Shown here: piece after piece, positions 1 to 64,000 of the stretch | Numbering within the stretch: the stretch's first letter is position 1 | Layout of the letters: every line of letters begins with the position of its first letter | The notes under the pieces: generated by a model | Seen by the model: the letters and a program-made list of their open reading frames with translations, nothing else | Database searches by the model: none | Told to the model about the DNA's origin: nothing | Program-made: the position numbers and the translations under genes | Source of the DNA: Candidatus Curtissbacteria bacterium | GTDB taxonomy: Bacteria > Patescibacteriota > Microgenomatia > Curtissbacterales > GWA2-41-24 | DNA: 64,000 nucleotides | Reading direction: 5' to 3' | NCBI GenBank assembly: GCA_030647775.1 | Contig: JAUSJC010000005.1 | Coordinates: forward strand, 3,911 to 67,910

Positions 1-1
1 C

Positions 2-352
2 GCAAACATCGAGACAAAGTTTGATTCCATCGCCGCCAGAGTCGAAAAGTATTACACCACCAAAGTTGTACCAAGCGGCAAAACTGTTTCAAACTACGAC
101 AGTTTAGTTGCTGCTATCGCCGCCAAAAAAACGGCAGTCCAAACTGCGCTATCCACTGCCCAAAACGACGTTAATTCTTTCAGCTGCACCAGTTCCGACC
201 CCAAAAGCCAACTGCAAACATTCAGGGTTGATATGCAAAATGTTAAAAGCGCCCTCAAGGATTACCGCACCTCAATTAAAAACCTGATCGTTGCTGTGCG
301 TTCTGTCACGGGGGCTATGGAAAGGGAAAGTACAAAATCCACAAAACCATGA
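2..352 (+). CDS. hypothetical protein, C-terminal fragment (gene starts upstream of window)
   Basis: Open frame without stops from window start to TGA at 350-352; ATGA overlap with next ORF start at 349; not in ORF track because it lacks an in-window start. Confidence 0.4.
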   Translation, partial: ANIETKFDSIAARVEKYYTTKVVPSGKTVSNYDSLVAAIAAKKTAVQTALSTAQNDVNSFSCTSSDPKSQLQTFRVDMQNVKSALKDYRTSIKNLIVAVRSVTGAMERESTKSTKP

Positions 353-603
353 AACAAAAAGGTACCAGTTTAATATTGACAACAGTTATCGTTGGAACCA
401 TTGTAATTTTAGCTTTGGCTTTACTGCTTTTCCTAAAAGGCGGCACTACCAACACCATCCAAGAGGCTGTTACCCCTCCGAATCAAGCGGAAATCCAAAA
501 TAGCAGCGATCTGGATGCCTCCGCCAGCGATCTGGACATAACAAACATCGATAGCATGGACAACGATTTAAACCTAATCGGCCAGGACGCCTCGACTTTC
601 TAA
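349..603 (+). CDS. small membrane-anchored protein (N-terminal TM helix, acidic C-terminus), hypothetical
   Basis: ORF track; hydrophobic segment LILTTVIVGTIVILALALLLFL; translationally coupled to upstream ORF. Confidence 0.45.
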   Translation: MKQKGTSLILTTVIVGTIVILALALLLFLKGGTTNTIQEAVTPPNQAEIQNSSDLDASASDLDITNIDSMDNDLNLIGQDASTF

Positions 604-683
604 AACGCACGGCCAAAACCGCCAGTCCGCATTATTAAAGTGTATTAATGTCCGCGATCTGCTAAACTGGCGTTATCTAACTT

Positions 684-1025
684 ATGTTATCTATTCTTTT
701 GACGCTCATCCTAGCATTTGCAATTTCTTTCATTTTTACCATGGACGCCAGCCCGGCAACTTTGTACGTGGGAACCACAACCATAGCCGATGTACCCCTG
801 TTTTATATTGTCTTTGCGTCAATTATCATTGGCGTTCTCTTAGCCAGCGTAACCACGATAATAAATTTAATTAAATCCAAACTGACTATTTTTGGCAAAA
901 ACAAAGATCTCAAAAAATCCTATCAAACACAAGACAAGCAGCTGGAAAAAATTGATAAGTTAGAAGAAGAAAAAGTGACTCTCAAAGAGAAAGCAAAAGA
1001 ACTCCGATCCCAAAGTACACAATAA
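684..1025 (+). CDS. small membrane protein with two TM helices and a coiled-coil tail, LapA/DUF1049-like
   Basis: Two hydrophobic helices followed by a K/E-rich coiled coil; architecture resembles LapA/YciS-type proteins (similarity judged by eye only). Confidence 0.35.
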   Translation: MLSILLTLILAFAISFIFTMDASPATLYVGTTTIADVPLFYIVFASIIIGVLLASVTTIINLIKSKLTIFGKNKDLKKSYQTQDKQLEKIDKLEEEKVTLKEKAKELRSQSTQ

Positions 1026-1160
1026 TTAACAGTCAGCCAAAAATTACTTGCAATCACTTGTTCCCGCTATGAAACGCCGATCTTAATATTCTTATTTTTG
1101 TACATTCGTATCTTTATTACAACTCTTTATTACAACTAAAACTTTTATTCTATTTTCTTT

Positions 1161-1180
1161 TCGATTATTCGAATAATCGA
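1161..1180. promoter_or_regulatory. perfect 20-bp palindrome TCGATTATTCGAATAATCGA immediately 3' of the TrpR-like gene
   Basis: Read directly: reverse complement is identical to itself; a second copy of the core is at 1652-1669. Confidence 0.6.
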
Positions 1181-1183
1181 AAA

Positions 1184-1672
1184 TTACAAAGCTTCAAGTT
1201 GTCTTTTTCGTCTAGCAATAACCTTACTGGCCTGACTCTTCCTCTGCCAAGCACTAGAACCGTACATTTTCTGCGGCGAAAGCTGGATCAAAAGTTCCTC
1301 GAGGTTATTCCAAAACTTCTGGTTTTTCTCTTGGGCAAGAACGTGTTTAATTGCTTTCTGGTAACCTTGCGCTCCGGTTGAAATTTGTCTATGCACCATA
1401 CCAACAGTCGACTTAGAAACTTTTAACGTTTCATCTATCTCTTCATAATTAAATCCGCGGGCAAGAAGAACAGCAATCGCAAGTCTTTTGGAAAGCATCA
1501 CTTGTTCAGTATTAGAAAGCAGACTTTGCAGAAATTCTTTTATCCCAAGAGGGGTCTTAAGAGTAGCCAAGTAATCCCGAAATATCTCAAAAATCCGTTC
1601 TTCGATCTGGGGATTTATCTTCCTTTTTGACACTCGTCCCATCCTATACCAATTATTCGAATAATCGAACAA
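1184..1672 (-). CDS. TrpR/YerC/YecD-like small DNA-binding protein (paralog 1 of 3)
   Basis: Motif LSKRLAIAVLLARGFNYEEIDETLKVSKSTVGMV matches the Trp-repressor-like YerC/YecD HTH family. The ORF-track start is TTG, so the true start is probably the internal ATG (MGRVSKRK...) near 1642. Confidence 0.6.
   Translation of the reverse strand: MFDYSNNWYRMGRVSKRKINPQIEERIFEIFRDYLATLKTPLGIKEFLQSLLSNTEQVMLSKRLAIAVLLARGFNYEEIDETLKVSKSTVGMVHRQISTGAQGYQKAIKHVLAQEKNQKFWNNLEELLIQLSPQKMYGSSAWQRKSQASKVIARRKRQLEAL
1652..1669. promoter_or_regulatory. palindrome ATTATTCGAATAATCGAA in the promoter/5' end of the TrpR-like gene (putative operator)
   Basis: Same palindromic core as at 1161-1180; lies immediately upstream of the probable true start codon. 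Confidence 0.5.
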
Positions 1673-1785
1673 AATGTCAATTAATCAATAGCACTATTTC
1701 AAAAATTATTTATTTCCAGAATGAAAAGCCTTGTACGCCCTTCGACTTCACTTCGCATTCGCTCAGTGTGAACGCTCAGGGTAAA

Positions 1786-2721
1786 CTATTTGTTACCGGA
1801 ATGGAAAACCTTGTGAACATTGCGTAATTGCTGATTGGTTACGTGCGTGTAAATCTGCGTCGTAGCCACGTTTTTGTGGCCCAGAAGCTCCTGAACGCTC
1901 CTAAGATCCGCCCCGTTCATCAAAAGGTCTGTGGCAAAGGAATGCCTTAAAACGTGAGGTGAAACTTTCACCGGCAGCCGGGCTTTCCTGGTATATTTAT
2001 CGACAACCCGTTGGACAGAACGGGGAGTTAAACGCATCTTCTCGCCGTTTATGGCAGGCGACTGGTTACCAGCGTAGCGGATAAAGAGGGGACTAAAATT
2101 GTCAGATCTTTTGACCAGATATTTTTCCAGCCAAATCGCCGCCCGATCCGAAATAAAAACCACCCTCGGCCGCTGACCCTTACCGATAACGCCAAACTCC
2201 TTGCGCTCCAAATTAACCTGGTCGCAGTTCAACTTACAAAGCTCCGAGACACGCAAACCTGTTGAAAAAAGCATTTCCATTAGAGCCTTATCCCGAAGTC
2301 CTCTCTCTTTGGAAACATCAGGCTGTGCTAAAAGTCTTTCCATCTGATCTCGGTCTAAAAACTTCAAACTACGACTTTCGACTTTTGGCAAATCGATTTT
2401 ATCCGGCGCCACCACTTTTAAATCCTTTCTTATCAAATACTTGAGGAATGATCTTAGCGCGATAACGTAATAATTTTGGGTGACTTTTTTAAGGGGTAAA
2501 TTACCGTTTGGGCTATTAAAATGGGCTAAATACACGCGATATTTACGGACCAAGTCAACAGTTAAATCCTCGGGGCGGGCAATGGGGGAGTTGGCGAGAG
2601 ACCACGCACAAAAAATGACAAGATAATGCCGGTAGTCACGGATCGTTAGGGGAGAGAGGTTTCTTTCAATCTCTAAATACTCCAAAAACTCATCAACAAG
2701 TGCGGGCAGATCAAATTGCAT
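1786..2721 (-). CDS. xerC/xerD: site-specific tyrosine recombinase XerC/XerD family
   Basis: C-terminal catalytic signature HVLRHSFATDLLMNGADLRSVQELLGHKNVATTQIYTHV; N-terminal SAM-like core-binding domain. Confidence 0.85.
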   Translation of the reverse strand: MQFDLPALVDEFLEYLEIERNLSPLTIRDYRHYLVIFCAWSLANSPIARPEDLTVDLVRKYRVYLAHFNSPNGNLPLKKVTQNYYVIALRSFLKYLIRKDLKVVAPDKIDLPKVESRSLKFLDRDQMERLLAQPDVSKERGLRDKALMEMLFSTGLRVSELCKLNCDQVNLERKEFGVIGKGQRPRVVFISDRAAIWLEKYLVKRSDNFSPLFIRYAGNQSPAINGEKMRLTPRSVQRVVDKYTRKARLPVKVSPHVLRHSFATDLLMNGADLRSVQELLGHKNVATTQIYTHVTNQQLRNVHKVFHSGNK

Positions 2722-2737
2722 TTTGCGTTAGTCGTTA

Positions 2738-2838
2738 GCCTGCCCGTCAAAGCCTTGGCGTCGGCGGGTCTTTCGTCGTTAGGCGACCTAATTTTAGGCC
2801 CGCAGTCCGAAGGACGAGGACCGCATGGCACTGTATAT
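2738..2838. repeat. intergenic composite of two dispersed repeat families (GC-rich GCCTGCCCGNCAAAGCCTTGGNGTCGGCGGG unit plus CCGCAG-hairpin-GACGAGGACCGCATGGCACTGTATAT unit)
   Basis: The first unit recurs at 40376-40410 and the second at 5301-5343, 11761-11800, 15349-15402 and other sites (see findings). Confidence 0.7.
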
Positions 2839-2956
2839 TGTACGACGCTTTCAGGTTTAAAATCAATAGGCGTTGAATCTAACCCCGCAATTCTGCGACA
2901 TCAAGAATATCCAATTTGACAAACAAAGTAGGAGAATAGTAAATTATAGGGCTTAA

Positions 2957-3544
2957 ATGACAACGGAAGGCCATCCACTTTATCTAACAGTTAATCATAA
3001 TCTTAGCTTCGAGGAATGGGCCCAGCTTAGGAGTTTAAGGGCAGCAAGAATAAGAACGTTCGTTGTCCCAAAACTCGACAGGGATCTTCAAAGACTTAAT
3101 AGCCCTGAGGCAACTACATTTGTACAAGAAGCAACACAAGAGCTTGAAGCAATATGCCAAACGAGATTCGTAAGCGGAGACAGGCCTTCTCCAATTCCCA
3201 TTTTTGCTATTCTCCAAGAAGACAATGGTACTCACAGATACAATCTAAATGACGGCGGGGGAGAACATAGCGAAGCAACTTTAGCCGCAGCTCAATTCTT
3301 AATTGAAGCACTCTGCCCAGAGCTCGGCTTAGACATGAACAATGATCTAGAAACATTACTCCAAAAAGCCCAAGCCGCAGAAAAGCTGGGCTACGGCGAC
3401 GCTTATAATATTGATGCTTATAATATTGATAAGGTTTCTCAACCAAATCACGTACAATTTTCGACAATTTTACCAGGAATAACAATCGGATTCAGTTTCT
3501 ATCCTTCAGGAAGATACATCTCTCTAGCGTGGGAAGTATATTAA
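2957..3544 (+). CDS. hypothetical protein
   Basis: ORF track; no recognisable motifs; contains DAYNIDAYNID tandem peptide. Confidence 0.45.
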   Translation: MTTEGHPLYLTVNHNLSFEEWAQLRSLRAARIRTFVVPKLDRDLQRLNSPEATTFVQEATQELEAICQTRFVSGDRPSPIPIFAILQEDNGTHRYNLNDGGGEHSEATLAAAQFLIEALCPELGLDMNNDLETLLQKAQAAEKLGYGDAYNIDAYNIDKVSQPNHVQFSTILPGITIGFSFYPSGRYISLAWEVY

Positions 3545-3560
3545 CTGCTAAAATAACTTA

Positions 3561-4277
3561 ATGGCAGACCCTAAATACAAAAGAGTTCTTCTAAAACTTT
3601 CCGGTGAAACATTCTTAGGCAAACGCGAATATGGCATCGATCCTGAATTTTGCCAATGGCTTGCCCGCGAAATTATCAAAGCTAAAGAAAGCGGCACTCA
3701 AATTGCTATCGTTGTCGGCGGCGGCAACATTTTCCGTGGCAATTCGGCCGAGGAAAACGGACTTGAAAGAACCGTCGGCGATTATATCGGCATGCTGGCA
3801 ACTATTATGAATTCACTTGCTCTTCAAGCAGCCCTGGAGAAAGAAAACCAGCCGACACGCGTCCTTTCGGCAATCGACATCAAAGACGTTTGCGAACCGT
3901 ATGTCCGCCGCCGTGCCATCCGCCATATGGAAAAGGGAAGAGTCGTCATTTTTGCCGGCGGCACCGGCAACCCTTTCTTCACCACCGATTCGGCAGCTGC
4001 CCTGCGCGCTCTGGAGACAGAATGCGAAATAATCCTAAAAGCCACTAAAGTTGATGGCGTTTACGACAAAGACCCGCAAAAAAACCCGGGCGCCAAAAAA
4101 TTTGAGAGTTTAACATTCGCCGAAGCCATTGCCAACAAAGAAATAGAAATTATGGACAACAGCGCGCTTTCACTTTGTATGGACCACAAAATCCCCATTG
4201 TGGTTTTTGATATCGCCAAAGAAAATAATATCCAAAAAGCTGTCACCGGCGAAAAAATCGGCACCCTGATCTCGTAA
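3561..4277 (+). CDS. pyrH: UMP kinase
   Basis: KRVLLKLSGE...IAIVVGGGNIFRG...VVIFAGGTGNPFFTTDSAAALRA are the canonical amino-acid kinase/PyrH motifs. Confidence 0.95.
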   Translation: MADPKYKRVLLKLSGETFLGKREYGIDPEFCQWLAREIIKAKESGTQIAIVVGGGNIFRGNSAEENGLERTVGDYIGMLATIMNSLALQAALEKENQPTRVLSAIDIKDVCEPYVRRRAIRHMEKGRVVIFAGGTGNPFFTTDSAAALRALETECEIILKATKVDGVYDKDPQKNPGAKKFESLTFAEAIANKEIEIMDNSALSLCMDHKIPIVVFDIAKENNIQKAVTGEKIGTLIS

Positions 4278-4322
4278 CCCACCCCATAGTCTTTTGTTTA
4301 ATTTTTATGGTAGAATTCTCTT

Positions 4323-4742
4323 ATGAGAAAAGAAACAAAGAATGATTATGTAAGGTTTTTGCTAAATGAATACGATCTAATGGTAACCGGGCGGCCGCAG
4401 GCTTTAGCATTTAATCAAAATCGCAAAGCTCTTAATCTAAGATTAGTTGATTTTCGCCCGTTATATCTTGGGGTAAATATCTTCGCCGACATGTATGGCG
4501 ACTCTACCTTTCTCGCTCAAGCAATCCCGGTTGAAACACACATTCCCGAAGATACCGATGAAATTCCGGTTAACTCCTTGGGAATCCATGACCTTATTAG
4601 AAAACTCCGCAGTCACATTAATACTAATTATCCTGACTTTGCCAATTTACCCATCTGTGTTTACTTATCACACCGGGATTTCTTAAGACACAACCCAAGG
4701 TATGCTATTGCACCTTACCGTAGACTCCGAAAAACAGCCTAA
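4323..4742 (+). CDS. hypothetical protein
   Basis: ORF track only. Confidence 0.4.
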   Translation: MRKETKNDYVRFLLNEYDLMVTGRPQALAFNQNRKALNLRLVDFRPLYLGVNIFADMYGDSTFLAQAIPVETHIPEDTDEIPVNSLGIHDLIRKLRSHINTNYPDFANLPICVYLSHRDFLRHNPRYAIAPYRRLRKTA

Positions 4743-4774
4743 AATCATCATTGTTTAAAGCTCCAAGCCCGCCA

Positions 4775-5195
4775 AAGGCCCCAGAACGGCTTTTTACTGT
4801 CCTAATAGGACAAACAAGTCGTTTACTACTTGCTCAATCAGCAACAAAAAGCGGCTAAAAAAATCTTTACATAACAAATGGGGGATAAATGCATCAGAAT
4901 AGTCAAAGTGCAAAGGTCAAAGTGCAAAGGTCAAAAGAGAGTATTATAACTTTAATTGAAAGTTAAAGTGGAAAATTGAAAATTTCTTATTTTTAGCTAT
5001 TCTCTCCCTCTCACGCTCACTTTGCGTCGCAAAAGTATCATTGTGCGACGCATTACATAAATAAAGATATACCTCCTTTGGGGAGTATAAGCGGACAAAT
5101 TTCGACAATTTATAAAACCATTAACCATTAACTATTTACCATTTACTGCCCTAAAGGCCCCTTCCCCGGAAAATCTAAAAAGCCGTTCTTGCCCT
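4775..5195. repeat. non-coding element bounded by ~18-bp inverted termini (CCCCAGAACGGCTTTTT ... AAAAAGCCGTTCTTGCCC), containing tandem 14-mers and a 9-bp-stem hairpin; MITE-like
   Basis: Termini are reverse complements of each other (4780-4799 vs 5178-5195); tandem AGTGCAAAGGTCAA x2 at 4906-4936; hairpin TGCGTCGCA-N12-TGCGACGCA at 5021-5050; no ORF. Confidence 0.5.
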
Positions 5196-5691
5196 TAGCA
5201 GTCTTTTCCTAGTCCCGCCAGAAGTTTTTGACTACCGACACATTGGAGAGTAAATAGGCCGATAACACTCTACTCTAAAGCGCTGTATAGCAAAAAACCG
5301 TTAGGCCCGCAGTCCGAGCGGAGCGAAGGACGAGGACCGCAAGACTCAACCACCATTTACATTTCTGTTCTGGTCGCTTTGGACCTGAACGAAATCATAT
5401 TGTTGAGTCTTATAATATCTATTTTCACGCTTTTCAACCCGCATATTTTCACGGAATACTATAACTCTATCAAACTATATCACCACTTACTACCACCCCA
5501 CTCTCCCACTCCTCTGCTTTTAAGAGAATTTTTTGAGGCTAATTTGAAGCTAAATCGAAGCTAACTATTAACCATTGACTATCTACTATTAACCCCCGAT
5601 ACCCACTTCCCCGAGAAAAACTATGGGCTTTATTCTTGGCTCCTTAATTGGAAATTGAAAATTTGAAATTGGAAATTCCCGCGAGCGGGGT

Positions 5692-6501
5692 CTATCCTCC
5701 CCATCTCGTGGCAAAGATAATAACCAAAAATACAATTCCGGCTACGCCAAGATGCTCCCAAACAGCCCTTGGCTTCATTTTCCCGGCAAAATCAAGCTGA
5801 GCTAAGGCCAGAAGTACGTACATAATAGTCGCCACCGCCAAAGCTTCAAAAATCGGCGCAATCGGCCAGAAAGAAAAAACCAGCGTGATCTGGAGCGTTA
5901 AATAAGTAAAAATGGCGGCATAATTAAAGACTCTTCTTGAAATAAAATCCTCAAGCTCATTTGCCCACAACCCGACTAGATAAAGCGGCAAAACGATCCC
6001 GGCTACACCCAACATCGTCCAGTAAAAAGCCAGATGCAGAGAAAATAGGACGTTAGCCAGGAAAAAAGTCGAAATCAGTGAAAATAATACGCCAACCGCG
6101 TTGGCCGCCCGAAGCAGTGCAATCGTCCTGATCGCCGCAACGTTGTAGATATTGGAAGTCAGCATTAAAAGATAAACGGAAATCCCAAATACTACCGCAA
6201 ACGGCAGACGCGTCAACCACCTGACGGGTAGCAAAAAGTAAAAAAGCGAAGCCCCGGCTACAAAATAAACCGGCAATAAGAGAAGAAGAAAGTATTTCAC
6301 CCCTGAAAGTTCACCCCAAAGGCTAAAGGCGGCCAGAAAAAGTGTGGCCAGCGCTAAAATTCCGATAATCTGGAAGCGCAACCCCTCCGGCACGGTCTGG
6401 ATTGTCACCAAAATCACCGTCAGAAAAAAAGACATCAGAATAAACTTTTGCCTTTTGGTAATTTCGTACGAAGTTACTTTTCTGAAAAAACTGCTGCCCA
6501 T
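5692..6501 (-). CDS. polytopic integral membrane protein, hypothetical
   Basis: Seven or more hydrophobic helices; no catalytic motif recognised. Confidence 0.5.
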   Translation of the reverse strand: MGSSFFRKVTSYEITKRQKFILMSFFLTVILVTIQTVPEGLRFQIIGILALATLFLAAFSLWGELSGVKYFLLLLLPVYFVAGASLFYFLLPVRWLTRLPFAVVFGISVYLLMLTSNIYNVAAIRTIALLRAANAVGVLFSLISTFFLANVLFSLHLAFYWTMLGVAGIVLPLYLVGLWANELEDFISRRVFNYAAIFTYLTLQITLVFSFWPIAPIFEALAVATIMYVLLALAQLDFAGKMKPRAVWEHLGVAGIVFLVIIFATRWGG

Positions 6502-6524
6502 TTTAAGCGCTAAATGACGAATGA

Positions 6525-7106
6525 CTAACGCCTAACGTTTTTTGTCTTCACCTTAGTCTTTAGTCCTTCGTCGTTAGTCGCTGTTTTAATAACATGGCAA
6601 ATCGCCACAGCCAGTGCATCCGCCGCGTCGTCAATATAACCCTTCGCGGGCTTTGCCAGTTTATGTTTATGCAAATGGCGCATTACGTGCTTTTGAATCT
6701 CCTTCTTGTCTGATTTGCCGCTGCCTGTCACAGTCAGTTTGACCGAAAGCCCCTGATACTCAAATATCGGCACGCGATTGTTGTAACCGGCAATAGTTGA
6801 AAGCACTACTCCCCTTGCCTGCCCCACAGTCATTGCTGTTCTCGAGTTAATGCCAAAGAACAATTGCTCGATCGCTATACAATCCGGTTTATATCGTTTG
6901 AGAAGTACTTTTAAATCTTTGCCAATCGAAAAAAGCCTCATGGGCATCGCCTGTTCTTTGGGGGTAACAATACAGCCGTATTCGATAAGAGTTAGGCCAT
7001 TGGTCCTGAGCGAAGTCGAAGGACCGTTGTTCTTGGAACTGGGCTCTTTTTTTACCACGCCGTAACCGGTTGTCGCCGTTCCCGGATCTATACCAAAAAT
7101 TATCAT
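6525..7106 (-). CDS. ruvC: crossover junction endodeoxyribonuclease RuvC (C-terminal tail extended through a repeat element)
   Basis: MIIFGIDPGTATTGYGVV...IAIEQLFFGINSRTAM matches the RuvC catalytic N-terminus; the last ~20 codons overlap the CGTTAGTC/TGACTAA repeat cluster. Confidence 0.85.
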   Translation of the reverse strand: MIIFGIDPGTATTGYGVVKKEPSSKNNGPSTSLRTNGLTLIEYGCIVTPKEQAMPMRLFSIGKDLKVLLKRYKPDCIAIEQLFFGINSRTAMTVGQARGVVLSTIAGYNNRVPIFEYQGLSVKLTVTGSGKSDKKEIQKHVMRHLHKHKLAKPAKGYIDDAADALAVAICHVIKTATNDEGLKTKVKTKNVRR

Positions 7107-7856
7107 TTAATTGTCAAAATCCCTCGGATTAGGCCCATCATATTCCACATCTTCTTCGCTGAGTCGTCTAACCGGTTTTCCCCTTGTCGCTTCCTCAACA
7201 ACATGGGCAACCAGCCCCGGAGTCCTGGCGATTATAAAAATGCCCTTCCCCACCTTAGAATCAAAACCCATTTCCAAAAGAAGCGCCGCTATAATCCCAT
7301 CAATATTGAGTGGCAAATTTTTACCCTGAGCTTGTCGAAGGGCCTCTTCGACCCCTTTTGCCAGCTCCACATACTTCCCCTCAAACCCAAACTCACGGGC
7401 CAGTTCAATTAGCCTCTCTGTCCTAGGGTCTCTCTCATACAGCTTATGGCCAAAACCCGCTACACGCTTGTCTTTTGCCTTAAAATCGGCTATCAGCGCC
7501 TCTGGGCCGCGGTCTTGGTAAGCCGCGAAGTTTTCCATTGCGGCTTCAATCGCTCCGCCGTGATATTCACCAAGCGCCAGTATCCCACCGGCCACAGCAG
7601 CCTGAACCGGACTGCCGCCTGAATAAATGTTTCTGGCCGCCACAACCGAAGCCGGCTCCACGCCGTGATCGATAGAAATCGTCAAGATTGCATCGAGCAT
7701 TTTCTCCGCTTCCGCGCCCGGCATCTCGCCCTTTAAAACTAAATAAATAGCCGCCGAAAAAGATTTCGCCCCGGCAAGTTTTGTCAGGTCGTAACCATAT
7801 ACATGGGGTTTACCTTCTACATGAGTGGTTATCGAGGTACGATACGCTTTTGGCAT
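7107..7856 (-). CDS. citrate-synthase-family small protein, citryl-CoA lyase (Ccl)-like
   Basis: 249 aa and lacks the large N-terminal citrate synthase domain; contains the GFGHKLYERDPR citrate-synthase signature region. Confidence 0.6.
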   Translation of the reverse strand: MPKAYRTSITTHVEGKPHVYGYDLTKLAGAKSFSAAIYLVLKGEMPGAEAEKMLDAILTISIDHGVEPASVVAARNIYSGGSPVQAAVAGGILALGEYHGGAIEAAMENFAAYQDRGPEALIADFKAKDKRVAGFGHKLYERDPRTERLIELAREFGFEGKYVELAKGVEEALRQAQGKNLPLNIDGIIAALLLEMGFDSKVGKGIFIIARTPGLVAHVVEEATRGKPVRRLSEEDVEYDGPNPRDFDN

Positions 7857-7900
7857 AAATTAAGTATACTTGATCTTGCACTAAAGTATCATCGCCTACA

Positions 7901-8374
7901 CTATCTACCGCTGGTATATCCTAATTCTCGTAAAGCCTGCCCTAACCCAACAACGCCCCGCTTGTCAATATTATTATCTATTATGACCCTAAAAGCATCT
8001 GCCCCTGTCCGAACATCTTTTCCAATTACAACGAGATTCTTATAGTGTTCCGGTTCACCCGCCCAATCCAAGTCCCCATAAGTATCAGCAATTCCAAACC
8101 ACACTCCGTCTACTTGAATCTTTCCATAAACTGTTCTCCTATCATTATTTGGCATTATCGGGCCTTCAAGCTTTTCAAAACCCGGATAGAGCGTTTCTGG
8201 TGCGCCGATTTTTGCGCCAGTATGCTGTTTGACTAAACGTGCCAAATCCTTACCCAGCTTCCGTCTGTATTCTGCTTCATAGTTCCTTTGAGCCTCGCAG
8301 CTCCTTGCGGCCCCTTGTCTTTGAACCTCTTCTCTTCTGCGCTGATCTTCTAATGATCTTTCAATCCAGCTCAT
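7901..8374 (-). CDS. hypothetical protein
   Basis: ORF track only. Confidence 0.4.
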   Translation of the reverse strand: MSWIERSLEDQRRREEVQRQGAARSCEAQRNYEAEYRRKLGKDLARLVKQHTGAKIGAPETLYPGFEKLEGPIMPNNDRRTVYGKIQVDGVWFGIADTYGDLDWAGEPEHYKNLVVIGKDVRTGADAFRVIIDNNIDKRGVVGLGQALRELGYTSGR

Positions 8375-8536
8375 GTATATTTAACTTTCGGCCTCGCATT
8401 TTAGCAAAAAGGGGCAACCGAATCAACCCAAAGTCCGCGATCCAACAACATTCAAATCGCCTTTTTAATTAAGTTCGGGATATCTTCAAAATTTCTATTA
8501 CTCTGTATCACTGATTTAAATCACTAAAACAAAATT

Positions 8537-8971
8537 TTATTTCCTTGATTTCCGGCTACGGATTATCGCTTCAAGCTCCTCATCACTCTTAAATGCTCTT
8601 CGGCCGCCGCCTGTAAATCGCAAAAGCACCAGTTCCATATCGTGCCAAAACTTTTGCCAACCCTCTATTTGCTCTAACTTTTTCAGAAACAGGCGCCATC
8701 CGTCATCTTCTATGTTCGATGAAACCCTTCCTATCGTATCAACAGAAACTTTTAAAATATCCCGAATCGAACGGTAGTCATAACCCTTATAAAGCAAAAT
8801 CGCAATAGACATTCTTTTGGCAAAATTTACTTTTTCAGTTTTTGTAAAAAAGTCGCTGAAGAAGATAGAAACTTCTTTTTTCTTCTTTAAGTTAGCCATA
8901 ACTGACCAGAAAGAATCGAAAACCTTATTTTCAATCTCTTTTGTCAATTGTCTTCTAGAAACCTGACTCAT
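8537..8971 (-). CDS. TrpR/YerC/YecD-like small DNA-binding protein (paralog 2 of 3)
   Basis: FAKRMSIAILLYKGYDYRSIRDILKVSVDTIGRV aligns with the HTH of the ORFs at 1184-1672 and 40848-41279. Confidence 0.6.
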   Translation of the reverse strand: MSQVSRRQLTKEIENKVFDSFWSVMANLKKKKEVSIFFSDFFTKTEKVNFAKRMSIAILLYKGYDYRSIRDILKVSVDTIGRVSSNIEDDGWRLFLKKLEQIEGWQKFWHDMELVLLRFTGGGRRAFKSDEELEAIIRSRKSRK

Positions 8972-9060
8972 TTTGTACCGACGATTCGAATCAACAGTAC
9001 ATTACAATCCACCTTCTTGTCAAGACAGGACTATATAAACTTTGAGGTAAAGAAAAAGTA

Positions 9061-9954
9061 TCAGATAGATTTTTTAATCAAGGCAGGGATGTCTTCAAAG
9101 TTTTCGGCAACGATTGCTCCGGCCCCGCGAAGCGCTTTGATTTTTTCTTCCATATTCGCTTCCAGCCCGACAATCGCCCCGGCGTGGCCAAGAGCCGTGT
9201 CCTTAGGCAAACTTTCGGCAAATTTCCCGGCCAAAAAAACAATAAACGGTTTGGTAAATTTACCTTCTTTAATAAGTTTTGCCGCTTCAATTTCGCTAGA
9301 CCCGCCAACTTCACCAAAAGCCACAACTACTTTTGTCGCCGGATCATCTTCAAATTCTAAAAGCAAATCCGCAAAACTTGTTCCTGTCAAAAGATCCCCT
9401 CCAACACCCACGACTGTCGACTGCCCAAAACCGCTGGTTGTAATAAGCATCGCCAGCTCCGAACACATTCCCCCTGATTTGGAAATAACGCCAACCTGCC
9501 CTTTGCTAAAAACCGCACTGGGGTTTGGCCCGCCGATGGAACCGATTTTGGCCTCTCCCGGCGAAATGACTCCAACTGATGCCGGACCCAGAACTCTTAC
9601 CCCTTTTTTGGCGGCAGCCGCCAAAATCTGGGCAACGTCCAAAACCGGTATCTTCTCTACAAATATGTGGACTAACGGAATCTGGGCACTAATTGCTTCC
9701 AGCGCTGCAGCTTTTGCCAAAAGCGGCGGCACATAAACCATCGAAACGTCAATCGGTCCGGCCGCTTCCATTGCCTCTACCACACTATTAAAAACCGGCA
9801 CGGTATCTACTTCTTCTCCGCCTTTACCGGGCGTCACACCGGCCACAAGCTTTGTTTCATAATCCAAAAGCTCGGAAGCCGCCTGCGTACCGGATTTACC
9901 CGTGATTCCTTGTATCAATACTCTGGTTGATTTATTGATTAATATCGCCATAAC
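9061..9954 (-). CDS. CoA-binding alpha subunit of an ADP-forming acyl-CoA synthetase, SucD / citryl-CoA synthetase small-subunit-like
   Basis: CoA-binding N-terminus (VLIQGITGKSGTQ) and phosphohistidine loop ALGHAGAIV. The ORF-track start at 10059 overlaps the upstream gene; the start is more likely the internal ATG (MAILINK...) giving a 4-bp overlap. Confidence 0.8.
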   Translation of the reverse strand, partial: VMAILINKSTRVLIQGITGKSGTQAASELLDYETKLVAGVTPGKGGEEVDTVPVFNSVVEAMEAAGPIDVSMVYVPPLLAKAAALEAISAQIPLVHIFVEKIPVLDVAQILAAAAKKGVRVLGPASVGVISPGEAKIGSIGGPNPSAVFSKGQVGVISKSGGMCSELAMLITTSGFGQSTVVGVGGDLLTGTSFADLLLEFEDDPATKVVVAFGEVGGSSEIEAAKLIKEGKFTKPFIVFLAGKFAESLPKDTALGHAGAIVGLEANMEEKIKALRGAGAIVAENFEDIPALIKKSI

Positions 9955-9955
9955 T

Positions 9956-11191
9956 TTACACTTTCGACTTTGACTTTGACTTGTACTTTTCCGACAGTTC
10001 CACCATTTCCCTTGCCGCCGCCGAAATCGGCGTTTGGGGCCCGAACAAATGAATATCAAACCCCTCGCGCTTAGCCAGAGTCTTAAGCATTTTATACGCT
10101 TCTTCCTGCCTTGGCCCCCCTCGCCTAACCACGATTGGATAACTAACTTTCGGCTTTACGCTTTTTAGCCCGTCGGCAAAACCCGCAAGGGTTTCATAAA
10201 TATCCGTAAAATTGGCCACCGCTCCGGCAACCAGACAACCCGAGAGCCTGGGTCGCGAAAGGGCTATTCTGGTAAGTTTTTCTACCTTTTCCCTCGACGG
10301 GTTTCCGGAATACTCGGTGTAATTGGCAGGCTTCCCTCCCGCTGCCGCAACCGAGTCCATCACGAGAAGCGACGCGCCGCCGCCCGAAGCCAAAATCGCT
10401 ATATCACCAGCCAAATCCAAAAATGCGCTGCCTGCCGAACCGCGGTAATCACCCTCATCAATCTTCTTTGCCGCCAGCTCCCTCTCGCTAGGCGCAGCCG
10501 TTATTGCCCCTTTTGGGATAAAGTCAAAATCCTCATGGCGCCCAAGGCCGTTATCATCCAAAATTACTTTGGCGTCGAGCGCCAAAAATTTTCCGCCCTC
10601 CGTTTTGGCAAGCGGATTAATTTCCAGTAGCCGGCAGTCATTTTTGGAAAATGCTTCCCAGAGTTTTGTCGCAAATTCAAAAGAAACGGGAAACTTCTTG
10701 AAATCGCCTTTTGCCGGCCCGGCAACCGGATCGATATAAATTTTTATGACCTCTTCAGGGTTTTGGCGTGCTACCTCTTCAATCTCCATGCCGCCTTTTT
10801 CGGAAAACATTAAAAATGGTTTTCTAAGCGCGGTATCGTAAGTAATTGAAACATAGTATTCAGCCTCAAAACTGGCTTTTTGGGCAAGCAGAATATATTT
10901 GACTTTCTCCCCGTGACCAGCCTCGCCCGACGAGCGTGCGAGTCTAGGCGGGAATTCTTTTCCCAGAAATTCTTTGGCAAATTCCAAAAGCCCCGCTTCG
11001 CGGCTGCAAACTTGCACTCCGCCTGCTTTCCCTCTTCCGCCGGAAAGCACCTGCACCTTAGCAACCACGGGGAATTTTAACTTTGTCCGGGCAGCTTTCA
11101 CCTGCGCAGCTGTTTCACAAACAATAAAAGCCGGGCTTTCGATCCCGGCAGAGGCAAGTACTTTATGCCCCTCAAATTCAAAAAGCTTCAC
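9956..11191 (-). CDS. ATP-grasp beta subunit of an ADP-forming acyl-CoA synthetase, SucC / citryl-CoA synthetase large-subunit-like
   Basis: N-terminal ATP-grasp (KLKFPVVAKVQVLSGGRGKAGGVQ) followed by the CoA-ligase domain. Confidence 0.8.
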   Translation of the reverse strand: MKLFEFEGHKVLASAGIESPAFIVCETAAQVKAARTKLKFPVVAKVQVLSGGRGKAGGVQVCSREAGLLEFAKEFLGKEFPPRLARSSGEAGHGEKVKYILLAQKASFEAEYYVSITYDTALRKPFLMFSEKGGMEIEEVARQNPEEVIKIYIDPVAGPAKGDFKKFPVSFEFATKLWEAFSKNDCRLLEINPLAKTEGGKFLALDAKVILDDNGLGRHEDFDFIPKGAITAAPSERELAAKKIDEGDYRGSAGSAFLDLAGDIAILASGGGASLLVMDSVAAAGGKPANYTEYSGNPSREKVEKLTRIALSRPRLSGCLVAGAVANFTDIYETLAGFADGLKSVKPKVSYPIVVRRGGPRQEEAYKMLKTLAKREGFDIHLFGPQTPISAAAREMVELSEKYKSKSKSKV

Positions 11192-11242
11192 TGTAGCTAA
11201 ATTTTAGCAGTATACTTGGTTTATTTAAAGCTACACGTTAAA

Positions 11243-11296
11243 ATATACAGTGCCATGCGGTTCTCGTCCCGATGGATATCGGGGCTGCGGGCCTAG
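11243..11296 (-). repeat. family-A structured repeat (reverse orientation)
   Basis: ATATACAGTGCCATGCGGTTCTCGTC-hairpin(CCCGAT/ATCGGG)-GCTGCGGGCC is the reverse complement of the CCGCAG...CGCATGGCACTGTATAT consensus. Confidence 0.65.
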
Positions 11297-11751
11297 ATCC
11301 TATGGAAATATCTTTAGCAAAACCCCAAGACGCCAACGCGATTCTAGTCCTACAAACCCAAATTTACCGTGTAGAATCGCTTGCCCCAAACGCGAAAGAG
11401 CTGCTTTTGGCGCTAATCGACGCTGATTATTGTAGTGTTATTGTAGCCAGAGAAAACCTGCCTGCCGGCAAGGCAGGCGGCAAGGTCGTCGGCTCTGCTT
11501 TTCTCTTTTACCTTCCCCTGCCCGCCCACGGCAAAAATTTTGCATATCTGGAAGCAGTAGTCGTCGACGAAAAATCTCGGGGCAAAGGCATCGGTACCGC
11601 TATTTCCAAAAAGGCCATCGAGCTTGCCCGCGCCAACAATTGCTATAAAATGATCTTCACTTCCGGCTTCGACCGCGAAAAAATCCACAAACTCTACGAA
11701 AACCTGGGTTTCGCCAAATGGGGCTACGAATTCAGGATGAACCTAGACTAA
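11272..11751 (+). CDS. GNAT family N-acetyltransferase
   Basis: Acetyl-CoA binding motif VVDEKSRGKGIGTAISKKAIELAR; the start is probably the internal Met (MEISLAK) near 11302, because the 5' end overlaps a repeat. Confidence 0.8.
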   Translation: MDIGAAGLDPMEISLAKPQDANAILVLQTQIYRVESLAPNAKELLLALIDADYCSVIVARENLPAGKAGGKVVGSAFLFYLPLPAHGKNFAYLEAVVVDEKSRGKGIGTAISKKAIELARANNCYKMIFTSGFDREKIHKLYENLGFAKWGYEFRMNLD

Positions 11752-11760
11752 ACTGGTAAT

Positions 11761-11800
11761 TTTAGGCGCGCAGTCCGAAAGACGAGCACCGCAAGCTCAC
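11761..11800 (+). repeat. family-A structured repeat (forward orientation)
   Basis: GGCGCGCAGTCCGAAAGACGAGCACCGCAAG; forms an inverted pair with the copy at 11243-11296 around the GNAT gene. Confidence 0.65.
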
Positions 11801-11834
11801 GAAGTTAACTTTAACCCGAAGGGCACAAATTGAC

Positions 11835-13256
11835 CTAACTGGTCAATTTATATCCGCGGGTTTTCACCGTTACTATCTGATATTTGCTCTTTTGGCTCTT
11901 TAGTTTTGTTCGCAGTCTAGCTACCAGCCTATCAATCGTCCAATCCGAAACCCCCAGCTCCTCTACTTCCGGCCAGACCCTTTCGATAATCTGTTCCCTT
12001 TCGCAAACTTCGTTTTTACTGGCCAGAAGGAAATCGTAAAGCTGTTTCTCTTTTTTTGTCAGGTCCACTTTTTCCGCGTCCTGTCCGTTATTTTTTAAAC
12101 CCCCAACATAACCTGCAAAAAGCGGGCTGAAAATGGCGTTGTCTTCTCCAATAATTCCCGTTTCCCATAGATAACTACCGCCGCTCCTATCCTTTTTCTC
12201 GGGCTCTTCACCGGCAAGAATTTTTAAAAGCACCATGCGCTCGTCAGAATTTAAACTTTCCCAAATCTCTTCCGATTGTAAAGTTACTCTCTCGTCCGAA
12301 GTTATCATGTCCAAATAGTTTGTCTCATCGATCTTTTCCGTCTTGCCGCGCTGGTTCAAAACAATTAGGCAAAGCTGTAAATATTGGACGTGCCCTCCCG
12401 TCAAATCTAAGAGTTTCTCGCGAAGCGCACGTGTTGGGTGAATATTATATTTTTCCTCCAAAGTATCGAAAATAATTTCCATATTGGCGCGCTTGGCCGG
12501 TTTGACATAAACCGGGTGGGAAAAAACCGAAAGGAGTTTCCTTTCAAAAACCTCCGGCGCGATTTCATCAAGCGCCCGAAAACTCGTAAAAACATAGGAA
12601 AGTTTGTGGCCGGTCTCTTCATGCAGGGCTATCAGGTTGCGGAAAAATTCGGGAGTGATAGCACCGGCGAACCTGTCAAACCTTAAAAAGAAAAATGTCG
12701 GCAAAATCCCCTCTTTGGCAATTTCGGAAATCGACTTTCTAAATGATTCAATCGCCAAAAAAGCATCCCGGGATTGGATTGTCTCCAAAAACCTAACGGA
12801 AATGTCTTTCTTTACCTTTGCCGGAACGTCCGATTTTTCAACTTTATCGGAAAGTCTTTTAAAGGTCAGGATCCAAAATGGAAAAAGGTCAATTTCTACC
12901 AGATTATTAAGGTCGACAGGAATAAACAAATGCTTTTCCCCGTGATTAATGTATTTGGAAACGGTGTCTTTATGATAAAGAAAGAAACGCAAAAAGTTGG
13001 AGATACCGACACGCTTCATACCCACAAGCTCAACATTATAGCGCAGCCTCAAATGCTCTCCCAAAGTACGCGCATCTTCCTCACGAAAACTCAGGGGATA
13101 TTTGGCTTCAATATGATGAATAGCGTCCATCCTTCGTATGATATTACGAAGCACCATTGTGATACAACAATCACAATAGTTGGCGAAGTAATATGCGGAC
13201 TTTAGTCGCAATACTTTTTTACCAAAGTCTTTTGCAAATGATACCATCCCCAACAC
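11835..13256 (-). CDS. transcriptional regulator with C-terminal OmpR/PhoB-type winged-helix DNA-binding domain and a ~380-aa N-terminal domain of unknown function (possible degenerate P-loop NTPase)
   Basis: The C-terminus LTKKEKQLYDFLLASKNEVCEREQIIERVWPE...IDRLVARLRTKLKS...IVTVKTRGYKLTS fits the trans_reg_C consensus. The N-terminus has GMKRVGIS (Walker-A-like but lacking Lys) and no receiver domain. Confidence 0.6.
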   Translation of the reverse strand: MLGMVSFAKDFGKKVLRLKSAYYFANYCDCCITMVLRNIIRRMDAIHHIEAKYPLSFREEDARTLGEHLRLRYNVELVGMKRVGISNFLRFFLYHKDTVSKYINHGEKHLFIPVDLNNLVEIDLFPFWILTFKRLSDKVEKSDVPAKVKKDISVRFLETIQSRDAFLAIESFRKSISEIAKEGILPTFFFLRFDRFAGAITPEFFRNLIALHEETGHKLSYVFTSFRALDEIAPEVFERKLLSVFSHPVYVKPAKRANMEIIFDTLEEKYNIHPTRALREKLLDLTGGHVQYLQLCLIVLNQRGKTEKIDETNYLDMITSDERVTLQSEEIWESLNSDERMVLLKILAGEEPEKKDRSGGSYLWETGIIGEDNAIFSPLFAGYVGGLKNNGQDAEKVDLTKKEKQLYDFLLASKNEVCEREQIIERVWPEVEELGVSDWTIDRLVARLRTKLKSQKSKYQIVTVKTRGYKLTS

Positions 13257-13623
13257 TTAATACTTGACACGTGATACTTGATATGTTCCCTTTGTCAGGT
13301 TTATGTCATTTAAAAGTTGTGAAAAGGTCAAGCACATAGCCAAAAGGTTCATTGATAATTAGCGTATGGCAGAAAGAAATAGTGCAGGCGCGGCGTCCAA
13401 TGGGCAAGGACCAGATGGACATAGGAATGAATTCCGAATTGACGGCGATACTATTCACGTCCGAAGAATACCCCTCTCAGGACACCCTATTAGCATGGCC
13501 GGAACCATTGGCGAATTTTCAGAACCGATGCAAGAACGAATCCGCTTGCATCAAAGCGCCCTTGCCCAGAGACAAGACTTGGTAGGATAAAACCTCATCA
13601 CCAACCTGGAGACAATCGTCTGA

Positions 13624-14364
13624 TTAGTTAGGATTTTCTATTATTTCAAAATTACTCCACACCTTCTGTACGTCGTCTAAATCTTCAAGCCGTTCCAGCA
13701 CATCAAAGATCTTTTTCTGGGTCTGGGGATCCGAAACTTCAACCGTCGTCGTTGCCCGCCTGGCAAGCTCCGCCGATTGAATAGCGAACCCCTTCTCGGC
13801 AAGCGCGTTTTTAACCTTATCCAATTCGTTTGGTTTAGTGTAGATTTCCACCGCATCATCACTATCCAAAACGTCATCGGCCCCCGCGTCTACTGCCGCC
13901 TCAAAAAGTTCATCATAACTCTTACCGTTTTTGGCAAGTGTGATAAGACCGCAGTCCGAAAACATCCACGACACCGTCCCCGGTGTTACGAAACTTCCAC
14001 CGGATTTTTCCAAAACGTTTTTAACTTCCGGTGTCGTTCTGTTTTTATTATCCGTTACCGCCTCAATCACGAGCGCAACCTTCCCCGGCCCGTACCCTTC
14101 ATAAGTGACGGAATCCAAAGCCCCTTCAAGCCCTTTGCTCAGCCCCCTGTCAATCGCTCGCAGGATTATGTCCTTGGGCATATTGACGGCACGGGCATGC
14201 TCCATCACCAAACGCAGTTTAAAGTTAGAAGCCGGATCTCCGCCGCCGCCTTCGCGCGCGGCAACCGTTATAGCGTTGGCAGCTTTTGTAAAAGTCGCCC
14301 CGCGCTTTACATCTGCTACGCCCTTTTGTCGCTTAATCTGCGACCACTTAGAATGCCCGCTCAT
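13624..14364 (-). CDS. yebC: YebC/PmpR family DNA-binding transcriptional regulator
   Basis: [43 protein letters not shown] is the canonical YebC/TACO1 N-terminus. Confidence 0.9.
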   Translation of the reverse strand: [246 protein letters not shown]

Positions 14365-14549
14365 AACATCGCATTATACTTCCCGCGTTTGGGTGGGCGC
14401 CAGAGGAAGGGTTCCCGACAGCGCGCAGTTGACCAAACCGGAATCAGTACAACATACCGACACCCTTTGGGTAAAACGGGTACTCTTTTCCCCCAAAATC
14501 GTCTCATATTTTCTACCTATTGACGCCAAGTTCCGTATAATCTAATTTA

Positions 14550-15251
14550 GTGTCCATGGCGAAGATCCTAAAAGAGCAGTGGCAAAACATCACAGATTAC
14601 GACGTTTTAGCCCAGCTTGCCGCCCAAGCCGCCCTTTCTTCTAACTGGCAGGAAGCTACCCGAATAAACGAAAAAATCCTCAAAGCCAACAAAGACAATG
14701 TCGAAGCCCTTAACCGCTTAGCGCGTGCCATGGTTTGCATGGGCGAATTGCCAAAAGCCCAAAAGCTCTATAAAAAAGTTCTGGAAATTGACCCTTATAA
14801 CATAATCGCCCGCAAAAATTTTGATAAAATTTCCATGTCCGGCCCGACTTCCCTCAAAACAAATGGTCAAAAAACTCCCGTTCATACGGTCAACGTTTCA
14901 AATCTTTTCCTCTCCGAACCCGGCAAAACCAAAGTAATTAATCTCCTAAATCTGGCGGCCCCAAGCGCCTTGGCTATCTTAAATTTTGGAGAACAAGTCA
15001 GCATAAAACCCAAAAATCATTCGGTTGTCATCACCACTACCGAGGGAGTCTACCTTGGAGCCCTTCCCGACGATCTTGCGCATAAATTAATCGCCTTCAT
15101 TGCCGGAGGGAATGAATACGAAGCCTATATCAAAGCAGTAACATCCAAAAGTTTGACTATTTTTATTAGGGAAGTCTTGCGCTCGTCGCGCTTTACAAAT
15201 CAGCCCTCGTTCCAAGCCTCACAAATATCATATTTTGATTCCGAAAAATAA
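14550..15251 (+). CDS. TPR-repeat protein, hypothetical
   Basis: TPR-like helical repeats (EALNRLARAMVCMGELPKAQKLYKKVLEIDPYN). Confidence 0.5.
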   Translation: MSMAKILKEQWQNITDYDVLAQLAAQAALSSNWQEATRINEKILKANKDNVEALNRLARAMVCMGELPKAQKLYKKVLEIDPYNIIARKNFDKISMSGPTSLKTNGQKTPVHTVNVSNLFLSEPGKTKVINLLNLAAPSALAILNFGEQVSIKPKNHSVVITTTEGVYLGALPDDLAHKLIAFIAGGNEYEAYIKAVTSKSLTIFIREVLRSSRFTNQPSFQASQISYFDSEK

Positions 15252-15254
15252 GGA

Positions 15255-15410
15255 AGCAAAACAAGCTCTCTTATTACGACTCTGAAGAATGAAGAGGCGC
15301 AATACGCTCTCGTCTTTCGATAGCGAAGAATGAGCTATAAGCTCTCTTTAGCCCCGCAGTGCTGAGTTTATCGAAGCACGAGGAGCGCATGGCACTGTAT
15401 ATATTTTGAT
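15255..15410. repeat. convergent-gene spacer packed with family-C (AAGCTCTCTTAT) and family-A repeat units
   Basis: AACAAGCTCTCTTAT at 15260-15274, TAAGCTCTCTTTA at ~15335, family-A unit with hairpin GTGCT...AGCAC at 15349-15402. Confidence 0.6.
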
Positions 15411-15424
15411 AGCGAGGAATAACC

Positions 15425-15817
15425 CTAGTCCATTTTCCTTCGAAGATCCCTTACTGAAATTTCTCCGGACAAAATTTCGCGCCCTTGGCCGCCGCCGGCT
15501 ACCTCATTTATTATTTCTTCCGGCGAGCTCTCTGTTGAGCCCAAATCATCATATCCACCAACTTCCCATGGAAACGGTCCTACGCTACCGATTACAGCTT
15601 CTGCGTCGTCTTGCTCTGCATCTTGGTTCTCACTACCAGCCAGCACCGGCTCACCCGCCAATAATACTTCTTGCTCCGCCGCCTCACTTTCGGGCGTATC
15701 TTGGCTTATTGGCACCAAATACGACTCTTCTCGCTCGTCCTGCTCACGAACCAAGGAAAATAGGGCAATAATAAAAGAGGCAAAAAGAATAACTACACCA
15801 ACTATGACAAAAAACAT
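15425..15817 (-). CDS. small membrane-anchored acidic protein, hypothetical
   Basis: N-terminal TM helix; D/E-rich C-terminus; start abuts the stop of the upstream LytR_C gene. Confidence 0.4.
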   Translation of the reverse strand: MFFVIVGVVILFASFIIALFSLVREQDEREESYLVPISQDTPESEAAEQEVLLAGEPVLAGSENQDAEQDDAEAVIGSVGPFPWEVGGYDDLGSTESSPEEIINEVAGGGQGREILSGEISVRDLRRKMD

Positions 15818-16861
15818 TCAGAATAAACTCTTAGCAAAATCGCTTCCCAAATCAAGCATTATCGGTGCTCCTTGGGCATCGGACGGCGGGGCAACTATAT
15901 CACACTTAAAAATGTTTGCCAAATAAGAAACAGCCCGCAAGTTCTTGGAACCGGCGACTATCCGGCACCCGGCAGTTTTTACCTCACCGGTTCCCACGCG
16001 AGTCACGTTAAAACCGGCTGACGTTGCTATCTCGCCGGCCAGTTGCCCTATTCCGGCTGCTCCCGACGAATTTTTAACTTCAAGTTTTATATTTTGATCG
16101 GCCAAATTCTTGATTTCAAAATATTTATTGATTGTCTGGTGTAAAAGTTCGCTGTCCAGACCTTCAATTTGAGTACCTCCGGGTCCCAAAGTGCTTCCCA
16201 AAAACTGCCCTAAATCTATAATTTTAGGCGATTTTATACCAGATAATTTAACCTGCCACCATAACCTCAAAAGGTCAATTCGGGTAATATTTGTCGACTT
16301 TATACCCGGGATCTTCCCGACAGTCACAACTGCGGCGAGCGTCGAAAAAGAAGAAAAATTCCGGTAAGCCTCTTCCAGCGTTGCCTGGTCAATATCTTTC
16401 TTGTCTTTTAAAACCGCGTAGTTTTGGATATCCAAACCCAAAACTCTTGTTAGCACCTTGTTCATTTCCCCGCCCTTTCCAGTATTAATATCGCTAACTT
16501 TTATAGACGGGCTTGTCGCATCACCTGTTGGCACGTTCAATTCGTCGGGTACTTTCAAAACAACAATTTCGCCAATACCCTTATTGAAAACTAAAACTGA
16601 AGGCGGGGTCGTGGAAATTGCCGCCGCAAATGGCATCGCCTCATCCCATCTGGAATCGGAAACGTATTTCTTGAGGGAAATCGCGCGCATTGCCCCGTTA
16701 ATTATAAAAAAGCCAAGGAAAACACAGATAAAAATGGCCAAAAAGCCGCGCCACCTGCGAGCCGTTTCCATTTTGCGGAGAAAAACTTCTCTTTTTGCCC
16801 AAACGGGCCTTTTTGAAGATTTTTTGGTTTCCGGATAATCTGTCACAGTTGCCTTTGGCAA
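15818..16861 (-). CDS. membrane-anchored protein with C-terminal LytR_C (LytR/CpsA/Psr C-terminal) domain
   Basis: KLEVKNSSGAAGIGQLAGEIATSAGFNVTRVGTGE...IVAGSKNLRAVSYLANIF resembles the LytR_C domain consensus; single N-terminal TM. Confidence 0.5.
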   Translation of the reverse strand: MPKATVTDYPETKKSSKRPVWAKREVFLRKMETARRWRGFLAIFICVFLGFFIINGAMRAISLKKYVSDSRWDEAMPFAAAISTTPPSVLVFNKGIGEIVVLKVPDELNVPTGDATSPSIKVSDINTGKGGEMNKVLTRVLGLDIQNYAVLKDKKDIDQATLEEAYRNFSSFSTLAAVVTVGKIPGIKSTNITRIDLLRLWWQVKLSGIKSPKIIDLGQFLGSTLGPGGTQIEGLDSELLHQTINKYFEIKNLADQNIKLEVKNSSGAAGIGQLAGEIATSAGFNVTRVGTGEVKTAGCRIVAGSKNLRAVSYLANIFKCDIVAPPSDAQGAPIMLDLGSDFAKSLF

Positions 16862-16907
16862 CCTAGACCTGCCCTAAAAATGAACCCTTACACGGAAATT
16901 TCGGAAG

Positions 16908-17054
16908 TTAATATCTATCTTTCTTTTTCTTACCAATAATTTCGACCTGCGGAGGCGCATAAACTCTGTCTATCTCCCCCGCCTGCTTTTCAAGCACTTC
17001 CTTCTTCTTTTTCTTTTTATCTCCTTTATAAAAGCCTCCGTACGATCCTCCCAT
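16908..17054 (-). CDS. unannotated 48-aa lysine-rich small protein (MGGSYGGFYKGDKKKKKKEVLEKQAGEIDRVYAPPQVEIIGKKKKDRY)
   Basis: Translated by hand; strong Shine-Dalgarno GGAGGAGGGG placed 5 nt upstream of the ATG; absent from ORF track because it is under 60 aa. Confidence 0.4.
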   Translation of the reverse strand: MGGSYGGFYKGDKKKKKKEVLEKQAGEIDRVYAPPQVEIIGKKKKDRY

Positions 17055-17099
17055 AATTACCCCTCCTCCGTCATCAAGGCTTTAATATCAGAGGAGCGC

Positions 17100-17500
17100 C
17101 TTTGGCATTTTAGATTCGAGCTTGCGAGAATCGCATGGCCCTGTATATGCCAAGGCGAACTGCTGATATAGTAACTTCCAAATAAACCCATGTTGATATT
17201 GTCATCCTGAACTGACTTTGTCATCCTGAACTTGGTTCAGGATCTATTTCAGGATCTAGATGCCGAAATATACAGTGCCATGCGCCCTCGTTTCGCTCGG
17301 GCTAAAGTTCGGCATGACATCTACATTTATTCTATCAAAGCTAAGGGAGCTTCAACAAGTAGAGAAGTTTTGCTCCGCAAAATCGTTTTTAAAATATCTT
17401 TAGACCCGCAGTTCTGCACTGCAGAACGAGGATCGCAAGATTTTTTGTAATCAGAAAATTTTTAGGCGCGCAACGAAGTGAGCACCGCAAAATATTTTGT
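17100..17500. repeat. array of at least four family-A repeat units in mixed orientations plus a family-C half unit
   Basis: Units at 17124-17148 (+, partial), 17266-17308 (-), 17401-17439 (+), 17461-17493 (+); the ORF 17232-17450 in the track lies entirely in repeats and is probably spurious. Confidence 0.65.
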
Positions 17501-17502
17501 CC

Positions 17503-19197
17503 TCAAAATATTTTATGCGCTAGAAGCTCTTCGAAGTGTTTAGCCTTGGCTTTCTTGATTTTCGAAAGATCCTCCCAATCTTCTCCCAAAATCTTGGCGA
17601 TGTGCTTGCCCCCCAAAGTTTCCGGCACAACAACATAATCGGCGCCGAGTTCATAAAGCTTAACGGCATCATGAATCCAGTAGCTGGCGCCGATAACCGG
17701 CCCTTTATAATCTTTGCTCCTGGCAAACTTGATCAAATGGTAGCTGTCATCGACATTAACGTCTGTAACCACAATCAGCCGAGCGTGTTCAAGTTCCAAT
17801 TCTTCCAAAACTTCCGGGTCGGAAATATCCCCAAAAACCGCATTATAGCCGGAAGCCTTAAGCGTTTTAATTATCTCCGGATTAAAATCAACAACCACAA
17901 TTTGTGATTTATCTTTTATTTTCATCTTCAAAAACTGCAAAATGTCCCACCCCATCTGCTCCGCCCCAACCAAAATTACGTGGTCTTTCAAGTCCTTACG
18001 GTTTGTTACATAAGGATCGTGCTGTTTTTCCGGGAAAATTCTGGATATTGACCCCGCTAACCTTTTATAGATCTCTTCACCATATAAAATTAGGTACGAG
18101 GAAAGGGCAATTGTGACGATGGCAACAGCGGAAACCAAAGCAACCATATTAGAAGTCACATAGCCAAGAACCAGTCCCGTTGTCATTAAAATCAGCGAAA
18201 ATTCACTAATCTGGGCGACTGTAATTGAGGCCAAAAACGCAGTCCTATTCCGAAACTTCAAACTCATCATAATGGCAAAAACTATAAGTGGACCTCCAAC
18301 CAAAACGAAAAGTGAAAGGACAATAATCTGCCAAAGGTTTACCCCAAGCGACGAAAGAGGCATCGACGATCCAAGCACAATGAAGAAAATAACGATGAAA
18401 AAATCGCGGATAGGTTTGACCCGCGCGGAAATTTGAATTCTATAAGGAGAAGACGCAATGGCAAGCCCTGCCAAAAACGCACCTATTGCTGTCGAAAAAC
18501 CCATCGCTCCTGCCACGGCGGCCATCAAAAACGCCCATGCTAAGGCCGAAACAAACAATAGCTCAAGTGAAGAAGAAGTTAGCCGGAAAAGAAACCGTAG
18601 TAAGTATTTAGAAGATAAAAACGCCACGCCCGCCAAAACTATTCCCTTTAAAAGGGTTCCCAAAATCAAAAAGGCGGAAACTTGCTGATTTCCCAAGCCG
18701 GAAAGAATCATGAGAGCTAAAATAGCAACAACGTCTTGAACGATCAAAAACCCCACCGCGATCTTTCCGTGCAGGCTTTGAAGATCGTTTTTCTCCGAAA
18801 GCAATTTGATAATAATGACAGTAGATGAAAACGTTATCGCAAATGCTATGTACAAAGAAGCAAAGGTGCCAAACCCAAGCGCCGCTACCAAAATAAAACC
18901 AATAAGGGTAGTGAAAATAATTTGCCCCAGTCCAGTTAGGACCGCTGCGCGGCCTACATATTTTAAATCCTCAAATTTGAGCTCGATCCCAACTAAAAAC
19001 AACAAAAAGGCAATTCCCAAATTTGAAAGAAGTTCAAATAGGCTTTTATCAACTTCTTTAAAAATACCGAGGCTCGAGATTATAACACCGGCCAATATGT
19101 AAGCAACAATAAGGGGTTGTTTTAAAAGTTTGGCACAAATCCCCAGACCTGTTGCCAAAACCAGAAGCGCAGAAAGTTCTAAAAAGGCAGGAGGCAT
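17503..19197 (-). CDS. kefB: monovalent cation:proton antiporter (CPA2, KefB/KefC-like) with C-terminal RCK/TrkA-N domain
   Basis: ~12 TM Na+/H+ exchanger domain followed by the Rossmann RCK domain (HVILVGAEQMGWDILQFL). Confidence 0.85.
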   Translation of the reverse strand: MPPAFLELSALLVLATGLGICAKLLKQPLIVAYILAGVIISSLGIFKEVDKSLFELLSNLGIAFLLFLVGIELKFEDLKYVGRAAVLTGLGQIIFTTLIGFILVAALGFGTFASLYIAFAITFSSTVIIIKLLSEKNDLQSLHGKIAVGFLIVQDVVAILALMILSGLGNQQVSAFLILGTLLKGIVLAGVAFLSSKYLLRFLFRLTSSSLELLFVSALAWAFLMAAVAGAMGFSTAIGAFLAGLAIASSPYRIQISARVKPIRDFFIVIFFIVLGSSMPLSSLGVNLWQIIVLSLFVLVGGPLIVFAIMMSLKFRNRTAFLASITVAQISEFSLILMTTGLVLGYVTSNMVALVSAVAIVTIALSSYLILYGEEIYKRLAGSISRIFPEKQHDPYVTNRKDLKDHVILVGAEQMGWDILQFLKMKIKDKSQIVVVDFNPEIIKTLKASGYNAVFGDISDPEVLEELELEHARLIVVTDVNVDDSYHLIKFARSKDYKGPVIGASYWIHDAVKLYELGADYVVVPETLGGKHIAKILGEDWEDLSKIKKAKAKHFEELLAHKIF

Positions 19198-19249
19198 GTT
19201 CTTCTCGCTAAACGCTAAAAGACTGATGACTAAAGCTAAAAATCATGCG

Positions 19250-20116
19250 TTAGTCGTTTGTCGTTTTGTCGTTCAACGTCAAATAAAGCATTGCATCTTT
19301 AAGGTCTTTTGGCAAGTCCGATTCAAAAAATATCGGCTTTTCTGTTGCCGGATGGGCAAACTCCAAACTTTTGGCGTGCAAAAAAAGCCGCGGGCACCAA
19401 TTAAGGTCAAACTTTAAAAGTTTGGCGGGTGCATAAATTAAATCAGAAACCACAGCGTGGCCGATACTTTTTAAATGGACACGGATTTGATGAGTCCGGC
19501 CGGTTTTTGGACGAAGCAAAAATAGGGTGTAATCTCTGGCGTGATGTTTAAGATAATTGATCCTTGGCCTTGTCAAATTACTGTTCGAGCGAAGTCGAGA
19601 ACTATCTAACATATTACTTCTCGACTCGCTTCGCTCGCTCGAAGAATATAAAAGTTCATTAAACTTCTCCTCACTGATTTTGTATCGGTCCTCTACAACA
19701 AATTCGGTTCTCGACTCGCGTCCGCCGGCAACTACTCCGAATCTCCCAAATGAGCCAACTCTCCCAATCGACGCATCGATTTCTCCCCGATCTTTATCAA
19801 CCAACCCATGGACCAAGCCCAGATATTCTTTTTTAATTTTTCTTTCCTTAAATTGTTTTTGCAGATTGGCATATGCGCGCTCCGTCTTGGCAACAAGCAT
19901 AAGCCCCGATGTCTCCCGATCCAACCGATGGACAATGCCTGACCTACCTCCGATATTAGGATCCGACCCTTTAGATAAGACCGAACTCAAGTATTTGAGC
20001 ATCTGATCTTGAAGGGTCGGACCCTTATTCGTCTCGGATCGATTGACCACGAGCCCTGCTGGCTTATCCAAAACCAAAAGAAAGTCATCCTCGAATATAA
20101 TATTTAAATCATCCAT
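19250..20116 (-). CDS. rluA: RluA-family pseudouridine synthase carrying an in-frame low-complexity insertion
   Basis: LVLDKPAGLVVN...HRLDRETSGLMLVAKT...TGRTHQIRVH are RluA catalytic motifs; ~30 extra S/R-rich residues (SSSERSESRSNMLDSSRLRSNSN) are encoded by a palindromic repeat at ~19546-19663. Confidence 0.85.
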   Translation of the reverse strand: MDDLNIIFEDDFLLVLDKPAGLVVNRSETNKGPTLQDQMLKYLSSVLSKGSDPNIGGRSGIVHRLDRETSGLMLVAKTERAYANLQKQFKERKIKKEYLGLVHGLVDKDRGEIDASIGRVGSFGRFGVVAGGRESRTEFVVEDRYKISEEKFNELLYSSSERSESRSNMLDSSRLRSNSNLTRPRINYLKHHARDYTLFLLRPKTGRTHQIRVHLKSIGHAVVSDLIYAPAKLLKFDLNWCPRLFLHAKSLEFAHPATEKPIFFESDLPKDLKDAMLYLTLNDKTTND

Positions 20117-20131
20117 ATTACTCTTTCTACT

Positions 20132-20557
20132 TCAATGATTCGAATCATCGAAGTATTTAGGCTCGAATTTTACTAAAATTACAAAAATTAATATTAAAAT
20201 TCCTATTGTCACCGCGCTGTCTGCCAAATTAAAGCTCGGCCAGAATTTCAAATCAATAAAATCACGGACGCAACCCATCATCAACCGGTCTAAAATATTA
20301 GAAACTCCTCCGGCAACAATAAGCGCCAAAGCCAAAGAGATAATTTTCCTTTCTTGTCTTAACAGAAAATAGAAACAGACACTAACTACGACAATCGGCA
20401 CAATAAAATTTAAGATTCTCGCATTTTGAAAAAGCCCAAACGCGATTCCACTGTTACAGCTTGTGGCCAGCCTCGCCGAGTCTAGATGGACAAATTTTGC
20501 TTTAGAAACTTGGTCGAGAAAAATAATAAGCGGAATGATGAAAAGGGACAAACGCAC
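20132..20557 (-). CDS. lspA: lipoprotein signal peptidase II
   Basis: NSGIAFGLF and FNLADSAVTIGILILIF motifs; four TM helices. Confidence 0.85.
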   Translation of the reverse strand: MRLSLFIIPLIIFLDQVSKAKFVHLDSARLATSCNSGIAFGLFQNARILNFIVPIVVVSVCFYFLLRQERKIISLALALIVAGGVSNILDRLMMGCVRDFIDLKFWPSFNLADSAVTIGILILIFVILVKFEPKYFDDSNH

Positions 20558-20565
20558 TCTTAAAT

Positions 20566-20955
20566 CTATCTTTTCTTAAATTTACTACCCTCTTTTTTAG
20601 AATTTGCATCCTTTTCCAGTTCGCGCTCGCATTTCATGCAGTAAATTGCCGCCGGCTTGGCCAAGAGCCTTGCCGCATCTATCGGCTTTTTACAGTTTTC
20701 GCAGATTCCATAAGTGCCCTTTTTAATTTTTTCAAGCGCCTTTTCAATCTCCCCCAAATCACGTTTTAGCTGGCCTTCCAAAACCACGGTTTTTTCGTGG
20801 CTAAAAAGCTGCGCCGCATCTGTGCCCGGCTCAACTATAAGCGCCCTATCCTCCGTCGAAAAAGGGTCCTCGCGCCTAAGCCTTCTCATCTTCGAAAGGA
20901 TTGCCTCTCTGCTTTCTTCAATTAAGGTTCCAAACTTTTTGATATCAATTATCAT
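20566..20955 (-). CDS. DksA/TraR-family C4 zinc-finger protein
   Basis: C-terminal CENCKKPIDAARLLAKPAAIYCMKCE four-Cys zinc finger after a coiled-coil region. Confidence 0.75.
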   Translation of the reverse strand: MIIDIKKFGTLIEESREAILSKMRRLRREDPFSTEDRALIVEPGTDAAQLFSHEKTVVLEGQLKRDLGEIEKALEKIKKGTYGICENCKKPIDAARLLAKPAAIYCMKCERELEKDANSKKEGSKFKKR

Positions 20956-21857
20956 CTGAATTTTTTAACCCCCAAAACTACCAAAAAATCATGCAGGCCC
21001 GAAATTATTTCCGAGCCTATGAATTTTATTATTTTCAAAATCTTTTTGGCAAGATAGTAAGGAGAAAGTATCACAAACCTGGCCAAATTACCACTTTCTT
21101 CAACACTTACCAAAGTCCTTTTAAATTTAAAAACAGATAAAAGAACGGCTGCCGTTACCCATTTGATATCCGCCTTGAGACTGCGGCCCGAACAAGTATG
21201 CCATAGGACAAGCGAAAACACCAAAAGCCCGATTCCCAGTGTTAGTTTATATGGCACACTGCCGAGAGTGGTTTTATCATTATTGACAAAAAACATGGCT
21301 ATTTCTAGTAGAGAAGCCGCGAAAAGATAAAAGCACGCAAAAAAACCCGGATGTCTTTTACGTTTACCAAAACGCTTCAAAATCCAAAAGATAATGAAAT
21401 AGCCAAGCGCAAAGTAGAAGGAAGGAAAATCTATTTTCTTTGGACTCAAAAAACTTATGGCAAACCGTCCAAGAAAAGTAATACTCTGCCCAAAAGCAAT
21501 CGCGGTAACTGCCAAATCGAAGATTTCAAAGAATTTAACTTTCCTGCCTCTTAGAAAAACAAAAACGGCCAAACAAAAACCCAAAAGGACACCGGCAAAA
21601 TCAATTCCGGGATAAGCGTTAAAAAAAATAAGGCGGGTCAGGGAAAAATGGTACATGTCGGGCCTGACAATAAAATCCCACAGGCGGCCGCCAGCCAAAC
21701 CTCCGATAAAAGCAACAATAACCGTATCCAAAAGCAACTCTGAATCTATAAGTTCGTGGCGGCCTGCCCTCCAAAACAAAAAGACCGCGACAAAAACAGA
21801 AAGGAGAATCACGGCCAGGTTTAAAAGACCGGGAAAATTAGCTAGGGTTGCCAACAT
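20952..21857 (-). CDS. lgt: prolipoprotein diacylglyceryl transferase
   Basis: Polytopic membrane protein with Lgt signature GGLAGGRLW; adjacent to lspA. Confidence 0.7.
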   Translation of the reverse strand: MLATLANFPGLLNLAVILLSVFVAVFLFWRAGRHELIDSELLLDTVIVAFIGGLAGGRLWDFIVRPDMYHFSLTRLIFFNAYPGIDFAGVLLGFCLAVFVFLRGRKVKFFEIFDLAVTAIAFGQSITFLGRFAISFLSPKKIDFPSFYFALGYFIIFWILKRFGKRKRHPGFFACFYLFAASLLEIAMFFVNNDKTTLGSVPYKLTLGIGLLVFSLVLWHTCSGRSLKADIKWVTAAVLLSVFKFKRTLVSVEESGNLARFVILSPYYLAKKILKIIKFIGSEIISGLHDFLVVLGVKKFR

Positions 21858-22026
21858 GGAAAACTGGTATATTATATATCAAACGCAGTGCAGATATAAC
21901 ATAACTTCTTTTGCCACGATGGAGAATCTATGATAGACTGGGGTTAAACCGTTCCCTCGGTTTTTTTGATCGGAAATAAGAGAGCTTATTCATAGAAAGG
22001 CTCTGCCTATTTCTTGTAAACTCGAA

Positions 22027-22500
22027 ATGACAGCAACAGCACACGCATTAATCGGGGCATCGATAGCAGCAACGTTCACAAACCCGATTATCGGCATTCC
22101 TCTGGCTTTCGTTTCGCACTTTCTGGCAGACATTGTACCCCACTGGGATGTTGGTACAAACCATAGGCAAAAAAGCGTCTTTCGCTTAAGGATTGAAGCA
22201 ACTTTTGACGTTTTACTGGGTTTTGCCCTGTCATTTCTGCTTTTTGCCAAATTTGTTGAGCCAACTTACCTTTTTGTCATGATAATAGCCGCTCAGCTCC
22301 CGGACTGGCTTGGCACACCTTATTGGCTTTTTAACCTCAAATTTCCACCGTTTTCTTGGGCATATTACATTGGCCACAAAATCCAGAGCCGCATGCAGCT
22401 TCCGTGGGGCCTAGTTACCCAAATTGCCATTGTGGGACTGATCGTTGCCACTGCAATCTGGACAACTCCGGCCAAACTCGCTCTCGCCAGCCTTATATAA
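22027..22500 (+). CDS. membrane-bound metal-dependent hydrolase, YdjM/DUF457-like
   Basis: HALIGASIA...SHFLADIVPHWD pattern resembles the YdjM family. Confidence 0.45.
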   Translation: MTATAHALIGASIAATFTNPIIGIPLAFVSHFLADIVPHWDVGTNHRQKSVFRLRIEATFDVLLGFALSFLLFAKFVEPTYLFVMIIAAQLPDWLGTPYWLFNLKFPPFSWAYYIGHKIQSRMQLPWGLVTQIAIVGLIVATAIWTTPAKLALASLI

Positions 22501-22705
22501 ACTGACTTTCCCCTAAGTATCAGATTGAAATTGCCAAAAACATGGCGAAGTCGTCTCCATTAACCTTTATCCCTGCCAAATAACAATTACAGATGACGGA
22601 GACTTGAGTGAAGTGAAGATCTTAATCGAATTCAAAAAACGATTACCGAACGTTTTTGGCAAATGTTTTTCTGAAAGAAAACGTCTTAATCTGATACAAA
22701 CTCGC

Positions 22706-23287
22706 CTACTTTGCCCGCTCAACGTAAGAAGCGTCCCGGGTATCGACGCGAATAATTTCCCCGCCCTTGATAAAGAGCGGAACTTTAACAACCAATCCGT
22801 TTTCCAAAACCGCGTCTTTTTGCGCCGCCCCGGCACTGTTGCCGCGCGCCGATCCGCCCGTTTGTGCCACTTTATAATCCAAAATTTTGGGCAGTTCTAT
22901 ATAAACCGGCTCATCGGAAATCGCAAAAAGCAAAACCTCCAAACCTTCTTTCAAAAACTTACCAAAATAACCGACCATCGCATCCCCCAAAATAAACTGG
23001 TCATATGTTTCCAAATCCATAAAATAGTAACCGACGCCATCCTGATACAAAAATTGAACTTTTTTCCTTTGGAGATTGATGTCTTGCACCTTCGCGCCGG
23101 TGATAAAAGATTTCTCAACCGTCGACCCGGTTTTTAAGTTCCTAACCTTGACCTTAATGTTGCCGCTGCCGCGGCCCATCTTGATATGTTCATACGAAAG
23201 CACCAAAAGATATTCCCCGCGTTCCTCAAAGACGATCCCGGATCGCAACTCAGTTACACTAATCATAAAAACAACTTGCCCTTCCAA
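22706..23287 (-). CDS. efp: translation elongation factor P
   Basis: ELRSGIVFEERGEYLLVLSYEHIKMGRGSGNIKVKVRNLKTG matches the EF-P KOW domain; three-domain length. Confidence 0.9.
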   Translation of the reverse strand: MEGQVVFMISVTELRSGIVFEERGEYLLVLSYEHIKMGRGSGNIKVKVRNLKTGSTVEKSFITGAKVQDINLQRKKVQFLYQDGVGYYFMDLETYDQFILGDAMVGYFGKFLKEGLEVLLFAISDEPVYIELPKILDYKVAQTGGSARGNSAGAAQKDAVLENGLVVKVPLFIKGGEIIRVDTRDASYVERAK

Positions 23288-23398
23288 AATCCGCCATCTG
23301 GCTGACGAAGGAGGGTTCCGGCATGAAGTTCTGTAACGCTAATCATATCAGTCTGCGCTCTCTCTGCTGATTAGTCCTGAGCGCAGTCGAAGGGCTAA

Positions 23399-24904
23399 TC
23401 ATTTTTGAGAAAGCGAAAGCGCAAGATTAACTAAAGTCACCAGCGGAATACCCGTTGCTCCTTTGGACGCATAAGGCCCCTCTTGCTCTTCCCATGCGGT
23501 TGCACAAATATCCAAATGAGCCCAAGCTGTCTTTTTCCCGACAAACTCCTCCAAAAATTTACCACCCGTCTCTGTCCCGCCGCCGCGCACCGAAGAAACA
23601 TTGGCAATATCGGCAATGTAACTTTTTAACTGGTCGCGGTATTCCGCGTAGAGCGGCAGCTGCCAATACCTTTCTCCGGACTCAACACCTGTTTTTATGA
23701 CTTCATCAATAAAATTCTGCGGCCTTCCCAAAATTGCCGAGGCCCAATTCCCCAGAGCAACAATCGCCGCGCCTGTTAAAGTCGCCACGTCCACGATATA
23801 ATCCGGCTTAAATTTATTCTGCACATAAGTTAAAGCGTCGGAAAGCACCAGCCTTCCCTCCGCGTCGGTATTGATAATCTCCACAGTTTTACCCGAAAGC
23901 CCTTTTACAACATCCCCCGGCTTTGAAGCTTTTCCCGACGGCAAATTTTCCGTCAATGGTACGGCACAAACAACATTGATTTTGGGCTTAAGTTTTGCAA
24001 TTACCTCCATCGCGCCAAGACAAGCCGCCGCACCGGCCATGTCCATCTTCATCCATTCCATATTGTCACCCGGCTTGATAGAAATTCCGCCGGAATCAAA
24101 AGTGATCCCTTTACCAACCAAAGCCAAAGTTTTAGCACTGGAGCCACCCCCTAAATACCTCATTACCACAAAATAAAGGTCTTCTTCCGACCCTTTGGCG
24201 ACCGAAGCCATGATACCCATTCCCATGTCGTTGACCTGTTTTTCCGAAAATACTTCAATTTTTAATTTGTTCTCCGCGGCGATTTTCTTGGCAAACTTAA
24301 CCATGTACTCGGGAGTACAAACATTCGCCGGTAAATTAACAACCTCGCGAACCCTATCCATCGTCTCGGAAATAATGAGCCCCTTCTCTGCCCCCTCCTT
24401 GACCTTTTTCAAATCCTCTTCCGTCAAAATCTCCAGACTTTCCACTTTAACTTTCGACTTTGACTCTTCTCCTGTTTTCCTGTGCCCCGGATCAAAAATA
24501 CCGGAAGAAAATCCCACAACAACAAGCTCGGCATTTTCGCTAGCCTTCACCTCTTTTGGCAAATACAAAGAAAGGCTTTTAGCTCCCTTGGTTTGGGATT
24601 TAGAAACGGCCGCAGCAAACTGCCGAAGATAAACCGGCTCCAACTTTTCCTTTTTCCCTAAGCCAAAAAGTACAATCTTTTCAAGTGTTTTGTGTTTTTT
24701 AGGAGACACTGTAAATACTATGCCTTCGTAAAGCTTCCCGAATTTTTCCTTCTTTTTTAAAAACCTTAAAATCGCACCGTCCGTCAACCCATCAACACCC
24801 TTTGGCAAATTGCGGCCGTCACCTTCCCAAACGCCGCAAACCAAACATTCGGCGCTGATTTTGGCAATGTCAAACTTAGAAGCTGTAACTTTCACTTTCG
24901 GCAA
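23399..24904 (-). CDS. pepA: leucyl aminopeptidase (M17)
   Basis: M17 signature NTDAEGRLVLSDAL and metal-binding region. Confidence 0.9.
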   Translation of the reverse strand: MPKVKVTASKFDIAKISAECLVCGVWEGDGRNLPKGVDGLTDGAILRFLKKKEKFGKLYEGIVFTVSPKKHKTLEKIVLFGLGKKEKLEPVYLRQFAAAVSKSQTKGAKSLSLYLPKEVKASENAELVVVGFSSGIFDPGHRKTGEESKSKVKVESLEILTEEDLKKVKEGAEKGLIISETMDRVREVVNLPANVCTPEYMVKFAKKIAAENKLKIEVFSEKQVNDMGMGIMASVAKGSEEDLYFVVMRYLGGGSSAKTLALVGKGITFDSGGISIKPGDNMEWMKMDMAGAAACLGAMEVIAKLKPKINVVCAVPLTENLPSGKASKPGDVVKGLSGKTVEIINTDAEGRLVLSDALTYVQNKFKPDYIVDVATLTGAAIVALGNWASAILGRPQNFIDEVIKTGVESGERYWQLPLYAEYRDQLKSYIADIANVSSVRGGGTETGGKFLEEFVGKKTAWAHLDICATAWEEQEGPYASKGATGIPLVTLVNLALSLSQK

Positions 24905-24938
24905 TGATATAATATTGAAGCTATTTTAGCAATCTCGG

Positions 24939-25021
24939 GGGCAAGTGGCGGAATGGTATACGCGGTAGTCTCAAAAACTACTGGTCGCAAGACTGTGAGA
25001 GTTCGAATCTCTCCTTGCCCA
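24939..25021 (+). tRNA. tRNA-Leu (anticodon CAA), class II with long variable arm
   Basis: Folded by hand: acceptor GGGCAAG/CTTGCCC, anticodon stem GTAGT/ACTAC with loop CTCAAAA, variable arm with GCAA tetraloop, T-arm GAGAG-TTCGAAT-CTCTC, discriminator A; CCA not encoded. Confidence 0.75.
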
Positions 25022-25044
25022 CAAACTTGACACATGCGAGTATC

Positions 25045-25250
25045 TTTTTTTGCTTTAGCAAAAAACGTCTTAAAACTCGTGGGCGCAAGCCCGTGAGAGT
25101 TCGACTCTCTCTCTCAGCACTGACGCGTAGCTATCCTTTTTGCTTTAGCAAAAACGTGAGCGAAGCGAACTAAAAGCTATGAGCGCAAGCTCATGTGGGT
25201 TCGACTCCCACCTTGCCCACAATCAAAAGGGTTCGTTTTTCTCGTAGCGA
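25045..25250 (+). repeat. tandem tRNA 3'-half-like remnants (variable arm + T-arm + acceptor 3' strand), each preceded by an A/T-rich palindrome TTTTTGCTTTAGCAAAAA
   Basis: CGTGGGCGCAAGCCCGTGAGAGTTCGACTCTCTC... and GAGCGCAAGCTCATGTGGGTTCGACTCCCACCTTGCCCACA repeat the 3' architecture of the upstream tRNA-Leu (the second ends in the identical acceptor strand CTTGCCCACA); no matching 5' halves are present. Confidence 0.6.
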
Positions 25251-25330
25251 AAAACGTCTTATCCCTCTCTCGGCACAACTATCATCAAATTGACTTCCCT
25301 GTCTCCAAAATGCTATTTTAAAAACCAAAA

Positions 25331-25744
25331 ATGCGCGGCGAGCGACTCACGTTAGAAACGACACCCCTAGAGGCTATTTCTCAAATGGCCGAAAATAATG
25401 TTGGTGCCCAAATAGCATGTCTAAAACTTTTGGCGAATGGCGATGCCATTGACCCAGGCTTGTCTCCAGATGCAGGGTTCATTGCTCTTCTATATCTGGA
25501 TGAGCTGAACGTTTGGGGAGAACGCCTCAATAAATTCTGGCAGGATGTTTGTAATCAGGATGAAGGAGTGATGTTCGCTATTCTACGGGCTTACCAGCTG
25601 GGCGAACTTGTGGGAGTAAACCAAAATACCATCGATCATGCAATTGCCAACCACGGCGACGGTATTAATACAGATGCCGTTATTGCCGCGGTCAAAGAAT
25701 ATCTGCCCAATTTTAATCCTGCGGCAAGAGCGCATTCTACCTAA
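25331..25744 (+). CDS. hypothetical protein
   Basis: ORF track only; sits immediately downstream of the tRNA-remnant array. Confidence 0.4.
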   Translation: MRGERLTLETTPLEAISQMAENNVGAQIACLKLLANGDAIDPGLSPDAGFIALLYLDELNVWGERLNKFWQDVCNQDEGVMFAILRAYQLGELVGVNQNTIDHAIANHGDGINTDAVIAAVKEYLPNFNPAARAHST

Positions 25745-25816
25745 CCATCAAGCTTTTGAAGCTAGTATAATTCCGGCGCGGCCGGCAATTGATGATTTGA
25801 AGAAAGTAAAAATAAA

Positions 25817-27169
25817 TTAAGCAGTCTCCGGAAGAACTTCTTGCTCAACCTTTACCTTCGCCCTTTGTTTTTCCACCCCGAAGAATTTAACCCTATCTGC
25901 CCGAAATGCCAAATCAATTTCCCCGGTCGGGCCGTTTCTGTGTTTTTGGATATCTAATTTTACTTGTTCTATTTTTTCCGCATCCGGCCGCCAGAGAAAC
26001 ATCACCACATCGGCATCCTGCTCAATTGCGCCGGATTCGCGCAGGTCGGCAAGCTGTGGCTTTCTGCTGCCTCTTTGTTCAACCGCTCTTGACATTTGCG
26101 AACATGCCAAAACCGGAATCTTAAGTTCCCTTGCCAGATTCTTTAAGCTTTGGGAAATTTCCGAAACTTCCTGTACCCTGTTTTCCAAATTCCTGCCGTG
26201 GATTAACTGCAAATAATCGACAATCAAAAGCGAAAGCCCGTGCTCTACCTGCAGACGCCTTGCCTTGGTTCTCATTTCCAGAATGTTGGCCGCCGGCGTG
26301 TCGTCAATAAAAAGCGGCGCGTCGGCTAAAATTCCCATCGCCTCCTGAAGCCTGTCAAAATCGTCATCGTCCAGTTTTCCGGTTTTAAGCCTCCAGGCAT
26401 CGACTTCCGACTGCGCTACCAGCAGTCTGTCAACCAGTTCCTCTTTGCTCATTTCCAGCGAGAATATACCGACCGGCAAACCTTCTTTGACTGCTACATG
26501 GGCCGCGATGTTGAGAGCCAGCGACGTTTTACCCTGGCCCGGACGCGATGCCAAAATTAATAAATTCGAATCCTGCATTCCGGCCAATTTCCCGTCTAAA
26601 TCCCAAAAACCGGTTGGCACGCCGCGCAGCCCTCCGGCCTTTTTATGAAGTTCGTCTAGCCTGTCAAAACTTTCAGCCAAGGCACTCTTTAAAGGTATAA
26701 AATTTTGGCGCATCTGTTCCTGCGAAAGCGCAAAGACAGCCTGCTCCGTTTCGTCCAGAATATTCCTAACATCTCCCGTTTCGTCAAAAGCCGCCTCGGA
26801 AACCTTAGCCGCAGTTGTGATGAGCTGCCTTTTTATAAAGTGGTGCCGCACAATCTGCGCGTACTGGACGATATTGGCAGCGGTCGGGACGCCGGAAGCC
26901 AGCTGGGCCAAATACGCCGCGCCACCGATATCTTCAAATCTACCTTTGCTCTTCAGTTCCGCCGTCAAGGTAATCAGGTCAATTGGCTCACGCCTTTCAA
27001 ACAAATTGAAAATCGCGCTGTAGATATCGGCATGTGCCTGCTTATAAAAATGTTCGGGCTTTAAAGTCTGGGCAACGGCGATAATAGCATCGCGGTCAAG
27101 TAAGATTGCTCCGATTATGGATTTTTCGGCTTCTAAATCTTGGGGCGGCACTCGGCCGATGTTTTTCAT
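25817..27169 (-). CDS. dnaB: replicative DNA helicase
   Basis: Walker A GQGKTS within PGQGKTSLALNIA and the DnaB C-terminal RecA-like domain; N-terminal DnaB domain. Confidence 0.95.
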   Translation of the reverse strand: MKNIGRVPPQDLEAEKSIIGAILLDRDAIIAVAQTLKPEHFYKQAHADIYSAIFNLFERREPIDLITLTAELKSKGRFEDIGGAAYLAQLASGVPTAANIVQYAQIVRHHFIKRQLITTAAKVSEAAFDETGDVRNILDETEQAVFALSQEQMRQNFIPLKSALAESFDRLDELHKKAGGLRGVPTGFWDLDGKLAGMQDSNLLILASRPGQGKTSLALNIAAHVAVKEGLPVGIFSLEMSKEELVDRLLVAQSEVDAWRLKTGKLDDDDFDRLQEAMGILADAPLFIDDTPAANILEMRTKARRLQVEHGLSLLIVDYLQLIHGRNLENRVQEVSEISQSLKNLARELKIPVLACSQMSRAVEQRGSRKPQLADLRESGAIEQDADVVMFLWRPDAEKIEQVKLDIQKHRNGPTGEIDLAFRADRVKFFGVEKQRAKVKVEQEVLPETA

Positions 27170-27247
27170 AGGTTTGTTAGGTCATTAGGTTATTAGGTAA
27201 TTAGGTTCCCAATAGCCTACTAGCCTAAAAGCCCAAAAACCTTGAAG

Positions 27248-27910
27248 TTACTTGGTAACTTCAAGAACTACTACTTCCGTTTCTTCCGGCAGTTTTTCTT
27301 TGGAAACCGAAAGCTTTGGTTGTGCCTCGCTGTTTTCCTTACCCATTGTTGAAAGGAACGCACTAATTGGCGCCAGATCAACTTTGAGTCCGGCAATTTT
27401 GTAATGCATCGGCACAATTATTTTTGGTTCCAGTTGTGAAATAATATCCGGTGCGTCTTTGGCCTCTATTGTGTAAACGCCGCCTGTCGGGATCAGCAAA
27501 ACATCACACAACGAAAGTTGCTCAACCTGCTCCTGCGTCAATTTCTTCTGCCCCAAATCCCCAAGATGCACGATATTGACCTCGTCAATCGTCACCATGT
27601 AGATAGTATTTTTACCCCGCTGGGCCCCTTCCTTATCGTCATGATACGAGGCAACACCAACAACATTAACCCCTAGCTTTTCATATTCACCCGGACCGGA
27701 AATTACAAAAGGGGTTTTACCCTCTTCCGTGCCGCGGACGATACCGGCGTTATTGTGGTCTTCATGGGAGTGGGAAATGCAAACTATATCGGCTTCCAGC
27801 TTTGGCGCCCCAAGTCCTACAAATTCCGGGGTATAAGGGTCAAAGACCAGTGTTGTGTTTTTACCTTTTACTTTAAAACATGACTGACCGTAAAAATAAA
27901 TATCAACCAT
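27248..27910 (-). CDS. MBL-fold metallo-hydrolase (UPF0173-like)
   Basis: HSHEDH metal-binding motif. The ORF track extends to 28246, but a start at the internal Met (MVDIYFYGQSCF) fits the family length and leaves a promoter-bearing spacer. Confidence 0.7.
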   Translation of the reverse strand: MVDIYFYGQSCFKVKGKNTTLVFDPYTPEFVGLGAPKLEADIVCISHSHEDHNNAGIVRGTEEGKTPFVISGPGEYEKLGVNVVGVASYHDDKEGAQRGKNTIYMVTIDEVNIVHLGDLGQKKLTQEQVEQLSLCDVLLIPTGGVYTIEAKDAPDIISQLEPKIIVPMHYKIAGLKVDLAPISAFLSTMGKENSEAQPKLSVSKEKLPEETEVVVLEVTK

Positions 27911-27960
27911 TGGACTTAAGATAATATCACAACCAACATGTACAGTTAAGATACCATTCC

Positions 27961-27986
27961 TCGTTGCAATACTTGACCCTTGATAC
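27961..27986 (+). promoter_or_regulatory. promoter-like direct repeat ATACTTGAC(C/A)...TGATACTTGATA upstream of the secreted-protein gene
   Basis: TTGACC -35-like hexamer; the same 24-nt motif recurs at 13262-13290. Confidence 0.35.
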
Positions 27987-28904
27987 TTGATACGCCTAAA
28001 ATGCCCTTGGATGAAAACGGTAGTCCTTTTTCTCTCTTTAGTCGCCTTTGTCGCAGTTGTCTTTGGCCTTTGGCAGCTCCAGCCAAAACCAATAACCGTC
28101 CTCTCCGAAAAATCCCTAAATCCAACACCGGCCCAGACACCCCAAGACCAAACTCTTGAGCCAAAAGACGGCAGCATCGTCAAAAGTAAAACCGTCACCT
28201 TCAAAGGCAAAATGCTCGCCGGCTCAACTATTTTTATCGTTTCCAATGATTTTCAAACAAGCGCCCAAGCCGACGCAAACGGCGCTTTCCAAAAAGACAT
28301 CACCCTCACGCCCGGCTTAAACCTTATTGATGTTATCTCGATTTCAGCCGATCTTTCCAAAGACACCCGAAAATCGCTAAGTTTATATTTGGCCCAAGAC
28401 GGTTCAAGCGGCGTAGTTGCCGCCGGCAGTGTTAAAACCATTTTTGATAACGTCATAACTTTAACCACCTTAAACAGCCAAGCGAATATTAAGGTTGCTC
28501 CTTCAACCAGCATCACTTTTCCAAAAGATGTGACACCAGATGCCAGCCCTTCCTCATCGGTTGCCGATATCAGGGTCGGCGACTACGCTGTTGCTCTGGG
28601 AAATACCGCAAACACCGGCACGCTCACTGCCCAAAAGCTGACGATTATCCGCGATAATAAACCCCAAAACAACGAAGAGTACATTGCCGTCAAGGTTTTG
28701 ACAGCACCTAAACAAAACATTTTTACAGCCAAATCCGTTAAGGATTCAAAAATTTTGGAATTAACTGTCGACAAAAATACTCAAATTTCAGATTCCGGCA
28801 AAGATACCAAAGTTGATGCGATTACCAAAGACAAAAACGCCGTCATCATCTACCACACTGAAACGGGCAAAAAAGTTGTCGACCTAATCTATCTACTCCC
28901 CTGA
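27987..28904 (+). CDS. secreted protein with signal peptide, hypothetical
   Basis: N-terminal signal peptide MKTVVLFLSLVAFVAVVFG; T/S/K-rich mature region. Confidence 0.5.
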   Translation: MIRLKCPWMKTVVLFLSLVAFVAVVFGLWQLQPKPITVLSEKSLNPTPAQTPQDQTLEPKDGSIVKSKTVTFKGKMLAGSTIFIVSNDFQTSAQADANGAFQKDITLTPGLNLIDVISISADLSKDTRKSLSLYLAQDGSSGVVAAGSVKTIFDNVITLTTLNSQANIKVAPSTSITFPKDVTPDASPSSSVADIRVGDYAVALGNTANTGTLTAQKLTIIRDNKPQNNEEYIAVKVLTAPKQNIFTAKSVKDSKILELTVDKNTQISDSGKDTKVDAITKDKNAVIIYHTETGKKVVDLIYLLP

Positions 28905-29714
28905 TTTGGGGGCAATCCGTACCAATCTCCTGCCTCGGGTTTCTAATATAAACTTCCCTGCTATCACCCGGTCAAGTTCTATCTGCGGCATCAGATATTC
29001 ATAAAATGCAGTTAAATTCCTAGTAGGATTACCGGATAAGTCCTTCATCCACCCAGCACTGAAAACTATAAAAGAAACAGCGATAATACCCTCCCCAGAG
29101 TAATTGCCTTCAATAAGGTTCTCTGGCAAAAACATTGCTCCTATAATATAGGCAGAAGATGTCATACAACGCAGCCATAGACTGCCATAATGCTTGTTCT
29201 CTGTGAACTTCTCTTTAAATATGACTTCACCCAAAACGGTTCTTAAATAAACGTTAAGTTTTTTGGCAAACCTTAAATCGATCGGTTTTTTACTTTCTTT
29301 AGCTACTAAATCTTCCAAAATCATCTCGTCACAAACTTCAACCTTCCACCCTTGCGGCGTAGAAACAACCCTTACCGGCCTTTGCGGCTCGTCTTCTTGC
29401 GGCTTTTCACCCCAGAACAAACTTCTTTTTCTGGTAGCCGAACCGTCCGGGTTAATATCCACCGATCGCGGGTCTCTTTCTTTGGGTACAGATATCAAGA
29501 CGATATTCCCCTGCAAGGCAGCCACCCGGATTATCTCCTCGACTGCCACACGATTAAGCTCCAAATTTCTATAAAAACTTCCCCCGTATAAATTAATAAA
29601 TTTCTGTCCTTCGCCGGGCTCCGTCGAAAACGGCTCAAAACCGTCTGGTTCGCGCCTTGTCTCTTCGGGCAAAGGATTGCCTTGTCGTTCTGCCATAGGC
29701 GCAAATTTTACCAC
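28893..29714 (-). CDS. hypothetical protein
   Basis: ORF track only. Confidence 0.4.
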   Translation of the reverse strand: MVKFAPMAERQGNPLPEETRREPDGFEPFSTEPGEGQKFINLYGGSFYRNLELNRVAVEEIIRVAALQGNIVLISVPKERDPRSVDINPDGSATRKRSLFWGEKPQEDEPQRPVRVVSTPQGWKVEVCDEMILEDLVAKESKKPIDLRFAKKLNVYLRTVLGEVIFKEKFTENKHYGSLWLRCMTSSAYIIGAMFLPENLIEGNYSGEGIIAVSFIVFSAGWMKDLSGNPTRNLTAFYEYLMPQIELDRVIAGKFILETRGRRLVRIAPKSGE

Positions 29715-29756
29715 AAGTAGCCGTCATTATTCCTCTTCTGCTATCATTAAACCAAT

Positions 29757-30692
29757 ATGCAAAAGGCACCGCCGACACCAAAAGGTTTTCGTGATATTTT
29801 GCCCGAAGCCGCCAAAAAGCGCCGGGAGACAATCAATAAAATTGCCGACGTTTTGGAAAGTGAGGGCTTCTCCCCCATCGAAACTCCTACTATTGAGTTT
29901 GCCGAAACGCTAACCGGAAAGTACGGCGAAGAAGAAAAGTTAATTTATAAATTCAAAGATCGCGGAGATCGAGATCTTGCCCTTCGTTATGATTTGACGG
30001 TTCCCCTCGCCCGCTTCATTGCCGCAAATCAAAACCTAATCACCAAAGGCCCCTTCCGCCGCTACCAAATCGGCCAGGTTTTCCGCGGCGAAAACCCCCA
30101 GCACGGCCGCTGGCGCGAATTCACTCAATTCGATTTTGATACCGTCGGCTCCGACAATCCCGAAGAAGACGCGAAAATAATCGCCTGCGCGCAAAAATCA
30201 GTCAAAAGCCTTGGCCTGCCCAACGCGCGAGTGCTTATCAACGACCGCGCCAATTTTGCCCAAACTCCAATTGATGTTATTCGCGCAGTCGACAAGCTTC
30301 ACAAAATCGGTGAAGAAGGCATCAAAGAAGAACTCAAAACCAAAAATATGGCGCTTGACGAAATCGAAGAAAGCCTTTTCAAAATAAAAAACGCTAAACC
30401 CACCAAAAACCTTGAAGAAATTTTTTCCGTGCTAAAAAAGGACTACTCCCTAAAAGAAGGTCAGGACTTTATGTTTGATCCGACACTCGCCCGCGGGCTG
30501 GATTACTACACCGGAGCTATCTTTGAACTAAAACCGAGTAGTAACACCAAGGCACTAACAATCGGTGCCGGCGGCAGATACGATAATTTAATCGGCATGT
30601 TTGTTTACCCCGCAAACGGCGGGGCCGGAAAACCCATCCCCGCGGTTGGCTTTTCTTTCGGCATCGATCGCCTCATCGAAGCCATCACTTAA
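29757..30692 (+). CDS. class II aaRS catalytic-domain-only protein, HisRS-like / HisZ-like (no anticodon-binding domain)
   Basis: HisRS motif 1 (KGFRDILPEA), motif 2 (FRRYQIGQVFRGENPQHGRWREFTQFDFD) and motif 3 (GGRYDNL...GFSFGIDRL) are present; the protein ends ~100 aa short of full HisRS. Confidence 0.7.
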   Translation: MQKAPPTPKGFRDILPEAAKKRRETINKIADVLESEGFSPIETPTIEFAETLTGKYGEEEKLIYKFKDRGDRDLALRYDLTVPLARFIAANQNLITKGPFRRYQIGQVFRGENPQHGRWREFTQFDFDTVGSDNPEEDAKIIACAQKSVKSLGLPNARVLINDRANFAQTPIDVIRAVDKLHKIGEEGIKEELKTKNMALDEIEESLFKIKNAKPTKNLEEIFSVLKKDYSLKEGQDFMFDPTLARGLDYYTGAIFELKPSSNTKALTIGAGGRYDNLIGMFVYPANGGAGKPIPAVGFSFGIDRLIEAIT

Positions 30693-30739
30693 CCTATAAT
30701 TTGAAATTAGTAGCGGGTTTGGGGTAAGATTCTGCAAAT

Positions 30740-31177
30740 ATGAGTGAACGTAATCCGCCAGGCCAAAAATCAATTAAACCATTTTATGATCCCAGCCCTG
30801 AAGCAATAGCCGCCGCCTTAGCGACAGAAAAACTGCTTTCTCTCGACCAACCAGTCACAGTAAATGGAGAAGCCATAGAAGAAGGTTGGGGAGCTATTAT
30901 ACAGGATAATACACAGAATGTTGAAGATGAAGCGATGGTCAATGCCCTAAAATCGCAAATTAGGACTACCTTATCAACTATACTTAGCCCCAGAGAGTTT
31001 GGCATAATCAGTTTAAGGTTTGGCATCGCAGACGGTAATACGCACACCCTTGAGGAAATCGGCAGAATATACAATGTTACCAGAGAAAGAATTAGGCAAA
31101 TCGAAGCAAGAGCTATGAGTAAATTACGTGCTTCAAAAGACCTTCGAGAATGGTATCGAGACTACTGTCAGTTTTAA
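30740..31177 (+). CDS. small protein consisting of an unknown ~80-aa N-terminus fused to a canonical sigma-70 region 4 (4.1-4.2 HTH)
   Basis: LSPREFGIISLRFGIADGNTHTLEEIGRIYNVTRERIRQIEARAMSKLR is near-identical to region 4.2 of primary sigma factors. Confidence 0.6.
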   Translation: MSERNPPGQKSIKPFYDPSPEAIAAALATEKLLSLDQPVTVNGEAIEEGWGAIIQDNTQNVEDEAMVNALKSQIRTTLSTILSPREFGIISLRFGIADGNTHTLEEIGRIYNVTRERIRQIEARAMSKLRASKDLREWYRDYCQF

Positions 31178-31209
31178 TAAATTAAGGCCTTGGCCAAAAT
31201 TATGATACA

Positions 31210-32997
31210 ATGACACTTGAAACACTCCCACTAAGACAATCTGCCGCAGACGCAGAACCGAATCTTAGGCCAATAACGCCCGAAGAAGCCGAAGCAGGAA
31301 TTCTAAGCGATCTATTTCAAACAATAGTAAATGCCAGAATCGCGAGGCAAGTCCTTATGTCCAGAAGACTCTCTCCTTCTTGGGCAAAAACAGACAAGCA
31401 AAGTAGACTGCAAGCTCAACAAGCCATTGAAAGGGGTGAAGAATTTAAAGGGTGGGTAGTTCTGCCTCAACGGGTATCTAACATTTCTATTCCGACCGCG
31501 GCATCTATAGTTGAAGCTGGCTATCAAGCATCACTCGAATTGAAAGGAAGATTAATTGAGTCAAAAGTTTCCAATCTTGCCGAACAATATCCAGAAGGAG
31601 CAGAGGTATTTGAACGAATTTTAAAAGAAGCAGCCGATACAACTGTTACTCGATACAGACCACCAACCGGCATTTCGATCATGGATTTTTTTAATGGAAT
31701 CGCCGACCAAAAAACCGGTCCGGGTTTAGCACAGCTAGAAGAAGACGCACGTCGAAAAGAGGCCGAAGCCCTAGCCCAAGCCCGCAGAAATCAAATCAGC
31801 GAGACATTCAGCAAAAATACCGGCCTTGTACTCCATGCAGTTGAACTCCTTTCCAGCCGTATCACACAATCCGGTCTTGATTTTGAAGACGCCGTCTCAG
31901 AGGGCAATATTGGCCTGTTGCAAGCCATAGAACGCTATAATCCGGAAGAAGGAAATTTTTCTAGCTTCGTCTTCCCTAGGATAAGAGGTGCAATTATTGA
32001 TGCCATTCTCAAATACTCCCCTGTCCCTTCAAGCACACTGAGAAAAGCTACTGTTATTTATAAATTCGAAGAAGAATTCCATACCAAAAACGGTAGGAAT
32101 CCATCCGACGAAGAAATAATTGCAGGAACAGGAATTGCCCCAAAAACTCTTGCACAAACTAGAAAAATAATGGATATCAGTCAACATAGCATCGAAGGAC
32201 AAACAGAGATGTATTCTGATGATGCCTTAGATACAGATCGTGAAATAGAACTTGCCGAAAAAGACGAAACAGTACTCCCCGAAGAAAGATTGCTAGCCCA
32301 AGAAGATCTAAATGAGCAAGCTATGAGACAACGAACCGTACGGTTCATATTAGAAGAATTACCCCCAAGAGAATCACAAATCCTGACTATGTACCATATG
32401 GACAATATGACCACCCCACAAATTGCACCCGTGATCGAAGTTTCGGCAAGCAGACTTGTTCAAATCAAAACAAAAGCCGAAAAAAAATTTGCCGCCATCG
32501 CGAAAAGTCTTGATCTGGATTCCAACCTTCAAAGAATTATGGCCAGGCAAACTATGGCTCTTATGGATTATTTAAGGGATATTGGCCTTAGTTATGCAAC
32601 GTATAGAAATTATGAACTCGGAAAAGGCATCAGGTTCAAACATGTTCCCGGCGAAAGGACAATTTTAGTAAACCCGGTACAGCAGGAAATGATTAAAGTC
32701 AGGTTAATTAAAATAGAAGAAGGGGCAACAGAAATAAAAAGACAAAAAAGAAAGAAGCCAAATACTCGGGCAGTGCCAGAAGGACCCATCACCCTAAGAC
32801 ATTTTTTAAGAGATATCGGAATAAGTTATCCCACTTTCATAAGGCATAATCTTGCAGAAGATCTAAAGTTTGCTCATGCACACGGCGCAAAAACAATTTT
32901 GATAGATTCTGATCAACAAGAAATAATTAGGACTCGCTTAGTCCAAAAAAGAATCAGGCCCAGAAAAAGAAAACCCGATCTTCTGGCCGTGCAATGA
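31210..32997 (+). CDS. sigma-70 family RNA polymerase sigma factor with long N-terminal region and a C-terminal tandem-duplicated ~50-aa domain
   Basis: Region 2 (DFEDAVSEGNIGLLQAIERYNPEEGNFSSFVFPRIRGAIIDAI), region 3 and a divergent region 4 (LPPRESQILTMYHM...) are present. After region 4 two repeats follow: LMDYLRDIGLSYATYRNYELGKGIRFKHVPGERTILVNPVQQEMIKVRL and LRHFLRDIGISYPTFIRHNLAEDLKFAHAHGAKTILIDSDQQEIIRTRL. Confidence 0.75.
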   Translation: MTLETLPLRQSAADAEPNLRPITPEEAEAGILSDLFQTIVNARIARQVLMSRRLSPSWAKTDKQSRLQAQQAIERGEEFKGWVVLPQRVSNISIPTAASIVEAGYQASLELKGRLIESKVSNLAEQYPEGAEVFERILKEAADTTVTRYRPPTGISIMDFFNGIADQKTGPGLAQLEEDARRKEAEALAQARRNQISETFSKNTGLVLHAVELLSSRITQSGLDFEDAVSEGNIGLLQAIERYNPEEGNFSSFVFPRIRGAIIDAILKYSPVPSSTLRKATVIYKFEEEFHTKNGRNPSDEEIIAGTGIAPKTLAQTRKIMDISQHSIEGQTEMYSDDALDTDREIELAEKDETVLPEERLLAQEDLNEQAMRQRTVRFILEELPPRESQILTMYHMDNMTTPQIAPVIEVSASRLVQIKTKAEKKFAAIAKSLDLDSNLQRIMARQTMALMDYLRDIGLSYATYRNYELGKGIRFKHVPGERTILVNPVQQEMIKVRLIKIEEGATEIKRQKRKKPNTRAVPEGPITLRHFLRDIGISYPTFIRHNLAEDLKFAHAHGAKTILIDSDQQEIIRTRLVQKRIRPRKRKPDLLAVQ

Positions 32998-33896
32998 AAA
33001 TAAAACCTGCCTACGTTCTTATCATCACATCAGTCCTAATTTGGGGTGCCACACCTGCAATCATGAAATTGACGCTAGCCCAAATCCCCGTCTTTTCCCT
33101 AGCCTTCTTAAGAATGGCCATCGCGTCTCTCATAATGGCGCCTTTAATTACCAAACAAATTAAATTTAAAAAAGAGGATTTTCTTATGTTTTTTCTCTCC
33201 GCCTTTTTTGGCGTGACGCTTAACTTATCATTTTTCTTCATCGGCTTAAAACTTTCTTTCGCAATCAATGCCGCACTTCTTATCGCCGCTGTTCCAATCT
33301 TCGCGCTCCTTGCAGGCCATATATATTTGAAAGAAAAATTAACCTCTAAGATTATCTTGGCCAGCGTTCTGGCCCTTGCCGGCGTAGTAATAATCATTGG
33401 CCGCCCAACCCCCGGATCAACTCTTACCCATTTTATCGGCAATATTTTGCTTCTCTTGGCTTCCCTTGCAGTCGTTGCCCAAGAACTTGTTGCCAAAAAA
33501 TTATTCAGAAAATATTCGGGCGAAACAGTCGCCTTTCATACAATGGCGATAGGCGCAGCGACGTTTGCTCCCTTGGCACTTTGGGAGTATTTCGCCAATC
33601 CCACTTGGTTCCAGGGCGTTAATCTGGTAGGCGTTTCCGGCTTAATTTATGGAATATTGTTTGCCTCTTTAATTGCATATTGGGCATGGCTTAAAGGCCT
33701 CTCCAAATTACCGCTTGGAGAAGCTTCATTCTTCTTCTATCTAGACCCAATAACCGGAGTCGCACTCGCCGTCGTTCTTTTGGGCGAAAAACTTACACCG
33801 ACTTTAATTTTGGGCGGCATCCTAATTGCAATTGGTGTCTTCCTGGCCGAGCAAAAACGCCGAAACCACCCGCTACTCAAAGACGCGGTTAATTGA
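32994..33896 (+). CDS. EamA/DMT-superfamily transporter
   Basis: Ten TM helices in two EamA repeats. Confidence 0.75.
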   Translation: MKIKPAYVLIITSVLIWGATPAIMKLTLAQIPVFSLAFLRMAIASLIMAPLITKQIKFKKEDFLMFFLSAFFGVTLNLSFFFIGLKLSFAINAALLIAAVPIFALLAGHIYLKEKLTSKIILASVLALAGVVIIIGRPTPGSTLTHFIGNILLLLASLAVVAQELVAKKLFRKYSGETVAFHTMAIGAATFAPLALWEYFANPTWFQGVNLVGVSGLIYGILFASLIAYWAWLKGLSKLPLGEASFFFYLDPITGVALAVVLLGEKLTPTLILGGILIAIGVFLAEQKRRNHPLLKDAVN

Positions 33897-33966
33897 AAAA
33901 GCACCGAATTTTTGCTAGAATATCTTTTCATTGTTATAAACAATTTAACAATGTGACAATTTAATA

Positions 33967-34278
33967 ATGAAACCTAACATTCATCCGCAATATTTTGACG
34001 ATGCCAAGGTTAGTTGCGCCTGCGGCAATTCTTTTGTAACCGGCGCCACCGTCCCGGAAATTCGCGTGGAGGTTTGCAATAAATGCCATCCTTTCTTCAC
34101 CGGCGAGATGAAATATGTCGACACCTTAGGCCGCGTTGAAAAATTCCAGAAAAACCAGGCAAAGGCCAAAGTTATTCGCGAGCAAATTGTCAAAAAGCAG
34201 GAAGAAAGGAAGGAACGACAGCGTCCTTCTTCTCTGCGCGAAATGATCGAGCTTGCCAAAAAACAAGCCGCCTCTTAG
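33967..34278 (+). CDS. rpmE: 50S ribosomal protein L31 with K/E-rich C-terminal extension
   Basis: MKPNIHPQY...CACGNSF...[10 protein letters not shown] is the L31 zinc ribbon. Confidence 0.85.
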
Positions 34279-34398
34279 ATCCGCTCCGCGGATCTCAATT
34301 TCCAAATACCAAGCATCAAAATCCAAATAATATTCAATATTTTAAATTTTAAAAACGTCTTGAACTTATAATTTTGTTATTATTGATTTGTTTGTAAT

Positions 34399-35418
34399 TT
34401 GGAATTTGTTATTTGGAGTTTAATTACAATGTCTGATTATCTTAAAACACAAATCGCCGACTTGGACCGAAAAATCGTCGAAGCCGAAAAGCTTTTGGCA
34501 GACCCTGATATGGCTGACCTTGCCCAAGAGGAGCTGGGAAAACTCCGCGAACAAAAATCTCAGCTTGAGTCATCTGTCATTGCAAGCATTGCCCCGCCTG
34601 CCGGACGGGCAGGGAAGCAATCAAATGACGAGATTGCCGCGTCCCCGCCAACATCTAACGAAGTTGTGGCGGGGACTCGCAATGACGGAAACTCAGCAAT
34701 TTTGGAAATCCGCGCCGCCGCCGGCGGTGACGAAGCCGGCCTTTTTGCCGGCGATCTGGCCCGCATGTACACCAGGTTTGCCGCCTCACAAAAATGGAAA
34801 GTCGAAGAACTGGATAAAAACGAAGGCGGCATCGGCAATATTAAAGAAATCATATATAAGCTTACCGGCCACGGCGTTTTTGAAAAACTGAAATATGAAT
34901 CCGGTGTCCACAGGGTCCAGCGGGTTCCCAAAACCGAATCTTCCGGCCGTATCCATACATCAACCGCCACTGTCGCGGTCCTTGCCGAAGTTGCCCCAAC
35001 CCAAGTCGTTATAAACCCCGCCGATATCCAGTTTGAAGCGTTCCGCGCCGGCGGCCACGGAGGTCAAAATGTTAATAAAGTCTCAACCGCTGTCCGCATA
35101 AAACATATCCCAAGCGGCATCATTGTCAAAGCCTCGACCGAAAGAGCCCAAGGCCAAAACCGCGCAATCGCCTTAGAACTACTCCGATCCCGCATTTTCC
35201 AAATGGAGGAAGAAAAACGCCTTTCCCAAATCTCCGGATCGCGCGCGAGCCAGCTTGGTTCGGGCGACAGGAGCGAAAAGATTCGTACTTACAACTTTCC
35301 GCAGGATCGGGTCACAGACCATAGGACAGGCAAATCGTATCACAATATCGAGAGCATTCTCAATGGGAATTTAGAAAAAATAACCGAAGACTTACAAAAT
35401 ATAACCCGGGGAAATTAA
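34399..35418 (+). CDS. prfA: peptide chain release factor 1
   Basis: GGQ motif (AGGHGGQNVN), domain-2 region RVPKTESSGRIHTS and C-terminal GSGDRSEKIRTYNFPQ. The likely start is the internal Met (MSDYLK) at ~34429; a ~35-aa insertion relative to typical RF1 lies at ~34570-34690. Confidence 0.9.
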   Translation: MEFVIWSLITMSDYLKTQIADLDRKIVEAEKLLADPDMADLAQEELGKLREQKSQLESSVIASIAPPAGRAGKQSNDEIAASPPTSNEVVAGTRNDGNSAILEIRAAAGGDEAGLFAGDLARMYTRFAASQKWKVEELDKNEGGIGNIKEIIYKLTGHGVFEKLKYESGVHRVQRVPKTESSGRIHTSTATVAVLAEVAPTQVVINPADIQFEAFRAGGHGGQNVNKVSTAVRIKHIPSGIIVKASTERAQGQNRAIALELLRSRIFQMEEEKRLSQISGSRASQLGSGDRSEKIRTYNFPQDRVTDHRTGKSYHNIESILNGNLEKITEDLQNITRGN

Positions 35419-36767
35419 CCCTCTGCCAGTCTCAAAAATTTTGGTGAAAAGTGCGCCAGAAACCATTCCCCCCGGAAACCGATAAAGGACGCCAGAACAA
35501 TAACAATCCCGGCAGCTGTCATGGCCTGCGTTACACCGAAAATATCGGCCACAGCTCCGGCAATTAAGGAAGGAAACACCACACTTACAGAAGTTAAAAA
35601 AACCCAAGAGGCAAATACGCGTCCGCGATAGGCACTTCGGGTGTGTTTCTGTAAACTGGTCTGGGCAGGAATTATTATCTGCGCCGCCCCAAAACCCATA
35701 ATTAAAGAAAATATCGAAACCCAGAAAGAAACTGTAAATGCCTTGGAAAACGGCCTGATATGACTAACCAGAAATTCCCCGTGCGCCAGGTTTCTACCAA
35801 TAACAGGGGTCAAGGCCATTAAAATTAAGGCCGCACCGCAGATTAGAAGACCGCGCACAACAAGCGTCCTGATTGGAATCTTGTTCCAAAATTTCACTGT
35901 TAAATATGCGCTGAAAAGTGCACCAATCCCCAGCGGCATCAAAATAATTATCGAAGCGTCGGTTGCCTCAATTTTTAAAACCTGTTCCATGAAACCGGGC
36001 GCCAAAGCCGCTACCGTCGAAAATGCCGCCTGCACAAACGAAAGGATCACGATCGAAATCCAAATGCGGTTATCGGAAAAAATAAATCTCAATCCCATAG
36101 CGGCATGCTTCTTGGAAAGCACAATGAGGCCAATAATCCCCTCTTTCCGGTGGTATGCCATATGCGCTTCCGGCGGCAACGCAGGCAGCGCTCTCCTTAC
36201 AAAAAAAGTGGCGAGCATCGCCGCTGATCCAAAAATAAAAATCGGGTTATAGCCGAAATTGGCAACAATTGGCCCTGCCAATGAAGCGCCTATAATTAGG
36301 GCCGCGGTCGGGGTAAATTGGAAAAGGGCGTTTGCCGCAAATAAATCCCCCCTTGGAACAATCGTAGGTAGTGCCGCCGCCTCTGCCGGCATAAAAAACT
36401 GGAAGAAAATGTTTAAAAGAAATGCCACGGCCAGAATCAAAGCGACTTTATCCTGAACCGGTAGAAAAAGAAGCATTGCTATCCCAATCCCGATATCCGT
36501 TGCCAGAAGAATTTTCCGTTTATCAAACCTGTCAGCAACAACGCCGGCAAAGATTCCGAAAATGATAACCGGCAGCATTGTCATTAAAATAAAGGTCGCC
36601 GCAATTATGTTGGAATTCGTTAACCTAAACACCAAAATAATCAAAGAAACATTAAGCATATTGTAGGAAAGCTGCAGAAGAATCTGGTTAATCCATAACG
36701 TCATAAATGGACGATTTTTAAAAACCTTCCTGAAAGAAACCTGGTTTTTTGCCTTTGGTCCTCTCAC
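35415..36767 (-). CDS. MFS transporter
   Basis: Twelve to fourteen TM helices with MFS-type loop motifs. Confidence 0.75.
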   Translation of the reverse strand: MRGPKAKNQVSFRKVFKNRPFMTLWINQILLQLSYNMLNVSLIILVFRLTNSNIIAATFILMTMLPVIIFGIFAGVVADRFDKRKILLATDIGIGIAMLLFLPVQDKVALILAVAFLLNIFFQFFMPAEAAALPTIVPRGDLFAANALFQFTPTAALIIGASLAGPIVANFGYNPIFIFGSAAMLATFFVRRALPALPPEAHMAYHRKEGIIGLIVLSKKHAAMGLRFIFSDNRIWISIVILSFVQAAFSTVAALAPGFMEQVLKIEATDASIIILMPLGIGALFSAYLTVKFWNKIPIRTLVVRGLLICGAALILMALTPVIGRNLAHGEFLVSHIRPFSKAFTVSFWVSIFSLIMGFGAAQIIIPAQTSLQKHTRSAYRGRVFASWVFLTSVSVVFPSLIAGAVADIFGVTQAMTAAGIVIVLASFIGFRGEWFLAHFSPKFLRLAEG

Positions 36768-37888
36768 TGGGTTGAAGCCTCTTTTAAAGTAGCGGTCAAA
36801 TCTATGGTTTGTCCCACGCGAAATAGCCGTATCTTAACCGTGTCCCCAACCTTTTTTGTACGGATGATTGAAGAAAGAGTATTTTCATCAGTTAATTTAC
36901 GTCCGTCAAGCTGGGTAATAATATCTCCGACTTTTATCCCCGCGGCAAAAGCCCCGGAACCGGCAATAACACTCCTAACAAGTTCCCCTTCCGGGACCTC
37001 ATTTAAAAGCGCCACGTCTCGGGGAATATGAGTATACGTCACCCCAAGTTGCGGCCTGGAAATTTTGCCGCCGGAGGATTTAAAGTCGTCAATCAGCTGT
37101 TTGGCAATATTAATTTTTATCGCAAAACCGATATTTTGGGCATCGGCAATAGCCGTATCAATAGCAATAACCTGCCCCAAAATATTAACCAGGGGTCCCC
37201 CGGAATTACCCGGGTTAATCGCCGCGTCGGTCTGCACCAGATCATCGAGTTTTTCGGCAACCCCCGTTAAGGGGTCGATGGGAGAAACTCCCCGGCCCAA
37301 ACCCGAAACGACACCGGTTGTCACCGTATTTTCAAATTGTCCAAGAGCGTTTCCAATAGCAATTACTTTTTGCCCGACCTTCAATTTATCTGAATCACCA
37401 AAATCAACCGGGATAAGATCCGTCGCCTCCACCTTAATAATTGCCAAATCGTTAAAAGGGTCCCGGTTGATTTGTGTTACCGGCATCTTTTTTTCCAGCC
37501 CGTTTTTATCGCGGGTTATGGCAATGTACTTCTCCCCTTCTTGGGCAACTACATGTTTATTGGTAAGGATTAACCCGTCTTTCGAAACCACAAACCCCGT
37601 CCCTATTCCCGACTGCTTACTGGTTGGCTGGGAAAACCCAAATAGTGGATCAAACAGCTGCCTGTTTTCAACAGCGATTGAAACAACGGACGGTGAAACT
37701 TTTTGGACGGCATCAATAACTGCCGACTCTTCATCAATTACCCTAACCGTCTGCGACAGGTTGTTTAGAGGCACGCTTGGCAAGGTCTTTCCGAAACCCC
37801 GCAGCGCCGCAAATGTGCTGACCACACCAAGAGCAAAAACCAAAAGTATTAGACTGGGTTTTTTAAACTTTACAAACTCAAGCTTCAT
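36764..37888 (-). CDS. htrA: HtrA/DegP-family serine protease with PDZ domain
   Basis: Trypsin-like catalytic motifs (TNKHVV, GNSGGPLVN) and a C-terminal PDZ. Confidence 0.85.
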   Translation of the reverse strand: MKLEFVKFKKPSLILLVFALGVVSTFAALRGFGKTLPSVPLNNLSQTVRVIDEESAVIDAVQKVSPSVVSIAVENRQLFDPLFGFSQPTSKQSGIGTGFVVSKDGLILTNKHVVAQEGEKYIAITRDKNGLEKKMPVTQINRDPFNDLAIIKVEATDLIPVDFGDSDKLKVGQKVIAIGNALGQFENTVTTGVVSGLGRGVSPIDPLTGVAEKLDDLVQTDAAINPGNSGGPLVNILGQVIAIDTAIADAQNIGFAIKINIAKQLIDDFKSSGGKISRPQLGVTYTHIPRDVALLNEVPEGELVRSVIAGSGAFAAGIKVGDIITQLDGRKLTDENTLSSIIRTKKVGDTVKIRLFRVGQTIDLTATLKEASTQ

Positions 37889-37901
37889 GAAATGATTTGG
37901 A

Positions 37902-39146
37902 TCAAAAGAGCTCTAGGGCTTTTTCCAGTTGCGTATCTAATTTGTCGTCTGCCTTAGGTTCAATTATAACATCCGGCGTAATCCCTACGCTGTTTATTGA
38001 TGTCCCGTTTGGCGTCAGCCACTTTGCAAAAGTAACATGGAGTGAAGAGCCGCCGGCAAACGGCACGACGTCCTGCACGCTCCCCTTGCCAAAAGTCTTC
38101 TCACCAATAAGTTTCCCGCGGTTGTTGTCTTTGACTGCACCCGAAAAAATCTCAGCAGCCGATGCCGAGCCGCCGTTAACCAGAACCGAAAGAGGCACCG
38201 AAAGCAATTTCCCTGTGTGATCCGCGCCAAGCGCCGTCACCGTCCCATCAGAAGTTTCTTGCTTTACAACTGTCCCCGAAATAAATTCACTTGCCACATG
38301 GATTCCCGAAGTAAGTAACCCGCCCGGGTTATTGCGCATATCAACAATTACCCCATAAACTTTATTGGAAATAATATCGGAAACCGCGCTGTCCCATTCA
38401 GTGTCTGTCGTGTCTCCGAATCGTGAAATATGGATAACCCCGATTTTCCCCTTTTTGCTGTCTTTGTATTCCACTTCTACGCTTTTAACTGTAATTTGCG
38501 CCCGCTCGATTTCTTTTTCATAAGGCTTATCGGCTCCTTCGCGCATCAAAGTCAGCTTTACTTTTGTTCCCAACTTACCGCGGATCAAATCAACTGCCTC
38601 CGGCAGTGTTATATCGAAAGTATCCTTATTGCCGATCTTGAGAATAAGGTCTTTAGGCTTAACCCCTGCCGCCTCGGCCGGCGTTCCCTTGAGTGGAGCA
38701 ATAACGACTAAACGCTTGTCCTTATTAAAACCGATTTGAATTCCCACACCCTGATAACTTCCGGCCAGTTCTTCCGTAATTGCCTGGTTCTGCTTTGGGT
38801 CCAAAAATACCGTATAAGGGTCGCCAAGCGACTTTACCATTCCCGCAATTGCCCCATACAAAATCTTCTGTCCGTCAATGGCGGTCTTGTCCAAATACTT
38901 TTGGGGCAAAGTATCAAAAACCCTCCAGAAAAGCGAAAAATCTACGTTCTGGTAGGCCGCCGGTGTCTGGTTGGCAAAAGTAATGTTCGGGATAAAACCT
39001 TTTTTATCAATTGCCACCTTCTTCTGTCCCAAGGCAAAGCCCAGAGCAAAGAAAATTAGCCCAACCATAAAAAATTGGATAACAAAATTTAAAACTCCTG
39101 AAGATTTTTTAGAAGAGGAGATCTTTGGGATTTGCAAATTGACCAT
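37902..39146 (-). CDS. ctpA: carboxyl-terminal processing (S41) protease
   Basis: PDZ domain plus the S41 catalytic region LVNGGSASAAEIFSGAVKDNNRGKLIGEKTFGKGSVQ. Confidence 0.85.
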   Translation of the reverse strand: MVNLQIPKISSSKKSSGVLNFVIQFFMVGLIFFALGFALGQKKVAIDKKGFIPNITFANQTPAAYQNVDFSLFWRVFDTLPQKYLDKTAIDGQKILYGAIAGMVKSLGDPYTVFLDPKQNQAITEELAGSYQGVGIQIGFNKDKRLVVIAPLKGTPAEAAGVKPKDLILKIGNKDTFDITLPEAVDLIRGKLGTKVKLTLMREGADKPYEKEIERAQITVKSVEVEYKDSKKGKIGVIHISRFGDTTDTEWDSAVSDIISNKVYGVIVDMRNNPGGLLTSGIHVASEFISGTVVKQETSDGTVTALGADHTGKLLSVPLSVLVNGGSASAAEIFSGAVKDNNRGKLIGEKTFGKGSVQDVVPFAGGSSLHVTFAKWLTPNGTSINSVGITPDVIIEPKADDKLDTQLEKALELF

Positions 39147-39148
39147 AA

Positions 39149-39300
39149 TTTCGAATTTGAGAGAAATTACAAGCTCTCTTATGCTTTAATTTCGAGCTTG
39201 CGAGAAACAAGCTCTCTTATTGTACCCGCATCGATAGATGCAAATCCAGACCTGATACTTACTTCTCTGAAGGAGAATAAGCTCTCTTATACCTAATACG
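39149..39300. repeat. three tandemly arranged family-C units (TTCGAGCTTGCGAGAAACAAGCTCTCTTAT; hairpin GAGCTTG/CAAGCTC)
   Basis: Units at 39149-39184, 39189-39222 and 39275-39290; located between the rpsR stop and the ctpA start, so plausible terminator(s). Confidence 0.65.
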
Positions 39301-39305
39301 TTACT

Positions 39306-39533
39306 TTATCCCTGCACAAATGGTAAAAACGCTAAAACTCTTGCCCTTTTAATACCGCTGGTTATTTGCCTTTGATGCTTGGCACAAATTCCGGTTCTTG
39401 CACGGGATTGAATTTTACCGCGTTCTGAAAGGTGTCTCCGAAGAAGCACCGTGTCTTTATAATCTACAGTCGTGCCTGAAGCACATAAAGGACAGTTTTT
39501 GGCTCTTTTTAATCTGGCAATTATTCTTTGCAT
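39306..39533 (-). CDS. rpsR: 30S ribosomal protein S18
   Basis: [28 protein letters not shown] matches the S18 consensus. Confidence 0.85.
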
Positions 39534-39618
39534 GTTTTAATTTTGACTAATGACTAAAGACAAATGACTAAAGTTATAAATTTTTGCCTCAGTCGTTAGT
39601 CCTTCGTCTTTCGACGAC

Positions 39619-40239
39619 TCAAAACGGTAAGTCGTCTAAATCTACCTTTTGATCTTCTTCGTTCGTCTTCGGCTCTCCGCCAGTCTTCGACCCTGAGGGC
39701 TCAGACCCCGAATGGGCTGGCGGATCTTCGTTTTTGGCTGCCTTCACTGCCCTTTTGGGTTTATCTTCTGCACCGCCTGCTTCAGCAGAAACTTTCTCCC
39801 CGCCATCCGCCGGTGCTTTCTCTTCGGCGTCCTCGGCGTCCAAAACCTCTTCCGCAGGACTACCCGCAGCACCCTCTGCTGTCCCCACCCCATAACCCGG
39901 TCTCGAATCCAAAATTCTCATGTCGTCAATTACCACCTCTGTCGTCTGGCGGTTTTGACCATCCGGGGTTTCCCAGCTTCTTGTTTGCAGCCTTCCCTCA
40001 ACATAGACTTTGCGGCCTTTGGTCAAAAGCTGTGAACAAAGCTCTGCCAGCTTACCCCAGGAAACAATTTTAGAAAATTCCACTTCCTCTTTTTTCTGCC
40101 CGTCGGAAGATGTATAAACCCTGTTTGTCGCAACGCCAAACGAACAAACCGCGGCTCCGGATGGCGTATACCTTAACTCCGGATCCCGCGTTAAATTCCC
40201 GATCAAAAGTACTTTGTTAAGTGATGCCCTACTTGCCAT
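39619..40239 (-). CDS. ssb: single-stranded DNA-binding protein
   Basis: OB-fold N-terminus (LNKVLLIGNLTRDPELRYTPSGAAV), G/P-rich linker and acidic tip ending DDLPF. Confidence 0.9.
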   Translation of the reverse strand: MASRASLNKVLLIGNLTRDPELRYTPSGAAVCSFGVATNRVYTSSDGQKKEEVEFSKIVSWGKLAELCSQLLTKGRKVYVEGRLQTRSWETPDGQNRQTTEVVIDDMRILDSRPGYGVGTAEGAAGSPAEEVLDAEDAEEKAPADGGEKVSAEAGGAEDKPKRAVKAAKNEDPPAHSGSEPSGSKTGGEPKTNEEDQKVDLDDLPF

Positions 40240-40245
40240 GATCTA

Positions 40246-40761
40246 CTACTTCTTTCCTTTTGCTTTTGGCGCTTTACTTGTCGATTTTACCGGTTTTGCC
40301 TCTTTTTTGGAAGTTGTGACCTTAGTGGTAACTGTTACTTTCGGCTTAACCTCCACCTTCGGCTCTTCCTTCTTTTCACTTTGCCTGCCCGCCAAAGCCT
40401 TGGTGTCGGCGGGGCTTTCGACTTTGCCTGCCCGTCCCCCTGGCGGGACTTTCGACTTTGACTTTCTTTGCGGTTTTACTTTAATTAAGAGGTGTCTCAA
40501 AACCGCTTCCTGCTCCAGCCTTATCTTTCTATCAAGCGCCAAAATCTCTGCCGGATCCGCGTCAAAATTAAACAGGAAATATTCTGCCTCTGTTTGTTTG
40601 GCAATCTTATATGCCAGAGGCTTTTTGCCCATCTTTTCGCTTTTTACATTTTGGGCATTGGCTTCCTTCAAAAACTTCTCGACCCTCTCGAAAAGCGCCG
40701 CCGCGCCGTCAACAGTCCCAACAACAATAAGTTCGTACATGGAGGAAATGATATCAGACAC
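40246..40761 (-). CDS. rpsF: 30S ribosomal protein S6 with lysine-rich C-terminal extension containing repeat-derived sequence
   Basis: MYELIVV...KPLAYKI...EAEYFLFNF is the S6 core; the tail (VPPGGRAGKVESPADTKALAGRQ) is encoded by the GC-rich repeat at 40376-40440. Confidence 0.8.
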   Translation of the reverse strand: MSDIISSMYELIVVGTVDGAAALFERVEKFLKEANAQNVKSEKMGKKPLAYKIAKQTEAEYFLFNFDADPAEILALDRKIRLEQEAVLRHLLIKVKPQRKSKSKVPPGGRAGKVESPADTKALAGRQSEKKEEPKVEVKPKVTVTTKVTTSKKEAKPVKSTSKAPKAKGKK

Positions 40762-40811
40762 CTAAGTTTAATTCAATAATTAAGGTTTAGCCTAATGATT
40801 CCTTTATCTGT

Positions 40812-40840
40812 CTTGACTCATACTAATATACTTGTATACT
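40812..40840 (+). promoter_or_regulatory. sigma-70-type promoter TTGACT-N17-TATACT placed 7 nt upstream of the ATG (near-leaderless), overlapping a 14-bp motif ATATACTTGTATAC
   Basis: Hexamers and 17-nt spacing read directly; the same 14-mer recurs at 41285-41298 just after the stop. Confidence 0.5.
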
Positions 40841-40847
40841 AGTATTT

Positions 40848-41279
40848 ATGCCCAGAGCATCTAAATACAAACTCACTACCACAAAATTAACAGAACTCGA
40901 AAGCCATTTCTCTTATCTCATATCTTCTTTGAATAAACCTGGGGATATAAAATTGTTCTTTGATGAATTTTTAACAAGTGAAGAAAAACTAATGCTAACA
41001 AAGCGTCTGGTTCTTATAATGATGCTGAAAAGAGATTACCCGGATTATGTCTGTCAAGGCGCCCTCCATATCAGCTACGAAACTGTAAGGAATTACAAAA
41101 TTTATCTCAACCATAAATCTCAAGCATTCGACAAAACAATAGATCGACTAATCAGTAGACAAAAAACTAGAGAGTTATTTGAAAAAATTGATAAGGTTTT
41201 AAAACCGTTAGAACTCGCTCTAAAGTCTGGAACAAATATGAAGGCTCGAGCAAAATTCGCCTCGGGCGATTGGACTTAA
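40848..41279 (+). CDS. TrpR/YerC/YecD-like small DNA-binding protein (paralog 3 of 3)
   Basis: LTKRLVLIMMLKRDYPDYVCQGALHISYETVRNY aligns with the HTH of the other two paralogs. Confidence 0.6.
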   Translation: MPRASKYKLTTTKLTELESHFSYLISSLNKPGDIKLFFDEFLTSEEKLMLTKRLVLIMMLKRDYPDYVCQGALHISYETVRNYKIYLNHKSQAFDKTIDRLISRQKTRELFEKIDKVLKPLELALKSGTNMKARAKFASGDWT

Positions 41280-41303
41280 CACAGATATACTTGTATACCT
41301 AGT

Positions 41304-42392
41304 TCAAACACTGAAACGAAATTCCACTACCATCCCGTCTTTTATCGCCTCTGTCTTCCCAATTGTTTTAATTTTCCCTTGATCTTTGGCGTTCTTCCAC
41401 CCCCCACAACCCACAAGCTCTTCCCAATCTATTACTTCCGCCGCGATAAATCCCCTTTCAAAATCGGTATGGATTACTCCCGCCGCTTGTGGTGCCAATG
41501 CTCCTTTTTGAGTCGTCCAAGCACGAACTTCCTTCGGCCCGGCCGTAAGGAATGTAATCAGGCCTAAAGTTTCATAAGCCTTCTTTATTAATATATTCAA
41601 GCCTGGCTCGGCAACTCCAAGCTCGGCTAGATACAACTTTTGCTCTTCCGCATCAAGACTCGCCAAATCTTCCTCCGTCTTGGCACATATTCTCACTTCG
41701 TTGTCATTGCGAGGAGCTTGCGACGAAGCAATCTCTTCCTCGTCACTATTCAAAACAATGATGGATTTTTTAGTCGACAACAGTTGTAGATCCTTTATCT
41801 TTTCCAGCTCATCATTATCCAAATTTTCCTCAAGCCACTTCCCTTGCTCAATCAGTCCTTTTGCTTTTTGAAGCACTGCAGCCGCCTGATGTCTTGGATC
41901 TTGGACAGTAGCTGACCTTAATTCTTTGTTTAAAGTTTCAAGTCTCTTGTTTATTGTTTCTAAGTCTTTGAGCATCAGCTCCGTTTTTAAAACCTCAAGG
42001 TCGCTTTTTGGGTTCTCGCTCCCCGCCCGCACAATATCTTCATTCTTAAAATCCCTTAGGACAAAAACAATTACATCCACTTCGCGGATATGAGAAAGGA
42101 ATTGGTTACCCAACCCTTCACCAGAAGCGGCACCCTTAACCAAACCTGCAATGTCCACAAAAGAAACCGTCGCCGGAATTATCTTAAAGTTCGGACCCAA
42201 ACCTTCTGTCTTCTCGACAATTTCTTTTAACTTTTCAAGCCGCTCATCCGGCACTTCGCAAACGCCGACGTTTGGCTCAATCGTCGCAAACGGATAGTTA
42301 GCCGAAAGCGCCACCTGCTTCTTAAGAAGCGCATTAAAAAGCGTCGACTTCCCCACATTCGGAAGCCCAACAATTCCCACAGAAAGATTCAT
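41304..42392 (-). CDS. ychF: ribosome-binding ATPase YchF (Obg-like GTPase family)
   Basis: IVGLPNVGKSTLFNALL P-loop, a coiled-coil insert and C-terminal TGS domain. Confidence 0.9.
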   Translation of the reverse strand: MNLSVGIVGLPNVGKSTLFNALLKKQVALSANYPFATIEPNVGVCEVPDERLEKLKEIVEKTEGLGPNFKIIPATVSFVDIAGLVKGAASGEGLGNQFLSHIREVDVIVFVLRDFKNEDIVRAGSENPKSDLEVLKTELMLKDLETINKRLETLNKELRSATVQDPRHQAAAVLQKAKGLIEQGKWLEENLDNDELEKIKDLQLLSTKKSIIVLNSDEEEIASSQAPRNDNEVRICAKTEEDLASLDAEEQKLYLAELGVAEPGLNILIKKAYETLGLITFLTAGPKEVRAWTTQKGALAPQAAGVIHTDFERGFIAAEVIDWEELVGCGGWKNAKDQGKIKTIGKTEAIKDGMVVEFRFSV

Positions 42393-42456
42393 CGTTCAAC
42401 ATTTTACCATCAAACATCTTGACAATACATACCCAGTGTTATAACATTGTAATAAC

Positions 42457-42660
42457 ATGATCCAGAAAACTATTCAGGTCGGAAATTCCATCGCTGTAAT
42501 TATCCCTAAAAAAGTTCTCGACGAAAAAAGCATCAAAGTTGGCGACGCTGTCAATTTTTCAGTCGATCCCGTTTTTACTGCGGATCGCGAAATCCACGCC
42601 CTCACGCAGAGATTGATAAAACAATACCGCAGTGCCCTCGAAGAACTCGCTTCTAGGTGA
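42457..42660 (+). CDS. AbrB/MazE-type (SpoVT_AbrB) antitoxin
   Basis: VGNSIAVIIPKKVL...GDAV swapped-hairpin motif; 4-bp overlap with the downstream doc gene. Confidence 0.65.
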   Translation: MIQKTIQVGNSIAVIIPKKVLDEKSIKVGDAVNFSVDPVFTADREIHALTQRLIKQYRSALEELASR

Positions 42661-43034
42661 AATATCTAACACCCCAAGACGTTATCCAAATTCATTATGA
42701 ACTGGTGGAGGCCACTGGCGGATTACAAGGTTTGCGTGACCTGGGGCTTCTGGAATCGGCAGTGCTTAGGCCCGAGTCCAGCTTCGGAGGCAAAGACCTT
42801 TATCCAAATCTTATCTTAAAAGCCGCAGCACTCATGCACTCTCTTCTTTTAAATCACGTCTTTGCTGACGGCAATAAAAGAACAGCAACCGTATCAATGA
42901 TTGAATTTTTAATAACAAATGGTAAAAAGTTTGAAGCAACTAACCGGGAAATAGTTAACTTTGCTCTCTGGGTGGAAAACAAAAAACCCAAATTAGAAGA
43001 AATTGCCGCGTGGATTAAAAAACACACCAAGTAG
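42657..43034 (+). CDS. doc: Doc (death-on-curing) toxin, Fic family
   Basis: Fic motif HVFADGNKRTA. Confidence 0.85.
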   Translation: MKYLTPQDVIQIHYELVEATGGLQGLRDLGLLESAVLRPESSFGGKDLYPNLILKAAALMHSLLLNHVFADGNKRTATVSMIEFLITNGKKFEATNREIVNFALWVENKKPKLEEIAAWIKKHTK

Positions 43035-43156
43035 CAAAAACGTGAGCTTGGAAACTAAGGTCGTGGTTCTCTGATTTCCTGCCTGCCGGCAGGCAAGGTC
43101 GATCAAAATAAATTATCGGCACTCCAAGCAAGACATAATTCATATAGGAAATAATT

Positions 43157-43414
43157 TTATCCATACAAATTACTGTGGCTATCAATTGCAACAAAAAGTG
43201 CACCTTCTGAATCTTTTTTAAATATTACTCGTATATCGCCTGTGATATTTATACTTCTATAGCCTAGATACTTTCCTTTTAATGCATGGTTATTCAAAAC
43301 CGGATCAAATTCATCTTGTATAAATAGATTTCTTCTGTCTTTAAATTTTCTTTTCTGGGATTCGGTTAACTTTTTATAATGTTTTTTGAAGTTCTTATGC
43401 AAATGGACAATCAT
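43157..43414 (-). CDS. RelE/YafQ-family mRNA interferase toxin
   Basis: The 85-aa protein has the pattern ...HALKGKYLGYRSINITGDIRVIFKKDSEGALFVAIDSHSNLY typical of RelE/YafQ; 4-bp overlap with the upstream antitoxin. Confidence 0.6.
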   Translation of the reverse strand: MIVHLHKNFKKHYKKLTESQKRKFKDRRNLFIQDEFDPVLNNHALKGKYLGYRSINITGDIRVIFKKDSEGALFVAIDSHSNLYG

Positions 43415-43695
43415 TGAGAATCAAGATATCTGTCCATTTCTTCAGCAGTGGAAAAAGGGCCAACAATATTTCTATTATGCTTAATATCCTCTTCAACTCT
43501 GTCGAGAAGCTTCTCGAGCTCCGGTGTCATTTGTGGAGTATCAGAAAAAATTATTTCCCGGGTCCTAATGAAATTGCGGAGTGACGCATTTATCACATCA
43601 CTGAGATTGAGACCGAGCGCATGGGCAACTTTAACCGCATTTTCCTTAACCTCTTTATCAGCCTTTATATGAATTACAGTTTGCATAATAACCAA
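43411..43695 (-). CDS. DinJ/RelB-family ribbon-helix-helix antitoxin
   Basis: N-terminal RHH pattern VIHIKADKEVKENAVKVAHALGLNLSDVINASLRNFI; operon partner of the RelE/YafQ-like gene. Confidence 0.65.
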   Translation of the reverse strand: MVIMQTVIHIKADKEVKENAVKVAHALGLNLSDVINASLRNFIRTREIIFSDTPQMTPELEKLLDRVEEDIKHNRNIVGPFSTAEEMDRYLDSQ

Positions 43696-43758
43696 AGTAT
43701 ATACAACAGTTACGTGAATGTCAAGACAATTTAACGGTTTTGTGTAGTACGTTGTGCC

Positions 43759-44445
43759 TTATTGAGGCTTGAAAGTGGCGATGGAGGCATCCACATAGTC
43801 TTTGTACGTACTCCACATGCCTTCATTAACTCCGCCTAAAATAGCGTAAAGATTCTTCGGCGATGTTATAACCATATATCTACCGTGCATATTTTCCCCA
43901 CCCAGTACCCCTGTAAATTCCATCTCATAGGCATTTTCTTCCCCCACCTTAATCTCACCCTCTTTGAGAAATTTAACATCGCTGAATTGCTTTTTTAGCT
44001 GGACTTTATGCAAATCCGCAATTGTTGCCAGCTTTGTGTCTTTATAATCACCTATGGGGACCGAAAAGACAGAAATTAAAGCATCAGCCTTATCTGAACC
44101 CTTGGTATCGGAAGACTTATAAATAGTGACATTGGTGGTAGCACTGTTAACTTTCCATCCTTCCGGATAGCTGATGGAAAATCCTAATTTAGAATCGACA
44201 AACGGTTCGGCACTAAGCTTAATTTGGGATTTTGGTTTCTCTGTGGGCTGGGCCGTAGACTGTGAAACTTGAGATCCGGCTTGGCTTTTGCTCTTATCGT
44301 CGACTTTAACGTACCCTGAAAACTTAAGAGTACCTGAAGCTATTAAAAAAACGGCTATCCCCAAAATTACCACCCCGCCAATTACCAGAAGATTGGCAAA
44401 CCCCTTTTGCCGCGAAGAAAAATCGGGATGGGCAGATTTATTCAT
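43759..44445 (-). CDS. N-terminally membrane-anchored extracytoplasmic protein, hypothetical
   Basis: Single TM (LLVIGGVVILGIAVFLIA) followed by a soluble domain; shares architecture with the next gene. Confidence 0.45.
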   Translation of the reverse strand: MNKSAHPDFSSRQKGFANLLVIGGVVILGIAVFLIASGTLKFSGYVKVDDKSKSQAGSQVSQSTAQPTEKPKSQIKLSAEPFVDSKLGFSISYPEGWKVNSATTNVTIYKSSDTKGSDKADALISVFSVPIGDYKDTKLATIADLHKVQLKKQFSDVKFLKEGEIKVGEENAYEMEFTGVLGGENMHGRYMVITSPKNLYAILGGVNEGMWSTYKDYVDASIATFKPQ

Positions 44446-44491
44446 CTACTTAATTAACTAAATAAAAACCCTTCATTGTCAAGTGGTCATA

Positions 44492-45316
44492 TTACTCAAA
44501 TTTAAAAGTATCCATAGATTGTTTCAGCTGTAACCCCCTTTTGTCCCAATAAGGCTCAAAGGCTTTACCGGCAACCGTTATAAGGTAACCATTTTTGTAA
44601 AATACATAGCTAAGAATCCTTACCTTTGCTTGCTGCAGCACCTTATCCATATCTTCTTGGATGTCTTTTCGCGAAACATTCACCCCTTCTTTAGCAGCTT
44701 TAGCCAGTTCCTCTTGCATTTGAGACTCTAGTATTTTTTGGGCTGTCTCACGAATATCCATTACGGATTCTAAAGCATACGCCTCTTCCCCATTGACTTT
44801 AATTTTTTGTCTCTGGCTAATCGTTACGGTGGAATTTACCTTATTAAGGATCGCGGATTCTAAAGCATCATCAAGGTTTTTAAACTCTGATTTTACTATA
44901 TTAATACTCAAACTGGACCGGACATTTACTGTCCAGAGGATACCTGCTGCACCTTCTGAAATTTCATCTTTGACGGGAGAGACAAATTCAACCACAATAT
45001 TGCCGTATGGCGCTACCTTTTCCCATCCTGCCGGTGGGTATATGGAGAATTTAGGAACTGCAGCATTAGCTGTGTCTATCTTTTGCTCAAAAGGTTTATC
45101 CGCCAGTCTGCCGCTGTTAGCTAAGTTAACCTCTGCACTTTGGGGTGTTGGCGCGGGTGAACCTTTCAACTCTGTTGTTTGGGAGGTTTTATCGCTTCTT
45201 ACTTTAATTTCGTTCCTGGATTTATAGACAACTCCGGCAACACCTGTTATCACAACAGTCAGGATTATCACCAAGATAATAGGAACAAAACCTTTTCGGT
45301 TTTTGAATTTGGGCAT
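44492..45316 (-). CDS. N-terminally membrane-anchored extracytoplasmic protein, hypothetical (architectural paralog of 43759-44445)
   Basis: Single TM (FVPIILVIILTVVITGVAGVV) followed by a soluble domain. Confidence 0.45.
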   Translation of the reverse strand: MPKFKNRKGFVPIILVIILTVVITGVAGVVYKSRNEIKVRSDKTSQTTELKGSPAPTPQSAEVNLANSGRLADKPFEQKIDTANAAVPKFSIYPPAGWEKVAPYGNIVVEFVSPVKDEISEGAAGILWTVNVRSSLSINIVKSEFKNLDDALESAILNKVNSTVTISQRQKIKVNGEEAYALESVMDIRETAQKILESQMQEELAKAAKEGVNVSRKDIQEDMDKVLQQAKVRILSYVFYKNGYLITVAGKAFEPYWDKRGLQLKQSMDTFKFE

Positions 45317-45378
45317 TGATTAAACTTTAGCCCTTTACATTTGACAGGTCAAGTTTCCTAATCTATGCTTAATTTTAG

Positions 45379-45861
45379 ATGGATTTTCCTTATATATTTA
45401 TCTTAGTAACAATACTTATTGTATCCCCGTTTATTTTGGCTTTAGCATCAAAACAAGGTAAGCAGGCTAAACAAAACTTAAAATATATTTTCCTTACTCT
45501 TTTATTGTCCCAAATACTTTTGGGTTTTTTAAATTGGGAAAATTTTCAAGGAACGGGCAGAAGCGGTTTCGATCTCTCTCTTGCGTATCCTGGCTCATTT
45601 TTGGGATTGTTTTTTATAATATCCCTACTGCAAATCACCCTATTGGTTCTTAACAAACCTTTCAATAAGGCGGTTGCTGTCTTCAATTTTATCAATTCAC
45701 TAGTAATTTTTGCAGGGATGATCAGGTTGAGCAGTTTATTGGAAAAACAAATCTTTAGTCTACCCAGCATTGGCGCAGTATTCCTGGTCTTAATTGGGAA
45801 TGTTATTTCTCTGATGTGGATTAATAGAGACAAAAATTTGCTGAAAAAATACCCCTTTTAA
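45379..45861 (+). CDS. integral membrane protein (4-5 TM), hypothetical
   Basis: ORF track; hydrophobic helices. Confidence 0.45.
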   Translation: MDFPYIFILVTILIVSPFILALASKQGKQAKQNLKYIFLTLLLSQILLGFLNWENFQGTGRSGFDLSLAYPGSFLGLFFIISLLQITLLVLNKPFNKAVAVFNFINSLVIFAGMIRLSSLLEKQIFSLPSIGAVFLVLIGNVISLMWINRDKNLLKKYPF

Positions 45862-45864
45862 AAT

Positions 45865-46203
45865 ATGAGGAATTTAATTTTACTGATAATAATAGTTGTA
45901 TTAGCCGGTGCAGGCTATTTTGCTTTCCAAAAACTAAGTTCGACACAAACGCCAACCCCGGCACCGGCGCAAACTGTACCTTCTAAAATTACTTCCGAAC
46001 AGGCAGTCGCAAGCGTTAAAAATCTGCCGGAAATACAAGACTACCTAAAAAGGGTTCCCAACGGGAAAATTGAGGTGGATAGTGGAGATGAAAGTGAGTA
46101 TAGCGTCCATGTTTATGAAATTAAAGATGGCCACACTGCCACTTTCAACTGGTACAGTGTCAATATAAAGGATGGCAAAGTGAAACCGCAGTTCCCCCAA
46201 TAA
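45865..46203 (+). CDS. membrane-anchored small protein, hypothetical
   Basis: N-terminal TM; 4-nt spacer from the upstream gene. Confidence 0.4.
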   Translation: MRNLILLIIIVVLAGAGYFAFQKLSSTQTPTPAPAQTVPSKITSEQAVASVKNLPEIQDYLKRVPNGKIEVDSGDESEYSVHVYEIKDGHTATFNWYSVNIKDGKVKPQFPQ

Positions 46204-46211
46204 AAATCCCC

Positions 46212-46583
46212 ATGCCCCAAAATTTTGAAGAGCTGATAGCTATATATAAAAAAGTTATTGAGCCAAAATTACAAAATTGGGCGGTTTTTGAAAATGGTAC
46301 TTGTGTCATCATCTACAATTCCCCAAGGGATTTAAAAGAAGAAGCAACAGAAGTCCTGGAAAAATATGGCCAAATTATACCGGGCACTTCCTCTGCCGAT
46401 TTCACCGTTTTAAAAGTTGATTCCGGCTGGATCGTTGCCGGAGATCAGGCGGGTATTTTAAATTATGTATCGGAAAATGAAGGCAGTGGTAAGGAAGATC
46501 CTGAAATTGGACTTATCGGAAGAAACAAAAAAGAGCAGGATCGCAAAGAATCAAAGATAATTTATATTAATTCCTCCACTTAG
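46212..46583 (+). CDS. hypothetical protein
   Basis: ORF track only. Confidence 0.4.
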   Translation: MPQNFEELIAIYKKVIEPKLQNWAVFENGTCVIIYNSPRDLKEEATEVLEKYGQIIPGTSSADFTVLKVDSGWIVAGDQAGILNYVSENEGSGKEDPEIGLIGRNKKEQDRKESKIIYINSST

Positions 46584-46598
46584 GAAAATTATGACAAG

Positions 46599-47057
46599 TT
46601 ACTTAACTGCAATAAGTTCTAGTTCAAAAACCAAAATGGAGTTGGCGGGAATTCCGGGGATATCCCGGCCACCGTATGCCAAATCCGAAGGAATTGTAAG
46701 CTTCCGCCTGCCGCCGGCTTTCATTCCGATAACTCCCTCATCCCAGCCTTTTATTACCTGCCCAACACCAATCTGCGTCGTAAACGGCGTACCGCGGTCA
46801 TAAGAACTGTCAAATTTTGTTCCGTCGGTTAAAGTCCCTTTGTAGTTTATGGTCACCGTATCGCCGCTTTTAACCTCCGGCCCGCTGCCAACTTGAATAT
46901 CTTCTATCTTAAGGCCGGATGGTACTGCGCCTTGAGTCGCCTGTACCGGCAAATTTATATTTGTGTCTGTCATTTTTTCTTCGCTTTTACGGGTAACCAA
47001 AAATCCGAAAGTTATTAGAACAACAATGGCAAAAACTACAGTAATTTTCTTCGACAT
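46599..47057 (-). CDS. FKBP-type peptidyl-prolyl cis-trans isomerase, membrane-anchored or secreted
   Basis: FKBP signature VTINYKGTLTDGTKFDSSYDRGTPFTTQIGVGQVIKGWDEGVIGMKAGGRRKLTIPSDLAYG; N-terminal TM or signal peptide. Confidence 0.85.
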   Translation of the reverse strand: MSKKITVVFAIVVLITFGFLVTRKSEEKMTDTNINLPVQATQGAVPSGLKIEDIQVGSGPEVKSGDTVTINYKGTLTDGTKFDSSYDRGTPFTTQIGVGQVIKGWDEGVIGMKAGGRRKLTIPSDLAYGGRDIPGIPANSILVFELELIAVK

Positions 47058-47135
47058 TATTTAGTCTAGCAAATGATAACGCGTAATGTAATAATCCGCA
47101 TCCACACCAATCTTGCCAACAGCCAAAAGGCAACC

Positions 47136-48182
47136 TTAAATAATTCCTCTAGCCTTAAGAAGTTCGGCGTTTAAAATCGCCGCCCCGGCTGCCCCGCGTA
47201 TTGTGTTGTGAACCAGTAGAACTAAATTAATATCCAAGACGTTAGATTCTCTAATTCTACCAACAATAATCGACATTCCGCCGTTTATGTCTCTATCCAA
47301 AACCGGCTGCGGTCTGTTTGCCTCTTCCACCACCACAATTGGCTCTTTCGGCGCCGACGGCAAACCCAATTTTTGCGGCAAGCCCCGAAAGTTTTTCAAA
47401 ACTCTAGTTACCTGCGTGGTTGTTACCCTCTTTTTAAAACCAATGCTTAAAGTTTCTGTGTGCCCATCACGCACACTTACCCTATTGCAATGGGCATCAA
47501 TTTTAAAAGATGCAAATTTCACCTCGTTACCATAAACCTTACCCAAAAGCTTTAGCGGTTCCACCTCGACTTTTTCTTCCTCGTCTTCAATATATGGCAC
47601 CACATTATCAACAGCATCGAGCGCCGAAACCCCGGGGTAGCCAGCACCAGATAGTGCCTGCATCGAAGTCATAACTACCCGCTCTACGCCAAAGGCTTCG
47701 TCCAATGGTTTTAGAACCATCGCCAAACCAACCGTCGTACAGTTGGGGTTCGTGACAATAAAGCCGTCTCCCCCAAACCTTTTTTTCTGAAATTCAATTA
47801 ATTTTATTTGGTCTGGATTAACTTCACCAATCAAAAGCGGCACATCGCTATCCATCCGATGATTTTTAGAGTTACTAATAACCGCATATCCGGCTCTGGC
47901 AAAATTCTCTTCTATTTCTCCGGCTACAGTTGAATCCAAACCGCTGAAAACCACCTTCGCCCCGGTGTTCGCCTCACAAGTTTTAACTTCTAAGTTGGCC
48001 GCATTAGCCGGCAGTTTTGTTGGCAGTCTCCACAAAACTACGTCTTTATAAGACTTACCCGCACTTCGCTCAGAAGCGCAAAGATCGGTAATTTCAAAAT
48101 AAGAATGATTTTCAAGTAGCTGAACAAATCTTTGGCCAACAGCACCGGTTGCCCCCAAAATTCCAACAGGAATTCTCTTCAT
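47136..48182 (-). CDS. asd: aspartate-semialdehyde dehydrogenase
   Basis: Rossmann N-terminus VGILGATGAVGQRF and active-site Cys region (GLAMVL follows the active-site Cys region); 4-bp overlap with dapA. Confidence 0.9.
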   Translation of the reverse strand: MKRIPVGILGATGAVGQRFVQLLENHSYFEITDLCASERSAGKSYKDVVLWRLPTKLPANAANLEVKTCEANTGAKVVFSGLDSTVAGEIEENFARAGYAVISNSKNHRMDSDVPLLIGEVNPDQIKLIEFQKKRFGGDGFIVTNPNCTTVGLAMVLKPLDEAFGVERVVMTSMQALSGAGYPGVSALDAVDNVVPYIEDEEEKVEVEPLKLLGKVYGNEVKFASFKIDAHCNRVSVRDGHTETLSIGFKKRVTTTQVTRVLKNFRGLPQKLGLPSAPKEPIVVVEEANRPQPVLDRDINGGMSIIVGRIRESNVLDINLVLLVHNTIRGAAGAAILNAELLKARGII

Positions 48183-49069
48183 ACCAAAGACAGGTTTTTC
48201 AGAGTTTTAACCAAAACTTCCTTATTTTTTGCTTGCATTGGAACCAAGGGCAAGCGGAAATTTTCGCCAATTCTGCCCATCAAGGCAAGCGCCGTTTTTA
48301 CGGGAATCGGGTTGGTTTCAATAAAATTGACGTTCATTAAATCTAAAAGTTTATAGTGGATATCTTTTGCCTTTTTAAAATTTCCCGAAAGAGCGGCAGA
48401 AACCATCTCGCTCATCTGTCGTGGAACCTCATTGGCCACAACCGAAATAACGCCGTCTCCCCCAACTGCCAAAAGCGGCAAGGTCAGGGCATCATCACCG
48501 GAAAGCACTGAAAAATCGCGGCCAGTACCTTTTATAATATCCATCATTTGCCCTAAGTTACCTGATGCTTCCTTAACCCCGACAACCTGTGGTACCTCTT
48601 TGGCAATTTGAATAACTACATCTGCTGAAACATTTGAACCAGTTCTTCCCGGAACATTGTAAAGAATAATCGGCAAATCAACTGCTTTTGCTATCGCCTT
48701 GTAATGGGCAACCAATCCCGCATTTGTCGGCTTGTTGTAATAGGGAGAAACATGCAAAAGGACGTCGGCTCCGGCTTCTTTGGCAATTTGCGAAAGATGG
48801 ATCGCCCTTGCCGTATCGTTACTGCCAGCTCCGGCGATAACCGGAATTTTCCCGCCTACTACATCAACCGTTGTTCTTACAACCAGCTCGTATTCTTCTA
48901 AATCTAAGGTGGCGGCCTCTCCCGTTGAACCGCATGGCACAATAGCAGAAACCGCGCCTGTTACTAAAAATTTAATCAGCTTTCTAAGCGCGCCAATATC
49001 AACATTCCCCTTCTCGTCAAACGGGGTAACCATAGCCGGGATCACACCGCTAATTTTGGTAAGTCTCAT
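48179..49069 (-). CDS. dapA: 4-hydroxy-tetrahydrodipicolinate synthase
   Basis: GVIPAMVTPF...VPCGSTGE and Schiff-base lysine region YNVPGRTG. Confidence 0.9.
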   Translation of the reverse strand: MRLTKISGVIPAMVTPFDEKGNVDIGALRKLIKFLVTGAVSAIVPCGSTGEAATLDLEEYELVVRTTVDVVGGKIPVIAGAGSNDTARAIHLSQIAKEAGADVLLHVSPYYNKPTNAGLVAHYKAIAKAVDLPIILYNVPGRTGSNVSADVVIQIAKEVPQVVGVKEASGNLGQMMDIIKGTGRDFSVLSGDDALTLPLLAVGGDGVISVVANEVPRQMSEMVSAALSGNFKKAKDIHYKLLDLMNVNFIETNPIPVKTALALMGRIGENFRLPLVPMQAKNKEVLVKTLKNLSLV

Positions 49070-49807
49070 CTAAATTTTCTCCTTATCGAAAACTTGTTCG
49101 AACGAATAAATTCCTTTTTTATTTTTTATAAATTCGGCTGCCAAAAGCGCTCCCTGCGCAAAACCTCGCCGGCTGTGCGCCTGATGCGATAATTTTACTT
49201 CATCGGCCGCGCTGTCAAATACTACCTCATGAAATCCAAAATTATTTCCGCCTCGCACCGATGCAAAGTGTAACTCCTCTTCTTTAATTTGTCTATCGAG
49301 TTTTTCGAAATTGGCGACTTTCTTCTTGCCAAAATTGGCAATCACCAAATCGGTAATTTTTCGAGCCGTGCCGCTCGGGCTATCCTTCTTACCAGAATGA
49401 TGCATCTCCAAACCATAAACATCATACCCGCCGTATTTATCAAATAATTTGCTACTATAAGAAACTATTTTGAAAAAAATATTGGCCCCCACCGAAAAGT
49501 TCTTGGCGTAAATTAACCCGCCTTTACTCTTTTCCACAAGCCCTTTTACCGCGGCAAAATTATCATACCAGCCGGTTGTCCCGACAACTATCTTTGTCCC
49601 CAAAGCTAAAATTTCTTTGATATTGGAAAGAACAATTTCCCCTGATGTAAAATCGACAGCCACATCTGCCCTCTTGATTCCTTCTTTGTCTAGCCTATCT
49701 GTTTTGCTTTTAAAACTTATGGAAACAATCTTATGACCGCTTACTTCGTCAAGCAGTTTCTCAAGCTCTTGCCCCATATTGCCATAACCAACTAGCGCTA
49801 TTTTCAT
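49070..49807 (-). CDS. dapB: 4-hydroxy-tetrahydrodipicolinate reductase
   Basis: MKIALVGYGNMGQEL Rossmann fold and operon context. Confidence 0.85.
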   Translation of the reverse strand: MKIALVGYGNMGQELEKLLDEVSGHKIVSISFKSKTDRLDKEGIKRADVAVDFTSGEIVLSNIKEILALGTKIVVGTTGWYDNFAAVKGLVEKSKGGLIYAKNFSVGANIFFKIVSYSSKLFDKYGGYDVYGLEMHHSGKKDSPSGTARKITDLVIANFGKKKVANFEKLDRQIKEEELHFASVRGGNNFGFHEVVFDSAADEVKLSHQAHSRRGFAQGALLAAEFIKNKKGIYSFEQVFDKEKI

Positions 49808-51154
49808 TTAGCTTTTACCTCCCACGTTCATTTTTTTGACCAGCAACTTGTTATGCAAAACCCGCACGGCCTGCTCAACTTGATCGTATTGTACCACCAG
49901 GCTCACATTTATATCTGTTGCCCCCAAAGAAACCATCTTCACCAGAATTCGCTGCCTGTCCAAAATCTCAAATATTTTTTTAATAGAAAGGCTCGAAGTT
50001 ACAATCCCCTCACCGATTAAAGAAACCATTCCCAGGTTGCGGTTAACAGTTACTTGGGCAAATTCCGAAAGCTTGCTGGTAACCTTGTTAAGGTCTTCGC
50101 CATCTTCTAAAGTAACCGAAACGCTAACCTCCGAAACACTAACCAAATCAATAGAAATATTACTATTTGCAAAAACTGCAAAAATTCTTGCCAAAAAACC
50201 TTTTGAAAAAAGCATTGCTGTTGAATAAATATTAACTAGTGTAATTTTCCTTTTGTAAGAAACGGCAGTAATCGGGTTTTTCAGATCCGGTTTATCCAAA
50301 ATTAAAGTTCCGGCGGATTTTGGATTTAAGGTATTTAGAACTCGAACAGGAATCCCCGCTTTTACCGCCGGCCTAATACTTCTTGGGTGCAAGACTTTTG
50401 CTCCAAAAGCCGCCAGCTCGGAAGCTTCTTTAAAAGAAACTTGGGCAATGACACGCGCCCGCTTTACAATTTTTGGGTCAGCGGTAAAGATTCCATCAAC
50501 ATCCGTCCAGATCTGAATTTCGGAAGCTCTAAGGCAAAAACCGATTATTGCCGCCGAATAATCAGAGCCCCCTCTTCCAAGAGTCGTAATCTCGCCGCTT
50601 TTTGTCGAACCGATATACCCGGTAACAACAGGGACAACGCCGCCAGAAATAAGCGGTTTTAAAATCTTCCTTACTTTTGTTACCGTTGGCCCTGGCAAAA
50701 ATTCCGCCGCCCCGAAATTATTATCAGTAACAATTAAATCATTGGCCACTACTTGCTCTGCCCTTATCCCCGATCTTTTAAGAAATCTCGCCACAATGTA
50801 AGAAGAAATCACCTCACCCGTGGCAAGCACTCTATCTAAATCGGATTTTTCCCTTCCGGCGCGGCCAAGCAATTTTTCAATCTCCGCGAGTTTGGAGTCG
50901 ATATAGAGGCAAACATCCACCAGTTCGTCTCCTTTGAATAGGTCGCTTGCCAAATCTTTGTGCACCCGCCGAATCTCGCGAAGAGTTGAATTTCTATTCC
51001 TGGCAAAAGCCGCGATCAGCAAATCTGTTATGCCACCTACTGCCGAAACCACCACTATCGGTTTTCTCGCCAACTTGCCTTTAATAATCTCGCGAAGAGT
51101 TTTTACTCTTGAGACAGTTGAAAGCGATGTACCACCAAATTTTGTAACAATCAT
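49808..51154 (-). CDS. lysC: aspartate kinase
   Basis: MIVTKFGGTSL amino-acid-kinase N-terminus and C-terminal ACT domains. Confidence 0.9.
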   Translation of the reverse strand: MIVTKFGGTSLSTVSRVKTLREIIKGKLARKPIVVVSAVGGITDLLIAAFARNRNSTLREIRRVHKDLASDLFKGDELVDVCLYIDSKLAEIEKLLGRAGREKSDLDRVLATGEVISSYIVARFLKRSGIRAEQVVANDLIVTDNNFGAAEFLPGPTVTKVRKILKPLISGGVVPVVTGYIGSTKSGEITTLGRGGSDYSAAIIGFCLRASEIQIWTDVDGIFTADPKIVKRARVIAQVSFKEASELAAFGAKVLHPRSIRPAVKAGIPVRVLNTLNPKSAGTLILDKPDLKNPITAVSYKRKITLVNIYSTAMLFSKGFLARIFAVFANSNISIDLVSVSEVSVSVTLEDGEDLNKVTSKLSEFAQVTVNRNLGMVSLIGEGIVTSSLSIKKIFEILDRQRILVKMVSLGATDINVSLVVQYDQVEQAVRVLHNKLLVKKMNVGGKS

Positions 51155-51156
51155 GC

Positions 51157-52407
51157 CTAGAGATTTGAAAAATCTAAAGTCGCAAAGTAATCTTTGACAG
51201 TTTCTGCTCTTCTTATCTCCTCTACCTTACCGTTTGCCTTAAGCAGAAGTTCTGCCGACCTTAATTTTCCATTGTAATTAAAACCCATCGCATGTCCATG
51301 GGCCCCGGTGTCGTGGATAACCAAGATGTCTCCAATTTCAATTTTGGGCAAGCTTCTATCAACGGCGAATTTGTCATTATTCTCGCAAAGCGAACCGACA
51401 ACATCATATGTACGGGATTTTCTGGATTTTTCCTTCCCTAAAACTGTAATGTGGTGATATGCCCCGTACATTCCCGGCCTCATCAAATTGGCCATACAGG
51501 CATCTACCCCAATGTACTTTTTGTAAATATCTTTTTTATGAAGAACCGTTGTCACTAAATATCCATAAGGCCCGGTAATCATCCGGCCGTTTTCCATAAA
51601 AATTTTAAGCGGTGCCATCCCTCTTCCCGCAACTTTCGTCTCGTATAACTTTTTGACCCCCCGCGAGATAAAACCTAAATCAACAGGTTTTTGCCCCGGT
51701 CTATAGGGAATTCCAACTCCGCCGCCAATATTAATAAATTCAAACTTTATCCCTAGCTTTTGCGAGATTTCATATGCCAAATCGATAAGCATCTTTGCTG
51801 TTTCTATAAAATAATTTGCATTAAGTTCATTGGAAGCAACCATCGTGTGCATCCCGAATCTTTTGATTCCCTTATCGGAAACTTTCTTGTAAGCTTCAAA
51901 CATCTGTTCGCGCGTCAAACCATACTTTGCCTCTTCTGGCTTACCGATAATCACATTCCCCTTCCTCAAAGGGCCTGGGTTATAACGGAAACAAATAATC
52001 TGCGGTAACCCCGCATGTTTTTCTAAAAACTCAATATGGGAAATATCATCTAAATTAATAATCGCCCCAAGCTCTTTTGCCTTTTTATATTCGGCAGCCG
52101 GAGTTTCATTTGAAGAAAACATAATTTTCTCACCAACTATCCCAACCTTTTGAGCTAGCATTAGCTCTGGAAGCGAACTGCAATCTAAACCAAACCCGCT
52201 CTCGCCTAAAATTTTTAAAATGTAAGGATTTGGGCAAGCTTTAACGGCAAAAAATTCACCAAAACCCTTGTTCCAGGAAAAGGTCTTTAAAAGCTTTTTT
52301 GCGTTCGCCCGAGTACTCTTCTCGTCATAAATATGAAAAGGTGTTGGATAATCTTTTATAATTTTCTCAATCTGTGCTTTTGTAAAAGGCGGCGTTTTTT
52401 GGGTCAT
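51157..52407 (-). CDS. lysA: diaminopimelate decarboxylase (PLP-dependent, Orn/DAP/Arg decarboxylase fold)
   Basis: PLP-binding lysine region FFAVKACPNP; ...GPLCE motif-bearing C-terminal beta-sandwich; operon context. Confidence 0.85.
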   Translation of the reverse strand: MTQKTPPFTKAQIEKIIKDYPTPFHIYDEKSTRANAKKLLKTFSWNKGFGEFFAVKACPNPYILKILGESGFGLDCSSLPELMLAQKVGIVGEKIMFSSNETPAAEYKKAKELGAIINLDDISHIEFLEKHAGLPQIICFRYNPGPLRKGNVIIGKPEEAKYGLTREQMFEAYKKVSDKGIKRFGMHTMVASNELNANYFIETAKMLIDLAYEISQKLGIKFEFINIGGGVGIPYRPGQKPVDLGFISRGVKKLYETKVAGRGMAPLKIFMENGRMITGPYGYLVTTVLHKKDIYKKYIGVDACMANLMRPGMYGAYHHITVLGKEKSRKSRTYDVVGSLCENNDKFAVDRSLPKIEIGDILVIHDTGAHGHAMGFNYNGKLRSAELLLKANGKVEEIRRAETVKDYFATLDFSNL

Positions 52408-52408
52408 A

Positions 52409-53632
52409 TCAAATTTTTAAGTTTTGGTAAATACTCTCTACTGCTTTTTGAATATTTTCTCGATGTCCAAAGGCGCTAAGCCTTAAATAGCCCTCCCCGC
52501 TGAATCCGAAACCAGATCCCGGAATTCCAACCACGTGAGCTTCCAAAAGGAGCTTATCAAAAAAATCCCAGGATTTCATGTTGCCTGGCGTTTTAAGCCA
52601 GATATAAGGAGCATTATCTCCGCCAAAAGACTTAAGACCCATTTTACTAAGAGTTTTTTTAATCATTCTCGCATTACCCATATAATAATCGACTACTTTT
52701 TGGCTTTGGCTGACACCTTTTGGTGAAAGTACTGCCAATCCCCCTTCCTGGGCAATGTTAGAAGCTCCATTGAACATGGTCGTCTGCCTTCTGTTCCAAA
52801 GCATATTTAGTTTTCCTTGGGGTGAATTTTTGCAGACTAAGCCCATGGGAACAACTGTCCAGCCAAGCCGTACTCCGCAAAATCCCGCCCATTTTGAAAA
52901 ACTATTAATCTCAATGGCGCATTCTTTTGCTCCCGGAACTTCGTAGACACTTCTTGGAAGTTTAGGGTCTGAGATATAAGCGAAATAAGCAGCGTCAAAA
53001 ACTATAACGGCTTTTGTCTTTACGGCAAAGTCTACAAAATTTTTTAATTGTTTTTTAGTCGCAACAGCACCTGTAGGATTATTAGGACTACAGATATAAA
53101 TTAGGTCTACTTTCCTCTTGGGTAAATCTGGGAAAAATCCATTTTCTTCATTGCACGGCAGATAGACAAGGCCCTTATATTTACCCCCGGAAAACTCTCC
53201 TGTTCTTCCGGCAATAACATTACTGTCGACATAAACCGGATAAACGGGATCGCAAACCGCGATGACACTATCTTTGCTGAAAAGAGATTGTATGTTCGCC
53301 GAATCGGATTTGGCCCCATCGCTTATAAAAATCTCGCCCGGATCTAAAAAAACCTTACGCTTCTGATACCATTTACCAAGCGTTTCCCTGAGCAGTAAAT
53401 TACCTTGCTCATCACCATAACCGCTGTATGTCTCAACCCGCGATAACTTTTCTACGCCTTTTGCCAAACCATTAATCACAGCCGGAACAAGAGGTTCTGT
53501 TGTATTGCCTATCCCGAGCCGAAGGATTTCGATATCCGGATTTTTATTGGCGAACTCTTTTGTTCTCCTGGCGATTTCCGAAAACAAATATCCGGCAGCG
53601 AGCTTGTCAAAGTTCGTATTGATTGTCGCCAT
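52409..53632 (-). CDS. dapL: LL-diaminopimelate aminotransferase
   Basis: MATINTNFDKLAAGYLFSEIARR N-terminus typical of DapL; class I aminotransferase fold; first gene of the lysine operon. Confidence 0.8.
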   Translation of the reverse strand: MATINTNFDKLAAGYLFSEIARRTKEFANKNPDIEILRLGIGNTTEPLVPAVINGLAKGVEKLSRVETYSGYGDEQGNLLLRETLGKWYQKRKVFLDPGEIFISDGAKSDSANIQSLFSKDSVIAVCDPVYPVYVDSNVIAGRTGEFSGGKYKGLVYLPCNEENGFFPDLPKRKVDLIYICSPNNPTGAVATKKQLKNFVDFAVKTKAVIVFDAAYFAYISDPKLPRSVYEVPGAKECAIEINSFSKWAGFCGVRLGWTVVPMGLVCKNSPQGKLNMLWNRRQTTMFNGASNIAQEGGLAVLSPKGVSQSQKVVDYYMGNARMIKKTLSKMGLKSFGGDNAPYIWLKTPGNMKSWDFFDKLLLEAHVVGIPGSGFGFSGEGYLRLSAFGHRENIQKAVESIYQNLKI

Positions 53633-53685
53633 GAACCAAATTTTATCCTAATATCGTACCATTAACAAATCGGGGTAGATCCAAA

Positions 53686-54837
53686 CTAACTACGAATGGC
53701 AGAGGCAACCGCGCCAACGACCCTCTTATCAAACGGGGAAGGCAATATCTCGTGTCGGCTGGGCTTCTTGACAAGACTGGCCAATTTAACAGCTGCTTCA
53801 ATTTTCATCGAAGTTGTGATCTTAGACACTTTGTTTCCCAATGCACCCTTAAAAACACCTGGAAATACCAGAAGATTATTTATCTGGTTTTCGAAGTCAG
53901 ACCTGCCGGAAGCAGCAATATACGCGCCACTGGCAATTGCCTCATTAGGCAAAATCTCCGGGTCTGGATTGGCCATCGCAAAAACAACAGGTTTTGTTGC
54001 CATACTGGCAATCATCTCACCAGTAATCTTACCCCCCGTCGAAACCCCGATTAAAACATCGGCACCTAAAACTGCCTCTTCCAACCCACCTATCAAATTC
54101 CCGGGGTTGGTAATTCTTGCCAGGTCTACTTTATTTGCGTCAAGATCGTCTCTCCTATTACTTATCAGACCTTTACTGTCACAAACTAAAATATTGCCAA
54201 TCCCATATGCGACCAGAAGTCTAGCAATTCCGCTGCCGGCAGCCCCTGCGCCAATAATTACAATCTTAACTTTTGCAAGATTCTTACCGACAACCGAGAT
54301 AGCGTTAATAAGAGCGGCCAAAACAGCAATCGCCGTCCCGTGTTGATCATCATGCATAACAGGAATATCCAAAAGTTCAACTAGTCTGCTTTCAATTTCA
54401 AAGCATCGCGGAGCAGAAATATCCTCCAGCTGAATTCCTCCAAATACCGGAGAAATATTTTTCACTGTTTTGATTATTTCCTCAACGTCCTGGGTTGCCA
54501 AAACAATCGGAAACGCATTAACACCTGCAAACTCCTTATAAATCATGGCTTTCCCCTCCATTACCGGAATTGCGCCTTCTGCTCCAATATTTCCCAGCCC
54601 CAAAACTGCCGAACCGTCGGAAACTATTGCTACCGTATTGTTTTTGATTGTGAAATCTCGCGTCTTTCCTCTATGCTTTGCCAAATAAGCAGAAACCGCG
54701 CCAACACCTGGAGTGTAAAAGATGTTTAAATCGCTTCTGCTTTTGACTGGCGCCTTGCTCTTGATCTCGATTTTCCCGCCCAGCGCCAAATGAGCATCAA
54801 TCGCCTCTCTTGATATTTTTTTCTTGTCCTGTGCCAT
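53686..54837 (-). CDS. maeA: NAD(P)-dependent malic enzyme (small prokaryotic form)
   Basis: FYTPGVGAVSAYLAKH and the Rossmann domain VIIGAGAAGSGIARLL. Confidence 0.85.
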   Translation of the reverse strand: MAQDKKKISREAIDAHLALGGKIEIKSKAPVKSRSDLNIFYTPGVGAVSAYLAKHRGKTRDFTIKNNTVAIVSDGSAVLGLGNIGAEGAIPVMEGKAMIYKEFAGVNAFPIVLATQDVEEIIKTVKNISPVFGGIQLEDISAPRCFEIESRLVELLDIPVMHDDQHGTAIAVLAALINAISVVGKNLAKVKIVIIGAGAAGSGIARLLVAYGIGNILVCDSKGLISNRRDDLDANKVDLARITNPGNLIGGLEEAVLGADVLIGVSTGGKITGEMIASMATKPVVFAMANPDPEILPNEAIASGAYIAASGRSDFENQINNLLVFPGVFKGALGNKVSKITTSMKIEAAVKLASLVKKPSRHEILPSPFDKRVVGAVASAIRS

Positions 54838-54847
54838 TTGAATTAAA

Positions 54848-55570
54848 CTAACTTTCCGGATACATTTTGATTGCCTTCTGTCTTGCCGCTTCCAAAATTT
54901 TCTCTTCCCCCGCTAGAACAATCGGTGGCCTTATAAGTTCGTGAACGTTGCTGCTTGCTATGTCTTTTAAAAGTTCTATCTGCACTCTATGCTCAATCGG
55001 CAGCGCCCTCTTTTGCAAAGTTTCGGCGCTGTCACCCGCCATAATCTCCACTCTGGCAGATTTCACAACTGCACCCGCATCCATATCTCTTTCCGCCCTT
55101 TGCGCGACAACCTCTGTCCACATCTCTCCCCCAGTCAATTTTCTAAACTCTAAAACTGCCGCGTGAACAGCAGTCCCATACATCCCTTTTCCGCCAAACT
55201 CTGGAATTGGTCCTGGGTGTTGATTAAAAATCATTCCGCTGTAAGCATCCGTCACAACATTCGGCGTCCATGGATACCAGCCGTTCTGCATTACCACATC
55301 AACTTTTCTTTTTTTAAGTTCTTTTATTATTGCTTCCCCAAATTTCTCCTGATCCACTTTTCCACCGACTCGAAAATCGTCCGGGTTAATAACCACAATA
55401 TCCTCCGCGGGAATCCCCAACTTTTTGGCCTTTTCTATGCCGCCAGAGTTTGGGTTGCTGGAAATAACGCATACAAGATCAAACGGAATTTCCCCGGAAA
55501 GGCACGCTTTGCCGATTGCCTCCATCGTCGTCCCCCCACCGGAAATTAAACTGGCCAGCCGCATTTTCAC
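54848..55570 (-). CDS. purN: phosphoribosylglycinamide formyltransferase-like (formyl_trans_N)
   Basis: LISGGGTTMEAIGKAC parallels the PurN ISGNGSNLQAII motif; N.HP..LP.F catalytic region present. Confidence 0.65.
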   Translation of the reverse strand: MKMRLASLISGGGTTMEAIGKACLSGEIPFDLVCVISSNPNSGGIEKAKKLGIPAEDIVVINPDDFRVGGKVDQEKFGEAIIKELKKRKVDVVMQNGWYPWTPNVVTDAYSGMIFNQHPGPIPEFGGKGMYGTAVHAAVLEFRKLTGGEMWTEVVAQRAERDMDAGAVVKSARVEIMAGDSAETLQKRALPIEHRVQIELLKDIASSNVHELIRPPIVLAGEEKILEAARQKAIKMYPES

Positions 55571-56250
55571 CCTCGCATTATACCAATCCGAAGTTTGCTC
55601 AAAAATTTAAGGACTAAAATCGCCGCAATGTCGAGCGCTATCGGCACAAACATTAACTTACTCCCGGATTGCATAACCGGCAAAAATCCATTCACCAAAA
55701 ATTCTAAATTGATCGCGGTTATTCGAAAACCCACAAAATACAAAAACCCGAAAACCACCGCAACAACCACGACCAGCTCCAGAACCCCCTCCATGTCACG
55801 CTTACTGGAAAACATAGTGTTGCCGATTTCAAAAACAATGTAGCCGCCAAGCAGTTTCCCCCACCAAATATCCAAAAACCCCAGTTTCCCCAAAAGCGCC
55901 AGAGAGAAAACTAAAAGAATCGTCCCGATTAAAAATGGCGCCGCGCCGATAGCAAACATCCTGAATGGATCCGCTTCCCCAACCGGCACGCTTCCGAGTT
56001 TTATACCCTTCCCCTCAATTTTTGGCATTAGCTCTATATCTCCAACCGGGACCCTTAATATTTCTGCCATAAATACATGAGCCATCTCGTGAACTATCGT
56101 CCCGGGTAAAAAAACGAAAGCTAAAAAGTAAACCGTCCACTTCCTGCTTTTAGTCACTCTGTAAAATAACCGGCCCAAATCCGAAATTAAAATTTTGGAA
56201 AGAATAAATAAAAAGATAAGTTCGCCAAAAAAACGCAGGACAAATTGCAT
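55567..56250 (-). CDS. membrane metalloprotease, M50/site-2-protease-like
   Basis: HEMAH (HExxH) embedded in a TM helix; polytopic. Confidence 0.45.
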   Translation of the reverse strand: MQFVLRFFGELIFLFILSKILISDLGRLFYRVTKSRKWTVYFLAFVFLPGTIVHEMAHVFMAEILRVPVGDIELMPKIEGKGIKLGSVPVGEADPFRMFAIGAAPFLIGTILLVFSLALLGKLGFLDIWWGKLLGGYIVFEIGNTMFSSKRDMEGVLELVVVVAVVFGFLYFVGFRITAINLEFLVNGFLPVMQSGSKLMFVPIALDIAAILVLKFLSKLRIGIMRG

Positions 56251-56262
56251 CCTATACCCATC

Positions 56263-57576
56263 TTACACCGATTTTTTCTTCGGGCTTTCATAGTATTTCC
56301 TTCCGACCAAATTCTTGGGCATATATTCCATTCCCCCCGCGTTTGGATCATCCCTCCACGGATAGCGGACATGCCCCTTGCCATAATCCAGCTCTTTCAT
56401 TAATTTTGTCGGCGCGTTTCTAAGGTGCAGCGGAATCGGATCTAATTCCCCCGCGGCAACATCCGCAAGCGCCGCACCGATTGCTTCCGTTGAGGCAATA
56501 GATTTTGGCGCCTCGGAAAGATAACTTGCAGTTTGCGCCAATATTAAACTTGCCTCCGGCATACCGATCATATGGACCGCCTGCATGGCTGAAGTGGCAA
56601 TAACGAGGGCGGTTGGCATTGCGTTACCGACATCTTCACTGGCAAAAATCACCATTCTCCTTGCTATAAAAATCGGGTCTTCGCCTGCTTCTATCATTCT
56701 GGCCAGATAATGAAGCGCCGCGTCTGTCTTTCCCCCGCGCATGCTTTTGATAAAAGCGGAAATTGTGTCAAAGTGGTAATCGGCCTTTTTATCATAGTAG
56801 CTCGCCTTCTTCTGCATCGCCTCAACAATATTTTCTTTACTAATCGTTTTGCGATTAGTAACCCCTCGAAGCTTTAGCGAAGTGGGGTTTCCGCTCCCAA
56901 TAATCTCGGCGGCAATCTCCAAAGTCGTCAAAGCAAACCGCGCATCGCCGCTCGCGGCTGCTGCCAACGTCTCCAAGGCCCCGCGGTCGATCTTAAGTCT
57001 CCTTTGGCCTAACCCTCTCTTAGTATCGCGAAGTGCCTGATTAACAATTTTTTTAATTTGATCGGACGAAAGCGGATATAAAACCAAAACCCTCGACCTT
57101 GAAAGAAGCGGCCCGATAACCTCAAACGAAGGATTTTCCGTAGTCGCCCCAATTAAAGTAACCGTTCCCACCTCAACGTGGGGCAAAAGCACATCCTGCT
57201 GAGCTTTGTTAAACCGGTGGATTTCATCAATAAATAAAATCGTCTTTTTGCCGTAGAGTTCCTTTTTATTCTTGGCATCGGCAATGATTTTTTTCATCTC
57301 GGCAACATTTGAAGCAACTGCCGAGATTGAGACATATTCCGCTTTTGTCTCTTGCGCAATAATCTGCGCCAGCGTCGTTTTCCCAGAACCCGGAGGTCCC
57401 CAAAAAATAGCGCTGAAGACTTTATCGTTTCTGATTGCAGACTCAAGAAGTTTACCAGGAGCCACTAAATGTTCCTGCCCAAAAAATTCTGTAAGCTTAT
57501 TTGGCCGCATCCGATCAGCAAGCGGAGCATTAGAGCTATCAGCCGAAAATAAATCGTCACTCATCTCTTTGCCCAA
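56263..57576 (-). CDS. rarA: replication-associated recombination protein A (AAA+ ATPase)
   Basis: FWGPPGSGKTTLAQIIA Walker A plus the MgsA C-terminal domains. Confidence 0.9.
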   Translation of the reverse strand: MGKEMSDDLFSADSSNAPLADRMRPNKLTEFFGQEHLVAPGKLLESAIRNDKVFSAIFWGPPGSGKTTLAQIIAQETKAEYVSISAVASNVAEMKKIIADAKNKKELYGKKTILFIDEIHRFNKAQQDVLLPHVEVGTVTLIGATTENPSFEVIGPLLSRSRVLVLYPLSSDQIKKIVNQALRDTKRGLGQRRLKIDRGALETLAAAASGDARFALTTLEIAAEIIGSGNPTSLKLRGVTNRKTISKENIVEAMQKKASYYDKKADYHFDTISAFIKSMRGGKTDAALHYLARMIEAGEDPIFIARRMVIFASEDVGNAMPTALVIATSAMQAVHMIGMPEASLILAQTASYLSEAPKSIASTEAIGAALADVAAGELDPIPLHLRNAPTKLMKELDYGKGHVRYPWRDDPNAGGMEYMPKNLVGRKYYESPKKKSV

Positions 57577-57640
57577 AGATTACCCGAAAACGAATGGGAA
57601 ATCAATATAAAAGAATAAAAAGCTTTACGGCCATGATAAT

Positions 57641-58168
57641 ATGAAAGCGGCAAAGATGACCACTAACTATAAAATCATCGTCGCTCTGGCAACAGTTATA
57701 ATTTTTGCCCTTGCTCTCTTTGGCGCTTATCGCTTTTCTCAAAACCGCCCCGGCGAACCCAAAGCCCAAGCTTCCCCACAACCGGCCTCCGGCTTTGAAG
57801 CTTTATCCCTACCTCAAACCTCTCCAACTTCCCAAAGCCCGGCAACTGGACCGGAAGACGAAGTTGCCCCAAATATTGGCATTTCACTTACTGCGCCGTG
57901 GCCGAGCGCCACCATAACTTCGCCTTTAAAAATTGAAGGCTTTGCCAATGTGGAAACAGGCGCAGTTGCTATTGTTGTTAAAGATGTTTATGGAAAAGTC
58001 CTGGGTCAGGGCAAAGCTTCTGCTTGCTTTGCCAAAAATCCCTGTCCGTTTAGCGCTTCTGTAGTTTTTGCTCACCCCGAAACTCAAACCGGAACCATCG
58101 AAGTCTTCAGTCCGTCACCAAAAAGCGGCGCCAAAGAATACCTTCAAATTATCAAAATAAACTTCTAA
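57641..58168 (+). CDS. secreted Gmad2-like immunoglobulin-fold protein, hypothetical
   Basis: Signal anchor followed by ITSPLKIEGFANVETGAVAIVVKDVYGKVLGQG, resembling the Gmad2 consensus. Confidence 0.45.
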   Translation: MKAAKMTTNYKIIVALATVIIFALALFGAYRFSQNRPGEPKAQASPQPASGFEALSLPQTSPTSQSPATGPEDEVAPNIGISLTAPWPSATITSPLKIEGFANVETGAVAIVVKDVYGKVLGQGKASACFAKNPCPFSASVVFAHPETQTGTIEVFSPSPKSGAKEYLQIIKINF

Positions 58169-58201
58169 GAAAAAAACCGCAATCTGGTGTAAAATGTATT
58201 A

Positions 58202-59656
58202 ATGCAAGCAGCGGTTTTTGTCATTTTCGGCGCCACCGGAAATCTGGCTAAAAAAAGAATTTTCCCGGCGCTTTTCGCGCTTTCAAAACAAAATCTTCTC
58301 CCGCCAAAATTTAAAATAATTGCCGCCGCCCGCACCCCTTTTTCAAGCCAAATCTTTAGAAGAACCCTCCGCGAAACTTTAGATCTCCAAAACAAAGATA
58401 ATTGGGAAGACTTTACCCAAAAAATAGATTATCTGCCGCTTGATGTCGCCCAGGATTTTAATCTCAAGGACCTGGGCGGTCTTTTGGATGATTTTGAAAA
58501 AGAGGTAAAAACTTGCCCCCAAAGAATTTTTTACATGGCCATAGCCCCCGACATTTTTGAAAAAGCGACAAAAAACTTGGGCAAAAATGGTCTTCACCAA
58601 AGTTGCCGGCATGGTGGAAAGCCCAGGATTATTATCGAAAAGCCTTTTGGCTGGGACTTAAAATCGGCACGAAGTCTTGCCGCAAGCATCACCAAATATT
58701 TCACCCAAGACCAAATTTACAGGATCGACCATTATCTCGGCAAAGAAACCGTCCAGAACATTTTTGCCTTCCGCTTTGCCAATGAAATTTTTGAGCCTCT
58801 ATGGTCAAACCAATATATTGATAGCGTCCAAATAACCACCGCAGAACGAATCGGCACAGAAGGCCGCGGCGAATTTTACGATAAAACAGGGGCTCTAAGG
58901 GATATTTTGCAAAATCACCTAATCCAGCTAATGACTTTAATTACTATGGATGCCCCCACAAATTTTGACGCCAAAAGTATAAACCAAAAAAAGCTGGAAA
59001 TTGTAAGAGGTATTAAAAAACTGACAGCAGACGAAATCAAAACCCATACGGTCCGGAGCCAATATGAAGACTATCTGGCGGAAGAAAAAATCGCTCCCGA
59101 TTCTAAAACCGAAACTTACGCTCTCACCAAGCTCTTCATCGATAACCCCCGCTGGCAAGGAGTCCCTTTTTATCTTCGAACCGGCAAAAAATTAGAGGGC
59201 AAAGTAACATCCATAATTATCCAATTTAAGGAAAAAGGCCACAAGCTTTTCAAAAACTTTTCCCAAAAGCCGCTGCCCAACCACATTACCATCCAAATCC
59301 AGCCCAATGAAGGCATCGGCATAAGGCTTGCTGCTAAAAAACCCGGGCTTGGCCAAGAGCTTGAACCGGTCGACATGGAATTTTGCTATAAAACCAGTTT
59401 CGATAAACCGCAACCTGAAGCGTACGAAAGATTACTTTTGGATGTAATGCTCGGCGACCAAAGTTTATTTATGTCGGAAGATTTAATTGAAGAATCCTGG
59501 AAAGTTATTGACCCGATCGAAGAAGCCTGGGCCAAAAATCTGGTACCGCTGTCTTCTTACAAACCGGGAGGCTGGGGACCAAAAGAGGCAGACGAGCTGA
59601 TTGAAAAAGATGGCCGCACGTGGCTTGCGCCTCTCCTCACAATTTGTAGGATTTGA
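58202..59656 (+). CDS. zwf: glucose-6-phosphate 1-dehydrogenase
   Basis: IFGATGNLAKKRIFPAL and RIDHYLGKE signatures. Confidence 0.9.
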   Translation: MQAAVFVIFGATGNLAKKRIFPALFALSKQNLLPPKFKIIAAARTPFSSQIFRRTLRETLDLQNKDNWEDFTQKIDYLPLDVAQDFNLKDLGGLLDDFEKEVKTCPQRIFYMAIAPDIFEKATKNLGKNGLHQSCRHGGKPRIIIEKPFGWDLKSARSLAASITKYFTQDQIYRIDHYLGKETVQNIFAFRFANEIFEPLWSNQYIDSVQITTAERIGTEGRGEFYDKTGALRDILQNHLIQLMTLITMDAPTNFDAKSINQKKLEIVRGIKKLTADEIKTHTVRSQYEDYLAEEKIAPDSKTETYALTKLFIDNPRWQGVPFYLRTGKKLEGKVTSIIIQFKEKGHKLFKNFSQKPLPNHITIQIQPNEGIGIRLAAKKPGLGQELEPVDMEFCYKTSFDKPQPEAYERLLLDVMLGDQSLFMSEDLIEESWKVIDPIEEAWAKNLVPLSSYKPGGWGPKEADELIEKDGRTWLAPLLTICRI

Positions 59657-59673
59657 TTCGGAGTAAATTTGGA

Positions 59674-60678
59674 CTAAGAATTCGGATCAATTCGTGTATC
59701 CTTCTTTTTAACTTCATGTCCGCCGAAAGCATTGCGAAGTGCCGCAACCATTCTTGCCGCAAAACTTCCGGAAACCGCTTCGTCTTGTCTGGACCTGGAT
59801 CTAAAATCTCTTGACGCTTCGATAATTTCCACCGGCACTTCTTCTTCTTTGGCTTGCTCGATCATCCAATCCCCCTCACCGGACGCATCAATGTAACCGG
59901 TAATTTGGGCAAGCTTAGGATCTTTTTCAAGTGCCTCTATAGTTCTTGCCATCATAAATCCGGAGTTGAGAGTCCCTTTTTGGTAAAGCTTGGCAACTCC
60001 CAAAAGGTCTAAATTGTATGGTGATTTTTCCAAAACTCCAAAACCTTCGCCAATAGACTGCATAATTCCGTATTCGATTCCGTTGTGGACCATCTTTACA
60101 AAATGCCCCGCCCCGCCCTCTCCAAAATATTCATGGCCTCCACCCGGTTTTGCCAGTGAGTCTAAAATCGGTTTGAGGTATTCATAACCTTCGACGTTGC
60201 CGCCGGCCATTAAAGGGTATCCGTCGGTTGCGGCAATAATTCCACCGGAAACTCCAATCCCCAAAAACTTAATCCCTTTCCCCTGAAAATATTCATACCT
60301 TCTTTGCGTATCGCTAAATCTGGCGTTGCCACCATCAATAACGACATCTCCGGCTTCCACATATTCGGCAACTCCCCCCGGCCCCATCAAATTTTCCTCC
60401 GTCGCTTGTCCTGCCGGCAGCATCAGCCAGACGATCCGTGGTTTCTCTAACTTTACAACCAGATCTTCTATCGATTCTGCCGCTTTTAAATTATCCTTCC
60501 AGTTAAATTTTGATATTTGATTTTTGATATTTGATATTCTCTCTCTCGTCCTGTTCCACACCACAACCTCATGCCCCTCGCTAAGAAGCTTCATCACCAT
60601 TCGATTGCCCATTCTTCCAAGACCAATAAAACCGAGCTTCATAGTATTGATAATATAATTATTGTTCGAGCGAAGCAA
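59674..60678 (-). CDS. gnd: 6-phosphogluconate dehydrogenase, decarboxylating (short form)
   Basis: MKLGFIGLGRMGNRMVMKL NAD(P)-binding N-terminus and 6PGD C-terminal domain. Confidence 0.85.
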   Translation of the reverse strand: MLRSNNNYIINTMKLGFIGLGRMGNRMVMKLLSEGHEVVVWNRTRERISNIKNQISKFNWKDNLKAAESIEDLVVKLEKPRIVWLMLPAGQATEENLMGPGGVAEYVEAGDVVIDGGNARFSDTQRRYEYFQGKGIKFLGIGVSGGIIAATDGYPLMAGGNVEGYEYLKPILDSLAKPGGGHEYFGEGGAGHFVKMVHNGIEYGIMQSIGEGFGVLEKSPYNLDLLGVAKLYQKGTLNSGFMMARTIEALEKDPKLAQITGYIDASGEGDWMIEQAKEEEVPVEIIEASRDFRSRSRQDEAVSGSFAARMVAALRNAFGGHEVKKKDTRIDPNS

Positions 60679-60716
60679 GAAGAATAAGCTCTCTTATTGT
60701 TCGAGCTTGTCGAGAA
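60661..60716. repeat. family-C/F repeat unit (ATTGTTCGAGC...AATAAGCTCTCTTATTGTTCGAGCTTGTCGAGAACTACC)
   Basis: Matches the intragenic copy in rluA (19567-19592) and intergenic units at 39189-39222 and 63095-63128. Confidence 0.6.
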
Positions 60717-61028
60717 CTACCACTGATTTGACCATTCACCATTAATTAGTTTTCGTTTCTTTTCTTGATTCCAATCTTTAATTTGTCTCTCACGTGCTCG
60801 GGCAGTAGGTAAATCGGTATGTTCTTCAACATATACTAATTTTTTGACTCCATGTTTAGCCGTGTACTTACCTCCAAGGCCTGATATATATTGCTCCAAT
60901 CTTAACTCTGGTCTCCATGTCAACCCAGTGTAATAGGTATCATCAAGACACTCGATAATGTAGACATACCATTTCCAATTTTTCTGTAAGGCACTTCTCG
61001 ACTTCGCTCGAAGAATATAGCTGGACAC
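60717..61028 (-). CDS. GIY-YIG nuclease superfamily protein (UPF0213/YhbQ-like)
   Basis: KWYVYIIECLDDTYYTGLT...KHGVKKLVYVEEHTDLPTARARERQIKDW; the first ~12 codons of the track ORF are repeat-derived, so the true start is probably internal. Confidence 0.75.
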   Translation of the reverse strand: MSSYILRAKSRSALQKNWKWYVYIIECLDDTYYTGLTWRPELRLEQYISGLGGKYTAKHGVKKLVYVEEHTDLPTARARERQIKDWNQEKKRKLINGEWSNQW

Positions 61029-61033
61029 TGTTT

Positions 61034-61744
61034 TTAGATATCAATATCTGTTACCAAGTACGATTTAATTGGAGCCTTTCTGTAAAAAATTGCGGGGTAT
61101 TTTTGCATATCGTTTTCGGCATCATCAAGCATTTCTTGTAAGGCTTCTTTCTTCCCCTCCCCAAAAACCAAAATCACAAAATTTGTAAACTGGCCAAGCG
61201 CTTTTAAAGTTAAAGTTATTCTTTGCGGAAATTTGTTATCAACAGTCTCTCCAACAACATAATCAGGACTGTGGGTAGCGAGGCTATTTGGGAAAATCCC
61301 AGCGGTGTGCATGTTGCTCCCTACCCCTGGTATACCCACCCTTCTAGGAAATCTTTTAAATAAATCTTCAATCGCTAAATTGTAATCCTCAACAGTCTGT
61401 TGAAAATCGGCTCCTGACAATACTTTTCTTGATTCAATACGATGTTTATCTGCAAAATCCTTTACCCCCATTTCTCTCATTAATAATTCGTTGCTATCTT
61501 TATGAAACGGCTCTCCGTATCTTTCATCTATCACGCAAATAGAGCCAGGCAATACATCATCGGGCTCAACAATCATCTTTGAGTAATCAGAAGAAGTACC
61601 GCCGGAAAGGGCCAAAAGCGTTTGTCCGTCAACCAAGGTCCTTAAAAGATCATGAGCCTTCGTCTGCCCTTCTTCTCGGCTGGCAACTTTTATAACCTCA
61701 ATCATTCCAGACCCTCCTTCAGGAAGTTGAACAAATTCATTCAT
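61034..61744 (-). CDS. pgl: 6-phosphogluconolactonase
   Basis: LALSGGTS, DERY and GVGSNMHTAGIFP motifs of the glucosamine-6-P isomerase/6PGL family. Confidence 0.8.
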   Translation of the reverse strand: MNEFVQLPEGGSGMIEVIKVASREEGQTKAHDLLRTLVDGQTLLALSGGTSSDYSKMIVEPDDVLPGSICVIDERYGEPFHKDSNELLMREMGVKDFADKHRIESRKVLSGADFQQTVEDYNLAIEDLFKRFPRRVGIPGVGSNMHTAGIFPNSLATHSPDYVVGETVDNKFPQRITLTLKALGQFTNFVILVFGEGKKEALQEMLDDAENDMQKYPAIFYRKAPIKSYLVTDIDI

Positions 61745-63095
61745 TTTTTATGACTTTCCATTTTGAACCTTCGAACGTATCTTCAATCACTACACCCATT
61801 TCCAAAAGTTCTTCGCGTATTTTATCACTTTCTTCAAAATTTCCCGCCTTCCTCAATTCCTCTCTCTCATCAATTAGTTCCTTTGCCCCTTTTGGCAAAA
61901 CCGCTTTTTTAATTTCTCCAAGTCCAAGCCCCAAAACCTCATCCATTACCAAAATTGACCGGTGCTTTGCCGAAGTCGGGTTATCGCTTTTTACCGTTTC
62001 CCACATTATCGCGATGGCCCTCGGCATATCCAAATCGTTATTGACGGCGTTTTTGAAATCGTTCTCCAGCCCCGCGCATCCGATTTTTGGATCATCCCAA
62101 GTCGCAATCTGATCACGCAAATTGGAAAGAGCGTTTTGCGCCGCCTCCAAACTTTCCCAAGTGAAATTTAATTTAGAACGATAGTGTGCGGTCAAAAATA
62201 AATACCGGAGTGCAAGCGGCTCAAAACCCTGCCTGCCGGCAGGCAGGCCTTTTTTAATAACATCACTAAGCGTATAAATATTTCCAAGGCTCTTTGACAT
62301 CTTTTGCCCGTCTACTAAAAGATGTTCTCCCTCCAACCAAAAGTTTACAAACTTCTTACCCGTTGCCGCCTCGCTTTGGGCAATTTCGTTTTCGTGGTGT
62401 GGAAACAAAAGATCGACACCGCCGCAATGGATATCAAAATGCTCGCCCAGTGCCTCCATACTCATTGCGCTGCATTCAATATGCCAACCAGGCCGACCCT
62501 CACCAAACGGCGCCGGCCAACTGGGCTCTCTATCTTTTTTATTTTTCCAAAGCGCAAAATCACTCCAAGATTCTTTGTCGTATAAATCGTCGTTAATTCT
62601 TGCGCCTTTTTTTAACTGGCGCTTTTCTAAACCAGAAAGCTTTCCGTAATCCGGAAATTTTTCAACCGAAAAATAAACTCCGTCATCCGCCTTGTAAGCA
62701 AAACCTTTATCCAGAAGCACTACGATGATTCGTATCATCGTAGTGATATTTTCTGTTGCTCGAGGATACTCATTTGCTCTTAAGATATTTAGTTTCTCAA
62801 GATCCTCAAAAAACGCTCTTTCGTATTTTGCAGTTAAATCTCTTAACTCTAAACTCTCATCTCTCGCCCTCTTTATAATCTTGTCATCAATATCCGTAAT
62901 ATTCATTACATGATTGACTTTGTAACCATCAAAAGTTAGGGCTTTTTTTAAAACGTCTTCAAAGACAAACGTCCGCCAGTTGCCAATGTGCACATAGTCG
63001 TAAACCGTCGGGCCGCAGGTATACATACCGACTTTGCCATCGACAATCGGCTTAAACTCCTCAACTTTCTTGGATAAATAATTGTAAAGTTTCAT
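61737..63095 (-). CDS. cysS: cysteinyl-tRNA synthetase
   Basis: HIGN, class I KMSKS (KMSKSLGN) and zinc-binding Cys residues; carries an ~8-aa insert encoded by the GC-rich palindrome at 62227-62249. Confidence 0.95.
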   Translation of the reverse strand: MKLYNYLSKKVEEFKPIVDGKVGMYTCGPTVYDYVHIGNWRTFVFEDVLKKALTFDGYKVNHVMNITDIDDKIIKRARDESLELRDLTAKYERAFFEDLEKLNILRANEYPRATENITTMIRIIVVLLDKGFAYKADDGVYFSVEKFPDYGKLSGLEKRQLKKGARINDDLYDKESWSDFALWKNKKDREPSWPAPFGEGRPGWHIECSAMSMEALGEHFDIHCGGVDLLFPHHENEIAQSEAATGKKFVNFWLEGEHLLVDGQKMSKSLGNIYTLSDVIKKGLPAGRQGFEPLALRYLFLTAHYRSKLNFTWESLEAAQNALSNLRDQIATWDDPKIGCAGLENDFKNAVNNDLDMPRAIAIMWETVKSDNPTSAKHRSILVMDEVLGLGLGEIKKAVLPKGAKELIDEREELRKAGNFEESDKIREELLEMGVVIEDTFEGSKWKVIKNE

Positions 63096-63163
63096 TTCGA
63101 GTTTACGAGAAACAAGCCCTCTTCAGGCCCGCAGTTGAGTTTCGCTCAACGAAGACCGCAAGC
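63095..63163. repeat. family-C unit immediately followed by a family-A unit
   Basis: ATTTCGAGTTTACGAGAAACAAGCCCTCTT then GGCCCGCAGTTGAGTTTCGCTCAACGAAGACCGCAAG (hairpin GTTGAG/CTCAAC). Confidence 0.6.
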
Positions 63164-63170
63164 TTTCTGC

Positions 63171-63575
63171 TTATTCCGCCCCCATGTTCTTGATCTCTGC
63201 GTTTGCTTTCGTTTGCGCAACAGTAACATCCATCGATTGTCTCTTCTGCTCGCGAGTCAGTTCAGATTTTTGAGCCTCCGCTTGTTTTACCTGCTGTTCT
63301 TCCGCCATTTCCTTTCTTTTTCGCTTCTGGGAATGCTGGGCGTATATTGCGGCGATCCTTGCTTTAACTTCTTCCTGGCCCTGTTCACTAAACTCCTTAT
63401 CTTTCTTGCCCATGGAAACAATATCGTCATCTGTAGGGGCTTGTTTATTTTGGCTTCCGGTAACTTGTCCAACCACTGACTTCCCGATTTCTTTAATCTC
63501 GCTGCCAACTTCACCCAAAACATCGCCAATTACAGAACCGACCCCATCACCGTCCATATAAGCTAATTGTAGCAA
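63171..63575 (-). CDS. hypothetical charged protein
   Basis: ORF track only; K/E/Q-rich C-terminal half. Confidence 0.4.
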   Translation of the reverse strand: MLQLAYMDGDGVGSVIGDVLGEVGSEIKEIGKSVVGQVTGSQNKQAPTDDDIVSMGKKDKEFSEQGQEEVKARIAAIYAQHSQKRKRKEMAEEQQVKQAEAQKSELTREQKRQSMDVTVAQTKANAEIKNMGAE

Positions 63576-63584
63576 GAAATGTAG

Positions 63585-64000
63585 TCAGTAGTCCTTGCGG
63601 CCTTCGATGGCGCGGCGCAAAGTTACCTCATCGGCATATTCCAGCTCCGCACCGATTGGAATCCCCCGGGCAATCCTTGTCGTTTTAATTCCCAAGGGTT
63701 TTGTTAAGCGTTGGATATACATCGCCGTCGCTTCCCCTTCCATTGAAGGGTTCGTCGCTAAAATTAATTCCTTAACTTCTAGGGTCCGACCCTTTTCAAC
63801 ACCGCTTTTCGCATTACTGGAATCCGATTTTGCAAGGGTCGGACCCTTGAGTCTTGGCAAAAGCTCGTTAATCCTGAGTTCCTCCGGCCCGATATTGTCC
63901 AGTGGCGCGATTACCCCATGCAAAACATGGTAAAGCCCGCCAAAACTTCCGGATTTTTCAATCGCCCAAACGTCTAGCGGATCCTCAACGATACAAATAA
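63585..64000 (-). CDS. recR: recombination protein RecR (5' part lies beyond the window), carrying an in-frame ~21-aa insertion
   Basis: The frame is open to the window edge ([43 protein letters not shown] = RecR Cys4/HhH region) and continues into the Toprim domain [19 protein letters not shown]. The insert [26 protein letters not shown] is encoded by paired palindromes at 63783-63853. Confidence 0.8.

What the first reader, a model, noticed from the sequence alone, without database searches (positions are those of the whole stretch)
1161..1669. Each of three TrpR/YerC-like paralogs is bracketed by a matched pair of short palindromes
The three TrpR/YerC-like genes (1184-1672, 8537-8971, 40848-41279) all have short palindromic motifs at both ends. 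Paralog 1 has a perfect 20-bp palindrome TCGATTATTCGAATAATCGA just past its stop (1161-1180), and the same core ATTATTCGAATAATCGAA sits in its promoter (1652-1669). Paralog 3 has ATATACTTGTATAC overlapping its -10 element (40827-40840) and again right after the stop (41285-41298). Paralog 2 has GATTCGAATC upstream (about 8982-8993) and TGATTTAAATCA downstream (about 8507-8518). A related 12-bp perfect palindrome TGATTCGAATCA sits at the lspA/rluA junction (~20127-20138). Motif pairs flanking a tiny regulator gene on both sides suggest autoregulatory operators that loop or clamp the gene. They could instead be recombination sites of a small mobile regulator cassette.
Basis: seen in the sequence. 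Interest (0 to 1): 0.65.

Follow-up and report, generated by a model that had tools for sequence, protein, structure and literature searches.

The report
Regulator genes bracketed by own operators
In this uncultivated Curtissbacteria (CPR) genome, and across its relatives, each small TrpR-like regulator gene has a copy of its own 26-bp palindromic binding site directly before the start codon and directly after the stop codon, so promoter, gene and both sites form one compact regulator unit.

Summary
All three TrpR-like genes carry palindromes at both ends (a few coordinates are slightly off; paralog 2's pair is degenerate). In 78 homologous genes from other Microgenomates genomes, 62 share an exact word of 12-33 bp between their upstream and downstream flanks. 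The figure is 2 of 264 for neighbouring genes.

The site is a 26-bp dyad. Its centre lies about 16 bp before the start codon and about 16 bp after the stop codon. The 5' copy overlaps the spacer and -10 of a consensus-like promoter for a leaderless mRNA, which predicts autorepression. A recognition-helix residue covaries with the central bases of the site, which argues for cognate binding. The 3' copy has no -35 box, no U-tract and no G-U bias. I read it as a second protein-binding site: either a roadblock at the gene boundary or a loop anchor.

Single "orphan" sites occur at other gene junctions and inside coding sequences. Paralog 3 with both sites is a roughly 550-bp insertion absent from close relatives, so the unit can relocate, but nothing shows that the palindromes are recombination sites.

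Verdict: a new variant of a known kind; interest moderately high.

The parts
1184..1642 (-). Paralog 1, a TrpR-like regulator of 152 aa (real start is the ATG at 1642; stop codon at 1184-1186)
   Evidence: Pfam PF01371, 43.6 bits. 100% identical to an NCBI 'Trp family transcriptional regulator' from Candidatus Curtissbacteria. AF2 model with TrpR fold.
1646..1671 (.). Paralog 1, 5' site. 26-bp frame; perfect 14-bp core at 1652-1665; 18 bp (1652-1669) identical to the 3' copy.
   Evidence: Dyad centre 16 nt before the ATG.
1652..1680 (-). Paralog 1 promoter: -35 TTGACA at 1680-1675, 17-nt spacer, -10 AATAAT at 1657-1652, then 9 nt to the ATG (leaderless or nearly so)
   Evidence: Promoter scan, 11 of 12 matches. 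The same layout is found in orthologues L001-L009.
1158..1183 (.). Paralog 1, 3' site: perfect 26-bp palindrome TTTTCGATTATTCGAATAATCGAAAA, directly abutting the stop codon, between convergent genes
   Evidence: No U-tract and no terminator call. As RNA it forms only a -9 to -10 kcal/mol hairpin.
8537..8971 (-). Paralog 2, a TrpR-like regulator of 144 aa
   Evidence: Pfam PF01371, 48.2 bits.
8975..9000 (.). Paralog 2, 5' site (gene strand GTACTGTTGATTC|GAATCGTCGGTAC; 10 of 13 pairs), ending 3 nt before the ATG
8505..8530 (.). Paralog 2, 3' site (gene strand GTTTTAGTGATTT|AAATCAGTGATAC; 10 of 13 pairs), 6 nt after the stop codon
40848..41279 (+). Paralog 3, a TrpR-like regulator of 143 aa
   Evidence: Pfam PF01371, 25.9 bits, just under the cut-off of 27. 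Its orthologue clusters carry PF01371.
40820..40845 (.). Paralog 3, 5' site ATACTAATATACT|TGTATACTAGTAT (11 of 13 pairs), ending 2 nt before the ATG
   Evidence: The clade consensus is ATACTAATATACTAGTATATTAGTAT.
40813..40840 (+). Paralog 3 promoter TTGACT-16-TATACT, then 7 nt to the ATG (leaderless)
   Evidence: The same TTGAC box precedes the site in L209-L212.
41279..41304 (.). Paralog 3, 3' site (degenerate, 8 of 13 pairs; exact 14-mer at 41285-41298). It fills the whole 24-bp gap between the convergent stop codons of paralog 3 and ychF.
   Evidence: No RNA hairpin.
40757..41306 (.). Block present in the window but absent from the closest relative, where ychF runs directly into rpsF. It holds paralog 3, both sites and the promoter.
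   Evidence: ychF-rpsF are also adjacent in L204, L206, L207 and L208.
20129..20154 (.). Orphan site of the family type, ACTTCAATGATTCGAATCATCGAAGT (12 of 13 pairs). It overlaps the lspA stop codon; its centre is 24 nt before the rluA-like start codon.
62719..62744 (.). Orphan site of the family type, ACTACGATGATTCGTATCATCGTAGT (12 of 13 pairs), inside the cysS coding sequence. It is in frame (ITTMIRIIVV) and shows no indel against solved CysRS structures.

Best explanation
Each TrpR-like protein is a dimeric helix-turn-helix repressor that recognises its own 26-bp palindrome. Each arm is 13 bp, with an inner block such as ATGAT, two variable positions, and an outer triplet such as ACT.

The 5' copy covers the spacer, the -10 and the short stretch down to the ATG of a strong sigma-70-type promoter that makes a leaderless mRNA. 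Binding there shuts off the regulator's own synthesis (negative autoregulation).

The 3' copy, placed 0-6 nt after the stop codon whatever the orientation of the next gene, is a second cognate binding site with no promoter. I think it most likely acts as a protein-dependent boundary (roadblock). It would stop polymerases leaving the gene toward downstream or antisense neighbours, and stop convergent polymerases from entering. Together with the 5' copy this makes promoter-site-ORF-site a self-contained, self-insulated unit that can sit inside dense gene arrays.

The same proteins also act at single sites elsewhere, at cistron junctions and inside coding sequences.

Shown directly from sequence: the sites, their geometry, their specificity to these genes, the promoter overlap, the protein-site covariation, and the relocation of the unit. 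Inferred: binding, repression and the roadblock role.

My estimates: about 0.8 for cognate binding plus 5' autorepression; about 0.4 for the roadblock or boundary role of the 3' copy (looping about 0.3). The overall confidence of 0.55 is for the model as a whole.
For: - Family-wide bracket: 62 of 78 genes against 2 of 264 control genes.
- Fixed geometry: dyad centre at -13 to -22 from the start and +11 to +20 from the stop.
- Promoter overlap in the window. TTGACA-like boxes peak at -22/-23 from the dyad centre in upstream copies (15 of 52, plus 4 at -35). Downstream copies show only background, 4 of 44 on either strand.
- The residue before the invariant Thr of the recognition helix tracks the central tetranucleotide: P with ATAT, S with ACGT/TCGA, G with TCGA, A/T with TTAA. 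Mutual information is 1.51 bits, and 0 of 5000 permutations reach it.
- Within the syntenic recA-linked orthologue group, both copies changed together with the helix.
- TrpR fold: Foldseek against 3kor, 3g1c, 3frw and E. coli TrpR. TrpR-family HisR/YerC binds 20-bp palindromes and is often autoregulated (PMC9413887).
- The 3' copy is present with co-directional (39 of 50) and convergent (13 of 20) downstream neighbours alike. In convergent pairs it fills the whole gap between the two stop codons.
- Orphan sites are single, mostly lack a -35 box, sit at cistron junctions or in coding sequence, and recur at orthologous places. This points to action on elongating polymerase.
- DNA-level rather than RNA-level constraint: complementarity is kept right up to the dyad axis, and G-T mismatches (14) are no more frequent than A-C mismatches (17).
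Against: - No binding, repression or roadblock has been measured; everything rests on sequence.
- A roadblock at the 3' end acts mainly when the protein is abundant, which is when its own promoter is already off. The benefit for the gene's own transcripts is therefore unclear.
- Only about a third of upstream copies show a near-consensus -35 box. Paralog 2 in the window has none at the expected place.
- The covariation test ignores phylogeny.
- Symmetric (compensated) differences between the two copies at arm positions 9-10 (20 compensated against 21 singly broken) are not predicted by simple dimer binding. They need an extra process such as quasi-palindrome template switching.
- Some asymmetries are shared by both copies in direct orientation (17 against 3). 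This points to DNA copying between the copies, not only to selection for binding.
Confidence: 0.55

Rival explanations
1. DNA looping. The 3' copy is an auxiliary operator. A dimer bound there contacts the dimer on the 5' operator (a dimer of dimers, perhaps through the two extra C-terminal helices). The roughly 480-bp gene is looped out and autorepression is sharpened, as with lac O1-O2/O3, gal OE-OI or lambda OR-OL.
For: - Pairs of sites are found only at the regulator genes. Target loci carry single sites in contigs of 5-14 kb.
- Centre-to-centre spacing is narrow, 466-504 bp with a median of 481. From general knowledge of DNA cyclisation, this is near the length at which looping is easiest.
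- The family has two C-terminal helices (residues 108-151) that TrpR and HisR lack.
Against: - The spacing shows no helical phasing (Rayleigh p about 0.3 at 10.5 bp).
- The last helix is strongly basic. It could equally explain the longer 26-bp site rather than tetramer formation.
- Looping gives no reason for the site to abut the stop codon when the intergenic space is about 150 bp, as for paralog 1.
- Oligomeric state is untested.
Confidence: 0.3
2. Mobile cassette. The palindromes are recombination sites, or the ends of a small mobile element, and the bracket is the footprint of integration. The regulator would be a selfish passenger, analogous to RAYT genes flanked by REPs or IS1 InsA binding its terminal repeats.
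For: - Paralog 3 with both sites is a roughly 550-bp insertion absent from five of seven close relatives.
- Its orthologues sit in four other contexts with the bracket intact.
- Asymmetric sites are mostly in direct orientation. Shared asymmetries number 17 direct against 3 inverted. Both window copies of paralog 3 carry the same non-palindromic CTTG centre, where the clade has CTAG.
- A tyrosine recombinase gene lies next to paralog 1.
Against: - The ORF has only the TrpR fold and no catalytic domain.
- Xer is adjacent in only 1 of the 80 genome loci, L049.
- Most orthologue groups keep housekeeping neighbours such as recA-recX, ftsX-M23 peptidase, metG and tsaD.
- The empty ychF-rpsF junction holds no site, and the rpsF-side boundary lies well outside the palindrome.
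- Orphan sites arose in place within coding sequences without indels.
- No relatives were found in viral contigs.
- The bracket has been kept through deep divergence while the surrounding intergenic DNA has not, which requires selection on both sites.
Confidence: 0.1
3. RNA-level elements. The palindromes act as hairpins in the transcript: a 3' terminator or stabiliser, and a 5' insulator against read-through. Their match to each other would reflect a shared structural requirement rather than protein binding.
For: - Perfect palindromes can fold. The paralog 1 3' copy gives -9 to -10 kcal/mol, z = -2.5, and the paralog 2 3' copy gives -10.4 kcal/mol, z = -3.6.
- Dyad symmetry is preserved at variable arm positions through compensated changes.
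- In convergent pairs the site sits where a bidirectional terminator would sit.
Against: - There is no U-tract, and the terminator scan calls none of the sites.
- Complementarity is strongest next to the dyad axis, where a loop would be.
- There is no excess of G-U-compatible mismatches: 14 G-T against 17 A-C.
- The 3' copy of paralog 3 does not fold (z = -0.16).
- With a leaderless promoter the 5' copy is not transcribed from the gene's own promoter.
- Site sequence covaries with the protein's recognition helix.
- Rfam finds nothing.
Confidence: 0.07
4. Chance, or a compositional artefact of AT-rich intergenic DNA.
For: The total count of perfect palindromes of at least 12 bp in the window (21) is close to what random sequence would give.
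Against: - The exact 14-mers occur only at the cognate flanks.
- Family-wide recurrence contrasts with the control genes.
- Shuffled sequence yields 1 palindrome of 26 bp against 89 observed.
Confidence: 0.01

Closest known systems
E. coli TrpR and its autoregulated trpR operator
   Same: Same fold (Foldseek TM-score to the target 0.7-0.8) and Pfam PF01371. In both, a dimer binds a palindromic operator that overlaps the core promoter of its own gene.
   Different: The site here is 26 bp rather than about 18-20 bp. The protein is 143-152 aa with two extra C-terminal helices. A second operator sits directly after the stop codon. There are several paralogs per genome with different sites. Scores for the TrpR equivalog TIGR01321 fall far below its cut-off.
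HisR (YerC) of Firmicutes, TrpR family (PMC9413887)
   Same: These are the closest solved relatives (3kor, 3frw, 3g1c). HisR has lineage-specific palindromic motifs and is autoregulated in about half of genomes.
   Different: HisR sites are 20 bp, were searched for only upstream of genes, and control histidine genes. The window proteins score below the YerC/YecD cut-off (30-37 bits against 42.2). The targets seen here are unrelated housekeeping junctions.
Repressors with auxiliary operators and DNA loops (lac O1/O2/O3, gal OE/OI, lambda CI OR-OL flanking cI)
   Same: Two cognate operators lie hundreds of bp apart. In lambda they lie on either side of the repressor gene.
   Different: There is no evidence here for tetramers or octamers and no helical phasing. 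The sites abut the ORF at both ends, and the layout is conserved across a whole paralogous family.
Roadblock repression by DNA-bound regulators (B. subtilis CcpA at intragenic cre sites, CodY, E. coli PurR in purB, LacI); from general knowledge, not tested here
   Same: Operator-like sites lie within or between genes, away from promoters. The window has one inside cysS and one at the lspA/rluA junction.
   Different: The effect on elongation is untested. Use of such a site as the standard 3' boundary of the regulator's own gene has not, to my knowledge, been described.
RAYT genes flanked by REP palindromes; IS1 InsA binding the terminal repeats of its own element
   Same: A small gene is flanked on both sides by the palindromes its product is thought to bind, further copies are dispersed in the genome, and the unit can relocate.
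   Different: There is no HUH or transposase domain. Dispersed copies are single, are conserved at orthologous positions, and evolved in place within coding sequences without indels. Most orthologue groups are syntenic.

Membership tests
Trp repressor superfamily (Pfam PF01371) | Profile match above the Pfam gathering score | tested here: met
   Paralog 1 scores 43.6 bits and paralog 2 scores 48.2 bits against a cut-off of 27. Paralog 3 scores 25.9 bits, just below, but its orthologue clusters carry PF01371.
Trp repressor superfamily (Pfam PF01371) | TrpR-like all-helical fold with a helix-turn-helix | tested here: met
   AF2 model with pLDDT 83. The best PDB matches are 3kor, 3g1c, 3frw and E. 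coli TrpR, with TM-score to the target 0.7-0.83.
YerC/YecD (HisR) family, NCBIfam TIGR02531 | Score above the curated cut-off of 42.2 bits | tested here: not met
   30.2 bits (paralog 1), 36.6 bits (paralog 2), no hit (paralog 3).
TrpR proper, NCBIfam TIGR01321 | Score above the curated cut-off of 67.25 bits | tested here: not met
   26.2 bits for paralog 2; no hit for the other two.
Autoregulated repressor | A cognate operator overlaps the core promoter of the regulator's own gene | tested here: met
   By sequence prediction only. Paralog 1 has TTGACA-17-AATAAT and paralog 3 has TTGACT-16-TATACT, each overlapped by its site. The family shows a -35 peak at -22/-23 from the dyad centre. Paralog 2 has no clear promoter.
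Autoregulated repressor | The protein binds the operator and lowers transcription | not testable with these tools
   Needs EMSA or footprinting and transcription assays. The only indirect support is helix-site covariation.
Looping repressor systems | Two or more cognate operators at the same locus | tested here: met
   54 of 79 genes have sites with at least 10 of 13 pairs within 60 bp of both gene ends.
Looping repressor systems | Helical phasing between the operators | tested here: inconclusive
   No periodicity near 10.5 bp. However, phasing is weak for loops of about 480 bp.
Looping repressor systems | Oligomerisation beyond the dimer | not testable with these tools
   Only a monomer model could be made.
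Mobile element (IS, MITE, RAYT/REP or integron cassette) | An encoded or adjacent transposase or recombinase | tested here: not met
   The ORF has only the TrpR fold. A Xer-type recombinase is adjacent to paralog 1 and, among the 80 genome loci, only in L049.
Mobile element (IS, MITE, RAYT/REP or integron cassette) | Presence/absence at orthologous positions, with element ends at the repeats | tested here: inconclusive
   Paralog 3 is absent from five of seven close relatives. However, the empty junction holds no site, and one boundary lies well outside the palindrome.
Mobile element (IS, MITE, RAYT/REP or integron cassette) | Dispersed copies arise by insertion | tested here: not met
   In-CDS copies are in frame and without indels: cysS in the window, and the FNDLNH peptide in unrelated enzymes.
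Intrinsic terminator or RNA hairpin | A stable stem-loop followed by a U-tract, and tolerance of G-U pairs | tested here: not met
   No terminator calls at the sites. No G-U bias, and pairing is kept up to the dyad axis. The paralog 3 3' copy does not fold.

The most novel reading that the evidence does not exclude
The TrpR-like genes of Microgenomates are self-contained, relocatable regulator modules (promoter, operator, ORF, operator). Their products act mainly as sequence-specific roadblocks. On this reading, a set of orthogonal DNA-binding 'punctuation' proteins stands in for terminators and internal promoters in the long co-directional gene arrays of these tiny genomes, and their sites are selected even inside coding sequences (for example the recurrent peptide FNDLNH, and the site inside cysS in the window). 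The bracket around each regulator gene would then be the signature of a module that insulates itself wherever it lands.
Probability: 0.2. Interest if true: 0.8.

Novelty: new variant of a known kind. Interest (0 to 1): 0.66.

Why it matters
CPR (Patescibacteria) bacteria are uncultivated, and almost nothing is known about how they regulate genes. My full-text searches found no description of this family or its sites.

Three things follow from the result:

- **A large regulator family with readable operators.** The family has about 1,500 clusters at 50% identity with E ≤ 1e-10. Its cognate operators can be read directly from the two ends of each gene, together with a first recognition code (helix residue against central bases).
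- **Regulons can be reconstructed from metagenomes alone.** The operators can be taken from each gene's flanks and searched for elsewhere.
- **Some features are unusual and testable.** A regulator gene bracketed at start and stop by its own sites across a whole paralogous family is unusual. So are operator copies selected inside housekeeping coding sequences, and the relocation of promoter, gene and both sites as a unit. All three raise questions about insulation and termination in minimal genomes.

Because the proteins are small and the sites are well defined, they could also serve as orthogonal repressor-operator pairs.

Tried and rejected
1. **dif-like or Xer recombination site.** Suggested by the tyrosine recombinase next to paralog 1. 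Rejected because Xer is adjacent in only 1 of the 80 genome loci.
2. **Intrinsic terminator or RNA hairpin.** Rejected: no U-tracts, no G-U bias, pairing kept up to the dyad axis, and the paralog 3 3' copy does not fold. Rfam found only a tRNA in the window.
3. **The 3' copy as operator of the next gene, or as an antisense promoter.** Rejected as a general explanation. It has no -35 box on either strand and is present with convergent neighbours.
4. **Phage origin.** No relatives in viral contigs.
5. **Helical phasing as a test for looping.** No signal, so uninformative.
6. **Integration into a pre-existing orphan site.** The empty ychF-rpsF junctions carry no palindrome.
7. **The 127-aa gene at the same junction in L205 as a diverged paralog 3.** It is unrelated.
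8. **Extending the contig beyond the window.** The look-up returned only a 3.9-kb copy.
10. **Window neighbours as synteny anchors for paralogs 1 and 2.** Apart from the Xer homologue in L049, no neighbour of any of the three paralogs was found next to a homologue in the 80 genome loci.
Full report
**What is there.** The window comes from a Candidatus Curtissbacteria (Microgenomates, CPR) contig. The paralog 1 protein is 100% identical to an NCBI 'Trp family transcriptional regulator'. Three genes hit Pfam Trp_repressor: 1184-1642(-), 8537-8971(-) and 40848-41279(+). They are only 24-32% identical to one another. The real start of paralog 1 is the ATG at 1642, by alignment with orthologues.

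- **Paralog 1.** A perfect 26-bp palindrome at 1158-1183 abuts the stop codon, and 18 bp of it recur at 1652-1669.
- **Paralog 3.** ATATACTTGTATAC occurs at 40826-40839 and 41285-41298, and nowhere else in 64 kb.
- **Paralog 2.** It has weaker, non-identical dyads at 8975-9000 and 8505-8530.

**Is it more than chance?** I fetched 80 loci with homologous genes from other Microgenomates and CPR genomes and modelled the genes.
- In 62 of 78 genes with full flanks, the 120 bp before the start and the 120 bp after the stop share an exact word of 12-33 bp. It is nearly always a palindrome.
- Permuted flank pairs give about 6%. Other genes in the same loci give 2 of 264.
- There are 89 palindromes of 26 bp with at least 12 of 13 pairs in 512 kb, against 1 after shuffling. 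Of these, 77 lie next to a TrpR-like gene.
- The bracket is therefore a conserved property of this protein family.

**Anatomy of the site.**
- The site is a 26-bp dyad with 13-bp arms: a conserved inner block (positions 3-7, for example ATGAT), variable positions 9-10, and an outer triplet (ACT, GCT or GTT).
- The upstream dyad centre lies 13-22 nt (mode 16) before the start codon, so the arm ends 1-3 nt from the ATG. The downstream centre lies 11-20 nt after the stop.
- Centre-to-centre distance is 466-504 bp with no helical periodicity.
- The sequence differs between subfamilies but matches within each gene. Examples are ATTATTC|GAATAAT for paralog 1 orthologues, ATGATAT|ATATCAT, ATGATTT|AAATCAT, ATGATTC|GAATCAT and ATATACT|AGTATAT for paralog 3 orthologues.

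**The 5' copy is a promoter operator.**
- For paralog 1 the scan finds TTGACA-17-AATAAT (11 of 12 matches), with the -10 inside the palindrome and 9 nt to the ATG. For paralog 3 it finds TTGACT-16-TATACT and 7 nt to the ATG. These are leaderless or nearly leaderless mRNAs.
- Across the family, TTGACA-like boxes peak at -22/-23 from the dyad centre in upstream copies (15 of 52, plus 4 at -35). Downstream copies show only background on either strand.
- A dimer bound over the spacer and -10 is the classical repressor position.

**Evidence that the encoded protein reads these sites.**
- The AF2 model has the TrpR fold plus two extra C-terminal helices. The closest solved relatives are the YerC/HisR-type proteins 3kor, 3frw and 3g1c.
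- HisR is a TrpR-family repressor with 20-bp palindromic, lineage-specific operators, and it is frequently autoregulated (PMC9413887).
- In the family studied here, the residue preceding the invariant Thr at the start of the recognition helix tracks the central bases. P goes with AT|AT, S with AC|GT (or TC|GA in the paralog 1 clade), G with TC|GA, and A/T with TT|AA. Mutual information is 1.51 bits, and 0 of 5000 permutations reach it, without correction for phylogeny.
- Within the syntenic recA-linked orthologue group, both flank copies changed together with the helix.

**What the 3' copy is not.**
- It is not an intrinsic terminator. There is no U-tract and the scan makes no terminator call at the sites.
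- It does not look like an RNA hairpin. Pairing is kept right up to the dyad axis, G-T mismatches are no more common than A-C mismatches (14 against 17), and the 3' copy of paralog 3 does not fold.
- It is not generally the operator of a downstream gene. It is present with convergent neighbours in 13 of 20 cases and with co-directional neighbours in 39 of 50 cases. In convergent pairs it fills the whole gap between the stop codons, as between paralog 3 and ychF.

**Orphan sites.**
- The window holds two further sites of the family type. One overlaps the lspA stop codon, with its centre 24 nt before the rluA-like start (20129-20154). The other lies inside cysS, in frame and without an indel relative to solved CysRS structures (62719-62744).
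- An unbiased metagenome scan for one site class found that 43 of 55 sites away from contig ends have no TrpR-like gene beside them. They are nearly always single in contigs of 5-14 kb.
- In a recurrent group, the stop codon of the upstream gene lies inside one arm and the next start codon 19-28 nt from the centre. Examples are sites upstream of tsaE, the gatA|gatB junction and an oxidoreductase subunit junction.
- Others lie inside real coding sequences, read in the palindrome's one open frame as F-N-D-L-N-H. These include glycosyltransferases, Xaa-Pro peptidase, FolD and SufS.
- So the proteins have targets elsewhere, targets carry one site, and the pair is specific to the regulator gene itself. 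Sites selected inside coding sequences and at cistron junctions, mostly without a -35 box, are most simply explained by action on elongating polymerase.

**Mobility.**
- Most orthologue groups keep housekeeping neighbours such as recA-recX, ftsX-M23 peptidase, metG, tsaD/rmuC and recR/cysS. That argues against frequent movement.
- Paralog 3 is different. In five of seven close relatives (YchF 73-84% identical) ychF runs directly into rpsF. The window has an extra block of about 550 bp holding the promoter, both sites and the gene. Two other relatives carry unrelated genes at the same junction.
- Four paralog 3 orthologues (58-62% identical) lie in four other contexts, each with the -35 box and the 26-bp site at both ends. 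The unit therefore relocates as a whole.
- The empty junctions carry no site, one insertion boundary lies outside the palindrome, and the gene encodes no recombinase. I find no evidence that the palindromes are the recombination sites.
- There is evidence for copying between the two copies. Asymmetric positions are shared in direct orientation 17 times against 3 inverted. Both window copies of paralog 3 carry the same non-palindromic CTTG centre, where the clade has CTAG.
- Compensated symmetric differences at arm positions 9-10 suggest an additional symmetrising process such as quasi-palindrome template switching. That mechanism is my inference.

**Conclusion.**
- The best-supported model is a compact autoregulatory module. 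The 5' operator represses a leaderless promoter, and the 3' operator is a second cognate site at the gene's end.
- For the 3' copy I lean towards a protein-dependent boundary or roadblock (about 0.4) over a loop anchor (about 0.3). My reasons are the behaviour of the single orphan sites and the way the site abuts the stop codon. Neither role is demonstrated.
- The proteins belong to the Trp-repressor superfamily but not to the YerC/YecD or TrpR equivalogs.
- The family is large, with about 1,500 clusters at 50% identity with E ≤ 1e-10. I found no description of it in the searchable literature.

Noticed in passing
window 62228-62247 and 43078-43097; also L010 2946-2961, L028 5022-5037, L138 4261-4276, L140 3223-3238: A GC-rich palindrome CCTGCCTGCCGGCAGGCAGG recurs in the window and in other CPR genomes. 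The copy inside cysS encodes GLPAGRQG, which is an in-frame 8-codon insertion relative to a solved CysRS. This resembles the palindromic elements that insert in frame into genes in Rickettsia (a resemblance from memory, not tested).
   Followed up: partly
metagenome loci L086, L091, L099, L105, L117, L119, L120, L126, L128, L135, L136, L139, L147, L150, L158, L161: The AT-rich site ..TTTAATGATTTAAATCAT.. lies inside genuine coding sequences of unrelated enzymes (GT4 glycosyltransferases, Xaa-Pro peptidase, FolD, SufS, a Mur-ligase-like protein). It is always read as the peptide F/L-N-D-L-N-H, and it recurs at the same position in orthologues from different samples.
   Followed up: partly
window 40757-41306; L202 4073-5683; L205 4206-4589: The ychF-rpsF junction is a hot spot for insertions. 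It is empty in five relatives, holds paralog 3 in the window, an AAA ATPase in L202, and an unrelated 127-aa gene in L205. All three inserts are oriented against the flanking genes.
   Followed up: partly
window 1111-1136: A perfect 13-bp tandem duplication, TCTTTATTACAAC twice, lies in the 158-bp spacer between the LapA-like gene and the 3' site of paralog 1.
   Followed up: no
window 1627-1656 (+ strand): A second promoter-like match (TTGACA-18-AATTAT) points away from paralog 1 out of its first codons. The TTGACA is the reverse complement of the conserved V-S-K codons at the N-terminus of the family.
   Followed up: no
L052 2176-2202, 2780-2806 and 3697-3723: Three copies of ACTTTAATGATTTAAATCATTAAAGT bracket the TrpR-like gene and then the next gene, a 294-aa protein of unknown function whose last codons (FNDLNH) are the third copy. 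This is the only case seen of a non-regulator gene bracketed in the same way.
   Followed up: partly
L001, L003, L008, L009 and many other loci from TPA assemblies: Many contigs that carry these CPR-type genes are titled 'uncultured Gammaproteobacteria' or 'Candidatus Saccharibacteria' in the public records. The organism labels look unreliable.
   Followed up: no
window 63096-63587: In Levybacteria a TrpR-like gene sits between recR and cysS. In the window the same interval holds only a small basic protein (63171-63575), and no palindrome is evident in the short recR-side spacer, while cysS itself carries an orphan site.
   Followed up: partly

What the first reader, a model, noticed from the sequence alone, without database searches (positions are those of the whole stretch)
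2795..2838. Dispersed structured repeat family A with conserved flanks and covarying hairpins
At least ten copies of CCGCAG-[hairpin]-GA(G/A)GA(C/G)CGCA(AG|TGGCACTGTATAT) occur in intergenic DNA: 2795-2838, 5301-5343, 11761-11800, 15349-15402, 17124-17148, 17401-17439, 17461-17493 and 63124-63163 on the plus strand, plus 11243-11296 and 17266-17308 in reverse. The flanks are conserved while the central stem differs in sequence but stays self-complementary (GTCC/GGAC, GTGCT/AGCAC, GTTCTGCA/TGCAGAAC, GTTGAG/CTCAAC, CCCGAT/ATCGGG). This compensatory pattern is typical of a functional RNA or protein-recognised hairpin (REP-like element, small RNA family, or transposase/recombinase substrate). Two inverted copies bracket the GNAT gene (11243-11296 and 11761-11800), making a cassette-like arrangement.
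Basis: seen in the sequence. Interest (0 to 1): 0.6.

Follow-up and report, generated by a model that had tools for sequence, protein, structure and literature searches.

The report
REP-like mobile hairpin repeats in Curtissbacteria
The ten repeats are real copies of a small hairpin-forming DNA element, similar to the REP repeats of other bacteria, which has recently been inserting itself between genes of an uncultured Candidatus Curtissbacteria (CPR) genome; it is neither a functional RNA family nor a gene cassette boundary.

Summary
A covariance model finds exactly the ten listed copies and no others: eight score E<=1e-7, and two variants outside the training set score E=0.003 and 0.04.

The "conserved flanks" pair with each other. 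They form a lower stem (GGCCC/GGACC) with a fixed C.A mismatch, a GCA/GA internal loop and a closing G:C. Above this sits a variable upper hairpin. Covariation supports this structure.

There are two 3' versions:
- **Tail type:** hairpin plus GCATGGCACTGTAT. Five window copies.
- **AAG type:** the palindrome simply continues outward (CTT..AAG). Five window copies.

The window comes from a Candidatus Curtissbacteria MAG. The same elements occur in other Curtissbacteria and Patescibacteria MAGs and in groundwater metagenomes.

In four syntenic relatives all five tail-type copies are absent. The empty sites show no target duplication, and host DNA always resumes at AT. Three AAG-type copies sit at the same positions in the relatives but carry different upper hairpins. 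The GNAT gene is syntenic in every relative, so it is not a cassette.

Best reading: a REP-like, non-autonomous mobile hairpin element, possibly moved as single-stranded DNA. No transposase was found.

The parts
2794..2836 (+). Tail-type family A copy: TTAG + GGCCC/GGACC lower stem + TCC-GAA-GGA upper hairpin + GCATGGCACTGTAT. Lies in the divergent gap between the xerC-like gene and a 195-aa ORF.
   Evidence: 46.4 bits. Absent in L154 and L158; host sequence resumes at ATTGTACGACGC.
5301..5343 (+). AAG-type family A copy (upper part TCCGAGCGGAGCGAAGGA) inside a 950-nt conserved non-coding gap.
   Evidence: 40.3 bits. A diverged counterpart is present in L154 and absent in L158.
11245..11296 (-). 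Tail-type family A copy (upper hairpin CCCCGAT/ATCGGG), inserted between the divergent GNAT and sucC-like genes, 7 nt from the GNAT start codon.
   Evidence: 33.9 bits. Clean empty site in four relatives: CATAGGA|CC|ATTTTAAC against the window's CATAGGA|TC TAGG...CACTGTAT|ATTTTAAC.
11762..11795 (+). AAG-type family A copy with covaried lower stem GGCGC/GCACC, in the convergent gap after the GNAT gene.
   Evidence: 46 bits. Present at the same site in L154, L155, L156/L157 and L158, with different upper hairpins and compensatory lower-stem changes.
15348..15400 (+). Tail-type family A copy with lower stem GCCCC/GGAGC and a second internal loop TGAG/CGAA, in a convergent gap.
   Evidence: 39.2 bits. 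Absent in L154, L155, L156 and L158. Flanked by imperfect duplicates of the TPR gene 3' end.
17110..17146 (+). Tail-type variant: TTAG + GATTC..GAATC hairpin + GCATGGCCCTGTAT. It sits in the loop of a larger palindrome (17085-17169).
   Evidence: I2; E=0.003, not in the training set. No tail-type copy in the relatives.
17270..17305 (-). Tail-type variant: TTAG + GCCC..GGGC hairpin + tail, in the loop of the palindrome GATGCCGAA/TTCGGCAT.
   Evidence: I7; E=0.037, not in the training set. The same arrangement occurs in L060/L073.
17400..17439 (+). AAG-type family A copy with lower stem GACCC/GGATC and upper hairpin TTCTGCA/TGCAGAA, followed by ATTTTTTG. Lies just beyond the 3' end of the kefB-like gene, on the opposite strand.
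   Evidence: z -2.7; 37.8 bits. Orthologous copies in L154, L155, L156 and L158.
17462..17491 (+). Minimal AAG-type family A copy: lower stem GGCGC/GCACC, closing pair changed G:C to A:T, upper part CGAAG.
   Evidence: 31.2 bits. Orthologous copy in L154.
63123..63162 (+). AAG-type family A copy (tag CAG instead of TAG; upper hairpin TTGAG/CTCAA), between cysS and the next gene on the minus strand.
   Evidence: 36.5 bits. Not covered by the relatives fetched.

Best explanation
Family A is a REP-like, non-autonomous mobile DNA element of Candidatus Curtissbacteria and related Patescibacteria.

**Structure of one copy**
- A short tag, (T)TAG.
- An imperfect palindrome: a 5-bp lower stem with a fixed C.A mismatch, a GCA/GA internal loop that probably forms sheared G.A pairs, and a closing G:C pair.
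- An exchangeable upper hairpin, often a GNA or GNNA mini-hairpin such as GCGAAGC.
- In the young, active-looking form, a 14-nt single-stranded tail, GCATGGCACTGTAT.

**Shown**
- The stem is maintained by compensatory change.
- Tail-type copies are gained and lost between close relatives.
- They insert without target duplication, immediately 5' of AT.
- They form head-to-tail tandems and land in the loops of other palindromes.
- They lie preferentially on the C-rich strand.
- AAG-type copies are old residents kept at orthologous sites.

**Inferred**
- The element moves as folded single-stranded DNA, cut by a hairpin-recognising enzyme of the HUH/Y1 kind (RAYT or IS200/IS605 TnpA-like) encoded elsewhere in the genome.
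- On the complementary strand it reads WAT^ATACAGTGCCATGC-hairpin-CTA. That is insertion 3' of a short AT-rich target on the G-rich strand, presumably the lagging-strand template.
- Because the target resembles part of a -10 box (T^ATAAT), many copies end up just upstream of genes. Old copies in convergent gaps may serve as terminators or RNA stabilisers.
For: **Structure**
- 79.5% of cells are paired, against 28-47% when partners are slid. The covariation score is 0.234 against 0.105 in shuffles (0 of 500 reach it).
- Pair 7:29 is GC38/AU5/CG1/GU2, pair 9:27 is CG41/GC2, pair 14:23 is GC42/AU2/CG2. The C.A mismatch is present in 43 of 47 copies.

**Gain and loss**
- No tail-type copy occurs in the four syntenic relatives L154-L158, which are 81-87% identical in the neighbouring protein. 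The same region of the window has five.
- Model counts are 9 copies in that ~20-kb stretch of the window against 2-3 in each relative locus of 13-21 kb.

**Exact empty sites**
- GGACC^ATTTTAAC, CTAATTT^ATTGTACG and CAATAT^ATAAT in L138 against L100.
- No target duplication and no terminal inverted repeats.

**Tandem, nested and re-inserted copies**
- Tandem junctions of the form CACTGTAT|TAG occur in L100 and L065.
- Partial re-insertions occur inside an existing tail in L051 compared with L086.
- Copies sit in the loops of other palindromes.

**Conservation across genomes**
- The tail is identical in genomes whose flanking DNA is not alignable or is only ~70-78% identical.
- The same upper hairpin (TTCTGCA-N-TGCAGAA) appears at different loci, in different genomes and with both tail types.

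**Strand bias**
- C-rich strand 36:13 overall. After removing syntenic duplicates, 28:12 (p=0.017), or 23:8 counted by locus group (p=0.011). The bias is independent of local gene orientation.

**Published REP features that match**
- Sub-families with complementary stem changes, non-complementary di- and trinucleotides between stem and loop, and variable self-complementary loops (PMC3733652).
- An imperfect palindrome with a bulge, preceded by a conserved motif, as the TnpAREP substrate (PMC8266576).
Against: - No Y1/HUH transposase was found in 1.09 Mb of fetched DNA. This is weak, because such genes are single-copy and no complete genome was available.
- The tag is YTAG, not GTAG. Copies are mostly singletons rather than REPIN or BIME pairs.
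- Hairpin sequences differ far more within one genome than in classical REP families.
- IS200/IS605-type elements normally need two hairpins.
- Only three clean empty sites define the target.
- The strand bias rests on GC skew of 3-14 kb contigs and on the assumption that the G-rich strand is the leading strand.
- Compensatory changes in palindromes can arise without selection, by intrastrand template switching or by gene conversion between copies.
- The excess of copies pointing at a downstream gene (33 against 16) could equally reflect selection for promoter activity.
Confidence: 0.55

Rival explanations
1. The hairpins are functional RNA or transcription elements kept by selection. They would act as bidirectional terminators or 3'-end stabilisers in mRNAs, as proposed for many REPs, and their spread would be secondary.
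For: - AAG-type copies at 11762, 17400 and 17462 are retained at orthologous gene 3' ends in all relatives, with compensatory changes.
- Several are followed by T runs: 17400 by AAGATTTTTTG, 5301 on the minus strand by AACGGTTTTTTG, and the L154 copies.
- G.U-compatible changes occur.
Against: - The consensus terminator scan calls none of the copies. Its total count equals the shuffle expectation (27 against 27.5).
- Tail-type copies have no T run and are missing from relatives.
- At the kefB-like gene the T run is on the strand opposite to the gene.
- Orientation relative to surrounding genes is 26:23.
Confidence: 0.25
2. The tail is a promoter module. TGTAT plus the following AT(A/T) would act as a -10 box, and the element would be a portable promoter (with an upstream insulating hairpin) driving the downstream gene, often as a leaderless mRNA.
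For: - In at least 12 copies from related genomes the start codon lies 9-14 nt after TATAT with no Shine-Dalgarno sequence. The junction reads TATAAT or TATACT 6-11 nt before ATG or GTG.
- 33 copies point at a co-oriented downstream gene, against 16 that do not.
- Copies lie upstream of rpsS, rplN, murA and a thioredoxin gene.
Against: - The AT of TATAT is host DNA. The empty site L138 already has TATATAAT at the same distance from the start codon, so the -10 box predates the element.
- There is no conserved -35, and the promoter scan calls none of the copies.
- At least 16 copies sit in convergent gaps or antisense to their neighbours, including window 15348 and 17110.
- The window genes downstream of 2794 and 11296 have their own better promoter matches closer to the start codon.
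Confidence: 0.15
3. A structured small RNA or cis-regulatory RNA family transcribed from each copy.
For: - Covariation in the stems.
- A sub-set of copies is followed by a hairpin plus T run: L045/L108, L129, L089/L140 and L004.
Against: - No Rfam match, even at relaxed thresholds.
- Copies are polymorphic between close relatives.
- The upper structure ranges from 5 to 43 nt.
- Copies are nested in other repeats.
- There is no orientation bias relative to surrounding genes.
Confidence: 0.05
4. Recombination sites of an integron-like or Xer-dependent cassette system, with the GNAT gene as a cassette.
For: - Copy 1 lies next to a tyrosine recombinase gene.
- The anatomy (conserved lower stem with mismatches plus a variable terminal structure) resembles folded attC sites.
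- Two inverted copies flank the GNAT gene.
Against: - The recombinase scores as XerC/D (249 bits), not as an integron integrase (106 bits against a cut-off of 265). It is conserved in the relatives without the element.
- There are no RYYYAAC/GTTRRRY core sites.
- The GNAT gene is syntenic in all five relative loci.
- The two flanking copies are of different type and age.
Confidence: 0.02

Closest known systems
REP elements (GTAG-tagged palindromic repeats, especially the E. coli-type GTAG-3 family) and their RAYT/TnpAREP transposases
   Same: - Short, extragenic, multi-copy imperfect palindrome with a 4-nt tag ending in TAG at the foot of the stem.
- Fixed mismatch or bulge in the stem.
- Non-complementary residues between the stem and a variable self-complementary 'loop'.
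- Sub-families with complementary stem changes.
- Several families per genome, arranged in mosaic clusters.
- Old copies persist at gene 3' ends (PMC3733652, PMC8266576).
   Different: - The tag is (T/C/A)TAG, not GTAG.
- A conserved 14-nt single-stranded 3' tail is present.
- Upper hairpins are far more diverse within one genome.
- Copies are mostly singletons, not inverted pairs.
- Many copies sit upstream of genes.
- No RAYT has been identified.
- The host is a CPR bacterium; none of my literature searches found REPs reported from CPR.
IS200/IS605-family elements and their miniature derivatives (PATEs)
   Same: - No terminal inverted repeats and no target duplication.
- Insertion next to a short AT-rich target. 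Read on the other strand this is 3' of WAT, comparable to TTAC, TTAT or TTTAA (from my own knowledge).
- A hairpin lies a fixed distance (about 14 nt) from the end.
- Strand bias consistent with targeting of the lagging-strand template (PMC6006769).
   Different: - One hairpin instead of a left and a right one.
- 35-55 nt instead of over 100 nt.
- No TnpA or TnpB nearby.
Correia elements (Neisseria MITEs) and other promoter-carrying MITEs
   Same: Small intergenic repeats that often sit at -10-like junctions upstream of genes and fold into hairpins in transcripts (from my own knowledge).
   Different: Correia elements have 26-bp terminal inverted repeats and a TA duplication. Neither is present here.
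Integron attC sites
   Same: A folded single strand with conserved lower stems, fixed unpaired bases and a variable terminal structure.
   Different: - No R''/R' core sites.
- No IntI.
- No cassette array.
- The flanked gene is not mobile.
Small dispersed repeats of Nostoc (Elhai et al. 2008; recalled, not read here)
   Same: Very small repeats that are nested in one another and in hairpins.
   Different: Different sequences and a different phylum. The comparison rests on memory only.

Membership tests
REP / RAYT system | Short, imperfect, extragenic palindrome present in many copies | tested here: met
   Ten copies in 64 kb, all intergenic. About 60 further loci were found in other genomes and metagenomes.
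REP / RAYT system | Conserved GTAG tetranucleotide at the 5' foot of the hairpin | tested here: inconclusive
   The tag is TTAG, CTAG or ATAG: T at least 90%, A invariant, G at least 90%. The first base is not G. Published families tolerate GYAG, GTRG and similar variants, but not a change at the first base (PMC3733652).
REP / RAYT system | Sub-families with complementary stem changes, and mismatches or bulges in the stem | tested here: met
   three lower-stem pairs and both tested upper-stem pairs show changes on both sides (a sixth such pair is the usually mismatched 8:28, a seventh the outer pair 3:34). The C.A mismatch is fixed in 43 of 47 copies.
REP / RAYT system | A cognate Y1 transposase (RAYT) gene, usually flanked by REPs | tested here: inconclusive
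   None was found in 1.09 Mb of fetched DNA, using a motif scan and a three-sequence IS200/IS605 TnpA profile that did not include a RAYT. Whole genomes could not be searched.
REP / RAYT system | Frequent inverted pairs (REPIN/BIME) | tested here: not met
   Copies are mostly singletons. There is one inward-facing pair (17110-17146 with 17270-17305) and a few head-to-tail tandems.
IS200/IS605-derived miniature element | No terminal inverted repeats and no target-site duplication | tested here: met
   Empty and filled sites compared.
IS200/IS605-derived miniature element | Sub-terminal hairpins at both ends | tested here: not met
   Each unit has a single hairpin.
IS200/IS605-derived miniature element | Insertion on one side of a specific short target, with a strand bias relative to replication | tested here: inconclusive
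   Host DNA resumes at AT in all three empty sites and in 7 of 7 unbiased single copies. Bias to the C-rich strand is 28:12, p=0.017. Replication arms are unknown.
Classical MITE (DDE transposase) | Terminal inverted repeats and a target-site duplication | tested here: not met
   The ends, TTAGGCC... and ...CACTGTAT, are not inverted copies of each other. No duplication is seen at the empty sites.
Integron attC / cassette | RYYYAAC...GTTRRRY core sites, an IntI integrase, and mobile promoterless cassettes | tested here: not met
   No core sites in the copies. The integrase is below the integron-integrase cut-off. The GNAT gene is syntenic in all relatives.
Intrinsic terminator | G+C-rich hairpin directly followed by a T run at a gene 3' end | tested here: not met
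   No copy is called by the scan. Tail-type copies lack a T run. A few AAG-type copies have one.
Known RNA families (Rfam 15) | Match to a curated covariance model | tested here: not met
   Only tRNA and rRNA reach gathering scores in the window and in 16 loci. Nothing meaningful appears at E up to 5.
Sigma-70 promoter | -35 and -10 hexamers at 16-18 nt spacing upstream of a gene | tested here: inconclusive
   The junction gives TATATN or TATAAT, but the -35 position falls in the variable hairpin. The scan calls none of the copies. The spacing to start codons fits leaderless genes in a subset.

The most novel reading that the evidence does not exclude
A previously undescribed class of single-hairpin, single-strand DNA transposable element, confined to Microgenomates/Curtissbacteria-like CPR bacteria. 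It would be 35-55 nt long and made of a tag, an exchangeable hairpin and a 14-nt tail. It would insert at T^AT, often inside -10 boxes, and so rewire promoters of leaderless genes in genomes of about 1 Mb. The enzyme that moves it would be unlike known RAYT or IS200 transposases, or would recognise one hairpin for both ends.
Probability: 0.25. Interest if true: 0.7.

Novelty: new variant of a known kind. Interest (0 to 1): 0.5.

Why it matters
CPR bacteria have tiny, streamlined genomes and are thought to carry few repeats. My literature searches found no REP-like or MITE-like family reported for them.

Here an element of about 40 nt makes up much of the intergenic DNA in a 20-kb stretch. It differs in copy number threefold or more between relatives that are more than 80% identical in a neighbouring protein. 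It lands within a few bases of start codons and -10 boxes.

If it moves as proposed, three things follow:
- It would be a compact system for studying hairpin-guided single-strand transposition.
- It would be a marker for strain-level population genetics of uncultured groundwater Curtissbacteria.
- It would be a possible source of promoter and terminator turnover.

For the annotation of this window, the repeats should be labelled as REP-like repeats, not as RNA genes or cassette boundaries.

Tried and rejected
- **Cyanobacterial origin (HIP1, Nostoc repeats).** There is no GCGATCGC in the window, and the window is a Curtissbacteria MAG.
- **Integron.** The integrase is Xer-like and the GNAT gene is syntenic.
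- **dif-like Xer site.** The tail resembles part of E. coli dif (CGCAT..TGTATA), but there is no second arm and the sequence after TATAT is not conserved.
- **Sigma-54 promoter.** TGGCAC is present, but the -12 TTGC is replaced by AT.
- **Mini-ORF on the reverse strand (MRSSSFGLRA*).** The frame is not kept in copies with other hairpin lengths.
- **In-frame start codon inside the tail (ATGGCACTG...).** It is in frame with the downstream ORF in 8 of 12 close cases, but this follows from the modal 10-nt spacing and is not general.
- **Tc1/IS630-like half element.** An unrelated repeat family with terminal inverted repeats, in Ga0307511/Ga0307514 contigs, ends in the same 17-mer. It shares nothing else, and the CPR copies have no partner end.
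- **K-turn, hammerhead and SRP domain IV resemblances.** The defining nucleotides are missing and there is no Rfam hit.
- **TIGR arrays.** The copies are dispersed, not arrayed.
- **Single-sequence folding.** z-scores near zero, so uninformative.
- **Extending the contig beyond the window through cysS.** No exact record was found.
- **Viral contigs.** One chance hit.
- **tRNA and Rfam scans of 60 and 16 loci.** No consistent RNA gene lies next to the copies.

Full report
**Observation.** The sequence at 2795-2838 reads TTAGGCCCGCAG-TCCGAAGGA-CGAGGACCGCATGGCACTGTATAT. The exact two-flank pattern occurs 4 times in the window and never in 100 shuffles. The 3' 17-mer occurs 5 times with up to 3 mismatches, against 0.07 expected. 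All ten listed sites show the stated features when printed side by side. I built a covariance model from 47 distinct copies taken from the window and from other genomes and ran it unfiltered over the 64 kb. It returns exactly these ten sites. Eight score E 1e-12 to 1e-7. Sites 17108-17138(+) and 17278-17307(-), which were not used to build the model, score E=0.003 and 0.037. The next hit is at E=0.8. The two weak sites are relatives rather than strict members: they share the tag and the tail but have a different short hairpin.

**Anatomy.** The "conserved flanks" pair with each other. With the upper hairpin collapsed, G-G-C-C-C on the 5' side pairs with G-G-A-C-C on the 3' side around a fixed C.A mismatch. 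Next comes an asymmetric internal loop (GCA against GA, compatible with sheared G.A pairs), then a closing G:C pair, and then the variable upper hairpin.

The formal count on 47 distinct copies gives the following:
- 79.5% of cells are paired, against 28-47% when the 3' partners are slid by 1-3 columns.
- The covariation score is 0.234 against 0.105 in shuffles (0 of 500 reach it).
- Changes on both sides occur at lower-stem pairs 7:29 (GC 38, AU 5, CG 1, GU 2) and 9:27 (CG 41, GC 2), and at the closing pair 14:23 (GC 42, AU 2, CG 2).
- The C.A mismatch is present in 43 of 47 copies.

Upper parts range from 5 to 43 nt. They are often GNA or GNNA mini-hairpins (CAGC-GAA-GCGAG, GCA, GTA, GCAA, GTAA, GCTA). 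Some contain a second internal loop, TGAG/CGAA. Single-copy folding energies are unremarkable, with z from -2.7 to +0.9, so the case for structure rests on covariation.

There are two 3' versions. In the AAG type the palindrome simply continues (CTT..AAG, ATCTT..AAGAT, ATTTT..AAAAT). The tail type carries GCATGGCACTGTAT. The same tag and tail also occur with quite different short hairpins, for example TTAGATCCAT-TTA-ATGGATC-GCATGG... These hairpins also covary.

**Host and distribution.** The sucC-like protein of the window is 100% identical to a protein of a Candidatus Curtissbacteria MAG on a 95,360-nt contig. A scan of one genome per species with the 17-mer found true members in three groups:
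- four Curtissbacteria MAGs;
- one other Patescibacteria MAG;
- three MAGs labelled Gammaproteobacteria in their records (a label I did not verify).

The remaining hits were single chance matches inside genes. A metagenome scan added about 60 true loci, mostly from groundwater. Between the window and these loci only the repeat is alignable at the DNA level. No Rfam family matches in the window, in 16 loci, or at relaxed thresholds. My literature searches found no report of REP-like or MITE-like repeats in CPR bacteria.

**Comparison with relatives.** Five syntenic loci from relatives were fetched: L154, L155, L156, L157 and L158. They are 81-87% identical in the sucC-like protein. Four results follow.

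1. The GNAT gene lies between the same response-regulator-like and sucC-like genes in every one. It is an ordinary resident gene, not a cassette.
2. The AAG-type copies at 11762, 17400 and 17462 have counterparts at the same positions in the relatives. These show compensatory lower-stem changes (GGCGC/GCACC against GGCCC/GGACC; closing G:C against C:G) and quite different upper hairpins.
3. No tail-type copy exists in any relative, while the window has five in the shared region.
   - The sucC-GNAT gap gives a clean empty site. The relatives read CATAGGA-CC-ATTTTAAC, and the window reads CATAGGA-TC-[TAGG...CACTGTAT]-ATTTTAAC.
   - At the xerC gap the host sequence resumes at ATTGTACGACGC in all three genomes.
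   - A third pair, L100 against L138/L063, shows two head-to-tail units inserted at CAATAT^ATAAT.
   - The unit is therefore (T)TAG...CACTGTAT. It has no inverted ends and makes no target duplication, and host DNA resumes at AT. The AT is present after 7 of 7 unbiased single copies.
4. Further dynamics are seen in other loci: a second unit added in L065 relative to L110; re-insertions into an existing tail in L051 relative to L086; a half-deleted copy in L052 relative to L099; and copies sitting in the loops of other palindromes.

The same upper hairpin (TTCTGCA-N-TGCAGAA) appears at different loci, in different genomes and with both tail types. This points to exchange between copies.

**Orientation.**
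- Relative to the bulk of genes in each locus, tail-type copies show no bias: 26 same, 23 opposite.
- Relative to GC skew, they lie on the C-rich strand 36:13. After keeping one locus per syntenic group the count is 28:12 (p=0.017), or 23:8 by group (p=0.011). This holds both where genes run with the element and where they run against it (18 and 18).
- Relative to the immediate neighbours, 33 copies point at a co-oriented downstream gene and 16 do not. The ORF calling here was crude.
- In a sub-set from related genomes the start codon follows TATAT by 9-14 nt with no Shine-Dalgarno sequence. This is the layout of a leaderless gene with a TATAAT or TATACT box. The empty site in L138 already has TATATAAT at that distance, so the box belongs to the host.

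**What it is not.**
- *Simple terminators.* No copy is called, and the scan total equals the shuffle expectation.
- *A complete sigma-70 promoter.* There is no -35 and no copy is called.
- *An integron.* The integrase is Xer-like and is conserved without the element. There are no core sites, and the GNAT gene is syntenic.
- *A classical MITE.* There are no terminal inverted repeats and no target duplication.
- *A known RNA.*

**Most likely mechanism.** The features shown fit a REP-like, non-autonomous mobile hairpin element: a tagged imperfect palindrome with a fixed mismatch, a conserved single-stranded tail, insertion without duplication next to a short AT-rich target, tandem and nested copies, lineage-specific gains, and a DNA-strand bias.

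Published REP families share several traits. They have sub-families with complementary stem changes, non-complementary residues between stem and loop, and variable self-complementary loops (PMC3733652). The E. coli REP nuclease needs an imperfect palindrome with a bulge, preceded by a conserved motif, in single-stranded form (PMC8266576). IS200/IS605 elements insert into the lagging-strand template (PMC6006769).

I infer that the copies move as folded single strands. Read on the complementary, G-rich strand, the unit is WAT^ATACAGTGCCATGC-hairpin-CTA. This is the IS200/IS605 style of insertion 3' of a short target.

This step is not shown. No Y1/HUH gene was found in 1.09 Mb of fetched DNA. 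The replication arms are unknown. One hairpin per unit is unusual.

Compensatory changes could also arise without selection, through intrastrand template switching or gene conversion. The old AAG-type copies at convergent gene ends may have been co-opted as terminators or stabilisers. Copies at -10 boxes may alter expression. In the window, the insertion now separates the GNAT start codon from the TAAAAT box that lies 6 nt upstream of it in the relatives.

**Limitations.**
- No complete genome was available.
- The ORF calling was crude.
- The 17-mer anchor biases the metagenome sample toward intact tails.
- Only three clean empty sites define the target.

Noticed in passing
window 4742-5692: A gap of about 950 nt without a convincing ORF. 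Long blocks of it are conserved in the relatives L154 and L158 (for example CGTCGCAAAAGTATCATTGTGCGACGCATTA, GGCCCCTTCCCCGGAAAATCTAAAAAG, TTTTCACGC..TTTTCACG, CCACTTATTAC..CACTCTCCTACTCCTC). There is no Rfam match even at E up to 1. It may encode a large unannotated non-coding RNA or several small genes.
   Followed up: partly
window 17194-17315; also L055-L060, L073, L041, L131: A second covarying palindrome family with a GTCAT...ATGAC-type foot (GTCATCCTGAAC/GTTCAGGAT, GATGCCGAA/TTCGGCATC, GTCATTCTGG/CCAGAATGAC). An empty version lies at 17223-17243. Tail-type elements sit in the loops of others.
   Followed up: partly
window 17085-17169; L002, L109, L111, L126, L151: A third recurring outer palindrome, ATATCAGAGGAGCGCC...GGCGAACTGCTGATAT. 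It encloses a tail-type element in several genomes.
   Followed up: no
L028 7340-7420, L031/L145, L017, L139: In one Patescibacteria genome and its relatives, the element is followed by a shared leader of about 60 nt (..CCACTAAGGGAAAGGGAATATTAAGG..hairpin..) that ends at the start codons of rpsS, rplN and murA. This could be a portable leader or a larger composite repeat.
   Followed up: no
L005, L090, L117, L142: A larger composite unit of about 130 nt (CTGGCTCCCCAATGTTAGTGCACTTAGGACGT + family A + tail + TTCCTAGAGACGGAGGAGCGGTTCGAGCCGATATTTTTGT) recurs in front of different genes, with different upper hairpins. In L117 a further insertion is nested inside it.
   Followed up: no
L050, L066, L069, L070, L072, L074, L076, L092, L095, L097, L112, L122, L123, L127, L137, L147, L152 (Ga0307511/Ga0307514 contigs): An unrelated repeat with terminal inverted repeats (...GAATCTCGAAGACTTTC CGCATGGCACTGTATAT; units of about 290 bp in L112 and L137) ends in exactly the same 17-mer. 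It shares nothing else with the CPR element, so this is probably chance, but both families end at this sequence.
   Followed up: partly
window 2957-3544: A 195-aa ORF with no Pfam or NCBIfam match lies between the xerC-like and amino-acid-kinase genes. In L154 and L158 those two genes are adjacent, and the conserved upstream region runs straight into the kinase gene. The ORF therefore looks like a lineage-specific insertion next to element copy 1.
   Followed up: partly
window 11297-11305 and L154-L158 GNAT upstream regions: In the relatives the GNAT start codon is preceded by TAAAAT plus 6 nt, a leaderless-type layout. In the window the 51-nt element is inserted exactly between that box and the start codon. 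The ORF caller's start at 11272 lies inside the element and is probably wrong.
   Followed up: partly
L102 about 7000-7100 (minus strand): A short tandem array of 63-nt units, each containing a family A hairpin (TAGGCCCGGAG-TCCGAAGGA-CGAGGACCGCAGAGGAC...).
   Followed up: no
L023 about 1500-1600 (minus strand): Six nucleotides after the tail begins a tRNA-like sequence (GCGCCCGCGTAGCTCAAC...CGCGGGCACC) with a long internal insertion. ARAGORN and Rfam do not call it.
   Followed up: no
window 15251-15425: Copy 15348-15400 is flanked by imperfect direct repeats of the 3' end of the upstream TPR gene (TTCGATAGCGAAGAATGAGC ... TTTGATAGCGAGGAATAACC). The relatives have one copy of this sequence and no element.
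   Followed up: no

What the first reader, a model, noticed from the sequence alone, without database searches (positions are those of the whole stretch)
7107..11191. Gene set resembling the two-enzyme ATP-citrate-lyase route (citryl-CoA synthetase + citryl-CoA lyase)
A 249-aa citrate-synthase-family protein lacking the large N-terminal domain (Ccl-like, GFGHKLYERDPR region) lies about 1.2 kb from a translationally coupled SucC-like/SucD-like pair (phosphohistidine loop GHAGAIV). This three-protein composition is the one described for citryl-CoA synthetase/citryl-CoA lyase in Hydrogenobacter. The set is unexpected in what otherwise looks like a small, streamlined genome. Alternatively the pair is an ordinary succinyl-CoA synthetase and the small protein a truncated citrate synthase. 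A hypothetical gene and a TrpR-like regulator are interposed.
Basis: inference. Interest (0 to 1): 0.6.

Follow-up and report, generated by a model that had tools for sequence, protein, structure and literature searches.

The report
Split ATP-citrate-cleaving enzyme genes, CPR bacterium
A tiny-genome Curtissbacteria (CPR) bacterium carries three genes that are most likely a citryl-CoA synthetase plus citryl-CoA lyase (ATP + CoA + citrate to acetyl-CoA + oxaloacetate), not a succinyl-CoA synthetase with a broken citrate synthase; the kind is known, and its role in a cell not expected to run a TCA cycle is open.

Summary

All genes lie on the minus strand:
- 9956-11191: SucC-like beta, 411 aa.
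- 9061-9951: SucD-like alpha, 296 aa, starting 4 nt after the beta stop.
- 7107-7856: 249-aa citrate-synthase-family protein.
- Between alpha and that gene: a TrpR/YerC-like gene and a 157-aa orphan.

Evidence for CCS/CCL:
- Beta carries Pfam Citrate_bind rather than Ligase_CoA. Its best solved relative is H. thermophilus CcsA.
- Beta has the GGGAS, ANFTD and VRRGGP motifs of ATP-citrate lyase (ACL) and CCS, not the SucC motifs.
- Alpha is more similar overall to SucD. It nevertheless shares two insertions with CcsB/AclA and groups with them (99% NJ bootstrap).
- The small protein passes NCBIfam's citryl-CoA lyase cut-off. It aligns end to end with H. thermophilus Ccl (222 bits; best citrate synthase 76).
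- In 76 of 80 related species (CPR, DPANN, a few Acidobacteriota) the order is beta-alpha-ccl on one strand. A 43-nt relic of the alpha 3' end fits the TrpR-like gene being a later insertion.

A 2022 preprint already places CPR/DPANN sequences with CCS/CCL, so this is a new member of a known kind. Activity, direction and physiological role are untested. No other TCA-cycle enzyme was found among the 45 window ORFs scanned, apart from a malic enzyme.

The parts
9956..11191 (-). Large (beta, CcsA/AclB-like) subunit of a citryl-CoA synthetase: N-terminal ATP-grasp domain plus C-terminal citrate-binding domain; 411 aa, GTG start.
   Evidence: Pfam ATP-grasp_2 150.7 bits and Citrate_bind PF16114 96.8 bits, with no Ligase_CoA. 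Best PDB hit is 6hxq_B CcsA at 177.5 bits, then AclB 145.7 and SucC 133. Motifs ILASGGGAS, GAVANFTDI and VVRRGGPR, against NGAGLA, GGIVRC and VVRLEGNN in SucC. NJ clade with ACL and CCS has 76% support. 100% identical to an NCBI Curtissbacteria protein named 'ATP citrate lyase citrate-binding domain-containing protein'.
9061..9951 (-). Small (alpha, CcsB-like) subunit: CoA-binding Rossmann domain plus CoA-ligase domain with the phosphohistidine loop GHAGA; 296 aa.
   Evidence: Pfam CoA_binding 76.9 bits and Ligase_CoA 67.4 bits. Below the NCBIfam SucD equivalog cut-off (287.9 against 336). Shares with CcsB/AclA, and not with SucD, a 4-residue insertion (IGSIGGPN), a 3-residue insertion before GHAGA (FAESLPKD) and SKSGGM in place of SRSGTL. 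NJ split {CPR+CcsB+AclA} against SucD has 99% support. Caveat: overall similarity is higher to SucD (253 bits) than to CcsB (204 bits).
7107..7856 (-). Citryl-CoA lyase (Ccl), a short citrate-synthase-family protein of 249 aa.
   Evidence: NCBIfam NF004869 'citryl-CoA lyase' 281.9 bits, above the cut-off of 212. PDB 6hxp_A H. thermophilus Ccl 222 bits over residues 2-247; best citrate synthase 76 bits. Lacks the roughly 115-residue segment present in E. coli GltA. Keeps IDH, YHGGA, GFGH, DPR, NIDG and the conserved Arg. NJ {CPR+Ccl} 87%; {CPR+Ccl+AclA} against CS 99%.
8537..8971 (-). TrpR/YerC-YecD-like small DNA-binding protein (144 aa), a lineage-specific insertion between alpha and ccl. It could regulate the operon; this is not shown.
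   Evidence: PF01371 48.2 bits; TIGR02531 36.6 bits, below its cut-off. Present at this position only in L001, L012 and L022 among 85 loci.
7901..8374 (-). 157-aa hypothetical ORF, a second passenger between alpha and ccl.
   Evidence: No Pfam, NCBIfam or PHROGs hit. Found only in L001 among the 85 related loci; L001 matches the window at 99-100% amino-acid identity across all seven shared genes.
8452..8494 (-). Degenerate relic copy of the last 14 codons plus stop of the alpha gene, lying just downstream of the TrpR-like gene. It is a scar of the insertion.
   Evidence: 43-nt direct repeat, 8452-8494 against 9061-9103, 77% identical. It reads NFEDIPNLIKKAI*, against NFEDIPALIKKSI* at the alpha C-terminus.
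11201..11229 (-). Sigma-70-like promoter match 10 nt upstream of the beta start codon (weak evidence).
   Evidence: TTTAAA-17-TAAAAT with an extended TG, 9 of 12 matches. The number of such sites in the region (9) is not clearly above the shuffled expectation (6.0 +/- 2.6).
11272..11751 (+). Divergently transcribed GNAT acetyltransferase (159 aa). It is a conserved neighbour in Curtissbacteria relatives and uses acetyl-CoA, but is not shown to belong to the system.
   Evidence: PF00583 53.2 bits. Detected divergent and adjacent in L001-L005 and in 9 of the 80 genome loci, all among the closer relatives.

Best explanation
The locus encodes a two-enzyme, ATP-dependent citrate-cleavage system of the CCS/CCL type, in effect an unfused ATP-citrate lyase.

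**Proposed mechanism**
1. The beta subunit binds ATP in its ATP-grasp domain and citrate in its C-terminal citrate-binding domain.
2. The alpha subunit binds CoA and carries the catalytic histidine of the GHAGA loop. That histidine is phosphorylated and shuttles the phosphate, giving citryl-phosphate and then citryl-CoA.
3. The 249-aa citrate-synthase-fold protein cleaves citryl-CoA by a retro-Claisen reaction into acetyl-CoA and oxaloacetate, using the conserved His/His/Asp set.

**What is shown and what is inferred**
- Shown here: domain composition, diagnostic motifs and indels, phylogenetic placement of all three proteins, and strict conservation of the beta-alpha-ccl gene order.
- Inferred: the substrate, the direction and the physiological role.

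**Most likely role**
The system would supply acetyl-CoA and oxaloacetate from scavenged citrate in a CPR bacterium of a group reported to lack a complete TCA cycle. This is not autotrophic rTCA carbon fixation. The TrpR-like gene and the 157-aa gene are later insertions into an ancestrally contiguous operon.
For: **Beta subunit**
- Citrate_bind scores 96.8 bits, between characterised-type CcsA (58.4) and AclB (201.5). Three SucC controls hit Ligase_CoA instead.
- PDB ranking is CcsA > AclB > SucC.
- The motifs GGGAS, ANFT and VRRGGP are shared with ACL and CCS. They match human ACLY positions N346-F347-T348 and V377-R378-R379-G380-G381-P382, whose numbering is consistent.
- NJ trees: 76% for the CPR+ACL+CCS clade and 97% for the wider non-SCS clade.

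**Alpha subunit**
- Two insertions are shared with CcsB/AclA and absent from five SucD sequences. The split has 99% bootstrap support.
- The GHAGA histidine and the GE(V/I)GG glutamate are conserved.

**Ccl**
- It exceeds the NCBIfam citryl-CoA lyase cut-off.
- It scores 222 bits end to end against the solved H. thermophilus Ccl.
- Catalytic residues are retained and it clusters with Ccl at 87%.

**Genomic coupling**
- Beta, alpha and ccl sit on the same strand in the same order in 76 of 80 species. The median alpha-ccl gap is about 50 nt.
- The same holds in metagenome loci L002-L005.

**Independent literature**
- A preprint finds CPR and DPANN 'SCS/CS' sequences monophyletic with CCS/CCL.
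Against: - No biochemical data exist for any CPR or DPANN member.
- By overall score the alpha subunit is closer to SucD (253 bits) than to CcsB (204) or AclA (141). It also lacks the C-terminal tail of Aquificae and Nitrospirota CcsB.
- The best NCBIfam names for alpha and beta are succinate-CoA ligase subunits, although both are below cut-off.
- The trees are neighbour-joining on small (alpha, Ccl) or unannotated (beta) samples. Support for the exact beta clade is only 76%, and the order inside it is unresolved.
- Among the 45 window ORFs scanned against Pfam (about 45 of the 64 kb), no aconitase, isocitrate dehydrogenase, 2-oxoglutarate:ferredoxin oxidoreductase, fumarase, malate dehydrogenase or citrate transporter was identified. 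The source of citrate and the fate of the products are therefore unknown, and ORFs under about 195 aa were not scanned.
- The rest of the genome could not be examined.
Confidence: 0.75

Rival explanations
1. The same three proteins run in the opposite direction. Acetyl-CoA and oxaloacetate are condensed to citryl-CoA by the Ccl-like protein, and CCS converts it to citrate, conserving the thioester energy as ATP (substrate-level phosphorylation). This was proposed long ago for ATP-citrate lyase in Desulfobacter postgatei (own knowledge: Moller, Schauder, Fuchs and Thauer 1987).
For: The chemistry is reversible and uses the same residues. CPR bacteria are described as fermenters that depend on substrate-level phosphorylation. 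Nothing in the sequence fixes the direction.
Against: It would need a steady supply of oxaloacetate and a sink or export route for citrate. Neither an aconitase nor a citrate exporter was seen among the window ORFs scanned. All characterised CCS/CCL systems work in the cleavage direction (own knowledge: Aoshima et al. 2004).
Confidence: 0.1
2. It is a CCS/CCL-like pair that acts on a different hydroxy-, di- or tricarboxylate (for example 2-methylcitrate, isocitrate, citramalate or malate), forming and then cleaving the corresponding acyl-CoA.
For: Identity to characterised-type enzymes is only 33-46% (beta 33-38%, alpha 36-41%, Ccl 46-53%). Other uncharacterised ATP-grasp ligase families also give weak Citrate_bind hits (P0305 35.8 bits, P0315 28 bits), so the Pfam name alone does not prove citrate specificity. 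The CPR-type beta lacks a 4-5-residue insertion before VRR that ACL and CCS share.
Against: The residues equivalent to the ACLY citrate contacts (N and T of ANFT, the RR of VRRGGP, GGGAS) are conserved in the window protein and in nearly all of about 60 CPR-like cluster representatives. The window Citrate_bind score exceeds that of H. thermophilus-type CcsA. The lyase partner is specifically Ccl-like.
Confidence: 0.1
3. It is an ordinary succinyl-CoA synthetase (SucCD) next to an unrelated, truncated or decayed citrate synthase.
For: The top NCBIfam names are succinate-CoA ligase alpha and beta. Alpha resembles SucD most by overall score. Public pipelines often label these genes SCS.
Against: Both NCBIfam SCS equivalog scores are below cut-off: 232.7 against 370, and 287.9 against 336. 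Beta lacks Ligase_CoA and the SucC motifs. Alpha carries CCS/ACL-specific insertions. The small protein is a full-length Ccl above the curated cut-off, not a fragment. The three genes stay together in 76 of 80 species. The DAP pathway in the window uses DapL, so it does not need succinyl-CoA.
Confidence: 0.03

Closest known systems
Citryl-CoA synthetase (CcsA/CcsB) plus citryl-CoA lyase (Ccl) of Hydrogenobacter thermophilus (PDB 6HXQ, 6HXP; Aoshima et al. 2004, own knowledge)
   Same: Three separate polypeptides with the same domain make-up: ATP-grasp plus citrate-binding; CoA-binding plus phosphohistidine domain; short citrate-synthase fold. It is the best PDB hit for beta and for Ccl. Alpha shares its insertions. 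The Ccl keeps the HGGA histidine.
   Different: Identity is 37% (beta), 41% (alpha) and 46% (Ccl). Here the genes form one operon, whereas H. thermophilus ccsA has no ccsB or ccl within 6 kb on either side. Alpha lacks the roughly 35-residue C-terminal tail of CcsB. Beta has ANFTD (ACL-like) instead of ANNTR and lacks the insertion before VRR. The host is a CPR bacterium, a group reported to lack a complete TCA cycle, not an rTCA autotroph.
Heteromeric bacterial ATP-citrate lyase AclB/AclA (Chlorobium/Chlorobaculum, Nitrospira; PDB 6HXJ)
   Same: The gene order beta then alpha(+CCL) is identical. The beta motifs GGGAS, ANFTD and VRRGGP are the same. The overall reaction is the same.
   Different: In ACL, alpha and the CCL module are fused into one protein of about 608 aa. 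Here they are separate genes. The ACL CCL module has RFGGA where Ccl and the window protein have HGGA. Alpha is only 37-39% identical and Ccl 24-26% identical to AclA.
Nitrospirota (Leptospirillum-like) ccsA-ccsB-aconitase-ccl cluster (locus L009)
   Same: Unfused CCS and CCL encoded in one cluster. Its Ccl is the closest reference to the window Ccl (53% identity).
   Different: That cluster includes aconitase, which fits an rTCA role. The CPR operon has none. The Nitrospirota CcsB carries the C-terminal tail, and its CcsA has the Aquificae-type motifs.
Succinyl-CoA synthetase SucCD (E. coli, Thermus, archaeal)
   Same: Same superfamily, subunit organisation and phosphohistidine mechanism. Alpha is 44-47% identical to SucD.
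   Different: The beta C-terminal domain is of the citrate-binding type. Diagnostic motifs and indels differ. Scores are below the curated SCS cut-offs, and the proteins sit in separate clades.

Membership tests
Citryl-CoA synthetase / citryl-CoA lyase (CCS/CCL) | Large subunit combines an ATP-grasp domain with an ACL-type citrate-binding C-terminal domain rather than the SucC Ligase_CoA domain. | tested here: met
   PF08442 150.7 bits plus PF16114 96.8 bits, no PF00549. Controls: SucC proteins give PF00549 only; CcsA gives PF16114 at 58.4 bits; AclB gives 201.5 bits.
Citryl-CoA synthetase / citryl-CoA lyase (CCS/CCL) | Small subunit has a CoA-binding domain and a phosphohistidine loop, and belongs to the CcsB/AclA lineage rather than to SucD. 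| tested here: met
   GHAGA and GEVGG are conserved. Two CCS/ACL-specific insertions are present. NJ split against five SucD sequences has 99% support. Caveat: the overall score is higher to SucD.
Citryl-CoA synthetase / citryl-CoA lyase (CCS/CCL) | C-terminal extension of CcsB, about 35 residues ending KPLYST in H. thermophilus and Nitrospirota. | tested here: not met
   The window alpha and three CPR relatives end where SucD ends. It is unclear whether this tail defines the family or only the Aquificae/Nitrospirota branch.
Citryl-CoA synthetase / citryl-CoA lyase (CCS/CCL) | Stand-alone lyase of about 250 aa with a citrate-synthase fold, lacking the segment that citrate synthases carry, with the catalytic His/His/Asp retained. 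| tested here: met
   NF004869 281.9 bits, above the cut-off of 212. 6hxp_A 222 bits over residues 2-247. About 115 residues of GltA are absent. IDH, YHGGA, GFGH, DPR and NIDG are present. NJ with Ccl has 87% support.
Citryl-CoA synthetase / citryl-CoA lyase (CCS/CCL) | Citrate + ATP + CoA gives citryl-CoA, which gives acetyl-CoA + oxaloacetate (enzyme activity). | not testable with these tools
   Needs recombinant protein assays.
Citryl-CoA synthetase / citryl-CoA lyase (CCS/CCL) | Operates within a reductive TCA cycle (aconitase, IDH, OGOR, fumarate reductase and others in the genome). | tested here: inconclusive
   None of these was found among the 45 window ORFs scanned against Pfam, about 45 of the 64 kb. 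CPR bacteria generally lack a complete TCA cycle. The rest of the genome could not be read.
Heteromeric ATP-citrate lyase (AclB/AclA) | Alpha (SucD-like) and CCL modules fused in one polypeptide of about 600 aa. | tested here: not met
   Separate ORFs of 296 aa and 249 aa lie 1.2 kb apart here. They are separate but adjacent in 76 related loci. AclA is 608 aa.
Heteromeric ATP-citrate lyase (AclB/AclA) | Beta-subunit citrate-site motifs GGGAS, ANFT(D/N)V and VRRGGPN. | tested here: met
   The window has ILASGGGAS, GAVANFTDI and VVRRGGPR.
Succinyl-CoA synthetase (SucCD) | Scores above the curated equivalog cut-offs, with the SucC C-terminal Ligase_CoA domain and the NGAGLA, GGI(V/T)RC and VRLxGTN motifs. 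| tested here: not met
   Beta scores 232.7 against a cut-off of 370; alpha scores 287.9 against 336. Beta has no PF00549. The motifs differ.
Citrate synthase (bona fide) | Full-length enzyme of 360-430 aa that includes the segment between the N-terminal region and the catalytic core, and scores above the CS model cut-offs. | tested here: not met
   The protein is 249 aa. The best CS-type NCBIfam score is 104 bits against a cut-off of 421. The GltA segment at alignment columns 101-217 is absent.

The most novel reading that the evidence does not exclude
The CPR/DPANN beta-alpha-ccl operon is a distinct, possibly early-branching, unfused form of ATP-citrate lyase.

- It has ACL-type citrate-site motifs and the aclB-aclA gene order.
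- Its alpha subunit is still SucD-like, and its lyase still carries the Ccl-type histidine.

In this genome oxaloacetate could feed aspartate. Via the malic enzyme it could also feed pyruvate. Aspartate and pyruvate are the two inputs of the DapL-type diaminopimelate/lysine operon at 47136-54837. Acetyl-CoA would serve acetylations, for example by the divergent GNAT.
Probability: 0.3. Interest if true: 0.6.

Novelty: new member of a known kind. Interest (0 to 1): 0.4.

Why it matters
- **Annotation.** These genes are routinely labelled succinyl-CoA synthetase and citrate synthase in CPR and DPANN genomes. That label suggests a meaningless 'partial TCA cycle'.
- **Metabolic prediction.** Read as citrate cleavage, they give a concrete and testable prediction. 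Many ultra-small episymbionts would obtain acetyl-CoA and oxaloacetate from citrate at the cost of one ATP. This points to citrate as a metabolite taken from the host or the environment.
- **Evolution.** The strictly conserved beta-alpha-ccl order is the arrangement expected just before the alpha-CCL gene fusion that produced ATP-citrate lyase. The clade is therefore useful for reconstructing how ACL, and by extension citrate synthase, arose.
- **Limit.** None of this is new in kind. A preprint has already noted the phylogenetic affiliation.

Tried and rejected
- **SCS plus truncated CS.** Rejected on domain, motif, indel, cut-off and tree evidence.
- **SCS-like pair making succinyl-CoA for DapD.** I considered that the pair might supply succinyl-CoA for the diaminopimelate pathway in the same window. 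Rejected, because the pathway uses LL-DAP aminotransferase DapL (TIGR03542, 564.6 bits against a cut-off of 364.7).
- **A recurring partner gene inserted between alpha and ccl in other lineages** (a transporter or aconitase, say). I read the longest ORFs in 18 enlarged gaps by eye. They look unrelated to one another: membrane proteins, a reverse-transcriptase-like ORF, and orphans. None was run against Pfam. There is therefore no recurring partner, and the TrpR-like and 157-aa genes are best seen as passengers.
- **Phage origin of the inserted genes.** PHROGs gave no hit for either.
- **Promoter and terminator scans.** Counts were not above the shuffled expectation. Only the site just upstream of beta is worth noting.
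- **Branching order among CPR-type, ACL and CCS beta subunits.** NJ support inside the clade is 0-24%, and indels point in different directions. No claim is made.
- **Literature on a role in CPR.** I found only a passing phylogenetic statement in one preprint.
- **Whole-genome inventory.** This was not possible. The exact protein is indexed only on a 4.8-kb Logan contig.

Full report
**What is there**

The region holds five minus-strand ORFs:
- beta, 9956-11191: 411 aa, GTG start.
- alpha, 9061-9951: 296 aa, starting MAILINK.
- a TrpR/YerC-like gene, 8537-8971: 144 aa.
- a 157-aa ORF, 7901-8374.
- a 249-aa citrate-synthase-family gene, 7107-7856.

The beta stop codon (TAA) is separated from the alpha ATG by 4 nt. 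From the alpha stop to the start of the 249-aa gene is 1204 nt. The beta protein is 100% identical to an NCBI protein of a Candidatus Curtissbacteria MAG, named 'ATP citrate lyase citrate-binding domain-containing protein'. The organism is therefore a CPR (Microgenomates) bacterium.

**Beta subunit**

- Pfam finds ATP-grasp_2 and, in the C-terminal half, Citrate_bind (PF16114, 96.8 bits). It does not find the Ligase_CoA domain of SucC.
- Controls confirm the contrast. E. coli SucC and two SucC-like cluster representatives hit Ligase_CoA (84-117 bits) and not Citrate_bind. H. thermophilus-type CcsA hits Citrate_bind at 58 bits, and Chlorobaculum AclB at 201 bits.
- Against solved structures the order is CcsA 6hxq_B (177.5 bits), AclB 6hxj_A (145.7), then SucC (133 or less).
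- NCBIfam's SucC equivalog is missed: 232.7 bits against a cut-off of 370.
- I aligned 150 sequences: the best cluster representatives from a scan of 1.84 billion proteins plus references.
  - The window protein and about 60 nearest representatives carry (S/A)GGGAS, ANFT(D/R)I and (V/I)RR(G/A/D)GP.
  - ACL beta subunits carry AGGGAS, ANFTDV and VRRGGPN.
  - CcsA carries FGGGGS, AN(N/S)TRI and VRR(N/G/S)GPE.
  - SucC carries NGAGLA, GGI(V/T)RC and VRLxGTN.
- The ANFT and VRRGGP motifs correspond to human ACLY N346-F347-T348 and V377-R378-R379-G380-G381-P382. That numbering is consistent with the residues listed in PMC9504748. That N346, T348 and R379 contact citrate is my own recollection of the 3MWD structure paper.
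- A neighbour-joining tree (366 columns, 200 bootstraps) puts CPR-like, ACL and CCS sequences in one clade at 76%. A wider clade excluding all SucC-type sequences has 97%. The order inside the clade is unresolved.

**Alpha subunit**

- By overall score it resembles SucD most (2yv2 253 bits), ahead of CcsB (204) and AclA (141). It is below the SucD equivalog cut-off (287.9 against 336).
- An alignment with CcsB (H. thermophilus, Nitrospirota), AclA (Chlorobaculum, Nitrospira) and five SucD sequences shows three states shared with CcsB/AclA and absent from every SucD:
  - a 4-residue insertion (IGSIGGPN, where SucD has GIMPG);
  - a 3-residue insertion before the phosphohistidine loop (KFAESLPKDTALGHAGA, where SucD has VTA---PKGKRMGHAGA);
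  - SKSGGM where SucD has SRSGTL.
- The NJ split {CPR, CcsB, AclA} against SucD has 99% bootstrap support.
- The alpha subunit is therefore a slowly evolving member of the CCS/ACL alpha lineage.
- It lacks the roughly 35-residue tail of CcsB.

**The 249-aa protein**

- NCBIfam's citryl-CoA lyase subfamily model NF004869 scores 281.9 bits against a cut-off of 212. Every citrate-synthase model is far below its cut-off.
- It aligns over residues 2-247 with the solved H. thermophilus Ccl (6hxp_A, 222 bits). The best citrate synthase scores 76 bits.
- In a 13-sequence alignment it lacks the roughly 115-residue segment of E. coli GltA, exactly as Ccl and the AclA CCL module do.
- It keeps IDH, YHGGA, GFGH, DPR, NIDG and the conserved Arg. 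From memory of the pig citrate-synthase sequence and numbering, these are the equivalents of H238, H274, H320, R329, D375 and R401.
- ACL CCL modules have RFGGA at the second site, so the window protein is Ccl-like rather than ACL-like there.
- NJ: {CPR + Ccl} 87%; {CPR + Ccl + AclA} against citrate synthases 99%.

**Genomic coupling**

- In metagenome relatives at about 60% identity the three genes are directly adjacent. They are followed by ruvC and a DUF5656 gene and preceded by a divergent GNAT and yebC. This is the same neighbourhood as in the window.
- A scan of one genome per GTDB species returned 80 loci:
  - Microgenomates lineages: Curtissbacteria, Woykebacteria, Daviesbacteria, Woesebacteria and other Microgenomates;
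  - some Parcubacteria and Saccharibacteria;
  - DPANN archaea: Woesearchaeota and Nanoarchaeia;
  - a few Acidobacteriota MAGs.
- tblastn with the window proteins finds beta, alpha and ccl in that order on one strand in 76 of the 80 loci. Three of the other four contigs end inside the alpha gene. The fourth (L077) ends about 600 nt after alpha with no ccl hit. The median alpha-ccl gap is about 50 nt.
- Seventeen loci have more than 600 nt between alpha and ccl. The inserted ORFs look unrelated to one another.
- The TrpR-like gene occurs at this position only in L001, L012 and L022. The 157-aa ORF occurs only in L001, whose seven shared genes are 99-100% identical to the window's.
- A 43-nt, 77%-identical copy of the alpha 3' end (NFEDIPNLIKKAI*) lies just downstream of the TrpR-like gene. 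This is consistent with a secondary insertion.
- By contrast, H. thermophilus ccsA has no ccsB or ccl within 6 kb on either side. A Nitrospirota cluster reads ccsA-ccsB-aconitase-ccl. ACL loci read aclB-aclA with alpha and CCL fused.

**Context**

Pfam annotation of 45 window ORFs, about 45 of the 64 kb, found none of the following:
- aconitase;
- isocitrate dehydrogenase;
- 2-oxoacid:ferredoxin oxidoreductase;
- fumarase;
- malate dehydrogenase;
- a citrate transporter.

It did find two metabolic gene sets:
- An operon at 47136-54837 encoding a malic enzyme, DapL (TIGR03542, 564.6 bits), LysA, aspartate kinase, DapB, DapA and Asd.
- The oxidative pentose-phosphate genes at 58202-61744.

Aspartate (from oxaloacetate) and pyruvate (from malate or oxaloacetate via the malic enzyme) are the two inputs of that lysine/DAP route. 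A link to citrate cleavage is therefore plausible but purely inferred.

CPR bacteria are generally reported to lack a complete TCA cycle.

**Mechanism and rivals**

The best-supported reading (about 0.75) is an ATP-dependent CCS/CCL citrate-cleavage system working through the phosphohistidine of alpha and the citrate site of beta, followed by retro-Claisen cleavage by Ccl. It would yield acetyl-CoA and oxaloacetate for biosynthesis rather than for autotrophy.

Rivals:
- The same enzymes running towards citrate with ATP gain: about 0.1.
- A related substrate other than citrate: about 0.1.
- Plain SCS plus a truncated citrate synthase: about 0.03. This is contradicted by every test.

Activity, direction, complex formation and physiological role are not shown.

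**Novelty**

- The kind is known: Aquificae CCS/CCL, solved structures, and a curated NCBIfam model that this Ccl passes.
- A 2022 preprint states that CPR and DPANN sequences annotated as SCS or CS are monophyletic with CCS/CCL.
- Recent genome surveys still list these genes as succinyl-CoA synthetase.
- What I add is the near-universal beta-alpha-ccl operon across CPR and DPANN, the alpha-subunit indels, the mixed ACL-like and Ccl-like character, and the insertion history at this locus.
- I rate this a new member of a known kind, with interest 0.4.

Noticed in passing
window 47136-54837 (minus strand): A seven-gene operon: NADP-malic-enzyme-like protein (383 aa, no PTA domain), LL-diaminopimelate aminotransferase DapL (TIGR03542, 564.6 bits), LysA, aspartate kinase, DapB, DapA and Asd. 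This is a DapL-type DAP/lysine pathway headed by a malic enzyme, which could supply the pyruvate used by DapA.
   Followed up: partly
window 58202-61744: Oxidative pentose-phosphate genes: G6PD (58202-59656, plus strand), 6PGD-like (59674-60678) and 6-phosphogluconolactonase-like (61034-61744). One complete Microgenomates genome was reported to lack this branch.
   Followed up: no
window 8452-8494 and 9061-9103: A 43-nt degenerate direct repeat (77% identical). One copy is a relic of the last 14 codons plus stop of the alpha gene and sits downstream of the TrpR-like gene, marking a secondary insertion.
   Followed up: yes
whole window 1-64000: GC skew is negative in all 32 consecutive 2-kb windows (-0.05 to -0.30; cumulative -5.09), and most genes lie on the minus strand. 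A strong strand composition disparity has been described for another Microgenomates genome (title of PMC7143001).
   Followed up: no
window 11835-13256 (minus strand): A 473-aa protein whose only recognisable part is a C-terminal OmpR/PhoB-type winged-helix DNA-binding domain (Trans_reg_C, residues 395-471), with no receiver domain. It lies between yebC and the GNAT and is conserved at about 50% identity in several Curtissbacteria loci.
   Followed up: no
L014, L023, L025, L030, L035 and many other loci: Many MAG records titled 'uncultured Gammaproteobacteria bacterium' (and some titled 'Methanosarcinales') carry this CPR/DPANN-type operon, some with Curtissbacteria-like synteny. The record titles look like placeholder or wrong taxonomy.
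   Followed up: no
L066 2403-4882; L053 5740-6411; L063 7127-8227; L085 7074-8611: Within the operon in other lineages, the beta-alpha or alpha-ccl junctions hold unrelated passenger ORFs. By eye these include a reverse-transcriptase-like ORF, small possible toxin-antitoxin or rRNA-intervening-sequence-type proteins, and a 432-aa ORF. None was run against Pfam. The junctions seem to be insertion hot spots.
   Followed up: partly
L009 5001-10522: A Nitrospirota contig has ccsA-ccsB-(54-aa ORF)-aconitase-ccl in one cluster. This is an rTCA-style arrangement, different both from H. thermophilus (no ccsB or ccl within 6 kb of ccsA, L008) and from the CPR operon.
   Followed up: partly
P0327 (1023 aa): A single-chain protein with beta, alpha and CCL modules fused and only a short linker. 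It is shorter than eukaryotic ACLY and its source is unknown. It shows that the fully fused form also exists in the metagenomic protein pool.
   Followed up: no
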